This document shows positions 1 through 38,720 of a DNA stretch of 38,720 nucleotides, in pieces (the stretch's first letter is position 1; each line of letters opens with the position of its first letter). Source of the DNA: an uncultured bacterium (lineage in GTDB: Bacteria; Latescibacterota; UBA2968; UBA8231). The notes beneath the pieces are model-generated. The model saw nothing but the letters and a program-made list of their open reading frames with translations, searched no databases and was not told the DNA's origin. The stretch is from contig CAXGRO010000002.1 in the NCBI GenBank assembly GCA_964012055.1, positions 1 to 38,720 of the forward strand, read 5' to 3'. Position numbers and translations under genes: made by a program.

Positions 1-83
1 TCTATTTGCCTAAGCCGTTATTTATCAATGACTTACAAAAGTGTCCACAGTATTGTAAAATTTAATTGTGTGCATACTAAAAC

Positions 84-118
84 GGGGTCGAAGAATATCT
101 TCAACCCCATTTTAATTT
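84..118 (+). terminator. Candidate rho-independent terminator of a gene lying upstream of the window
   Basis: GGGGTCGAAGA (84-94) pairs with TCTTCAACCCC (98-108), with one mismatch and a 3-nt loop, followed by ATTTTAATTT. It sits about 75 nt before the thrC start. Confidence 0.3.
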
Positions 119-193
119 ACAGCTATATTGCGTTGAGACACTTGCTGTGATTAAATGTCTTGAATACATTTTCAATCGGCTCTTTCTTACAGA

Positions 194-1585
194 ATGAATA
201 TGATGCGAACGGTGAAAAATACCATGTCCTACAATGCGTGGTTTCAATGCATTGAATGTGGTGACGGCGAGCGCTATTCTTTGAATGAGGTGGTGTACGA
301 ATGCCGTAAATGTGGTGGATTATTACAAGTCCACCACGCTATGGATATCTTGCGCCAAAAATCATCAGATGAATGGAAATCTCTGTGGAAATCGCGCTAT
401 ATGAGTACTGAATATCCTTATGGAAGTTCAGTTTGGGGTAAAAAGGAATTGGTTTGTCCTGTGGTTGATGAAAACAATGTGGTTTCCATGTATGAAGGAG
501 GTAGTAATCTCTTTTGGGCAGAGCGCTTGGGGCGTGAGATCAATATAGAAGATTTGTGGGTTAAGCAGTGTGGAAACAGTCATACGGGGTCTTTCAAAGA
601 TTTGGGCATGACTGTTCTTGTTTCAATGGTTAATCAGATGATATCCGAAGGGCAGGATCTGCGCGCCGTTGCCTGTGCTTCAACAGGAGATACATCGGCA
701 GCATTAGCGGCTTATTGTGCGGCTGCCGGTATTCCAGCTGTAGTCTTTTTGCCCAAAGATAAAGTGACCATCTCGCAGTTAATACAACCCATTGCAAATG
801 GGGCAATTACACTAACTCTGCACACAGATTTTGATGGTTGCATGCGCCTAATGCAAGAAATGAGTGAGAGAGAGAATATCTATCTTGCCAATTCAAAAAA
901 CTCTCTGCGCATCGAAGGGCAAAAAACCATATCTATCGAGTTGGTGCAACAACAGGACAATTGGGAAGTGCCCGATTGGATTATTGTACCCGCGGGTAAT
1001 TTGGGCAACGTGAGTGCTTTAGGTAAAGGTTTTTTAGAGATGTTAGAGTTAGGGGTGATAGACCGTTTGCCGCGCATTGCTGTAGCACAAAGTGCCAATG
1101 CAAATCCGCTATATTTGAGTTATCTGGATAAATTTGAGACTTTTCAAAAACAAAAAGCGCGCACGACGCTGGCTTCCGCAATTCAAATTGGTGATCCGGT
1201 AAGTAAAACCCGAGCTATACAAACCTTAAAGCGCTTTGAGGGAGTGGTGGAACAGGCTACGGAAGATGAATTGTCGCATGCATGTGCTAGAGCGGACCGC
1301 ACCGGGCTTTTTACCTGCCCTCATACAGGCGTAGCACTGGCGGCGCTTTTTAAGCTTGTAGATCGCAATATTATCAAGCGCGATGATAAAGTCATCGTAA
1401 TTTCTACGGCACACGGGTTAAAATTTCCGGATTTTAAAGTTAATTACCACGAAAATCAATTACAGGATTTTGGTGTAATTCCTGCACTGAAGAATCGACC
1501 CATAGAAGCTGGGGAAAAATACGAAGAAGTGCGCGACGCTGTACTAAGTGCGTTGGACAAGGTTCAGGAGGCATATCAAGTCTAG
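194..1585 (+). CDS. thrC: Threonine synthase (PLP fold-type II) with N-terminal zinc-ribbon
   Basis: 463-aa ORF. PLP-lysine motif HTGSFKDLG and a Trp-synthase-beta-like body. N-terminal CIECG...CRKCG CxxC pair, as in the archaeal/thermophile-type ThrC subfamily. Confidence 0.88.
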
Positions 1586-1591
1586 AAGGAA

Positions 1592-2779
1592 ATGGCAAGA
1601 GAAGAAATGGAATACATCGGTGAATCTACCCGTTCGGTACACCACGGCGAAAATAGGCAAAAACCAGCTAAGTCGCTCACCAATCCCATAGCCCAGACTG
1701 CGACTTTTGTATTTGATGACCTAGACGAATTTACCGCTTTTAAAGCGGGCGAACGGCAGAATTATGAATATGGTCGCTATGGCAATCCAACAGTGAGCGC
1801 CGCAGAGCAAAAATTGGCTGCGCTAGATGGGGCGGAAGATGCCTTGCTTTTTCCCACCGGAATGAGTGCGGTTACCTCTGTATTGCTAGCCATGTTGCGC
1901 TCGGGGCAGCATATAGTCATCATGGAAGATTGTTATCGGATGACAGTGAAGTTTTGCAAAGTTATTGCCAAGTTTGGCATAGAGTGCACTGCGGTTAAAC
2001 CTGGGGACTGGGATGCGCTGGAGGCAGCTGTGCAGCCCAATACTCGCCTTATTTTAACGGAATCGCCTACCAACCCCCATTTGCACGTCGTAGATTTAGA
2101 GCGTTTGGTTCCCTTTGCCAAAAAACATCGCTGCAAGGTAATAATCGATAGCACCTTTGCTACGCCGGTCAATCAGAGGCCGCTCGAATATGGAGTGGAT
2201 CTTGTAATTCACAGCGGTACAAAATATATGGGAGGGCACAACGATCTTATGGCAGGGTCCGTTTGTGGTGCGGCCCCCCTGATTGAAGCTATCAAAGAGA
2301 CGCGCAACATTCTTGGTTCGGTCATAGATCCCCATTCGGCCTATCTCTTAATCCGCGGGCTTAAGACCCTCGCATTGCGCATTGCCCATCAAAATGAATC
2401 TACATTGCGTATTGCCCGCCACTTGGAAGGCCATAAGAAGATTAAGATTGTCTACTATCCTGGTCTTGATAGTCACCCCGATTACGACATTGCACAAGCT
2501 CAAATGAAGGGTTGCGGTGGTGTGGTCAGTTTTGATATAGACGGGGATCTTGAGCGTACTAAAAAATTTGTACATTCTTTAAAAATACCCTATATAGGCC
2601 CTAGTTTAGGCGGGGTTGAAACGTTGGTTTCTCATCCGGCAACGGTGTCGTATTACGACTTGAGCTGGGAAGAGCGCCAAGAAATTAATATAAAGGATGA
2701 GCTAGTGCGTTATTCGGTTGGTATTGAAAATGCAGATGAATTGATTGCCGATATTGATCAGGCTTTGGAGGCTATATAA
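1592..2779 (+). CDS. Cys/Met-metabolism PLP-dependent enzyme (cystathionine gamma-synthase / beta-lyase family)
   Basis: 395 aa. Schiff-base lysine block HSGTKYMGGHNDLMAG, plus ESPTNP and DSTFATP blocks. Starts 6 nt after the thrC stop. The exact reaction cannot be assigned from sequence. Confidence 0.85.
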   Translation: MAREEMEYIGESTRSVHHGENRQKPAKSLTNPIAQTATFVFDDLDEFTAFKAGERQNYEYGRYGNPTVSAAEQKLAALDGAEDALLFPTGMSAVTSVLLAMLRSGQHIVIMEDCYRMTVKFCKVIAKFGIECTAVKPGDWDALEAAVQPNTRLILTESPTNPHLHVVDLERLVPFAKKHRCKVIIDSTFATPVNQRPLEYGVDLVIHSGTKYMGGHNDLMAGSVCGAAPLIEAIKETRNILGSVIDPHSAYLLIRGLKTLALRIAHQNESTLRIARHLEGHKKIKIVYYPGLDSHPDYDIAQAQMKGCGGVVSFDIDGDLERTKKFVHSLKIPYIGPSLGGVETLVSHPATVSYYDLSWEERQEINIKDELVRYSVGIENADELIADIDQALEAI

Positions 2780-2780
2780 A

Positions 2781-3209
2781 TCAGATGTTTAGCTGGCTAA
2801 GAAGTGTGGTCCAGGGAAGACTGGCTATTTTTCGGTAGAGGCGTTCATCGCTGGTGATGGCCTGGCAGCGCAAGTAGGCACCTAGAGATACAAAGCAAGC
2901 TGAGTATAAGCTAATATCGTGTTCGCAAGCAATTTGCATGGCCTTGCGGGCAATTTCATTATTGTAGGGCTGTATGATGATGTGCATGTACTCTAAGCTG
3001 GCAAGTGCTTCTGTCAAGTGTTCTTGGTTAAAGCCAGCGCTCTCTTTGAGGACGTGGAGTAATTCGTAAATCGCTTGGTCTAGTACAACCAATTCAACGG
3101 CTTCGCCCAAGTGTTCCTGACGCAGGCGCAAAGCGCGTGCGGTATCGGGTTCGTTGGCCTGGGAAAACCAACGGAGCATGATCGAAGTATCGAGGGCATA
3201 ACGAATCAT
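2781..3209 (-). CDS. vapC: PIN-domain toxin VapC (start trimmed to MIRYALDTS)
   Basis: PIN signature residues: N-terminal D in ALDTS, E in IYELL, D in ITSDERL. The ATG at 3209 forms an ATGA overlap with the stop of the upstream antitoxin. The longer track ORF (to 3251) would overlap vapB by 46 nt. Confidence 0.8.
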   Translation of the reverse strand: MIRYALDTSIMLRWFSQANEPDTARALRLRQEHLGEAVELVVLDQAIYELLHVLKESAGFNQEHLTEALASLEYMHIIIQPYNNEIARKAMQIACEHDISLYSACFVSLGAYLRCQAITSDERLYRKIASLPWTTLLSQLNI

Positions 3210-3463
3210 ATTTCTTCCCGCTGTGTGCGCAATTCCTGTGTAGAACTCCATGATGGAGTTTTATGGCGCAAATGGTCTTGAATATCCATAGCGCGTTGTA
3301 TATCGGCCTGGCGTTGGTTCTGTGCCTTTTTAGCTGTGTGTTGCTCGTAATAAACGAGTGCTGCCGTGCGTATCAATTGACTACGATTCATGCCTTCTTC
3401 CCGTGCCATTTGGTCTATTTGCAACAATATATCTTCGGGTAGCATAATGTTGACGCGCGGCAT
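3206..3463 (-). CDS. vapB: Ribbon-helix-helix (CopG/VapB-type) antitoxin
   Basis: 85 aa. N-terminal RVNIMLPEDILLQIDQMAREEGMNRSQLIR matches the RHH beta-strand plus two-helix pattern. GGAGAA Shine-Dalgarno 7 nt upstream. 4-nt overlap with vapC. Confidence 0.8.
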   Translation of the reverse strand: MPRVNIMLPEDILLQIDQMAREEGMNRSQLIRTAALVYYEQHTAKKAQNQRQADIQRAMDIQDHLRHKTPSWSSTQELRTQREEI

Positions 3464-3623
3464 GAGGTGATTCTCCTAGGTTATACGATTTATGAGATGC
3501 GGCAAAGTAGCTTAGGGTAGAGCGTTTGTCAAGAGTTATAGATATAGGTGGCGCGGTTTTGCAGGGAGGCCACATTTACAGTTTCTATTTAGTAATATGC
3601 GTAGGCAATAGGATGAAAGGGCG

Positions 3624-4565
3624 ATGAAGAATTATTTAAAAATAATGGCCGGTACGAGCAATCCTCTTTTGGCGCGTGAGATTGGCGAATATCTCGATCA
3701 GCCTCTGGGCAGGTTGAATATTGAAAGGCAAGCCAACGACAATATAAAAGTTCAAATTGAAGAAAACGTCCGAGAAGATGATGTTTTTGTGTTGCAAACC
3801 TCGGCATCGCCGGTCAACGACCATTTTATTGAATTATTGCTCATCATCGATGCCTTAAAATACGCATCAGCTCGGAGGATAACGGCTGTTTTGCCCTATT
3901 ACCCCTATGTGCGGTCTGATAAGAAGGACGAACCGCGCATTTCAATTAGTGCGCGACTAATGGCCGATTTACTCGAAACTGCTGGCGCGGATCGAATTTT
4001 GACGATGACCTTGCACAGTCCGCAAATTGTCGCATTTTCGCGTATACCAGTAGATCAATTATGGGCCACAGGTCTCATTTGCAATCACATGCGATCCAAG
4101 GATTTAAGTAGCGCCGTTGTCGTTTCTCCAGATGTTGGTAGTGCCGATGAGGCTGGTTTTTATGCCCGGCGTATGGATTTGCCTTTAGCCATTATGGACA
4201 AGCGCCGGCATGGGGACGACGAGAAGGCAGAAATATTGAATATAATAGGCGATATTGAAGGGCGAGACGCACTCCTGTTTGACGATGAGGTGTTGACCGG
4301 GGGCTCCATGATGGAAGCTGTTAAGATCTTAAAAGCCAGAGGGGCCCGTAGAATATTGGCTGGATGTACTCACGGAGTATTTTCAGGCAGCGCGCTAGAG
4401 CATATAGACAGTTCTCCAGTTGAGGTTTTTGTTACTACAAACACTATACCAATACGGCAGGGAATACCCACCTCCAAAATTGAGGTTCTTTCAGTCGCTA
4501 AGCTTATAGGCGATGCGATAAAGGCCATTCATCATGGCGAGTCGGTAAGTCGGCTCCTGGATTGA
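3624..4565 (+). CDS. prs: Ribose-phosphate pyrophosphokinase (PRPP synthetase) family, divergent copy 1
   Basis: 313 aa, collinear with class I Prs: GTSNPLLA, RITAVLPYYPYVRSDKK, TLHSPQIV, DKRR loop, FDDEVLTGGS, GCTHGVFSG. Several canonical motif positions are substituted (see findings). Confidence 0.85.
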   Translation: MKNYLKIMAGTSNPLLAREIGEYLDQPLGRLNIERQANDNIKVQIEENVREDDVFVLQTSASPVNDHFIELLLIIDALKYASARRITAVLPYYPYVRSDKKDEPRISISARLMADLLETAGADRILTMTLHSPQIVAFSRIPVDQLWATGLICNHMRSKDLSSAVVVSPDVGSADEAGFYARRMDLPLAIMDKRRHGDDEKAEILNIIGDIEGRDALLFDDEVLTGGSMMEAVKILKARGARRILAGCTHGVFSGSALEHIDSSPVEVFVTTNTIPIRQGIPTSKIEVLSVAKLIGDAIKAIHHGESVSRLLD

Positions 4566-4573
4566 GGAAAAAT

Positions 4574-4735
4574 ATGGCAAGTAAACTTAGTATAATTAGA
4601 GAATTGTGGGACTTTATGAAAGTGCGCAAGAAGTGGTGGCTTGGTCCCATATTCACCACCTTGATTTTACTTGGATTGTTAATAGTTATGACGCAGGGAT
4701 CTGCAGTAGCCCCTTTTATCTATGCATTATTTTAA
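4574..4735 (+). CDS. Small membrane protein, DUF5989-like (53 aa, not in ORF track)
   Basis: Hand translation: MASKLSIIRELWDFMKVRKKWWLGPIFTTLILLGLLIVMTQGSAVAPFIYALF*. AGGA Shine-Dalgarno 6 nt upstream, 8 nt after the prs stop. The KKWWL...GSAVAPFIYxLF signature is what I recall for the DUF5989 family. Confidence 0.65.
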   Translation: MASKLSIIRELWDFMKVRKKWWLGPIFTTLILLGLLIVMTQGSAVAPFIYALF

Positions 4736-4784
4736 TTAAGGCCATAAATCGACGCATAATTTATATTATGTCAAATAGGTAAAA

Positions 4785-4813
4785 TTGACACATTCAAACG
4801 CCTCTGCTATCTT
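4785..4813 (+). promoter_or_regulatory. Sigma70-like promoter candidate for apt
   Basis: TTGACA (4785-4790), 17-nt spacer, TATCTT (4808-4813), about 48 nt upstream of the apt ATG. Confidence 0.35.
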
Positions 4814-4861
4814 AAAGGTAGTATCTTAACTTTAAGTTTTTAAAGAACAAGTATTTTCACT

Positions 4862-5386
4862 ATGGATTCACCTTTAGATCTAAGCAAATATATTCGCAAT
4901 GTAGAAGATTTTCCAAAACCTGGAATCTCTTATAAAGACATTACTACTTTATTAAAAGATGGTAATGTGCTAAAGCAAACCGTAAGAGATCTAAATGGCT
5001 TTTTTCTCGATGATCAAGTCGACTACATAGTGGGGATTGAATCCCGCGGTTTTATTCTTGGTGCTCCGATCGCAGTGGAAAGAGGGTGTGGTTTTATACC
5101 TGTGCGCAAACCGGGAAAACTGCCAGCAGAAACACTAAGCCAAGAATATAGTTTAGAATACGGCAAGGATGCTGTTGAAATTCATGAGGACGCAATCGTA
5201 CGGGGGCAGAATGTCTTAGTTGTCGACGACGTTTTGGCGACGGGAGGTACTATGCAAGCAACCTGTCAGTTGCTCGAGCGCGTGGGGGCCCATGTATTAG
5301 GCATAGCATTCCTCATCGAATTGACTTTTCTAGAAGGTCGAAGACTTTTAAGTGGGCATCGCATTGAGAGTATAATAAAGTATTGA
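4862..5386 (+). CDS. apt: Adenine phosphoribosyltransferase
   Basis: 174 aa with close collinear similarity to E. coli Apt: FPKPGI, ESRGFILGAP, FIPVRKPGKLP, PRPP loop VLVVDDVLATGGT. Confidence 0.92.
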   Translation: MDSPLDLSKYIRNVEDFPKPGISYKDITTLLKDGNVLKQTVRDLNGFFLDDQVDYIVGIESRGFILGAPIAVERGCGFIPVRKPGKLPAETLSQEYSLEYGKDAVEIHEDAIVRGQNVLVVDDVLATGGTMQATCQLLERVGAHVLGIAFLIELTFLEGRRLLSGHRIESIIKY

Positions 5387-5420
5387 TTCACACTAATATA
5401 TGGAATATAGGAAGTAGAAA

Positions 5421-6089
5421 ATGGCCGGAGAAAGTAAGCGCTTAAGCAAAGATGAACTTAGAGAGGATGAAATTGCTGAATGGATCCTACAGGCGGCTGA
5501 TTTTATTCGCGAGCGCGTCCAGTATTTTATTGGGGGTGCTATAGGAATCATTTTGCTTATTTTTCTGATAGATTTATTTATTGATAAGCAAGAAGAAGAT
5601 AAACTGCATGCCGCTGAAAAGTTGGGAAATTTGGTCATCGCAGAAGCGGGCGGGGAGGACAGTCGCGCTTTGCAACTTAACGAACAGTTATTGGAAGAAT
5701 TTGAAGGGACACCAGCGGCATCAAAGGGGATTTTATTATTGGCCAATCGCTATTACCGCCAAGGTCGCTATGCTGATGCACAGGGCCTCTACCAACGATA
5801 TCTAAACGATGATATGGCATTGGATGTTTTTGAATTTGCCGCCTGGAATGGATTGGCCGCCTGTATGGCTGCCCAGGGTCAACTACAACAAGCGGCTCAA
5901 AAATACCAAGCCTATGCAGATGCCCATAATAGTGCGCAGGCTTCAGCGCTTGCTTTACAACAGGCCGCGCGCCATCTTGCACTTGCAGGCGATACTGATA
6001 GTCAAAAGCGGGTTTTACAGCGCATTGTTAGGGATTTTTCTACATCGCCAGTGGCTGCAAAAGCGCGAGAAGATCTTGGGATGCTGTAA
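5421..6089 (+). CDS. Membrane-anchored TPR-like protein (YfgM/TPR_21-like)
   Basis: 222 aa. A single N-terminal TM helix (FIGGAIGIILLIFLIDLFI) is followed by helical-repeat sequence rich in A/Q/L with TPR-like YxxGxYxxA spacing. Confidence 0.55.
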   Translation: MAGESKRLSKDELREDEIAEWILQAADFIRERVQYFIGGAIGIILLIFLIDLFIDKQEEDKLHAAEKLGNLVIAEAGGEDSRALQLNEQLLEEFEGTPAASKGILLLANRYYRQGRYADAQGLYQRYLNDDMALDVFEFAAWNGLAACMAAQGQLQQAAQKYQAYADAHNSAQASALALQQAARHLALAGDTDSQKRVLQRIVRDFSTSPVAAKAREDLGML

Positions 6090-6105
6090 AGGTTGATTAC
6101 GAGAA

Positions 6106-7035
6106 ATGGCAACACTTAAGGTTTTTGCCGGTCAAAGCAACATACCTTTGGCGACAGGCATCGCAGATGCTCTAGGGGTTCAGCTTGGGGCAATCGAGTT
6201 TGTCCGTTTTAGCAATGAGAATATCAAAGTTAAAATTTGTGAAAATGTACGTGGATGTGATGTCTTTCTCATCCAAACATCCTGCCCACCGGTTAACGAG
6301 CATCTTATGGAGTTGCTCATCACCCTAGATGCACTAAAGTTTGCTTCTGCGGGGCGAATAACAGCAGTATTGCCTTATTACCCTTATGCTTTGGCCGATA
6401 GTAAAGACGAGCCGCGAATTTCAGTAGCAGGTAGGTTGATGGCCGACTTGCTTACCGAAGCTGGTGCAGACCGCATACTCACAATGACTTTACACAGTCC
6501 CCAGATCGTTGGTTTTTGTCGGATTCCCGTGGACCAATTGAGTGGTGTGCCAACGATTTGCGATTATTATACTGGCGTGGATTTGGCCAACTCTGTTGCT
6601 GCTGCACCAGATATTAGCCGCGCAAAAGTAACGGAGAGTTATGCAAAGAAATTGGGCTTACCTTTAGTTGTTATTGATAAACGCAAAAGTGCAGACGGCG
6701 AAATGCGGGTGCAGGGCGTTATAGGCGCGGTGGAAGACAGAGACGTTTTATTTTTTGACGACGAAATTATAACCGGAGACTCCATCTTTGAAGGGGCCGC
6801 TGCGGTTAAAGAGAGGGGGGCGGGCAAAATATATGCTGGTTGTGTCCACGGCACGCTGGCATCTGGAGCAGTGGAGCGCATTGCAGATTCTGGACTGGAA
6901 TGCTTGGCCGTAACCGATACCATTCCATTAAGTGATGCGAACGAAAAGATTAAAATTTGCTCTGTTTCTCAGCTATTTGCGCGCGCTATAAAGGCCATCC
7001 ATCAAGAAACCTCTATTAGTGCGCTTTTTCAATGA
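6106..7035 (+). CDS. Ribose-phosphate pyrophosphokinase family, divergent copy 2 (paralogue of 3624-4565)
   Basis: 309 aa with the same architecture as copy 1; roughly half the positions are identical by eye. Shared blocks: RITAVLPYYPY, DEPRIS, RLMADLL, AGADRILTMTLHSPQIV, RIPVDQL. The ARQDRK-equivalent stretch reads ALADSK. Confidence 0.8.
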   Translation: MATLKVFAGQSNIPLATGIADALGVQLGAIEFVRFSNENIKVKICENVRGCDVFLIQTSCPPVNEHLMELLITLDALKFASAGRITAVLPYYPYALADSKDEPRISVAGRLMADLLTEAGADRILTMTLHSPQIVGFCRIPVDQLSGVPTICDYYTGVDLANSVAAAPDISRAKVTESYAKKLGLPLVVIDKRKSADGEMRVQGVIGAVEDRDVLFFDDEIITGDSIFEGAAAVKERGAGKIYAGCVHGTLASGAVERIADSGLECLAVTDTIPLSDANEKIKICSVSQLFARAIKAIHQETSISALFQ

Positions 7036-7066
7036 TATATCGTCAGCCCTTACTTTGGATTTTGCC

Positions 7067-7267
7067 ATGATTGCCGTGCTTGCAGCCAATCCATATTTAG
7101 GTATCGAAGCTCCTGATATGGACATGGTGTACTATCTTTTTTCTGTCATTGTGGTCGTCTTCATCTTTATGGCCATTTTTCGCAGCATTGGGCGGATGAA
7201 GGAGAAAAAAAGGAAGAGCAATCCGCATGGCAAACCTATCGTAAAATGGCCAAAGCACGCGGTTTGA
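7067..7267 (+). CDS. Possible small single-pass membrane protein (start uncertain: 7019/7067/7118)
   Basis: One hydrophobic helix (VYYLFSVIVVVFIFMAIF) followed by the basic stretch RMKEKKRKS. No homology recognised. Overlaps the PilZ ORF by 22 nt in another frame. Confidence 0.3.
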   Translation: MIAVLAANPYLGIEAPDMDMVYYLFSVIVVVFIFMAIFRSIGRMKEKKRKSNPHGKPIVKWPKHAV

Positions 7268-7995
7268 CACCTGTTGAAATAAATGTATTAAGGCGGACAA
7301 CGGCTTATGCACAGGTTAAGAGGTCAGCCGAACTATTGGCTTCAATTCAATTGTTTGACCGCTGTGTTGCAGAATTAACAGAAGCGGGTTCCGCAACCTC
7401 TAGTGATCAAAATCACTTGGATGCAGTGCGTAAAAAGCTCGTTGTCAAGGCGGAAGTTTGGGACAGACGACGCAACAGGCGGCAATTGGAAAGGGCTCAA
7501 ATAAACTTTCCGATACAATTTTTATGGGTCGCACAAGATAAAGTCGACGAAAAAGTAAAAATAGCTAAGCTCAGAGAAGGGGAAAAAGAAGTTGAGCGCA
7601 TAGAAGCTGTTTGGGGTGAATTGGTTGAAGAAATAGAGCCTTATACAGGTTGTATTAATAATATTAGTGCAGGAGGAGGAACTCTATCAACACAGGCCGA
7701 TCTCACTATTGAAGGTGCCGATTATGTTCAATTTATCCGCACTGGCGAAGAAAATGTGCTCGATATAGATGGGCTTTTAGGGCAAATCGTTGCAGTGGAA
7801 CCTAAAGAAGAGGATAAAGACCTTGTGCTCCACATTAGCTTTTTCTCTTATCCACAGGAAAAGCGGCGGGAAATTATTCGTCTCGTCTATGCCGTCGAGG
7901 CAGAGGAGGATCCTTCTTCCCCCCAAAAGCCAGTAGATGAAGTGAGACGCGATACTCCCCAAGTATCCGATCCGTCTACGTCCTCAACACATTAA
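7246..7995 (+). CDS. PilZ-domain (c-di-GMP-binding type) protein
   Basis: 249 aa. RRxxxR-type motif DRRRNRRQLER and a downstream (D/N)xSxxG motif NNISAGGG, then a beta-barrel-like tail (LHISFFSY...IIRLVY). Confidence 0.6.
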   Translation: MAKARGLTPVEINVLRRTTAYAQVKRSAELLASIQLFDRCVAELTEAGSATSSDQNHLDAVRKKLVVKAEVWDRRRNRRQLERAQINFPIQFLWVAQDKVDEKVKIAKLREGEKEVERIEAVWGELVEEIEPYTGCINNISAGGGTLSTQADLTIEGADYVQFIRTGEENVLDIDGLLGQIVAVEPKEEDKDLVLHISFFSYPQEKRREIIRLVYAVEAEEDPSSPQKPVDEVRRDTPQVSDPSTSSTH

Positions 7996-8000
7996 GTCAA

Positions 8001-8723
8001 GTGAAAATTGCCGTAATTGCAGATGTTCATGCCAATCTTGAGGCACTCGAAGCTGTACTGATCGATGTGGATAAGATTGGGGTGGACCGCATTATCTGCC
8101 TTGGTGACGTGGTTGGCTATGGGATTGATCCCCTAGCCTGTATCAATCGCTTGAAGGAAGTTGAAGCCGAATGCTTACTGGGCAATCACGATCAAGCCAC
8201 TATCGACCGGACCCATATTAAAACTCTCAATCCGCTAGCTAGGGAGTCTGTTTTGAGGACTTACGACTTTCTTGGCGAAGCAGAGATAAATTACCTGCAA
8301 AGTTTTTCATTTCGCCGCGTCGAAAGCGGCGGCGTATTTGCGCATGCTAATCCCTTAAAACCTGAAGATTGGACCCATATTTATCTCTACGATGAAGTTG
8401 TGTGGTGTATGCAGCAGATGAGCTGGCCAATAGGATTTATTGGGCACACGCATCACCAGTCAATACACTGCAAAATAGGCGATCAAGTAATTCCTCTGAC
8501 ATCTTCTAAGGTGGCGGTAAATCGCCATCAATGTCTGATCAATCCCGGCAGTGTGGGGCAGCCACGGGATGGCGATTGGCGTGCAGCTTATGCCATATGG
8601 GAGATTGAAGCCGAATTGGTGGAATTGCAACGAGTTGAATATCCAGTCAAGGTAACCCAGAAAAAAATGATACAAGCTAGTTGGCCAAGCTACTTGGTTG
8701 AGCGTCTAGGAAAAGGCGAATGA
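8001..8723 (+). CDS. Metallophosphoesterase (YfcE/MJ0936-like calcineurin-fold phosphodiesterase)
   Basis: 240 aa, GTG start. Motifs DVHAN, GDVVGYG, GNHD, GHTH. Confidence 0.8.
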   Translation: MKIAVIADVHANLEALEAVLIDVDKIGVDRIICLGDVVGYGIDPLACINRLKEVEAECLLGNHDQATIDRTHIKTLNPLARESVLRTYDFLGEAEINYLQSFSFRRVESGGVFAHANPLKPEDWTHIYLYDEVVWCMQQMSWPIGFIGHTHHQSIHCKIGDQVIPLTSSKVAVNRHQCLINPGSVGQPRDGDWRAAYAIWEIEAELVELQRVEYPVKVTQKKMIQASWPSYLVERLGKGE

Positions 8724-8732
8724 AAGGTCCCG

Positions 8733-9635
8733 ATGTTTAAAAAGGGCCGAGTAGTACGTGTTTCGGGGATGCAATGTTTGGTGGATATTGATGGCCAAGA
8801 ATGGCAATGTGACGTGCGCGGTCGCCTCAAAGAGGGGCTGCGACAAACGACCTCTCCGGTAGTGGTGGGTGATTGGGTTGAGATAACTTCTACGGATTCC
8901 CACAATGGGGTAGTTGAGCGCGTGGGGCCGCGTAGTGCGAAACTTTCTCGTTCGGCCAGTGGTTCGCGCCCTTTTGAACAAATAATAGCCAGTAACCTGG
9001 ACCAACTGGTCATTGTTGTAGCATTGGCACAGCCTGCCCTGCGTCCTGGTTTTATAGATCGTGCAATTGTAATGGCACAAAAAGGGGGGATTAAACCTGT
9101 TCTTTGTATCAATAAGATCGATCTATATCCAATGGAAAAAGGGCATAGAATAGGCAACGTGTACCGCGCTTTAGGTTACAATGTGATTTATACAAGTGCC
9201 AGAACAGGTCATGCGATAGGCCAATTGGAGGGGCTGCTTAAAGGGCGGGTTTCTGCTTTGGTGGGACATTCGGGGGTTGGCAAATCATCACTGCTCAATG
9301 CGATCGATCCCGCTTTCTCTATTAAAACGCAAGAAATGATGAGCAGGCACGATCGGGGTCGACATACTACAACCAGCGTTCAACTTTATCGCTTAGGCGG
9401 CGATAGTTATGTTGCGGATTGTCCAGGTATAAAAACTTTACAGCTTTGGCAAGTTGACTCTACAAGTCTGGCCGAGTACTTCGTTGAGATGGCTCCATTA
9501 ATAGGTGAATGTCAATTCCGCAATTGCATGCATTTGCACGAACCTAGTTGCGCTATTCGCACTGAGGTCGAAATGGGCGGGATAGACGATTTGCGCTACC
9601 AGGGGTACAAACGCATAATGGAATCATTGGTATGA
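8733..9635 (+). CDS. rsgA: Ribosome small-subunit-dependent GTPase A
   Basis: 300 aa. N-terminal OB fold, circularly permuted GTPase (NKIDL before GHSGVGKSSLLN), C-terminal zinc knuckle CQFRNCMHLHEPSCA. Confidence 0.9.
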   Translation: MFKKGRVVRVSGMQCLVDIDGQEWQCDVRGRLKEGLRQTTSPVVVGDWVEITSTDSHNGVVERVGPRSAKLSRSASGSRPFEQIIASNLDQLVIVVALAQPALRPGFIDRAIVMAQKGGIKPVLCINKIDLYPMEKGHRIGNVYRALGYNVIYTSARTGHAIGQLEGLLKGRVSALVGHSGVGKSSLLNAIDPAFSIKTQEMMSRHDRGRHTTTSVQLYRLGGDSYVADCPGIKTLQLWQVDSTSLAEYFVEMAPLIGECQFRNCMHLHEPSCAIRTEVEMGGIDDLRYQGYKRIMESLV

Positions 9636-10585
9636 ACGAAATTTCTGTTGAGGAAATGTTGCATAAATTTGGTCGTCGTTTGGGGCTGGAACTAGTGGCT
9701 GGTGAAGAAGGATTAAGCCGGTTGGTACTACAGGCCGATACGCATAGACCGGGATTAGCCCTGGCGGGTTTTGTCGAGGTGTTTAATTACGATATGATAC
9801 AGGTATTGGGCAATCACGAAATAGAATACTTGCGAAGTTTGCCCAAACAGCGCAGGAGTGAATCGCTCCATATCATATACCAATTTAACATGCCATGTGT
9901 AATTGTTACAGGTAGAGGGAGGCTATTGCCCGAATTGCGCGACTTTGCCAATAGATGCGATATTCCGCTTCTTCGCTCCCAATTCGATACCACCCAATTT
10001 AGTCATTTGCTACATTTTTATTTGGATGGCGTTTTTGCTCCAAAGGTGACTTTGCATGGAACCTTATTGGACGTAAACGGTATAGGCTTGCTCTTTACGG
10101 GACGAAGTGGTATAGGAAAGAGCGAAGTCGGTTTAGACCTTGTAGAGCGGGGTCACCGTCTGGTTGCAGATGATACGGTTATCGTCACTCGCCAGACTCA
10201 AGGCATGTTGATCGGAAATAGCCCAGAAGTTTTGCAGGACCATATGGAAATTCGCGGCATTGGCATTGTAAATATTAAAAAAATGTTCGGGGTTCGTGGG
10301 GCGCGTCGGCAGAAGCGGGTAGAAGTGATGGTGAATTTAGTCGATTGGGACGAGAAATACGAATATGAACGAGTTGGGTTAGACGATAAAGTAAAAATTA
10401 TACTGGGCGTTGAAATACCTGAAATAACCGTACCGCTAGTGCCGGGTAAAAATATAACTGTCATCGCCGAAACAATTGCACTCAACCATCTTTTGCGTAT
10501 AGACGGCGACCATCCTGCCCGAGAATTTAATTCTCGCTTATTGTGCAATATTGGTCAAAAGCAAAACAAACCGGTGGGGTCTTAA
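9632..10585 (+). CDS. hprK: HPr kinase/phosphorylase
   Basis: 317 aa. Walker A GRSGIGKSEVGLDL, LVADD, and the EIRGIGIVNI signature. ATGA overlap with the rsgA stop. Confidence 0.9.
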   Translation: MNEISVEEMLHKFGRRLGLELVAGEEGLSRLVLQADTHRPGLALAGFVEVFNYDMIQVLGNHEIEYLRSLPKQRRSESLHIIYQFNMPCVIVTGRGRLLPELRDFANRCDIPLLRSQFDTTQFSHLLHFYLDGVFAPKVTLHGTLLDVNGIGLLFTGRSGIGKSEVGLDLVERGHRLVADDTVIVTRQTQGMLIGNSPEVLQDHMEIRGIGIVNIKKMFGVRGARRQKRVEVMVNLVDWDEKYEYERVGLDDKVKIILGVEIPEITVPLVPGKNITVIAETIALNHLLRIDGDHPAREFNSRLLCNIGQKQNKPVGS

Positions 10586-10677
10586 ATTAAACAGGCTTGA
10601 TGTATATTTCATCCATCAATGGCATATATATTGCTCTATATGACCTAAAGCTGTATTATGCCTGGAGGTGGAAATAA

Positions 10678-11679
10678 ATGCCCAAATTTCACTGGTTAGT
10701 CGTTTCCCTGTGCCTAATCCCCGTCCCGGGCACTGCTCAATCATCCACACTAAAAGCTTCAAAATACGATGTCGAGTCTCATTTGCGCCAAGAACTCAAA
10801 AAGCTGAGACGTTGGGGTATCGACAAACTACTGCGGACTGAGCGAGCGGTAGATATACAACAAAGGAAACGCGCTAATTATAGTACAAATCCAGAAGAAT
10901 TAACTCTGCTTGCTGATGACGAAGATGGTGAAGTAAGGTTTTATGTGGCGTCGAATAAACATACGCCCCTAGGTATTAAAATGCGTTTGGTTGGCGATCC
11001 GCTGCCTTTTGTGCGCAGTGGGGTAGCATTGGCCATAAAATGGGATCCTTTGGATTCGCCTAATGTTAAAAATATAACCGACATGATAATCCAGGAGTTG
11101 GCAAAAGATCCCCAACCTATTGTTCGCATGAGCCTTGCCGGCAATCTAAATTTGTCACCTTCAGCGTATGAAACCCTAGCCCAAGATCCAGATTATATAA
11201 TACGTCAGAAAGTTGCAAAAAACACACATTTGCCAAAGAGTGCTTTAAATATCTTAGTCCAAGATACTGTGGAAGTGGTGCAAGTACAGGCTCTTAAGCA
11301 TAGAAATATTGATATATCCTGGCTGAGAAATATGAGTGGAGACCAATCGCCGATTGTGCGATTGGCGATTGGTCAAAATACCAATACTCCTGCAACAATT
11401 TTAGGTCAATTAGGACTGGACAGCGAACCTAGTATTAGGTTAGCTGTAGCTCAACATAAAAATACAGCACAACAAACTTTGGAACTTTTAGCTGAAGACG
11501 ATGATATAACCGTTTTAATGGCCGTAACTGACCATGTCAAGACCGATCGGACTATGCTAATGAATCTAGCCTTCAATTCTTCCGATGCCGATGTTCGTAT
11601 GCTGGCTAAGAAGCGTTTGGAGCCCTTCCTTAGAGAAGAGATACAGGACGATATCTTGGAGCGCTGGAAGGCAGAGTGA
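10678..11679 (+). CDS. Secreted leucine-rich-variant (LRV)/HEAT-like repeat protein
   Basis: Signal peptide (LVVSLCLIPVPGTAQS). About 9 tandem 24-26-aa repeats of the form D-x-x-x-x-(V/I)R-x-x-(V/L)A-x-N-x-x-(T/L)P, for example DQSPIVRLAIGQNTNTP and DSEPSIRLAVAQHKNTA. GGAGGTGG Shine-Dalgarno. Confidence 0.7.
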   Translation: MPKFHWLVVSLCLIPVPGTAQSSTLKASKYDVESHLRQELKKLRRWGIDKLLRTERAVDIQQRKRANYSTNPEELTLLADDEDGEVRFYVASNKHTPLGIKMRLVGDPLPFVRSGVALAIKWDPLDSPNVKNITDMIIQELAKDPQPIVRMSLAGNLNLSPSAYETLAQDPDYIIRQKVAKNTHLPKSALNILVQDTVEVVQVQALKHRNIDISWLRNMSGDQSPIVRLAIGQNTNTPATILGQLGLDSEPSIRLAVAQHKNTAQQTLELLAEDDDITVLMAVTDHVKTDRTMLMNLAFNSSDADVRMLAKKRLEPFLREEIQDDILERWKAE

Positions 11680-11701
11680 TAAAATTGTAAATACTCATTA
11701 T

Positions 11702-11738
11702 AAAAAGGCTCTTTGGCATAGAACCAAAGGGCCTTTTT
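11702..11738. terminator. Bidirectional rho-independent terminator between convergent genes
   Basis: GGCTCTTTGG (11707-11716) pairs with CCAAAGGGCC (11724-11733), one non-Watson-Crick pair, 7-nt loop. Flanked by A5 and T5. Confidence 0.6.
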
Positions 11739-12003
11739 AACGTGATTCTGTTTGTTTTTGTAACATTCTTTCTAAATTTACAACTACGTTGCGCATAGCG
11801 GTCAGCTTTGTACGCAACATTTCAGTTTCAGTCTTGAGGTTGTCTTCTTTTTCTGATACCTGATCTAATACACGTCTTAGATCTGATGCTGATTGGTAAT
11901 CTTTTTCTCTGCGCTCTCGCAATTTGCGCAAACGCAGGGCAGTAAGATATTTTGTAATAGCTACGACAATAAAGGCTAAAAATGCCCAAATTAAACCGTT
12001 CAT
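11737..12003 (-). CDS. Hypothetical single-pass membrane protein with coiled-coil tail
   Basis: 88 aa. N-terminal TM helix (LIWAFLAFIVVAITKYL), then charged heptad-like sequence. No family recognised. Confidence 0.45.
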   Translation of the reverse strand: MNGLIWAFLAFIVVAITKYLTALRLRKLRERREKDYQSASDLRRVLDQVSEKEDNLKTETEMLRTKLTAMRNVVVNLERMLQKQTESR

Positions 12004-12177
12004 ATATATGGGATAGACATATAGGGGGTTAGTTTAATTGACTATAAAAAAAATATAAAAAAAGCCACAATAAGGGAAGGTAGCGCAATATACGTTTAAA
12101 TTTGCCCTGAATTTTTGTCCAGTGTATTTTATGAATTAAACAGTGATACTCTTTAGACCCAATACCCCCTATAACGC

Positions 12178-13050
12178 ATGAGTAAAATTGGATTGGTTCT
12201 TATTGGAGAAGAGAATATATTCCAACATATAAAGGCTATTTCCACAGTTCCAGAGTATTTTTTCAGAGAGGAGCTCGTGGGCAATAGAGGGGACGATACT
12301 AACGCTTTGCGGGATTCGACATCAGAAGCGGCAGTTATTTTAACTGGTTTAGTTGAAAAGGATTATTGGATCAGTGAGGCATTAAAAAACAAAAAGCATG
12401 TAATAACATATCCGCCTATTTGTAAAAGTTATAAAAATGCTAAAGATATATTTTATTTAACTCAAAAATACAATAGACATTTATTTTTCTTTTACTCACA
12501 GGGTTGGTATAAACTTAAAAATATAATTCGTTCTTTGATATCAAAAGATCATAGGTTGGGAGTTGTGCTGGCAATAGATCTAAAGCTTGAGGTGTCTCAA
12601 AAACAAATAAAATTTGATGATTTGGGGATTGTTGAAAGTTATTGTTATGAATGTTTAAACTTATTGAACACTTATGAGAATCCCATAGATGTCGTTTGGG
12701 CCAGGACTAGGGCACTTGCTTTAAATCGGCCATTTGAAGATTGGGCATGGATGCAATTGCGTTTTAAAAATGGTATAGAGGCTACCGTTCATATAAACGG
12801 GCTATCTGAAAAAGCATATTGGTCTGTCGATATATTTGGCACGGCAGGCCATGTAAGATATTCTAATGATCGCGATCTATTCAATTCCAATGGGTTGGTC
12901 GGCCAATATAAACATTGGGCTAATGCTGTAGTGATGAGAAGCGGTGGAGAAGAAGAGGAGTATCTTTCAAATTGGCGTATTATAGAATGGATTCAGCAGG
13001 CAGCCCGTATGGATATGCCAATCATTAGTAAAGAGGTGAGAATTGGATGA
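12178..13050 (+). CDS. Gfo/Idh/MocA-like protein with degenerate cofactor and catalytic motifs (possible pseudoenzyme)
   Basis: 290 aa, collinear with the oxidoreductase family: KIGLVLIG..., ALKNKKHVITYPP, C-terminal ATVHINGLSE...VDIFGTAGHV. GxGxxG is replaced by LIGEEN and EKP by YPP. Confidence 0.5.
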   Translation: MSKIGLVLIGEENIFQHIKAISTVPEYFFREELVGNRGDDTNALRDSTSEAAVILTGLVEKDYWISEALKNKKHVITYPPICKSYKNAKDIFYLTQKYNRHLFFFYSQGWYKLKNIIRSLISKDHRLGVVLAIDLKLEVSQKQIKFDDLGIVESYCYECLNLLNTYENPIDVVWARTRALALNRPFEDWAWMQLRFKNGIEATVHINGLSEKAYWSVDIFGTAGHVRYSNDRDLFNSNGLVGQYKHWANAVVMRSGGEEEEYLSNWRIIEWIQQAARMDMPIISKEVRIG

Positions 13051-13594
13051 TCAATTAAGCGAAAGATCGCCCATCGTATTTTCCGTTTGTTTGGCTGTTG
13101 GATTACTACTGATAGTTGTGCTACTCAATTTATTAGGTCGTGAAGAAGTCCCGATAAAAGAAGACCAGTTTTATCAATTGCTTGATGATGGAATGATTGT
13201 GAGTATTGAAATCGTGCCATCTGGTCTAATTGCTCATTTAAATAGGAGAGTTAGAATTAACGAAGATGGGCAAGAGAATTATGCAAAAATTATATGGTTG
13301 CTAAGAGAAATAGATGTTTCTTCTGGAGAGAGGGCTGACTGGGAGCAAGCCGGTATTGCTGTAAGTTATCGCGATGAGGAAGGATATGGCTGGCGGTCCG
13401 TTGGGGGATGGTTACTCATATTTTTGTTTTTAAGTGTTGGCGGGTGGTATATCTGGAAGCAGATACAAGAAGATCGTTCAGGTAGGGGAAGCCCTAGAAG
13501 GAGATTGCAAAAGTTGGAACAAGATTTTGAAGAGGGGAAAATAGGGGCGGAAGAATATCAAAAGAATAAAGAAGCAATATGGGCTGAAATGTAA
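13043..13594 (+). CDS. Two-TM membrane protein with FtsH-N-terminal-like periplasmic loop and C-terminal SHOCT-like motif
   Basis: 183 aa, TTG start with GAGGTG Shine-Dalgarno, 8-nt overlap with the upstream gene. TM1 is IVFSVCLAVGLLLIVVLLNLL and TM2 is GWLLIFLFLSVGGWYIW. C-terminal LQKLEQDFEEGKIGAEEYQKNKEAI resembles SHOCT. Confidence 0.5.
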   Translation: MDDQLSERSPIVFSVCLAVGLLLIVVLLNLLGREEVPIKEDQFYQLLDDGMIVSIEIVPSGLIAHLNRRVRINEDGQENYAKIIWLLREIDVSSGERADWEQAGIAVSYRDEEGYGWRSVGGWLLIFLFLSVGGWYIWKQIQEDRSGRGSPRRRLQKLEQDFEEGKIGAEEYQKNKEAIWAEM

Positions 13595-13603
13595 TAGCTA
13601 AAT

Positions 13604-15391
13604 ATGGGTAAGATCAAGCTTTTAAGCGAAAATATAGTTCATAAAATAGCCGCTGGTGAAGTTATAGAGCGGCCAGCCTCTGTAGTAAAGGAATTGGTTG
13701 AAAATTCAATCGATGCCGATTCCAAATCCATTCGCATAGAAGCCACCGGCGGAGGAAAAAAAAGCATCATAGTTGCAGACGACGGAATTGGAATGAGTGC
13801 AGAGGATTTAAGATTGTGCGTCATGCGTCATGCAACTAGTAAAATGTCTTCACCTTCTGACTTATTTGCCATCTCTTCTTTGGGATTTAGAGGTGAAGCC
13901 ATGGCAAGTATTGGGGCTGTATCGAGTATGAGTATAGAAACTCGTTCTCGTGAAGAAAACGAGGGGGCTCGATTGTATCTCGAGGGGGGGATATTAGGCG
14001 ATATCCTGACATTTGGAAGGGGGGTTGGGACCACGGTTAAAGTGCGTAATTTGTTCTTTAATACTCCTGCTCGTCGTAAATTTCTACGTCACATCGATAC
14101 TGAAACAAGGCATATTACACAAAATATTTCCAACTTAGCATCAGCCTATCCCTCAATATCATTTGAATTTATACACCAAGATAGACAAGTTTTAAATTTT
14201 AAGGTTGCAAATAGGAGAGAGCGTGCCCGGGATTTACTCAACGTTATTGACCCATTGTATATAGAATTTGAGGAATCGGGAATACGAGTAGAAGGCGTAA
14301 TAACTTCGCCTGAAGAATGCGGAAAGTCAAAGGGTAAACAGTATTTAATTGTTCGGGGAAGGCCGATTGTCTCAACTGCAATAAGCAAAGCTATATATCG
14401 AGGTTACGGGGGGGGGTTGCCTCAGGGAATGCATCCTAGTTATATCGTTTGGTTGGATATTGATCCAAGTATGATTGATGTTAATGTGCATCCCACGAAA
14501 AAAGAAATACGATTTGCAAATGAAATTATAATCGTTCAAACTGTCGATAAGGCAATACAACGTTCATTAGATATTCCTGAAACCATGGGATTTTCTTATA
14601 GGCAGGAAGCAATAATACCACCAAATATTCCCAAAATTAGTGAGGAGTTTTCAGATTTCACGTTGGCAAAAAAGCCTGATACGGCCAAGAACGTAGAGGA
14701 ATTTTCTAATGTAAGTGAGAATGAAATTGACGTTGAACAGGGGGTATTGTCGCTAACTGTATCTTCAGATAGTATTAGTAGTAATTATAGTCAATCAGAT
14801 AGTGTATCTCGCGATATGCTATCTCAACCTGAATTTTATAAACAAATAGCTGATAAATATATCTTAATTAATTATGAGGATGCTATAGGTATTATTGATC
14901 AACAGGTAGCCCATGAGCGCATCAGGTACGAAGAGGCTATGGCGCATTTAAAAGGAACAAATATTGACGTGCAGCAATTGTTAATACCTGTTACTATTGA
15001 ATTAAATAGTTTAGAAATGGAGTTGGTTAGAGAAAATATAAGGCTATTTGAGAGATTAGGATTTGGAGTTAGAGAATTTGGTCTTGGATCGATTGTAGTT
15101 GATGCGATCCCTGTAGCCTTGGAGCATTGGGATGGCGGTCAGGTATTTTATGATATCATAAATGAACTTTTGGATGATAACGAGATGGGGGTAGTGTCAA
15201 TTGAAGAACGGTTGGCAAATACATATGCTAAACGGACAGCTATTCGAAGTGGTCAGAAACTTAACTTTGACCAAATGAAAGGAATTGTGCAGGATTTGTT
15301 TTCTTCTAATGAATCATATGTAGGACCAGATGGTAAATTGGCGGTGATCAAGATCTCGGTTAATGAATTAAATAGAATGTTTGCTTCTTAG
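13604..15391 (+). CDS. mutL: DNA mismatch repair protein MutL
   Basis: 595 aa. GHKL ATPase N-terminus (IAAGEVIERPASVVKELVENSIDA, DDGIGM, GFRGEA, NLFFNTPARRKFL). The C-terminal dimerisation domain is present but has atypical endonuclease motifs (see findings). Confidence 0.9.
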   Translation: MGKIKLLSENIVHKIAAGEVIERPASVVKELVENSIDADSKSIRIEATGGGKKSIIVADDGIGMSAEDLRLCVMRHATSKMSSPSDLFAISSLGFRGEAMASIGAVSSMSIETRSREENEGARLYLEGGILGDILTFGRGVGTTVKVRNLFFNTPARRKFLRHIDTETRHITQNISNLASAYPSISFEFIHQDRQVLNFKVANRRERARDLLNVIDPLYIEFEESGIRVEGVITSPEECGKSKGKQYLIVRGRPIVSTAISKAIYRGYGGGLPQGMHPSYIVWLDIDPSMIDVNVHPTKKEIRFANEIIIVQTVDKAIQRSLDIPETMGFSYRQEAIIPPNIPKISEEFSDFTLAKKPDTAKNVEEFSNVSENEIDVEQGVLSLTVSSDSISSNYSQSDSVSRDMLSQPEFYKQIADKYILINYEDAIGIIDQQVAHERIRYEEAMAHLKGTNIDVQQLLIPVTIELNSLEMELVRENIRLFERLGFGVREFGLGSIVVDAIPVALEHWDGGQVFYDIINELLDDNEMGVVSIEERLANTYAKRTAIRSGQKLNFDQMKGIVQDLFSSNESYVGPDGKLAVIKISVNELNRMFAS

Positions 15392-15394
15392 AAA

Positions 15395-15431
15395 AAAGCA
15401 CATAAAATATCATATGTAAATCATAAAAATC
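15395..15431 (+). repeat. Left dif/lox-like recombinase core site: AAAGCACATAA-AATATC-ATATGTAAATC, plus ATAAAAATC extension
   Basis: 28-bp core at 15395-15422, starting 3 nt after the mutL stop. It is an inverted copy of the site at 16603-16636. Its two arms are an imperfect palindrome of each other (CATAA / ATATG). Confidence 0.55.
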
Positions 15432-15452
15432 TTTATACAATTCTACTATATC

Positions 15453-15517
15453 GGTTTAAGTGCCACATTTTAAACTACTGATAATACCCCTTATAGATAG
15501 TATCATTGGTTTAAGTG
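15453..15517 (+). repeat. Two direct copies of GGTTTAAGTG (15453-15462, 15508-15517) upstream of the recombinase gene
   Basis: Exact 10-mers 55 bp apart, each preceded by TATC and followed within 5 nt by TTTTAA. Possible accessory (arm-type) or operator sites. Confidence 0.3.
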
Positions 15518-15643
15518 TTTTAATAACAGATATTTAAAATTTGAGAGGGTTGGCTATCTTTTTAATTTTAGTGAGTGACAATAATTAAATTCATAACTAT
15601 ATTAGAATCCTCCCAGCTTTCCCTTTTTAATTCTATAGCCCTC

Positions 15644-16594
15644 ATGAATAACCTTGTAGTAAGTAATCAGAACGATCTTCATGTTTTGACTGAAGATCCC
15701 CTGGAACAGTTTTTGGCCGGTCAACTTAGTAAAAGTACGCGTCGGGCCTATCAGGCAGATCTAATATATTTTTTCCATTTTATCGGGTTAAATAATCCAA
15801 CGAAGGACGATCTATATGCTATAACATTTCATCATGTTATAGCATACCGTAATCAACTGGCAGCAGATGGTTACAAGCGTTCTACTATTAATCGCAAATT
15901 ATCCAGCATAAAAGCATTTTTTAAACTGTTTGTAGCCGCGGGCCAATTAGAGCACAATCCGGCCGATTCAACTTTGGTGCGCGGATATAAATTGGATTCC
16001 ATCCTTAGCGGTAAAGCCATTGCATCTGAGCCGCTGAAAAAGATGTTGAATTCTATCTGTGAAGAGGAAAATGACTTAATTAGAAGTCGTGATATGGCAC
16101 TGTTTCACATATTGGCCTATGCTGGATTGCGTCGCTCCGAAGCGGTCAATATGCAATGGAAAGATATCCGTCAAGATGGAGTGTTCTATATTCTCAATCT
16201 CCCCAATACGAAATCGGGTGTCCCCCAGGATGTAAAATTGCAATCCGTAGTCATGCACCATCTCAATCTTTATCGCGACACGCTAAAGACTAATGGATAT
16301 TCTTTAGCCGATAAGATCTTTATCAGCCTCTCGCGAAATGCGTCGCATGGCCAGCCAATGACAAGTCAATCGGTTAACTTAATTGTAAAAAAATATGCAC
16401 GCAGAGCCGGAGTGCCACAAAATATAACAGCTCATATGTTTCGCCATACTTGCTGTACCCTTGCCATTGAAGGCGGCGCTAAACCACAGCAGGTGCAAGC
16501 CCACTTACGCCACAAAGACTTAAAAACAACCATGAGATATTATGAAAATCGCGAAAAAATAACAGATAATGCTTCTGATTATATAAACTTGTAG
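15644..16594 (+). CDS. Tyrosine recombinase (Xer-like / phage-integrase family)
   Basis: N-terminal SAM-like core-binding domain (LSKSTRRAYQADLIYFFHF). Catalytic R (GLRRSEA), H-x-x-R (HMFRHTCCT), and LRHKDLKTTMRYY with the nucleophile Y. The start is placed at the first ATG (MNNLVV); the track's GTG at 15575 is an alternative. Confidence 0.85.
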   Translation: MNNLVVSNQNDLHVLTEDPLEQFLAGQLSKSTRRAYQADLIYFFHFIGLNNPTKDDLYAITFHHVIAYRNQLAADGYKRSTINRKLSSIKAFFKLFVAAGQLEHNPADSTLVRGYKLDSILSGKAIASEPLKKMLNSICEEENDLIRSRDMALFHILAYAGLRRSEAVNMQWKDIRQDGVFYILNLPNTKSGVPQDVKLQSVVMHHLNLYRDTLKTNGYSLADKIFISLSRNASHGQPMTSQSVNLIVKKYARRAGVPQNITAHMFRHTCCTLAIEGGAKPQQVQAHLRHKDLKTTMRYYENREKITDNASDYINL

Positions 16595-16602
16595 TATTTT
16601 TT

Positions 16603-16636
16603 GATTTTTATTTACATATTAATGTTTATGTGCTAT
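16603..16636 (-). repeat. Right dif/lox-like core site (read on - strand): ATAGCACATAA-ACATTA-ATATGTAAATA, plus AAAATC extension
   Basis: 28-bp core at 16609-16636. Each arm matches the left site at 10/11 positions, but the central 6 bp match at only 2/6. It lies between the recombinase stop (16594) and the leuS stop (16677). Confidence 0.55.
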
Positions 16637-16676
16637 TCTTCACGTGAAATTTAGGTGTTCTAAAACATGGGTTTTT

Positions 16677-19565
16677 CTAAACAACGATATTCACAATTCT
16701 ATTAGGTACCAAGACAAACCGTTTAATCGATTCAACTGAAGACACATATCGTTTAATTGCATCGATTTCTAAAATCTTCTCTTTCAATTCATTTTCACCG
16801 ATATCTGTTGGTACTTCAATATTACCTCGCATTTTACCGTTAACTTGAATTGGCAACACAATTATATCATCTACTATAAATGATGGATCTGCTTCTGGCC
16901 ATTGGCCAGTTGCTAATTCAGAGTTTCCATCAAAAGCTATTTCCCAGATTTCTTCGCAAATATGAGGGGCCAATGGATTTAATAACTTTAGATAATTTCT
17001 AGCTAAATCCTCCGGAATCGCCTTAATACCAACAAGCTCATTATTAAACTCAATTAGAGAAGCAATTGCAGTATTAAATCTAAGTCCTTCTATATGTTCG
17101 GTTACTTTCATAATGGTTTTATGCATCAATCTCCTCAAGTCATCAGTCATATCCCCTGCAATTAGAGATTGTCTATCAGGTCCAATGAAATTGCGCCATA
17201 CTCTTTGTAGAAATCTCTGCATACCTCTTATGCCTTCCATACTCCAGGGAGCACTTGCTTCCAGCGGCCCCATATACATCTCATATAGGCGTAAGGTATC
17301 TACCCCAAATTCGTCCCCAACTTCTTCTGGTGGCAATCCGTTCTTAAATCGCTTGCCCATTTTACCACTGAAACGTTGTAATTTTTCTCCTGTTTTTGCA
17401 TGATAAGCAGTATTCTCACGTAGGTCTACTTCGCGAATATCAATATAAACACCTCTTTGATCTGCAAAAGCATCTGCCGTAATCATACCCTGATTAAATA
17501 GCTTCTTAAATGGCTCTGGTGTTCCAACTAAATCCAGATCAAACAATACCTTATGCCAGAATCTGGCGTAGAGAAGATGCAGAACGGCATGTTCGGCTCC
17601 GCCAATGTACAGGTCAACAGGCATAAAGTATTGCTGACGGTCTGTAGCACAGAAAGAGGTGTGGTTTGCAGGGTCTATAAAACGAAGATAGTACCAGCAA
17701 GAACCAGCCCACTGAGGCATAACATTCAATTCCATATCTCCAACGCCGACATCATTTTGATTAACTTTGCGCCAAGATTCAGGCGCCCTACCCAAAGGAG
17801 AAGATACCGGCATATTGGGATCATCTGATGTTATCGGTCTAAAATCATCCATTTCAGGCAGAATAACGGGTGGATCTATTCCCACTACACGACCATCATG
17901 AAGAGTGGCTATAGGGAAAGGCTCACCCCAATAACGTTGTCGAGAGAAAATCCAATCCCTCAGTTTATAATGGACAGACTTTTTCCCTATTCCTGACTTT
18001 TCGAGGGAATCAGTCATTCTCTTTTTTGCCACAGCTGTAGCCAATCCAGTTATAGAATAGGGACTATCTCCCTCTACGGGCGAATTAATAGAAACACCTT
18101 CGCCAACAAAACATCCATCTTCTATACCATCAGGTGGCACTACAACTGACAAAATAGGCAATGAGTATTTTTGAGCAAAATCATAATCTCTTTCGTCATG
18201 GGCAGGTACTGCCATTATCGCTCCAGATCCATAATCCATGCTAACATAATCTGCTACAAAAATTGGTATAATCTGTTTATTTACAGGATTTACTGCTGTA
18301 ATTCCCGTAAAAACACCAGTCTTCTCCTTTTCATCTCTAACTACAGCTGTCTGACTAATTGCCGCACGCACATATTGTTCAACTGTTGAGCGAATATCTG
18401 CATTTATATTATCACCTTTCCATGAATCCTCAGTAGTAGAAGGCCAATTTTCGGGTACTAAATATCTATCACTTTGCGAATTTATTAGAGGATGTTCGGG
18501 AGCTACCACCATAAACGTAGCACCAAATAGAGTATCAGGCCTGGTTGTAAACACATTTAGAACGTCTATTTGTTTTCCAGTTAATGGATGAATTACGGGA
18601 AAATCAACTTGGGCACCTTCGCTGCGGCCGATCCAATTGCGCTGCATGATCTTTACTGGCTCGGGCCAATCTAGACTAAAACCACCTCCCCTACCGTCAG
18701 GTAATTTATCGGCATCTAAATCTTCTAATAATCGCTCGGCGTAAGCAGTTATTCGCATCATCCATTGTCTTAGTGGGCGTTTATAAACTGGATAATTTCC
18801 TCTTTCGCTCTTGCCTTCACTGGTGACTTCCTCATTGGATAAAACTGTACCCAATCCAGGGCACCAATTTACAATCACCTCCTCTTGATAGGCCAAACGA
18901 TAATTATTAAGGATGGTTTCTCGCTGTTCCACACTGAGACTCTGCCAGCTAACAGTAGATTCTGCTTCGACTAGTTTAATGTCTTTATCGCTTAACTTCC
19001 GATTACCCGATTCAAATTCCTCTATTAACTCGGCTATAGGCCGAGCTTTGCCCTTTAATTTTCGGCCTGTGGAGTCTTTCCAATTATAGAAAGGGTCAAG
19101 CCAGCTATTGAATATTTGCAGAAAGATCCATTGAGTCCATTTATAATAATCTTCACGAGATGTAGCTATTTCACGATCCCAATCGTAGGCTAAACCAAGA
19201 AATTGTAATTGTTTGCGGATAGTATCTATATTATCCTCAGTTACTATTGCTGGATGTACATTGTGTTCAATGGCATATTGCTCCGCCGGCAGTCCAAAGC
19301 TATCAAATCCCATGGGATGCAATACGTTAAAGCCCTGCATACGCTTAAATCGGGTATAAATATCGCTGGCTATATAGCCTTTAGGATGGCCAATGTGTAA
19401 TCCTGAACCACTGGGATAAGGAAACATATCTAGTATGTAGCATTTTGGCTTCTCTGAATCAAAGTCATCATCATTGGGATTAGCTGTTTTAAAAGTTTTA
19501 TCCGCCAACCAACGTTCGCGCCATTTCTTTTCTATTTCGCGATAATTATACGAACCCTCTTTCAT
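16677..19565 (-). CDS. leuS: Leucine--tRNA ligase
   Basis: 962 aa. HIGH motif (LHIGHPKGY), KMSKS-type motif (GKMGKRF), CP1 editing insertion, and a typical bacterial LeuS N-terminus (YNYREIEKKWRERW). Confidence 0.95.
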   Translation of the reverse strand: MKEGSYNYREIEKKWRERWLADKTFKTANPNDDDFDSEKPKCYILDMFPYPSGSGLHIGHPKGYIASDIYTRFKRMQGFNVLHPMGFDSFGLPAEQYAIEHNVHPAIVTEDNIDTIRKQLQFLGLAYDWDREIATSREDYYKWTQWIFLQIFNSWLDPFYNWKDSTGRKLKGKARPIAELIEEFESGNRKLSDKDIKLVEAESTVSWQSLSVEQRETILNNYRLAYQEEVIVNWCPGLGTVLSNEEVTSEGKSERGNYPVYKRPLRQWMMRITAYAERLLEDLDADKLPDGRGGGFSLDWPEPVKIMQRNWIGRSEGAQVDFPVIHPLTGKQIDVLNVFTTRPDTLFGATFMVVAPEHPLINSQSDRYLVPENWPSTTEDSWKGDNINADIRSTVEQYVRAAISQTAVVRDEKEKTGVFTGITAVNPVNKQIIPIFVADYVSMDYGSGAIMAVPAHDERDYDFAQKYSLPILSVVVPPDGIEDGCFVGEGVSINSPVEGDSPYSITGLATAVAKKRMTDSLEKSGIGKKSVHYKLRDWIFSRQRYWGEPFPIATLHDGRVVGIDPPVILPEMDDFRPITSDDPNMPVSSPLGRAPESWRKVNQNDVGVGDMELNVMPQWAGSCWYYLRFIDPANHTSFCATDRQQYFMPVDLYIGGAEHAVLHLLYARFWHKVLFDLDLVGTPEPFKKLFNQGMITADAFADQRGVYIDIREVDLRENTAYHAKTGEKLQRFSGKMGKRFKNGLPPEEVGDEFGVDTLRLYEMYMGPLEASAPWSMEGIRGMQRFLQRVWRNFIGPDRQSLIAGDMTDDLRRLMHKTIMKVTEHIEGLRFNTAIASLIEFNNELVGIKAIPEDLARNYLKLLNPLAPHICEEIWEIAFDGNSELATGQWPEADPSFIVDDIIVLPIQVNGKMRGNIEVPTDIGENELKEKILEIDAIKRYVSSVESIKRFVLVPNRIVNIVV

Positions 19566-19635
19566 AAAATCCTCGCCTATTAGATGTTAGACTTTGATTG
19601 TTACATTGATGTTGATTGCATTGGATACTAAATGT

Positions 19636-19676
19636 AAAAAAGACTATCGAGCAAAAAGCTTGCGATAGTCTTTTTT
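19636..19676. terminator. Strong bidirectional rho-independent terminator (pnp terminator on - strand)
   Basis: GACTATCG (19642-19649) pairs with CGATAGTC (19663-19670), plus an inner 3-bp extension. Flanked by A6 and T6. Starts 33 nt after the pnp stop. Confidence 0.75.
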
Positions 19677-19708
19677 ACATTGGGAACGCGTGTGGGAAAG
19701 TGTGGCTT

Positions 19709-21781
19709 TTAGTTTTTAAGCGTAGCTTTGTGACTCAATCTAATTTTACCCCCGGTATCGATATCCAGTACTTTGACATCGATCTCCTCCCCTTCACCAA
19801 CAATTTCTTCTACATTTTGAACTCGACGTTCAGCTAATTCCGATATGTGAAGCAATCCTTCCTTACCGGGTAATATCTCAACAAAAGCACCAAAGGGCAT
19901 AATACGCTTAACCTTGCCACGATATTGTTTACCAATTTCGGCATCGGCTGTAAGCGATTCAACCATTGCTTTGGCCGCGTTGGCCGCTTGTGAATCTACA
20001 GAAGCTATGGTAATCGTACCGTCGTCTTCGACATTAAGTGTGGCTCCGGTCTTTTCTATCTCGCGAATTTGTTTTCCACCAGGGCCAATTACAACTCCAA
20101 TTTTCTCTGGATCTATTTTGATACTCAAGATACGAGGGGCGTAGGTAGAGAGTTCGGTGCTATGGGAAGCAATACACTGATTCATGTTATCGAGTATTTG
20201 CATGCGGGCTTCAAAAGCTCGCTCAAGTGCTTGCTCCATTATCTCGAAGCTAATGCCTTTTATTTTGATATCCATCTGAATGGCCGTAATACCATCTTCA
20301 GTGCCAGCCACTTTTAGATCCATATCGCCCAGAAAGTCCTCAGCTCCTTGAATGTCGGTCAAAAGTTCCCAATCATCGCCCTCTTTTACTAAACCGACCC
20401 CAGCACCACACACCGCAGTACGCACAGGCACCCCGGCATCCATAAGAGCCAGCGAGGATCCACACACTGTAGCCATGGAACTAGAACTGTTGGATTCGAG
20501 TATGTCAGAAACTAAGCGAATGGTATAGGGAAATGAATCAATGGAGGGTATAACAGGTTCTAATGCCAACTCAGCAAGATGCCCATGACCTATATCCCTC
20601 CTGCTCGGTCCTCTTTCAAAACGCACTTCACCTACACTGAAAGCGGGAAAGTTATAATCTAGGAAATAACTTTTGAAGCTTTTGCCACGCAAATCGTCTA
20701 CCATGCGCTCGTCTAATTTTGTGCCCAAGGTAGCCACACTGAGAGCCTGGGTTTGGCCGCGGGTAAAAAGAGCAGAACCATGTGTCCTTGGTAAGATGCC
20801 GCGCTCTGAAGACAGAGGGCGCACTTCATTGAGCGCGCGTCCATCTATGCGACGTTTTTCCTCTATGATCATGCGTCGCATGTCAGAACGGACCAACTCG
20901 TCCAGAGCATTGGCTATTAGATTTTCTGATTCTGGAAACCGCTCGGCAAGTGATTCTTGTACGTCCAGGCCCAGTGTATTTACGAGATTATCCCGGTCTT
21001 CTTTTTCTTCGGTACGATTGGCCTCAGTTATGCGTTCTTGTGCCAATTCAGCTACAGCCGCAGGTATAGCCGGATCAATATCTGGCGCTTCGATATCAAT
21101 TTTATCTTTGCCAACAACAGCAGCAAATTCATTTTGAAACCGCACTAAATCTTGAATGTGTTTATGGCCGAACTTTAAAACTTCAAGTAAATCAGATTCG
21201 GATATTTCATGTGCCCCCCCTTCAACACTGGCAATAAACTCATCTGTACCTGACACGATGAGATCTAAATCACTTTCTTCCATCTGACTATGAGTCGGAT
21301 TTATTAATAACTCTCCATCAACGCGCCCCACCCTAACAGCCCCCATAGGCCCATGAAATGGTATATCAGATATGGTTAAAGCGGCCGAAGCGCCTATCAT
21401 ACCCATTACACCGGGATCATTTTCGCCGTCGGATGAGAGAATACTTACATAAACTTGCACTTCGTAGGGAAATGGCTTAGGAAACATGGGCCTAATTTGA
21501 TGGTCGATTAAACGTGCATTGAGCGTTTCCTGTTCGCCCATACGACCTTCGCGTTTGAATATATTACCAGGGATGCGACCCATAGCATAAAATTTTTCAC
21601 GGTAATCAACCGTAAGTGGTAAAAAAGATTTTTCTTCTGGATTATTAGTGCGACAGGCAGTAACAAGTACGACTGTATCTCCATATTGTATCCATACTGA
21701 TCCGTTTGCTTGCTTGGCTACTTTTCCAGTTTCAATAGAAAAGGTTCGTTCCCCCAAATCAATTTCTGCTTTGTGACTCAT
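19709..21781 (-). CDS. pnp: Polyribonucleotide nucleotidyltransferase (PNPase)
   Basis: 690 aa. Two RNase PH domains (ESNSSSSMATVCGSSLALMDAGVP), then C-terminal KH and S1 domains. Confidence 0.95.
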   Translation of the reverse strand: MSHKAEIDLGERTFSIETGKVAKQANGSVWIQYGDTVVLVTACRTNNPEEKSFLPLTVDYREKFYAMGRIPGNIFKREGRMGEQETLNARLIDHQIRPMFPKPFPYEVQVYVSILSSDGENDPGVMGMIGASAALTISDIPFHGPMGAVRVGRVDGELLINPTHSQMEESDLDLIVSGTDEFIASVEGGAHEISESDLLEVLKFGHKHIQDLVRFQNEFAAVVGKDKIDIEAPDIDPAIPAAVAELAQERITEANRTEEKEDRDNLVNTLGLDVQESLAERFPESENLIANALDELVRSDMRRMIIEEKRRIDGRALNEVRPLSSERGILPRTHGSALFTRGQTQALSVATLGTKLDERMVDDLRGKSFKSYFLDYNFPAFSVGEVRFERGPSRRDIGHGHLAELALEPVIPSIDSFPYTIRLVSDILESNSSSSMATVCGSSLALMDAGVPVRTAVCGAGVGLVKEGDDWELLTDIQGAEDFLGDMDLKVAGTEDGITAIQMDIKIKGISFEIMEQALERAFEARMQILDNMNQCIASHSTELSTYAPRILSIKIDPEKIGVVIGPGGKQIREIEKTGATLNVEDDGTITIASVDSQAANAAKAMVESLTADAEIGKQYRGKVKRIMPFGAFVEILPGKEGLLHISELAERRVQNVEEIVGEGEEIDVKVLDIDTGGKIRLSHKATLKN

Positions 21782-21828
21782 TTCAGCTCTCAGTCTTGTG
21801 TTTTCAATACGTTGAATGCGATGCTTAG

Positions 21829-22098
21829 TTAGCGCCGTAGTTCTAGCTTTTTAATCAGTTCGGCATATTCTTCCGGTTTATTGCTCTGCAAATATGTTTG
21901 CAAACGCCGACGCCGGCCTATGAGTTTTAATAATCCGCGACGCGTCCCAAAATCTTTTTGGTGACTTTGGAGATGACTCGTCAGATTGCGAATACGCTCT
22001 GTCATAATGGCAATCTGAACTGCCGCTGAACCTGAATCATTTTCATTATTGCCGTATTGGGCAATAAGATCCTTCTTTTTTTCTGCACTAATCGACAC
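21829..22098 (-). CDS. rpsO: 30S ribosomal protein S15
   Basis: 89 aa. DSGSAAVQIAIMTERIRNLTSHL...HQKDFGTRRGLLKLIGRRRRL matches S15 throughout. Confidence 0.95.
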   Translation of the reverse strand: MSISAEKKKDLIAQYGNNENDSGSAAVQIAIMTERIRNLTSHLQSHQKDFGTRRGLLKLIGRRRRLQTYLQSNKPEEYAELIKKLELRR

Positions 22099-22110
22099 GA
22101 TTAACCTCCA

Positions 22111-22521
22111 TTAGTTGTCCGTCGAATATCCATTGAGCACTTGGCGTGCCGCAATTACATCTTTTTGAATTTGTGCTATTAACTCTTCTACCCGGTTAAA
22201 CATTTGCTCATCGCGCAGTTTGCTTATTAACTCTACAGTCAATTCTCTACCATAAAGATCCCCAACAAAGTCGAGGATGTGCAACTCCACTCCTAAATCC
22301 CCCTCACCAAAGGTCGGTCTATTACCAATATTTACAACTCCTCCCAAAGAATCACCATCTAAATCAATGCGGGCAACATACACCCCTTTTGAAGGGAGCG
22401 TTGATCCCCGAGAAACAATTAAATTGGCCGTAGGGAAGCCAAGTTGACGGCCACGAGCGTTGCCATGTTGAACAATTCCCGTTAAATAGATACCTGCGAC
22501 TTCGCCCACTGGAGAATTCAA
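22111..22521 (-). CDS. Riboflavin kinase (RibF C-terminal domain only; no FAD-synthetase domain)
   Basis: 136 aa, TTG start (a GTG 4 codons later is possible). GIVQHGNARGRQLGFPTANL, NIGNRPTF and LEVHILDF-like LHILDFVGDLYG blocks. Only 13 nt separate it from the truB stop. Confidence 0.8.
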   Translation of the reverse strand: MNSPVGEVAGIYLTGIVQHGNARGRQLGFPTANLIVSRGSTLPSKGVYVARIDLDGDSLGGVVNIGNRPTFGEGDLGVELHILDFVGDLYGRELTVELISKLRDEQMFNRVEELIAQIQKDVIAARQVLNGYSTDN

Positions 22522-22534
22522 TTTGCACTCGCAA

Positions 22535-23458
22535 TTATGGAGAATCGCTGTAAGAGCGCAACACTTTTAGTGGCTTCAACACCCCTTCTTCCCATTCGCC
22601 CATTCCATATAAGTTGCTTTCTAAATCATAAACTGCGTATATATTACCCATATCGGAACACTGTTTAATATTTTTGACAATGGGATTTCCGTGCGAAAAA
22701 GCTAATATACCTTCTTTTTCAAGAGCAACCTCGGGTATATTGGACAATGCGATTTGAGGAGGAGTAAAACATTGTTCAAGTTCGTCACTCATGACAGCCT
22801 GCTCTATCTGTTCAAGTGAAAAAGCATTTTGCAATAAAATTTCCCCTATGCGTTGACGACTCAGAGATTCAACTAAAGCACCAGTACCAAGCGCTTTACC
22901 CAAATCTGCAGCAAGCGAACGTATATAAGTTCCTCGAGAACATTCTATACGTAGACTAAGCCGGGGGTAAGAGTAACCCAATACATCAATATTATTAATG
23001 CGCACTGTGCGCGCATTGAGTTGAACGGCTTCATTGCGTCGTGCTAAACGATAACTGCGTACCCCATTAACTTTTACAGCAGAAAAGGCCGGGGGGATCT
23101 GTTCAATATCACCACAAAATTGAACAAGCGAATTTTCAATTTGTTCAATAGCAACATCTTTAGCTTCGGGAACAGGTACAATTTCACCTTGGGCGTCATA
23201 AGTATCGCTCACTGCCCCTAGCATTAAAGTCGCCTCATATTCCTTAGTCCCCGCACTCAACAAATCAGCCAATCGAGTGTAACGCCCAAGACAAACGACG
23301 AGCAATCCGGTGGCCAAAGGATCTAAAGTGCCACAATGACCTATGCGCCGCATGCCCACAATGCGCCTTAATTTTGCAACCACATCATGAGAAGTTGGCC
23401 CACTCTCTTTGGCTATCGCCAATACTCCATTATAGATTGGTTTATCCATCTTTTGCAT
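22535..23458 (-). CDS. truB: tRNA pseudouridine(55) synthase TruB with PUA domain
   Basis: GPTSHDVV, the catalytic-Asp motif GHCGTLDPLATG, and a C-terminal PUA-like region. The start is trimmed to MQKMDKP (23458; 23449 also possible) because the longer ORF overlaps rbfA by about 100 nt. Confidence 0.88.
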   Translation of the reverse strand: MQKMDKPIYNGVLAIAKESGPTSHDVVAKLRRIVGMRRIGHCGTLDPLATGLLVVCLGRYTRLADLLSAGTKEYEATLMLGAVSDTYDAQGEIVPVPEAKDVAIEQIENSLVQFCGDIEQIPPAFSAVKVNGVRSYRLARRNEAVQLNARTVRINNIDVLGYSYPRLSLRIECSRGTYIRSLAADLGKALGTGALVESLSRQRIGEILLQNAFSLEQIEQAVMSDELEQCFTPPQIALSNIPEVALEKEGILAFSHGNPIVKNIKQCSDMGNIYAVYDLESNLYGMGEWEEGVLKPLKVLRSYSDSP

Positions 23459-23795
23459 CGCTGAGATCTTGCAATAAGGTAGAAATATGCGCTGCTTGCT
23501 CGGCAGTATTGTCGTACAAGACCTTAATTTCGGGAGCAAAGCGCAGGGTTAAAAGCCGTGCCGCCTCTCGTCGCAAAAACCCTTCAGCCTTTTGTAAGGC
23601 CGCAAGGGTTTCTTTTTTTTCTTCCTCACTGCCTATCACACTTACAAATAATTTGGCATAACGCAAATCTTTTGACACTTCAACATCAACTAGATTAACC
23701 ATGCCTATGCGCGGATCCTTTAGACGACCAATAATGCCACTGAACTCGCGCAGTAACAATTGGCGCACACGATTAACCCGATAACTTGCTGCCAT
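23442..23795 (-). CDS. rbfA: Ribosome-binding factor A
   Basis: 117 aa. RVNRVRQLLLREFSGIIGRLKDPR...VDVEVSKDLRYAKLFVS matches RbfA. Confidence 0.9.
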   Translation of the reverse strand: MAASYRVNRVRQLLLREFSGIIGRLKDPRIGMVNLVDVEVSKDLRYAKLFVSVIGSEEEKKETLAALQKAEGFLRREAARLLTLRFAPEIKVLYDNTAEQAAHISTLLQDLSDAKDG

Positions 23796-23798
23796 ATT

Positions 23799-24044
23799 TT
23801 AGTACTGTTCTATAAAACCGACTGCTTTGGTTAGGACTTGATGGGCGTGATCCATCGCCGTACTCACCACTGCCATCCCCAAAGTGCAACGTTGCCACAA
23901 TTCGTTGTCATCGATCTCTGCTACAGAAATATTAAACTTATTATGGAGGCGGTCTTTTAAGCTCCTAACGATCTGCCTTTTCCCTTTGAGAGATTGGCTA
24001 TCGGGAAAATACAGTTGAACCTGACAAGCCAATAAAATCAACAC
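23799..24044 (-). CDS. DUF503 (YlxP-like) protein
   Basis: 81 aa, GTG start. LYFPDSQSLKGKRQIVRSLKDRL...ISVAEID...WQR signature. Conserved position between infB and rbfA. Confidence 0.75.
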   Translation of the reverse strand: MLILLACQVQLYFPDSQSLKGKRQIVRSLKDRLHNKFNISVAEIDDNELWQRCTLGMAVVSTAMDHAHQVLTKAVGFIEQY

Positions 24045-24055
24045 TTACCCAGTTA

Positions 24056-26461
24056 TTATAAACTGCGCGCCACTTCGATTACTTCTAAAGACTCGATGAT
24101 ATCTTTTTCTTGCACATCATCAAATCCCTGAATCCCAATGCCACATTCAAATCCTTCCAATACTTCCCTAACATCGTCTTTAAAACGCCGCAAAGAAGCA
24201 ATATCTCCTTTATAAATCTCCTCCCCTTGACGCATTAAACGAACTTTATTGTTGCGCGAGACCTTGCCGCTTTGGATTAGGCATCCTGCAACTGTCCCAA
24301 CGCGCGAGGGAAATATTTGGCGAACTTCGGCGACCCCAATAACCCTCTCTTCTAAGGTTGGTGCCAGCAAGCCGGTAAGACCAGCTTTAACATCTTCAAT
24401 AATCTCATATATTATTTTATAATTGCGAATTTCTACGATGTCGCGCAGAGCCAACTCTCGGGCCGAGGCTTCAGTCTGCACGCGGAAACCAATAACAATT
24501 GCACTGGATGCAGAAGCAAGCAATACGTCGGACTCCGATATGGAACCAACCGCACTGTGAATGACTGCAACCCTCACTTCCTCGTGAGTAATACCGCCCA
24601 ATTCCTGGGCAATGGCTTCTACAGAACCGTCGACATCCGCTTTAACAATAACCTTGAGTTCCTTAATTTGACCTTCTTGAATCTGGTGATGAAGGTCGCT
24701 GAGTGTCACTGAACGGATATTGCGATATTCTTGCTCGCGCTTAATTTGCTGGCGTCGTTGGCTGACGGCTTTAGCATCCTTTTCAGACGACATAACGACA
24801 AAAGAGTCCCCAGCCTGCGGCACACCAGTCAACCCTAAAACCTGCACAGGAGTTGAAGGTGGAGCATTCTCCAATCGGTGGCCCTGTTCGTCTAACAGTG
24901 CCCGCACTCTGCCGCTAAACGCCCCAGTTACAAAGGGATCGCCCTGGTACATTGTGCCATCTTCAACCAATACGGTGGCAATGGGGCCGCGTCCTTTATC
25001 AAGTTTAGCCTCAATAATAGTCCCTCTCGTACGCGCTTGGGGGTTGGCCTTTAATTCCAACAATTCAGCTTCGAGCAAAATTAACTCTAATAGTTTGTCA
25101 ATATTATGACCTGTTGTCGCTGAAATTTCAACACAAGGAATCTTACCTCCCCAGTCTTCAACCAGTATATCCCTTTCTGCTAATTCGCGCTTGATCCGAT
25201 CGGGATCGGCAGTGGGTAAATCTATTTTGTTTATGGCTACAACAAGGGGGACTTGAGCATCTCGAGAGTGATCGATAGCCTCGATAGTTTGCGGCATGAC
25301 ACTATCATCGGCTGCCACAATGAGAATAACCAAATCGGTAACGCGAGCCCCTCGCGCCCTCATAGCCGTAAATGCCGCATGCCCAGGGGTGTCGAGAAAG
25401 GTTATTTTACGGTCTTCATCCAAAGAGACGATATAAGCGCCTATGTGTTGGGTTATGCCACCGGCTTCACCAGCAGCCACATTGGTACGCCGCAAATAGT
25501 CTAACAGAGACGTTTTGCCGTGATCCACATGCCCCATCACAGTTACTACTGCAGGACGCGGTTCGGGGTCACCTACGACCTCATCGTCGATCAATTCCTC
25601 TTCTTGCGGAGCCTCTTCTTGTTCCTCTAATGCTGATATTTCAAAACCGAATTCATCGGCGACAGTAGCAATTGTATCAATATCAAGGCGCTGATTAATT
25701 GTCACCATGACGCCCAATTGTAGGCATGCTGCTATAACTTCATTGATTCGGACTCCCATTTGCTCGGCAAGTTCACCCACCGTGATAAATTCTCCCACCA
25801 GCAAATGTTTCTTTTCCTCAAACTCCTCTTCCCCCTCTTCTTTGCGCGTTCTATCATAACGCCGGCGCGTCCGACTTTCATTCATTTGAGATAGAGTCTT
25901 GCGCACATTTTCCTGTATCGCCTTGGCGTCAACACCACGCTTGCGTTTGCCCCTCTTTCGACTTCGGCCCCCACCCTCAGCAGCAGCGGGGGGCACGGGG
26001 CGCACCTCAGAAGGACCATCGCGCAATTTGTCTTCTAACTTGTCACCTCGCCTTCTTGGCTTTCGCCCCTCTCCCTCTCCTTTATTTATAAGAGGCATGG
26101 GAGGAGATGTATCTGTTAAATTTACTCTTCGATCTCTCGAACGGCTTTCGGCACGACCACTGCCACGCTCCCTGTCCCGTCGGGGTTTTACATCCTCAGA
26201 TTCGTTAGATGTTGCCGGTGTAGCCGGTACGGCATCTGCCTTTTTGCGATCCTCTTCTTTGGCTTTCTGACGTTGAACCTCTTCCAAAGAGGCCTTTTTC
26301 TCTTCCTCTAATTTTTGCGTAAAGGCGGTTAACATTTCTTCGGTAACCACGCTCATATGACTCTTAACATCAAAACCCATGTCTTTGAGCATGGACATCA
26401 AAGCATCGCTGGACAGCCTGTTTTCTTTGGCAACCTGGTATACTCTTCGTTTTTCCAACAA
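24056..26461 (-). CDS. infB: Translation initiation factor IF-2
   Basis: 801 aa, TTG start with GGGAGA Shine-Dalgarno. N-terminal IF2_N (RVYQVAKE...VKSHMS), a basic low-complexity linker, and G domain motifs [21 protein letters not shown]. Confidence 0.95.
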
Positions 26462-26506
26462 ACAAATCTCCCGATGAGGTTTTAGGGCCTTTACGAAATC
26501 TTAGAA

Positions 26507-27937
26507 TTAATCAGTCGATTCTTCAGCTTCTTTTGCGCCCTCTTCAAGCTCGCTATTTGTATCAACATTTTCATTTGCCCCTATATTGACCTCCACGCCC
26601 CCCACAGTACTCGAATCAGAATCCCCCTCTATCACCCCTTCTTCCTCTTCCTTTTTTTCAGTTTCATCATCTTTAATTTCGGGTTCACCATGAGTGCCTA
26701 GGTAAACTTGAGCATCGTTTTTTAATTTAGTCGCATCCTCCTCTTCTTCAAGCCCTGGTACGCTGCGCAACATGTCAATAGAAGCTTCAGCCACATCGCC
26801 AATTTTGGTAAAGCCAGATGTAGCCAAACTCAATGCAATTAGCTCACTGACACCAGGTATAATTCGCAACACCTGCTGACTCTTATCTATATCCGCTCTA
26901 CGGCTCTGGTATTCTTCCTCGCTAATTATATCCAACCCCCACCCCGTCAACTGGACAGCCAGACGTGAATTTTGTCCAGATTTCCCAATAGCAAGAGATA
27001 ATTGGCCTTCTTCAACTATCGCCATTGCATGGCGCCGACGATGGTCGACAATGACGCGCTGTACGGTAGCAGGACTCAAGGCACGGGATATAAAAATTTC
27101 CGGCTCATCAATCCAGGGAACTATATCAATGCGCTCACCGCTCAATTCGCGAACAATTGCCTGCACTCGTGCGCCCTTTACCCCCACACATGCTCCTACG
27201 GGATCGACGCGTTCATCACTTGAACTCACGGCAATTTTTGCACGCTCCCCAGGCTCGCGCGCCACCGAGTGCACCTCAACGATCCCTTCTGCTATTTCCG
27301 GAACCTCAAGGGCAAATAGACTTTTGAGAAATTCAGGATGCGTACGCGACAGTAGCACCTGCGGACCACGGCTAGACTTTAGCACTTCGTAAATGTAACC
27401 GCGTACGGTATCCCCCTGACGATACCGCTCCCGGCGAATTTGTTCTTTTAGGGGGATGGCAGCTTCGGCACGACCTAAATTAAGTACGATATCACCCCGA
27501 CTTATTTGTTGAACAGTTCCAGCTTCAATTTGATAAGCACGGCCACTAAACTCCTCATGAATCTTCTCTCGCTCGGCTTCCCGGACGCGCTGGACGAGAA
27601 TTTGCTTGGCCGTTTGAATGGCATTGCGCCCAAAATCTGCCAAGTCTAAATGCTCGGAAATTACTCCCCCCACCTGAGCGCTGGCATCAATCATTTTCGC
27701 ATCATCTAATGTGATTTCCATGCTCGGTTCTTCAACCTCATCTACAACCGTTTTCTGCGCAACTACCTCCATCGTTCCCGTAGTAGAATCTATCAAAGCT
27801 TCATAATTATCAGTATTGCCATAGCGTTTTTTAGCAGCTGATATGAGCGCATCGGCGAGCGTCTCAACTACTAATTCGCGGTCGACGTTTTTTTCTCGGG
27901 CAATTTGGCTGAGCGCTTCGACAATATTGGTGTTCAT
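26507..27937 (-). CDS. nusA: Transcription termination/antitermination factor NusA
   Basis: 476 aa. N-terminal domain, S1, KH1 and KH2 (GACVGVKGARVQ, AIGKSGQNSRLA), one HhH-type repeat, and an acidic C-terminal tail of about 70 aa. Confidence 0.93.
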   Translation of the reverse strand: MNTNIVEALSQIAREKNVDRELVVETLADALISAAKKRYGNTDNYEALIDSTTGTMEVVAQKTVVDEVEEPSMEITLDDAKMIDASAQVGGVISEHLDLADFGRNAIQTAKQILVQRVREAEREKIHEEFSGRAYQIEAGTVQQISRGDIVLNLGRAEAAIPLKEQIRRERYRQGDTVRGYIYEVLKSSRGPQVLLSRTHPEFLKSLFALEVPEIAEGIVEVHSVAREPGERAKIAVSSSDERVDPVGACVGVKGARVQAIVRELSGERIDIVPWIDEPEIFISRALSPATVQRVIVDHRRRHAMAIVEEGQLSLAIGKSGQNSRLAVQLTGWGLDIISEEEYQSRRADIDKSQQVLRIIPGVSELIALSLATSGFTKIGDVAEASIDMLRSVPGLEEEEDATKLKNDAQVYLGTHGEPEIKDDETEKKEEEEGVIEGDSDSSTVGGVEVNIGANENVDTNSELEEGAKEAEESTD

Positions 27938-27977
27938 AAAATGGACTTGATATCCTTACGTTTAGCCTGTCAATAGT

Positions 27978-28436
27978 CTATAATTCAGCTTCGATGGTAG
28001 CCTTGGCTATATCTTGCCGATCCAATTGTATTAGATTTTCGGGCAACATTAGACAGATCTCATTTTTACTCCAATCTGTTAATCGCCCACGGATTGTTTT
28101 ACCAGTGAATAACACCACCCGCAATAATCGCCCTTCCGCACGCGCAAAATCCCCATCACTTTGCAGGGGGCGATCCAAGCCGGGAGAAGTTACCTCTAAG
28201 CGATAGCGACTCGATATTGGATCCTCAATATCGAGTAGATCGGCTATTTCGCGACTAATTTGTTCGCAGTCGCTAATTGTTATTCCCAAATCCTTGTGAA
28301 CAAGAATGCGAATTGTTGGATTGTTCGAGGCTCCCATCAATTCTACATCCACTAATTGGGCATCACAGTCTTCAACAACTGGTTCAACAAGGTCGATAAG
28401 AGATCGGCGTAAATCTTCTCGGTGATCGGCTAACAA
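27978..28436 (-). CDS. rimP: Ribosome maturation factor RimP
   Basis: 152 aa, TTG start. Typical LVEPVVE...QLVDVEL...LEVTSPGLDRPL signature. Canonical position upstream of nusA. Confidence 0.88.
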   Translation of the reverse strand: MLADHREDLRRSLIDLVEPVVEDCDAQLVDVELMGASNNPTIRILVHKDLGITISDCEQISREIADLLDIEDPISSRYRLEVTSPGLDRPLQSDGDFARAEGRLLRVVLFTGKTIRGRLTDWSKNEICLMLPENLIQLDRQDIAKATIEAEL

Positions 28437-28453
28437 AGCAAAAACTCACAACC

Positions 28454-28478
28454 AAAAAAGCGGGCATGATATGCCCAC
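28454..28478 (-). terminator. Intrinsic terminator 18 nt upstream of the rimP start (operon-leader attenuator candidate)
   Basis: The - strand reads GTGGGCAT-ATC-ATGCCCGC followed by TTTTTT: an 8-bp stem with one G-U pair and a 3-nt loop. Confidence 0.6.
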
Positions 28479-28489
28479 TTATTCTGATA

Positions 28490-28539
28490 AAAATAGATCA
28501 ATAGACCAATTTATGCAAGATCTTAGATAAGATCTATTT
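28490..28539 (-). promoter_or_regulatory. Candidate rimP-operon promoter overlapped by nested palindromes
   Basis: On the - strand: TTGCAT (28518-28513), 17-nt spacer, TATTTT (28495-28490). Perfect palindrome AGATCTTA-GA-TAAGATCT at 28518-28535. Outer 9-bp inverted repeat AAATAGATC (28491-28499) / GATCTATTT (28531-28539). Three GATC sites within about 40 bp. Confidence 0.35.
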
Positions 28540-28585
28540 ACTTAAATCCGCAAATAAACCCCATAAACCTCTGTCCAACAAAGCA

Positions 28586-29083
28586 TTACTCTAACATTTT
28601 GAGTATATTTTTGAGTTCTTGCCTTGTATCATCTAAAAGTTTCTTATAAATATCAACGGATGGCGTTGATATTTTAAGTTTTGTTTGCCCCACTTCAGTC
28701 CCCTGGTTGGTGTCTCTGCTGCCTTCTGAGTACTCCCCTGATTCTAACAGAGTAGCAATAGATTCAGTTCTAGACCCTCTTTGGTGAATAAGTTGGTGAA
28801 TTAACGCGCTATTACCTGTTACTAACTGAATTAATTCGGGTTCATTCTTAAGCCTCTGCTTCACACCTTGGCTGGTATACCGAGCTTCATAAAGAAGATG
28901 TTTGATTAATAAAACAATACCGATATCCCTATCTTTATACGCGCGATTTTTTCCACCCATTCTCCTAGGTCGCAAGCAGGAGAATTCCTTCTCCCAAGAT
29001 CTTAAAATATAGGGTTGTAAATCAGTAATCTCGGCGACTTCACTGATGCTGTAGTATAGCTTGGTTCCCAATGGGTTTTTCAC
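28586..29083 (-). CDS. MerR-family HTH transcriptional regulator
   Basis: 165 aa. N-terminal YSISEVAEITDLQPYILRSWEKEF...RAYKDRDI matches the MerR winged-helix. The C-terminal half is not recognised. Confidence 0.75.
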   Translation of the reverse strand: MKNPLGTKLYYSISEVAEITDLQPYILRSWEKEFSCLRPRRMGGKNRAYKDRDIGIVLLIKHLLYEARYTSQGVKQRLKNEPELIQLVTGNSALIHQLIHQRGSRTESIATLLESGEYSEGSRDTNQGTEVGQTKLKISTPSVDIYKKLLDDTRQELKNILKMLE

Positions 29084-29109
29084 AAATACACCCTCAAATT
29101 TTCTGGTAT

Positions 29110-30474
29110 TTAAGAATTATTACGTCGACGCCAATATGTGCGGATAGGCGCACCATTAAAACCAAACTCGCGGCGCAAATTTTTTTCTAGATATCTCTTA
29201 TACGAATTACTTACTAGCTCCGGTCGATTTACAAAAAATGTGAAAGTTGGCGGCGAGACGCCAAGTTGAGTCGCATAAAAAACTTTAATTTCGCGCCCGT
29301 CTTTGGAGGGGACATATTGTGAATTTAATCTTTCCAGCAAACGGTTTAGGTTCGCTGTTGAAACTCGCCTTTGTCTATTTTGATATACGTTGACTACATT
29401 TTCTAAGCATTTATTAACTTTTCTTCCAGTCAAACCTGACATAAAAACAACAGGATAATCAATAAGGAAAGGCAATTCTCGGTGTAAGTTCCCGAGAAAT
29501 GACTTTCCAGCTTCTTCCCTTGATTCTATTACATCCCATTTGTTTACCGCCACAACTAAACCGCACCCTCTTTCAATAGCAAGCCCCATCACTCTCGCAT
29601 CTTGGGTAGTATAGCCTTCGAGACCATCGATTAACACTATGGCAACATCTGCTTTATCCATATTTTTTGTGGCACGCAAGCCGCTGTAATACTCTATTTG
29701 ATCGTCCACTTTAGATCGTCGCCTCAACCCTGCCGTATCAACAAATACAAATTCTCGGTCATTCCACGATAAGCGATAGCTAGTTGCGTCACGTGTCGTA
29801 CCCGGTTTATCATGAACGATGGAAACCTCATTGCCCGCCAACCTATTTATAAAGGTCGATTTTCCAACATTGGGACGTCCAGTAATAACCACCCGAATAA
29901 CCTCATCCTCCTGCTGATCGGACCAAAGAACGGGATCAAACTGTTTAACTACTTGATCCAATAGATCGCCCGAACGCCGTCCTGTTGCAGCCGATACACA
30001 GACTGGATCACCTAGTCCCAATCCATAAAAATCCTCCACTTGGTACTGTCTGCCGGGATCGTCTACTTTATTAACTACAACCACACTTGCGCATTGTCTT
30101 TTTCGCAAAATTTTGGCTACCTGTCGATCTAAATCTGTAAGCCCTGTGCCTGCGTCAACTATTAGCAGCACAATATCTGCCTCTTCTATAGCACGTTCGG
30201 CTTGGATGCGCACCGATGATTCAATTGCATCATCGGTATGTGAAATATAGCCACCTGTATCTACTAAAGTGAACCTGTGATTCTGCCATTCGGCCTCAGC
30301 GTAAATGCGATCGCGCGTTACACCCGGTTGATCATCGGTGATTGTCCACCGCTCACCGAGGAGACGATTAAAAAGCGTCGACTTGCCCACATTGGGGCGC
30401 CCCACAATGGCTACTATGGGGCGCAATATATTTAGGCCTTTTGCCCTTTTTTTATCAACTACAGTATTTGACAT
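29110..30474 (-). CDS. der: Ribosome-associated GTPase Der (EngA)
   Basis: 454 aa. Two tandem G domains (GRPNVGKSTLFN and GRPNVGKSTFIN, each with DTGG/DTAG and NKxD) plus a KH-like C-terminus. Confidence 0.95.
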   Translation of the reverse strand: MSNTVVDKKRAKGLNILRPIVAIVGRPNVGKSTLFNRLLGERWTITDDQPGVTRDRIYAEAEWQNHRFTLVDTGGYISHTDDAIESSVRIQAERAIEEADIVLLIVDAGTGLTDLDRQVAKILRKRQCASVVVVNKVDDPGRQYQVEDFYGLGLGDPVCVSAATGRRSGDLLDQVVKQFDPVLWSDQQEDEVIRVVITGRPNVGKSTFINRLAGNEVSIVHDKPGTTRDATSYRLSWNDREFVFVDTAGLRRRSKVDDQIEYYSGLRATKNMDKADVAIVLIDGLEGYTTQDARVMGLAIERGCGLVVAVNKWDVIESREEAGKSFLGNLHRELPFLIDYPVVFMSGLTGRKVNKCLENVVNVYQNRQRRVSTANLNRLLERLNSQYVPSKDGREIKVFYATQLGVSPPTFTFFVNRPELVSNSYKRYLEKNLRREFGFNGAPIRTYWRRRNNS

Positions 30475-31826
30475 TATTTGTTGCGCCCTACATAGTATCC
30501 CAATTCAGAAAGCTGTCGGCCCCTCCCCTCAAAACCTATTTGGTTCTCTGCCAGATAAGTTTTTAATGTGGCAGCAAAATTGTAATCGCCAATGGCTATG
30601 GATTGATTAGTCGCAGATGCTAAATCTGCCACTGTCATGTCATCTATAGTCAAACCATGTCCATTGATACAGTTGGGGGGTAAAAAAACCATATCCCATT
30701 CACCCAAATTAATGCGCTTTAATATATCTGCCCCAGCCAGCAATCCCGAAACTGTAATGCCATGCCCCAAAAAGTCATTTTCTACGGGGATTAAATCAAT
30801 AAACAATCCATTAACTTCATTTAGTTGGGTTATAATCGGCTTCAAGAATAACTCTCCTAATTTCCCCGTTACTACACCTATTTTTTGGGCAGGATCAACG
30901 CTTGGGGGAAAACAACGCATTTCACTTTCCCACGTATCTAAAAACTGGCGCAACATGCCGATTCCATTTTCAACTTGTGGAAATGCACCGTAATAGAATT
31001 TATCCGGGGGATCTATGCCATTTAAGAGAAACAACTCATCTGCAGCATAGACAAAACGCTCACCTATTTCTAATTGGAACTCCGTCCCCCACCTTTCGGC
31101 TTGGGCAAGGTATTCTCGAGCATACTCAGATGTGACGGGTTGAAGTCGTGGCAAATTTTGCCGATAACGAGTCAACCCAACCGGCACCAATGCAACTGAA
31201 CGTACCTGGGGATAATAGCGCCTTAGATCATTTACCGTTTGGGTGAGGTGATCTCCATCATTCCACCCAGGACAAATTACAATTTGCGCATGCATCTCAA
31301 TTCCGTTTGCCGCCAATTTGTCGATGCGCTGCAAGATGTCAACCGGCAATGTCCGCCCCAACATCGCCTGACGCACTTCGGGGTTGGTGGCATGTACTGA
31401 AATGTATTGCGGGGATAGACCTTGATCAATAATCCGCTCTATATCTTTTTCTTTTACATTGGTCAGAGTCACATAGGATCCGTGCAAAAATGAAAGGCGA
31501 TAATCGTCGTCCTCAAAATATAAGCTTCGTCGTAATCCTTTGGGCATTTGGTGGATAAAACAGAAAACACATTTATTGTTGCAACTGCGCAGTTTCATAT
31601 CTCCAAATTCAAAGCCCCAGACATCGTTTACCTGGCGCTCAACCTCCACCTCATATAATTCTCCACCTCTTTCAACTTCAATAAGTAGATCCTGTTCTGC
31701 ACTATACACTTGAAAATCGATGAGATCTTTAATCTCATTTCCATTGATCGCACTGATCTTATCCCCTATAACAAAACCAGCACTTTCCCCCAAACTTCCT
31801 GGCGTAATCCCATTAATTGCTAACAT
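30474..31826 (-). CDS. DUF512 / TIGR03279-type radical-SAM-like protein with N-terminal PDZ domain
   Basis: 450 aa. PDZ-like N-terminus, CNNKCVFC (CxxxCxxC) cluster motif, SFLHGSYVTLTN block. 1-nt TAATG overlap with der. Confidence 0.8.
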   Translation of the reverse strand: MLAINGITPGSLGESAGFVIGDKISAINGNEIKDLIDFQVYSAEQDLLIEVERGGELYEVEVERQVNDVWGFEFGDMKLRSCNNKCVFCFIHQMPKGLRRSLYFEDDDYRLSFLHGSYVTLTNVKEKDIERIIDQGLSPQYISVHATNPEVRQAMLGRTLPVDILQRIDKLAANGIEMHAQIVICPGWNDGDHLTQTVNDLRRYYPQVRSVALVPVGLTRYRQNLPRLQPVTSEYAREYLAQAERWGTEFQLEIGERFVYAADELFLLNGIDPPDKFYYGAFPQVENGIGMLRQFLDTWESEMRCFPPSVDPAQKIGVVTGKLGELFLKPIITQLNEVNGLFIDLIPVENDFLGHGITVSGLLAGADILKRINLGEWDMVFLPPNCINGHGLTIDDMTVADLASATNQSIAIGDYNFAATLKTYLAENQIGFEGRGRQLSELGYYVGRNK

Positions 31827-31830
31827 TTTA

Positions 31831-33036
31831 TTATAGCAACTGTAATTTAAGTGAATTTAGAGAAACCTGAACTATTTCTATATCTAGTCCAGCTATACCC
31901 TTGGCGCTGATTCGTCTGGCAAGTTGGAAAGCAGCGCTTTTACAGAGGATATCGTAAACCGCTCCGGAAGATTTATAATTGCGTGGATATATTTTTTCAA
32001 CCCCACCAAGTAAAGAGAAATCTCTTTCAAAAAGACTTAATTGCTCGCTCGCTCCATCCACTTCAAGACGTACTAGTCGGTTAGAATACGCCCTTTTGCG
32101 CCAATCCTCACTAATCCCATCAAGAAGATCACTTGCCAATGCAGCAACTGCATCTTTCACTGCCCTGGCGCTGGCCGCCTCTCTATTTACCTCAGCTGCC
32201 TTTTGCGTGCGATGTAATTCTATTACCCCTTCTTTGCTATCTGCCCACAATATATTAATCTGGACTTGAGCAACTGCGGTTTTTAATCCCGTACCATCCA
32301 ACATTGTCGAAGAAAACGGTATTTTTATTCCTTGTTTTTGTATTACGTGCGCCTGACCTACAATGACCAGATCAGCCTGCTGGCGCACTGCCAACTCCGC
32401 CGCCCGATTTAAATTATCGCCAAAAATCTGATTGTATGCGCTTTTGTCCTGTTCCTCCAACTCTGCCAACTCTGCAATTGTTACAATGTTAAAATTAGCC
32501 CCAGTTTGATGTAATACGCGCATCAATAAAGCAGCCAGATCGACATTTAATAATATTGCATCCTTTCCATCTTCAATCAACCAAACTCGCCCCAAACACA
32601 ATATGCGTGGGTTACCAATGGTTTCAATTAGTACATTTAAAGCCTGCAATTCTGATTGGAGTGGCCCGAGACTCACAACCGCGTCTATAACAACCTCGTA
32701 GGTATGCTCATCTAACTCTTTTTGTTCGACAATATTAAATTTGCTGATATACCCTTCGGTGTGACTGTATATATTGTCTTCAATGACAGCAAAATTTTGT
32801 ACTTGAGTAGTAGATGATATAAGAGTTCCCACAGCTTCTTCAACAGCTTCGCGCAGGGCCGCCTTTTTGGCCTGTTGAAATGCGGCTGCCTTATCTCCTT
32901 CCAGTATAAAACCCAATCCCCTGACTCGCACAGTTTTAATTACCTCTGCTTGCCCTTCGCTCCCTCCCCACATGGCTATCCAGCAGATAAAACCTAAAAC
33001 GCCAAGATTACTACTAAAATTCCATGCGGAATGCAT
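31831..33036 (-). CDS. Hypothetical secreted protein (N-terminal region loosely FlgT_N/LPP20-like)
   Basis: 401 aa. Signal-peptide-like N-terminus (LGVLGFICWIAMWGGSEGQA). GLG...KAAAFQQAKKAALREAVEEAVGTLISS resembles the FlgT_N/LPP20 pattern. Overlaps the upstream gene by 23 nt. Confidence 0.5.
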   Translation of the reverse strand: MHSAWNFSSNLGVLGFICWIAMWGGSEGQAEVIKTVRVRGLGFILEGDKAAAFQQAKKAALREAVEEAVGTLISSTTQVQNFAVIEDNIYSHTEGYISKFNIVEQKELDEHTYEVVIDAVVSLGPLQSELQALNVLIETIGNPRILCLGRVWLIEDGKDAILLNVDLAALLMRVLHQTGANFNIVTIAELAELEEQDKSAYNQIFGDNLNRAAELAVRQQADLVIVGQAHVIQKQGIKIPFSSTMLDGTGLKTAVAQVQINILWADSKEGVIELHRTQKAAEVNREAASARAVKDAVAALASDLLDGISEDWRKRAYSNRLVRLEVDGASEQLSLFERDFSLLGGVEKIYPRNYKSSGAVYDILCKSAAFQLARRISAKGIAGLDIEIVQVSLNSLKLQLL

Positions 33037-34156
33037 TTTGCAACTCGCGTATTATGAGTAGAGCCTCAGCTCCAGAAACTGATTCGTGAGGTCGATAGCA
33101 GCCAGTCAACCTGTCAGCAGACATAAATCCGCGTTCAGTACTAAGCGCTATAGCATTATAGGTAAAAGAGTCACTGCGAACATCTGGAAATCTCGATGGC
33201 TCACCAAAATAACGCGTCGCCAGTGATGTATCGCCGGTTAGCAAAATGAGAATGCCCTGGTTGACCAGGGCATAGTTGGCGCGTGTAACCGGTTCTTCGG
33301 GTAAGAAAGCATTGTCGGTATTGATCTCTAATCCCTGTATACCTATATATAGAACCTCTTCAATCCAATACCTTGCCCAGGAATGTATCACATCATCTGG
33401 CATTAGAGGTCGAGCATCCCCCCCATTTAATTGCGGTCCTATGAGTTTTTCTCTACCACCTCGTTTGGCCACCAGTTCGGGCAACTTGAGCTCTTCAACG
33501 AGCAAGACAGCTAATTCTGCCCTATTCAAATCTTCTACCAGGCCAATCTTAAGGCCAGCCTGGGATCCAGGCGCAGCCCTTTCTATCCTTTGTATTTTAT
33601 CAATTTCCAACATCGCCTTGGTTACCCAATCACCCCTATTAATTTCTAGTACTCGGGTAAGACTTGCTCGCGCCAGTGGCAAATTGAGTGCCTGTAGATA
33701 GGTTAAGCCTTCTCGATAATAAATAGCGGGGTTATCCGGCTCTCTGGATTTAGCCTTCTTATATGCCGATAATGCCTCTTTTAACCATTCTTTTGTGGGA
33801 TAATTACGCTGAACACCTTCCTCTGATACAATCCGCCCAAGGGCGATGTAGGCATCGATAAAATCACCATTTTTATGTATTGCCTTTTCTACATCTTTAC
33901 GGGCTCTCCAAAAATCTTGCTGTCCCATTGCCACTAGAGCGCTGCCTACATAAATACCAGGATAATCTGGATCGAGGGCCCGACCACGCTCAAATTCGCT
34001 TTGTGCGGCACGCAAGTCCCCATTTTCAAAACGATTTAGACCGAGTTTATAATGATTTTCGGCCGAATCTAGCGACGATTGGGGACTCATCTGCTTAGAG
34101 CCACAGTGGACAAGCAGTAAATGCATTAATAAGCAAAATAAAATGCGCAAGAACAT
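33014..34156 (-). CDS. Lipoprotein with N-terminal TPR repeats and C-terminal SLH-like repeats (start trimmed)
   Basis: Starts at MFLRILFCLLMHLLLVHCGS (lipobox-like LVHC). TPR-like AENHYKLGLNRFENGDLRAAQSEFERGRALDPDY. SLH-like units: MPDDVIHSWARYWIEEV...EPVTRANYA and FPDVRSDSFTYNAIALSTERGFMSADR...RPHESVSGAEALLII. The track ORF's first 43 codons are a read-through of tRNA-Gly. Confidence 0.7.
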   Translation of the reverse strand: MFLRILFCLLMHLLLVHCGSKQMSPQSSLDSAENHYKLGLNRFENGDLRAAQSEFERGRALDPDYPGIYVGSALVAMGQQDFWRARKDVEKAIHKNGDFIDAYIALGRIVSEEGVQRNYPTKEWLKEALSAYKKAKSREPDNPAIYYREGLTYLQALNLPLARASLTRVLEINRGDWVTKAMLEIDKIQRIERAAPGSQAGLKIGLVEDLNRAELAVLLVEELKLPELVAKRGGREKLIGPQLNGGDARPLMPDDVIHSWARYWIEEVLYIGIQGLEINTDNAFLPEEPVTRANYALVNQGILILLTGDTSLATRYFGEPSRFPDVRSDSFTYNAIALSTERGFMSADRLTGCYRPHESVSGAEALLIIRELQNAFRMEF

Positions 34157-34185
34157 GGGAGGTCTCGGAGAATGGAGTATAAATA

Positions 34186-34260
34186 TGGAGCGGGAGACGG
34201 GGATCGAACCCGCGACATCAAGCTTGGGAAGCTTGCGTTCTACCACTGAACTACTCCCGC
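34186..34260 (-). tRNA. tRNA-Gly (anticodon CCC), CCA encoded
   Basis: GCGGGAG-TA-GTTC-AGTGGTA-GAAC-G-CAAGC-TTCCCAA-GCTTG-ATGTC-GCGGG-TTCGATC-CCCGT-CTCCCGC-T-CCA folds as a 75-nt cloverleaf. Confidence 0.92.
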
Positions 34261-34317
34261 TCCTAAGAAAGAGCATCAGTGTCAAGATGGGTCATCTTGG
34301 CACTTAATTTAACTCTT

Positions 34318-34346
34318 AAAATAAATGGCCTATCTTCAACTGTCAA
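34318..34346 (-). promoter_or_regulatory. Sigma70-like promoter candidate upstream of tRNA-Gly
   Basis: On the - strand: TTGACA (34346-34341), 17-nt spacer, TATTTT (34323-34318), about 58 nt upstream of the tRNA 5' end. A hairpin at 34279-34303 lies in the predicted leader. Confidence 0.4.
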
Positions 34347-34379
34347 CAACAAAAAGCTATTCTTAGAAAGTGTAATATA

Positions 34380-35306
34380 TCAATGAATCTGGCTTAATAT
34401 TCGCTCGATAACTCCGCCTTTTCCCCACGTGTCCACATCCAACCAGCGCATGCGCCGATCTTTGCGAAACCAGGTTAATTGACGTTTGGCATAGCGGCGA
34501 GTATTTCTTTTAATTCGCTCGATTGCCTCCGCACAACTGCACTTATTTTCTAGGAAATCCAAAATTTCATCGTATCCAAATGTCCTTAATGCCCAACTAC
34601 TCCTAGTATAACCTAAATTAAGCAGATTTTTCACTTCCTCTATTAGACCCAAGGCGATCATTTCATCAACCCTTTTATCGATAATGCTGTAAAGCTCTTT
34701 GCGGTCTCTTGTTAAACAAAAAACTTGAGGCACACAATGCAACGGAGTATGTGGTTTCCTTTTCCATAGGTTATGAACTTCACTTCTGTGCACTATAGCT
34801 ACTTCAAGCGCTCTTAGCATACGCTGTGTATCATTCTTTGATAAATTCTTATGGGATACTGGATCCAGCTTTAACAATTCATTCCATAGCGGATCTTTAC
34901 CTTCATTTTTCAACCTGAAATTCAAATAGCGGCGAATTTCTGAATAATCTTCAGTGTCTTCATAAAATCCATCTAATACGGCTTGCATATACATACCTGA
35001 CCCACCTACAAGGATAGGTATCTTCCCTCGCTCTATCAAACTACTAATAACAGTTCTAGCAGATCTACCGAATGTGCCCGCATCATATCGCTGATTTGGA
35101 TCCATTATATCTATAAAATGGTGTTTAACCCGTATTAGTTCCTCTTTTTCCGGTTTAGCCGTTCCTATATCCATATATCGGTATATTTGGCGCGAGTCTA
35201 CTGATATAATCTCGCTATTTAATTCTTCTGCTATGTAACTGCCAATTTTAGTTTTTCCTACTGCTGTTGGTCCGGATATTACTATGATTTTAGATTTACG
35301 TAACAT
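34380..35306 (-). CDS. miaA: tRNA dimethylallyltransferase
   Basis: 308 aa. P-loop GPTAVGKT, then DSRQIYRYMDIGTAKP, GGSGMY and RRYAKRQLTWFR blocks. Confidence 0.93.
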   Translation of the reverse strand: MLRKSKIIVISGPTAVGKTKIGSYIAEELNSEIISVDSRQIYRYMDIGTAKPEKEELIRVKHHFIDIMDPNQRYDAGTFGRSARTVISSLIERGKIPILVGGSGMYMQAVLDGFYEDTEDYSEIRRYLNFRLKNEGKDPLWNELLKLDPVSHKNLSKNDTQRMLRALEVAIVHRSEVHNLWKRKPHTPLHCVPQVFCLTRDRKELYSIIDKRVDEMIALGLIEEVKNLLNLGYTRSSWALRTFGYDEILDFLENKCSCAEAIERIKRNTRRYAKRQLTWFRKDRRMRWLDVDTWGKGGVIERILSQIH

Positions 35307-35478
35307 AAATTATATGTCTTTAATTTAGGCTATGGACATTAATTTTATTAAATCTCGCGTGGCTGATCTTTAGTTGAGGAGATAAGACTAAATTGGGTAA
35401 TGCAGGCCGTAGGACTCCAGAAAATAACCTTCAAATAAATTGGCGATGTTGTAGCTGATCTAATATCATACGCATTTC

Positions 35479-36561
35479 TTAACCCAACCTCAAAGTCCGA
35501 TCGTCTAAAGGTAACTCCACCCGCAAATTCCCACGCCTGTGCGATTCCCGCAAAGCCAGTGCAATCTCGAGGGCCTCTCTGCCGAATTCTCCAGGACATA
35601 CACTCTCTTCTCCCGCCTCAATAGAACGGCAGACCCCCTCAATGGCATCGACCATTGAAGATCGAGGCTGCCAGGGATTGGGAAACTGTCGCTGGATTGG
35701 CTCACCCGTTTGGGGATGCGAACCCCAAAGCTCGAATTGGGCGTGAGCATTTCGCGAAATGATAGAACCACGCTCTCCAATAAATTCTAGCGTCCATCCA
35801 GATCCAGATCTGTCGGCACGTGAATTTAAAAAAGCCCGCACTCCATTCTCATAAGCGATATATCCAGAGCCTGACAAATCTGCGTCGGCTGCAGCTTGAC
35901 TATCGCTGTCCATTTCCCCTATTCCCCACACAACTGAGGCCCCCGCAAAGAGCCGAAACAACGCCAATGTATGACTTTGTATATTAGATAAACTATGGGG
36001 ACTATGACAAACCATTGAACGCAGTTGACCGATCTCACCGTTGGCTATTAATTTCCGCGCATTAGTATACCAGCTATACCAATTGAGATGGCAAGCAATA
36101 GCAAGAATGGTCCCACTTGATCTACATGTTTCCACCATTGTATCTGCTTCTGCTAACGTCCTACACATAGGCTTGGTGGCAAATATGGCCCGAACCCCTG
36201 CCTCCGCCAACCCCACGACAACATCGGTCCTTTCTTCAGGCCGCGTAGTCACAGCAACAAAATCTGGTTGTTCTTGGGTAACAAGATCGCGGAAATCTTC
36301 ATAGAGGGCACTTACCCCCCATCGCTGTCCAAAATCTTCTAACTTGGCTCGATCGACATCAGCCGCCCCAACTAAGTCTATACCTCTGGCTTCTATCATG
36401 GCAGGCGCATGAGCCCAGGGCCAGGGATAGTGTGGTTTGTGAATGTGTTCGTCATCTATAGTGCTGCCCATTCGCCCACATCCAACAACTGCTCCTCGAT
36501 AAGTTTGCTGCGGCCGTGATGTATTTACTACCTCATAAGCTTTGCCCAAGGGTTGTGCCAT
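35479..36561 (-). CDS. Gfo/Idh/MocA-family oxidoreductase
   Basis: 360 aa. Rossmann GAVVGCGRMGS, an EKP-equivalent ATKP, and the family C-terminal alpha/beta domain. Confidence 0.8.
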   Translation of the reverse strand: MAQPLGKAYEVVNTSRPQQTYRGAVVGCGRMGSTIDDEHIHKPHYPWPWAHAPAMIEARGIDLVGAADVDRAKLEDFGQRWGVSALYEDFRDLVTQEQPDFVAVTTRPEERTDVVVGLAEAGVRAIFATKPMCRTLAEADTMVETCRSSGTILAIACHLNWYSWYTNARKLIANGEIGQLRSMVCHSPHSLSNIQSHTLALFRLFAGASVVWGIGEMDSDSQAAADADLSGSGYIAYENGVRAFLNSRADRSGSGWTLEFIGERGSIISRNAHAQFELWGSHPQTGEPIQRQFPNPWQPRSSMVDAIEGVCRSIEAGEESVCPGEFGREALEIALALRESHRRGNLRVELPLDDRTLRLG

Positions 36562-36608
36562 GTTTCCTGCTCCATTGCGTTAATAGATAGCTACCCTCCT
36601 GTCATACT

Positions 36609-36644
36609 AAAACAAAACCTCCGTAAAATATAAACTTACGGAGG
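36609..36644 (-). terminator. Rho-independent terminator after tRNA-Pro(CGG)
   Basis: On the - strand: CCTCCGTAA-(9-nt loop)-TTACGGAGG followed by TTTTGTTTT. The stem spans 36618-36626 / 36636-36644. Confidence 0.7.
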
Positions 36645-36651
36645 TTAATCT

Positions 36652-36729
36652 TGGTCGGGGTGGGCGGATTCGAACCGCCGACCCCCTGCTCCCGAAGCAG
36701 GTGCGCTAGCCGGGCTGCGCTACACCCCG
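36652..36729 (-). tRNA. tRNA-Pro (anticodon CGG), CCA encoded
   Basis: CGGGGTG acceptor, anticodon arm CCTGC-TTCGGGA-GCAGG, T arm GGCGG-TTCGAAT-CCGCC, 78 nt. Confidence 0.92.
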
Positions 36730-36747
36730 TCAATCGAATTATTCATA

Positions 36748-36776
36748 AAAATAGGCCGTATGCCAAATATTGGCAA
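36748..36776 (-). promoter_or_regulatory. Promoter candidate for tRNA-Pro(CGG)
   Basis: On the - strand: TTGCCA (36776-36771), 17-nt spacer, TATTTT (36753-36748), 18 nt upstream of the tRNA 5' end. Confidence 0.35.
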
Positions 36777-36842
36777 GAAATCAACAACAACTACAAATGA
36801 CTCATAGTTGGAATGCTCATTTCTATAGTCGAACTTTGGCCT

Positions 36843-36880
36843 AAAAAGAATGGGTCATGGCAATATCTCCATGACCCATT
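36843..36880 (-). terminator. Terminator-like 12-bp hairpin between the two tRNA-Pro genes
   Basis: AATGGGTCATGG (36849-36860) pairs with CCATGACCCATT (36869-36880) around an 8-nt loop. The - strand continues CTTTTT and the + strand TTTTTATATTTT. It begins 9 nt after the tRNA-Pro(GGG) 3' end. Confidence 0.6.
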
Positions 36881-36889
36881 TTTATATTT

Positions 36890-36967
36890 TGGTCGGGGTG
36901 ACTGGATTCGAACCAGCGACCTCTTCCACCCCAAGGAAGCGCGCTAGCCGGGCTGCGCCACACCCCG
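36890..36967 (-). tRNA. tRNA-Pro (anticodon GGG), CCA encoded
   Basis: CGGGGTG acceptor, anticodon arm CTTCC-TTGGGGT-GGAAG, T arm GCTGG-TTCGAAT-CCAGT, 78 nt. Confidence 0.92.
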
Positions 36968-36983
36968 ACCTAAGAATATAAAA

Positions 36984-37060
36984 TGGCGGCCTATACAGGA
37001 TTCGAACCTGTGACCTCTAGTTCCGGAGACTAGCGCTCTATCCAGCTGAGCTAATAGACC
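36984..37060 (-). tRNA. tRNA-Arg (anticodon CCG), CCA encoded
   Basis: GGTCTAT acceptor (U3-G70 wobble), D arm GCTC-AGCTGGATA-GAGC, anticodon arm CTAGT-CTCCGGA-ACTAG, 77 nt. Confidence 0.9.
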
Positions 37061-37157
37061 GTGCTTCCCCCTGGAACCTCGAAAGGCAAACGCCTAGATC
37101 ACCCGCTTCTTGTGACGATTCTTACGCAGGCGTTTTTTGCGTTTGTGGGTGGCGATT

Positions 37158-37487
37158 TTATGCCGCTTTCTCTTCCTGCCACATGGCATCTTTCTTTTCT
37201 CCAGGATGATCGTCTTCTTCGACGCGAATTCTCAATTCTTTAGACGGTTTAAACACAGGTGCACGGCGACTCGAAATTTTCACTTCAGATCCCGTGCGGG
37301 GGTTGCGGCCAGTGCGTGGGGCTCGCGTTACAACCTTAAACGTTCCAAACCCACGAATCTCGATGTGCTCACCATCTTCCATAGCTTTGATGACCGATTC
37401 GATAAATCCATCTACGATAGCAGCAGTATCGGTCTTTGTAAGACCAGTGCCTTGGGCAATTTGCCGCACAATATCAGCCTTTGTCAA
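37158..37487 (-). CDS. HU/IHF-family DNA-binding protein with short charged C-terminal extension
   Basis: Start placed at a TTG preceded by GGAGGA at 6-nt spacing, giving MTKADIVRQIAQ.... RGFGTFKVVTRAPRTGRNPRTGSEV...FKPSKELR is the HU/IHF arm signature. The track's upstream 26 codons have no support. Confidence 0.85.
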   Translation of the reverse strand: MTKADIVRQIAQGTGLTKTDTAAIVDGFIESVIKAMEDGEHIEIRGFGTFKVVTRAPRTGRNPRTGSEVKISSRRAPVFKPSKELRIRVEEDDHPGEKKDAMWQEEKAA

Positions 37488-37536
37488 GGCTGCTCCTCCC
37501 ACTAATTTAGTGAAATGAATTATGACAACGGAGTTA

Positions 37537-37565
37537 AGAATAGCCATTGACCAGAAAAATGTCAA
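37537..37565 (-). promoter_or_regulatory. Sigma70-like promoter candidate for the HU/IHF gene
   Basis: On the - strand: TTGACA (37565-37560), 17-nt spacer, TATTCT (37542-37537), about 50 nt upstream of the proposed start. Confidence 0.4.
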
Positions 37566-37582
37566 GAGTCAGACAATGTACA

Positions 37583-38353
37583 TCACTGCCCCACGGGACG
37601 AATTACAAAGACTTCCTCGATGCCCCAAAAATCGACTTCCGATTCGATAAAAACTTCCTTAAACAACGTTTGATTTTCCGGTTCTAGCACTGCTGTCACA
37701 TAGCCTATGACTATTGCCTCAGGAAAACGCCCCCCCAGTCCCGATGTTATCACCCTATCCCCTACGCGCACTGTACTATTAGCGTCTACATAACTCAGGC
37801 GAAAAAGTGGCCCTTTAACCCAGGAGACAACACTGTGGACCCGTGTTTCCTGCACCACGGCACTAACCCGCGAATCCATAATCAAACGAACTTCCGAATC
37901 AAAGTCACCAACTTTTGCAACATGACCAACTAAACCATCCACAGTTACTACAGGCCAACCATTTTTAATATCGCGATTGTGTCCGCAATCAATTTGAATG
38001 GTGTCGTATAAGGGATCTGGATCGCGTCCAACAACCTCTGCCGCAATGAGTTGGAGAGGCTTGGAACCACTGTTAAAAGCTAGGATTTGCCGCAGGCGCT
38101 CGTTCTCATGTCGGGCTTCTAACGATTGCATATTGAGCAGAGCCAATGCAACATTCTGTCGCACTAAAAAGCGGTTTTTCTCCTCGCTCTCGGCGTATTT
38201 TATCACTCTGGAAAAGAGCCATTGTCCAGCTGTAAGAATCCCGACTTTACTATTTGAGGCAATGGCTTCTTTATAAGCTATAGGCAACCCCTTTAAAAAC
38301 AGGGCAATTGCCAGCACGACCACTAAGACAAGGTAGTTGCGGTGAATAGGCAT
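37583..38353 (-). CDS. mreC: Rod shape-determining protein MreC
   Basis: 256 aa. N-terminal TM helix, coiled-coil (ENERLRQIL), beta-barrel core (GHNRDIKNGWPVVTVDGLVGHV, VITSGLGGRFPEAIVIGYV). Follows mreB. Confidence 0.9.
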   Translation of the reverse strand: MPIHRNYLVLVVVLAIALFLKGLPIAYKEAIASNSKVGILTAGQWLFSRVIKYAESEEKNRFLVRQNVALALLNMQSLEARHENERLRQILAFNSGSKPLQLIAAEVVGRDPDPLYDTIQIDCGHNRDIKNGWPVVTVDGLVGHVAKVGDFDSEVRLIMDSRVSAVVQETRVHSVVSWVKGPLFRLSYVDANSTVRVGDRVITSGLGGRFPEAIVIGYVTAVLEPENQTLFKEVFIESEVDFWGIEEVFVIRPVGQ

Positions 38354-38368
38354 GGACCAAAATGTGCG

Positions 38369-38720
38369 TTAGAATAAAACTTTCTTGTAACGATCAAACT
38401 CCTCCAACACTTTGGCATTGCCTCGCACCACCGCCGCCAGCGGATCTTCCGCATCTAAGTAGGTAGGCAAACTCGTTCCTTCAATAAGGCGCTCTTTTAG
38501 GCCTTTTAATTTGCTGCCACCACCGCATAGCACCATTCCCCTATCAAGAATATCTGCTGCTAATTCGGGGGGAGTCGACTCCAAAGCCCTGCGAACCCCT
38601 GCTACGATTTGTTCTACGGGCTCGCGCAAAGCTTCGCGTATCTCGCGCGAATCAACCATTAAGTTTTTGGGTATAGCTGCGACCATATCTAAACCGCGCA
38701 CTGGAGCCTCTTCCTCGGGT
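38369..38720 (-). CDS. mreB: Rod shape-determining protein MreB, C-terminal part (5' end outside window)
   Basis: The frame stays open to the window edge (...PEEEAPVRGLDMV...). TPPELAADILDRGMVLCGGGSKLKGL...AEDPLAAVVRG is the actin-like MreB C-terminus. The GTG chosen by the track is internal. Confidence 0.9.
   Translation of the reverse strand, partial: PEEEAPVRGLDMVAAIPKNLMVDSREIREALREPVEQIVAGVRRALESTPPELAADILDRGMVLCGGGSKLKGLKERLIEGTSLPTYLDAEDPLAAVVRGNAKVLEEFDRYKKVLF

Follow-up and report, generated by a model that had tools for sequence, protein, structure and literature searches.

Chromosome dimers are dealt with almost universally by Xer/dif recombination, and the exceptions XerS, XerH, XerA and XerL have each altered the field's view of how the reaction is controlled. 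In classical dif, conservation is higher in the XerD-side arm than in the XerC-side arm, and centres differ from species to species (PMC2731167). The XerS gene lies directly beside its site, forming one module at the terminus (PMC5357621, PMC9765430), and that site, difSL, is atypical, being 31 bp long with an 11-bp centre (PMC5357621). For the pdif sites of Acinetobacter, reversible inversions between oppositely oriented pairs have been shown experimentally (PMC9947245, PMC13141974), and active pairs have identical centres (PMC9947245).

Here we describe a xer locus of the uncultivated phylum Latescibacterota, both in a 38.7-kb stretch of DNA (the window, which always denotes the whole stretch analysed) and in related loci. 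The inverted pair of sites around xer at the terminus is a layout undescribed for the known Xer/dif systems. Our preferred reading, to which we give a probability of about 0.68, is that the phylum's Xer-like recombinase acts on flanking dif-type sites at the terminus and that the inverted pair makes an invertible cassette.

Two dif-type sites around xer at the replication terminus

The core of the locus contains the following features.

13604 to 15391, + strand: mutL, the left flank and final gene of the + strand block
15395 to 15422, + strand: left dif-like core site S1, with outer arm AAAGCACATAA, centre AATATC and inner arm ATATGTAAATC; 31.1 bits
15575 to 15603, + strand: candidate promoter GTGACA-17-TATATT, 10/12 matches, within the cassette, roughly 40 nt before the xer ATG
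15644 to 16594, + strand: xer, a Xer-like tyrosine recombinase of 316 aa, identical to P0001; Pfam SAM_1 and Phage_integrase, best NCBIfam XerC, XerD and XerA
16609 to 16636, - strand: right dif-like core site S2, on the minus strand ATAGCACATAA-ACATTA-ATATGTAAATA; 32.2 bits
16677 to 19565, - strand: leuS, flanking on the right and opening the - strand block

S1 lies 4 nt past the mutL stop codon and S2 15 nt past the xer stop codon, where the + and - strand genes converge. Both have an 11-6-11 core of 28 bp with two imperfectly palindromic 11-bp arms. When re-read directly, both site sequences agreed exactly with those of the original prediction, as did its comparison of the two: each arm of S1 is identical to that of S2 at 10 of 11 positions, the centres at 2 of 6, and an inner AAAAATC run is common to both with a 3-nt offset. 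The resemblance to dif that it noted was also borne out, the sites being near to classical XerCD dif such as that of Syntrophus, TTGTCCTATAAGATATATTATGTAAACC (PMC2731167). The two GGTTTAAGTG direct repeats do exist in the window, although L064, its closest relative, does not conserve them.

A shuffled-sequence check had been proposed with the prediction, and the shuffles gave no comparable matches. The pattern GCACATAA-N6-ATATGTAAAT, allowing up to 3 mismatches, matched the 38.7-kb window twice, at S1 and S2, against 0.06 matches expected, and none of 100 shuffles held two matches. With an arms-only weight matrix the two sites scored 31.1 and 32.2 bits, whilst the top score in 40 locally shuffled windows was 20.2. 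In a repeat search the S1/S2 pair was also the longest inverted repeat in 15000-17000 (33 nt, 79%). S1 and S2 are confirmed as real, non-random sites.

As predicted, the sole gene between the sites encodes a tyrosine recombinase with an intact active site: residues R163/R164, K190, H264, R267, H290 and Y299/Y300 were invariant across 19 homologues. Its domain layout is simple, with a core-binding and a catalytic domain but no arm-binding domain. The Pfam domains uphold the Xer-like assignment, and the best NCBIfam matches are to XerC, XerD and XerA, all far under the cut-offs. The protein scored 128.2 bits against the XerC model TIGR02224 (cut-off 335) and 126.0 bits against the XerD model TIGR02225 (cut-off 330), and so is an equivalog of neither; at 72 bits against a cut-off of 267 it does not belong to the XerS family. 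The nearest PDB matches were XerD 1a0p (E 6e-13), XerA 4a8e and XerH 5jjv, the last weak (E 3e-7, with no stretch passing alone), and the protein is not of the XerH family. Its nearest sister families (35-49% identity) also fell below every named Xer model. The recombinase represents an uncharacterised Xer-like family, conserved across Latescibacterota.

Upstream of xer, the hexamers and spacing of the candidate promoter are kept in L064 while the surrounding intergenic DNA has diverged, and this element probably acts as the xer promoter. S1 lies about 180 bp upstream of it, with no overlap.

The mutL-xer|leuS synteny is kept at xer loci across Latescibacterota MAGs, and the wider gene order hprK-orf290-orf183-mutL-xer|leuS-aspS-pnp is invariant in genomes of 38-68% GC. 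Xer identity across the phylum is 58-79%, similar to LeuS and above MutL; where the three proteins were compared, Xer gave 58-67%, LeuS 61-65% and MutL 38-48%. The family is single-copy, with each representative genome occurring once among the 59 matches.

All ORFs from 194 to 16594 lie on the + strand and all from 16677 to 38701 on the - strand. GC skew changes from between +0.12 and +0.29 to between -0.12 and -0.20, with a cumulative maximum at about 16 kb. Strand convergence and the skew flip recur in L082, L084 and L064. This local evidence, from skew and gene strand in stretches of 13-39 kb, places the terminus of replication within the window, on a chromosome of marine Latescibacterota type, and the sites at that terminus. 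Together, xer and its flanking sites offer a simple marker for termini in Latescibacterota MAGs.

S1 and S2 are not the sole members of their family in the window. Two weaker copies are also present, giving four in 38.7 kb.

4749 to 4776, + strand: weaker additional polar site TCGACGCATAA-TTTATA-TTATGTCAAAT; 17.5 bits, with 0.075 such matches expected per shuffled window
34380 to 35306, - strand: miaA (Pfam IPPT)
35293 to 35320, - strand: additional polar site AAGACATATAA-TTTATG-TTACGTAAATC, overlapping the miaA start codon; 24.8 bits, a score reached in 0/40 shuffles

The first of these sites is oriented like S1 and lies between prs and the gene for a 174-aa phosphoribosyltransferase; L084 has a 23.2-bit '+' site in the corresponding intergenic position. 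The miaA site is oriented like S2. The locus thus departs from a single dif site per chromosome, with two strong and two weaker sites in the window and two to four in many relatives.

Site polarity and inversion in related loci

We surveyed 105 distinct related loci. The spacer was 6 bp in 127 of the 128 sites used for the spacer count. Left of xer, 43 of 43 sites were '+' and none '-'; right of xer, 84 of 85 were '-' and one '+'. The most conserved position is that of the '-' site directly 3' of xer, and a '-' site was found no more than 250 nt from the xer end in 57 of the 92 loci with enough downstream flank. The '+' partner varies in placement by lineage: it may follow mutL, or precede mutL, orf183 or orf290. 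It falls directly after mutL, as S1 does, in L064/L099, L072/L097, L096, L001, L029/L082 and L058.

Both partners were present in 38 of the 105 loci, a recurrence which shows that the twin inverted layout first seen in the window is not due to chance, although it is not universal among the surveyed loci. At a threshold of 20 bits, about one third of loci lacked a recognisable site 3' of xer, and many had no upstream partner within 3-4.5 kb; some of these absences are due to the weight matrix, which fails in GC-rich lineages. The weight matrix found no sites in the unrelated loci L060-L063, and in L082 only the two xer-flanking sites were present within 21 kb. Across sites, the outer arm is variable, like the XerC side of dif, and the inner arm TTATGTAAA is conserved, like the XerD side. 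The centres of partner sites were identical in 6 of 21 genomes, compared with 2.2 expected (permutation, P about 0.009).

Some lineages carry tandem arrays of two or three direct copies about 49 bp apart. Copies also overlap the start codons of leuS (L014 and others) and, in the window, miaA, and in relatives S1 lies 5-6 nt from orf183. The extra polar copies and the tandem arrays are left unexplained by a simple model of a dif plus a partner.

Relatives carry the bracketed segment in both orientations. Between L014 and L009, which are 96-97% identical, the 3.5-kb inter-site segment is inverted, with breakpoints within the sites. In one clade the orf183-mutL-xer segment changed orientation at least eight times among 25 genomes. 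On the clade tree, genomes of either orientation are intermingled, with opposite-orientation pairs as little as 1.8% apart, and several genomes of this clade are closed long-read chromosomes. The xer-only cassette, the type found in the window, has also turned round between its two flanks, in L002 when set against L082, and in L134. Relatives thus show both orientations with breakpoints at the sites, the behaviour of a site-specific inverton. In L015/L010 and in L018/L053/L021 the segment keeps its centre and inner arm but has exchanged outer flanks, and the centres differ.

The original prediction had ranked an inverton last among its readings and discounted it on the grounds that the centres are unequal. 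Since the bracketed segments of relatives flip, repeatedly and also between sites with differing centres, that discounting is overturned, and the recurrent flips make the inverton the best supported reading. Its suggestion of a true dif plus a second copy fared less simply: it is compatible with an inverton, the site 3' of xer being positionally conserved and the upstream partner moving.

All contigs of the window's own lineage have a single orientation (P0001, 1; P0002, 18; P0005, 24). Because of this, and because the centres of S1 and S2 match at only 2 of 6 positions, flipping is probably rare in that lineage. In the xer-only cassette the promoter lies inside the cassette and no switched element was identified. 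In the orf183-mutL-xer type, a flip would be expected to change the upstream unit reading into mutL, because S1 lies so close to the orf183 start codon.

A proposed invertible cassette and the alternatives

We propose that the 28-bp sites are the recombination sites of the recombinase encoded at 15644-16594, which would itself catalyse the exchange. S2, at the convergence point, would most likely be the dif used for chromosome-dimer resolution. The location, conservation and copy number of the system suggest this role; it may depend on FtsK and may work with a single recombinase. With the second, inverted copy S1, the stretch carrying xer and its promoter would become an invertible cassette, flipped by recombination between S1 and S2. 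As this cassette lies right where the two strand blocks converge, a flip would leave the replichores undisturbed, and both orientations would therefore be viable. Exchange may take place where the outer arm meets the centre, as suggested by the centre staying linked to the inner arm. Possibly only one strand pair is exchanged, in a XerC-only-like manner, with the junction resolved by replication or by another resolvase.

The alternative that survives best, although we consider it unlikely, is that one site is a true dif and the other copies only bind protein. The upstream site and the leuS, miaA and orf183 copies would then be operators or architectural sites, and the inversions rare by-products. 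In line with this, the upstream partner is in every case 5' to the xer-containing transcription unit (before xer, mutL, orf183 or orf290), several copies overlap or adjoin start codons, and the tandem arrays resemble binding arrays more than crossover sites. However, at least eight independent flips in 25 genomes, some only 1.8% apart, are frequent for an accident, S1 in the window stands well clear of the promoter, and both sites remain complete 11-6-11 crossover sites whose spacer is strictly 6 bp. Operator roles are compatible with an invertible cassette, the two differing only in which activity is under selection.

Somewhat less probable again is that the sites serve canonical XerC/XerD encoded elsewhere, the enclosed recombinase being a passenger or third Xer paralogue, analogous to an Acinetobacter dif module. 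The sites are nearly indistinguishable from the XerCD dif of Deltaproteobacteria, with a conserved XerD-like and a variable XerC-like arm, and opposed XerC/D sites around modules, with reversible inversions, are known on Acinetobacter plasmids (PMC13141974, PMC9947245). By contrast, the sites and xer are positionally linked phylum-wide while site number and position otherwise vary, and xer, present once per genome, matches leuS in conservation, as for a housekeeping enzyme. The known single-recombinase modules (XerS, XerH) likewise have xer beside dif (PMC5357621).

The arrangement, with '+' sites in the left replichore and '-' sites in the right, the gene enclosed by the innermost pair and additional copies at a distance of 10-19 kb, also recalls a fork trap. 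By analogy with RTP/Ter or Tus/Ter, the polar multi-copy sites and Xer might organise the terminus as a polar fork trap or terminus-defining array, although we regard this as improbable. Cassette flips would then be a side reaction or a means of moving the fork-meeting point. In a less exotic variant, the flip could be a programmed switch of the operon driving mutL, i.e. a mutator switch.

The original prediction also proposed a mobile cassette, and an IS-like element moving between locations is suggested by the inverted 28-bp repeats around a recombinase gene, which resemble a transposable unit, and by the differing content of the bracketed segment between lineages. This is very improbable, as mutL-xer|leuS synteny is invariant phylum-wide in genomes of 38-68% GC, and the locus is single-copy in each, encodes a protein that diverges in step with housekeeping genes and was seen in no other context. 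Lastly, a chance or REP-like family of AT-rich intergenic repeats unrelated to the recombinase, for which the AT-rich region (36% GC) and the weaker copies might speak, was refuted by the shuffles (two matches against 0.06 expected; at most 20.2 bits against 31-32), by copy number (four in 38.7 kb, and in 21 kb of L082 none beyond the xer-flanking pair), by the unrelated loci L060-L063, which have none, and by relatives throughout the phylum, in which the sites keep their position with respect to xer.

Comparison with known systems

Like XerS/difSL of streptococci and lactococci, XerH/difH of Helicobacter and Campylobacter and XerL/dif of Legionellales, the Latescibacterota protein is Xer-like but neither XerC nor XerD, and its site has asymmetric arms. 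As with XerS, the gene adjoins its site at the terminus, S2 lying 15 nt past the stop codon. Those modules have one site, whereas Latescibacterota have two or more, of strictly opposed polarity around the gene. Moreover, difSL and difH are atypical, whereas the Latescibacterota site is of the classical 11-6-11 dif type.

With classical XerCD/dif (E. coli; CodV/RipX in B. subtilis) the locus shares a 28-bp site, arms of imperfect dyad symmetry, a 6-bp centre and a GC-skew switch, and some classical dif sequences are nearly identical to its sites, e.g. TTATGTAAAC (PMC2731167). In classical systems xerC and xerD are unlinked to dif, whereas here the gene is linked to the site. The Latescibacterota site is also duplicated in inverted orientation and mediates inversion, and the protein falls far short of the XerC and XerD models (128 and 126 bits against 335 and 330).

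In Acinetobacter pdif modules, as here, Xer sites of inverse orientation enclose the genes. The pdif modules, however, are accessory units on plasmids; their cargo is resistance or toxin-antitoxin genes, they move from one context to another, and they rely on host XerC/D encoded elsewhere. The Latescibacterota module is chromosomal, lies at the terminus in synteny fixed phylum-wide, lacks pdif-like mobility and carries the recombinase itself, with or without mutL. Active pdif pairs have identical centres, whereas the Latescibacterota cassette flips despite unequal ones.

In Hin/hix of Salmonella and FLP/FRT of the yeast 2-micron plasmid the recombinase gene also lies inside an invertible segment. 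Hin is a serine recombinase which switches a flagellin promoter, and FLP inversion serves plasmid copy-number amplification. In these systems and in Latescibacterota, inverted sites flank a recombinase-encoding segment and both orientations occur naturally. Unlike Hin and FLP, the xer-only cassette has no identified switched promoter or coding sequence, and its sites are of the dif type and lie at the terminus.

RTP/Ter of B. subtilis and Tus/Ter of E. coli place a terminator-protein gene next to opposed polar sites. The likeness is architectural only: asymmetric sites form two opposed groups with the protein gene beside the innermost pair. Unlike Tus and RTP, to which it has no homology, the Latescibacterota protein is a recombinase with intact catalytic residues, and its sites demonstrably recombine.

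Because flips recur between near-identical genomes despite unequal centres, the system is a natural case for asking how strictly Xer recombination needs homology in the central region, and how a cell tolerates or uses active inversion at a fork-meeting point that encodes mutL. Set against the known systems, that of Latescibacterota would unite a classical-type dif, linkage of gene and site, and duplicated sites of opposed polarity in an invertible terminus cassette.

Paired dif-like sites and the recombinase gene between them

The recombinase gene xer (15644-16594, +) lies between two opposed dif-like sites, S1 and S2, each made of an 11-bp outer arm, a 6-bp centre and an 11-bp inner arm. Both sequences were read in the window as the original prediction gave them, and a repeat search returned the S1/S2 pair as the longest inverted repeat of the region.

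Dif-like sites and repeats of the window
15395-15422, + strand: left site S1, AAAGCACATAA-AATATC-ATATGTAAATC, beginning 4 nt past the mutL stop codon (15389-15391)
16609-16636, - strand: right site S2, ATAGCACATAA-ACATTA-ATATGTAAATA, 15 nt past the recombinase stop codon
15453-15462 and 15508-15517: GGTTTAAGTG repeats found by repeat search, absent as a conserved element in L064, the closest related locus
35293-35320, - strand: third dif-like site, AAGACATATAA-TTTATG-TTACGTAAATC, 24.8 bits, reached by 0/40 shuffles, overlapping the miaA ATG (34380..35306)
4749-4776, + strand: weak dif-like site between prs and a 174-aa phosphoribosyltransferase gene

The centres of S1 and S2 agree at only 2/6 positions. 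With up to three mismatches, GCACATAA-N6-ATATGTAAAT matched only at S1 and S2 in 38.7 kb, against 0.06 matches expected. A weight matrix of the arms alone scored S1 at 31.1 bits and S2 at 32.2 bits. In the test set beforehand against shuffled sequence and REP-like repeats, scores in 40 locally shuffled windows stayed at or below 20.2 bits and site positions were conserved. These statistics and the positional conservation rule out chance or a REP-like repeat family.

Two GGTTTAAGTG repeats had also been noticed upstream of xer. They exist in the window but are not kept in L064, and were dropped as a component of the system. The block between them (15476-15500, GATAATACC..TT.TAG.TAGTAT) is conserved in L064 and is a candidate operator, or a candidate component of xer's control region. 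Also conserved there is a promoter-like GTGACA-17-TATATT at 15575-15603; as it lies between the sites, the cassette (the DNA between two opposed sites) would carry xer with its own putative promoter. An Rfam scan of 15200-16800 with E up to 1 gave no match, and no terminator-like sites were found in the region scanned at the window's xer locus.

The weak 4749-4776 site is in + orientation, as are all other copies left of xer, and related locus L084 has a stronger dif-like copy (1950-1977, +) at the same intergenic position. In other bacteria miaA usually follows mutL, and inversion between S1 and the 35293-35320 site would put miaA right behind mutL; a link between this site and the usual mutL-miaA order is speculative.

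The 316-aa recombinase has Phage_int_SAM_1 and Phage_integrase domains with intact catalytic residues. Its best NCBIfam matches were XerC (128 bits), XerD (126) and archaeal XerA (110), against cut-offs of 335, 330 and 220, and the XerS model gave 72 bits against a cut-off of 267. Among solved structures the closest are E. coli XerD (E 6e-13) and Pyrococcus XerA, with XerH matching weakly. By the curated models, the protein falls outside XerC, XerD, XerS, XerH and XerA. The top PDB sequence match was 9i5v chain 14 (E 7.6e-15, 401 aa), labelled 'Ribosome-associated translation inhibitor RaiA'; since it aligns across the entire Xer-like catalytic region, the chain seems to be either mislabelled or a fusion.

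Among 1.8 billion cluster representatives the recombinase family forms essentially one 50%-identity cluster, and sister families at 35-49% identity also fail all named Xer models. Homologues at 58-79% identity occur, one per genome, in Latescibacterota MAGs and some MAGs labelled Gemmatimonadota. Across genomes of 38-68% GC, protein identity is 58-67% for the recombinase, 61-65% for LeuS and 38-48% for MutL. Judged by protein identity, the recombinase is conserved like a housekeeping enzyme and not like a mobile-element integrase.

Terminus location and distribution of sites

ORFs of at least 100 aa all lie on the + strand from 194 to 16594, bar short shadow ORFs, and all on the - strand from 16677 to 38701. 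GC skew ranges from +0.12 to +0.29 left of this switch and from -0.12 to -0.20 to its right, with a cumulative maximum at about 16 kb. Converging genes and a skew maximum mark the replication terminus, and their meeting at xer thus indicates a terminus there. The gene order hprK-orf290-orf183-mutL-xer / leuS-aspS-pnp-rpsO-ribF-truB-rbfA-infB, the convergence and the skew flip were all found again in distant relatives, closed chromosomes among them. The original prediction had raised a mobile cassette; conserved synteny and the single copy per genome rule it out, an IS-like mobile element included.

The conserved orf183 (13043-13594, +, in the window) encodes 174-188 aa without a significant Pfam family, always lies 5' of mutL in the phylum, and is part of the invertible segment in one clade. 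At L072-L081, loci from the lineage of P0005 (a near relative of the window's protein, P0001), a Tn3-family transposon with DDE_Tnp_Tn3 transposase and resolvase (6378-10167 in L072) sits just past the site on the xer side, with leuS displaced. The insertion illustrates how mobile DNA builds up at this terminus.

The survey took in 105 distinct related loci, some from representative genomes and others from metagenomes. A metagenome scan with P0048, aimed at relatives of the flipping clade, gave mostly diverse lineages and was used for the survey of site positions. Because the weight matrix was derived from AT-rich lineages and is less sensitive in GC-rich ones, the counts of site position and polarity are lower bounds. 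A - site lay within 250 nt after xer at no fewer than 57 of the 92 loci with enough flank, and a + site upstream at 36 or more of 62. Orthologous recombinases do not lack the flanking sites: at least 38 of the 105 loci have both the 3' - site and the upstream + site. Polarity was strict, with 43 + and 0 - sites left of xer and 84 - and 1 + to its right. The spacer was 6 bp in 127/128 sites, and allowing 5-8 bp gained a single site, with 7 bp. Conservation is high in the inner arm, (T/A)TATGTAAA(T/C)A, and the outer arm, NNGNCNYATAA, is lineage-variable.

The position of the upstream partner varies by lineage, and many lineages have a further copy over the leuS start codon, whose inner arm TTATGTCAAC includes the ATG. 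Immediately after xer, some GC-rich lineages have tandem arrays of 2-3 direct dif-like copies at roughly 49-bp intervals, or facing pairs; reading intergenic DNA of GC-rich lineages by eye revealed degenerate sites, single, tandem or facing.

Placement of sites at the xer loci
Upstream partner after mutL: the window, L064/L099, L072/L097, L096, L001, L029 and L058
Upstream partner before mutL: L111/L112
Upstream partner before orf183: a large clade with outer arm ATGTCTTATAA
Upstream partner before orf290: L088, L090, L092, L094, L095 and L137
leuS between two direct - sites (after xer; over the leuS start): L014 6869-6896, L084 13939-13966, L087-L095 and L104/L105
Tandem arrays after xer: L129 5424-5549 and L130 5211-5336; also L041/L117, L119 and L050
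Closely facing inverted pairs just after xer: L044/L116 and L133
Site after xer with a 7-bp centre: L012 3940-3975, ATGTCTTATAA-AATGTTA-ATATGTAAACA, sole exception to the 6-bp spacer (n = 128)

The number and layout of sites differ widely among lineages. Locus L027 has lost the site after xer altogether. Locus L002 has no leuS between xer and aspS, a layout that excision between two direct - sites would give.

Inversion of the cassette

Loci L014 and L009 share 96-97% DNA identity, and between them the 3.5-kb orf183-mutL-xer segment enclosed by the sites is inverted relative to its flanks. The alignment breaks inside the 28-bp sites, which differ at too few positions for the crossover to be placed more finely. 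The same inversion was found in L014 vs L024, L014 vs L026 and L017 vs L019. In a segment tree of 25 clade genomes the orientations were interspersed, parsimony needed at least 8 changes, and the nearest pairs of opposite orientation were 1.8% apart. Assembly error is unlikely, since closed long-read chromosomes show both orientations. The window type of cassette, with xer only, was also found reversed against its two flanks, in L002 when set beside L082 and in L134. Taken together, the comparative evidence shows that the site pair is conserved and recombination-active.

Non-homologous centres had been thought to argue against inversion. In three independent flips (L015/L010; L018 vs L053 and L021) the centres are unequal, for example ATAATT vs AATTTT or AATTTA, and unequal centres are thus no bar to inversion in this clade. 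In all three the outer flanks were swapped whilst the centre and inner arm stayed with the segment, placing the crossover at or outside the outer-arm/centre junction. We infer an exchange of the outer-arm-side strand pair only, after which the junction would be resolved by replication or another enzyme; the three events disfavour a full-exchange model only at about 1 in 8. Such a single strand-pair exchange, with the junction resolved afterwards by other means, occurs when XerC acts alone on sites whose centres are heterologous (PMC5357621; discussed in PMC9947245). Partner centres were identical in 6/21 clade genomes vs 2.2 expected (permutation, P ~0.009, phylogeny ignored), which suggests occasional homogenisation.

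In the window's lineage and its two nearest relatives all contigs had one orientation (P0001, n = 1; P0002, n = 18 read; P0005, n = 24 read), contig orientation reflecting the majority state only and saying nothing of minor variants. With this single orientation and the 2/6 centre match, flipping is probably rare in the window's own lineage. The coding-strand GC skew of xer is about 0 to -0.11 (window, L064, L082, L084), and co-oriented neighbours such as mutL have +0.1 to +0.23. The low value agrees with time spent in both orientations; amino-acid composition is a possible alternative cause.

As rival readings, the second copy may serve chiefly in an operator or architectural role, or canonical XerC/XerD from genes elsewhere may act on the sites. 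In the invertible-cassette reading, the most likely one, the site just 3' of xer always lies at the gene-convergence point, whichever way the cassette faces, and is the best dif candidate for chromosome-dimer resolution by this recombinase. The opposed partner would render the cassette invertible. A flip would shift the convergence point from one cassette end to the other, and both orientations would be tolerated because the genes stay co-oriented with replication. Strict polarity would follow from selection, since a misoriented copy would permit deletion of xer, mutL or leuS.

Where the cassette spans orf183-mutL-xer, 5-6 nt separate S1 from the start codon of orf183. Read-through into mutL would therefore come from either the hprK-orf290 unit or leuS depending on how the cassette faces, a possible regulatory consequence of a flip. 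In the window's xer-only type the promoter moves with the gene and no switched function was identified.

Comparison with known Xer/dif systems

A literature search turned up neither a described Latescibacterota Xer system nor a terminus-located xer cassette that inverts. Smyshlyaev et al. mention Xer-related recombinases of candidate phyla as a 'Cand' subgroup. XerS/difSL likewise links gene and site (PMC5357621), but the site here is of the classical dif type. Deltaproteobacterial dif sequences, such as Syntrophus TTGTCCTATAAGATATATTATGTAAACC, are almost those of the sites here (PMC2731167). In classical dif, conservation is stronger on the XerD side than on the XerC side (PMC2731167), and the same asymmetry is seen here, the inner arm being better conserved than the outer.

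Acinetobacter dif modules and pXerC/D pairs offer a precedent for bracketing by opposed sites and for reversible inversion (PMC9947245, PMC13141974), and their active pairs have identical centres (PMC9947245). Unlike the system described here, those modules are plasmid-borne, accessory and mobile, with recombinases encoded elsewhere. Two features are unusual relative to known Xer/dif systems: the sites occur in several copies of opposed polarity, and a cassette at the terminus, bearing the recombinase gene and in some lineages mutL as well, has inverted repeatedly.
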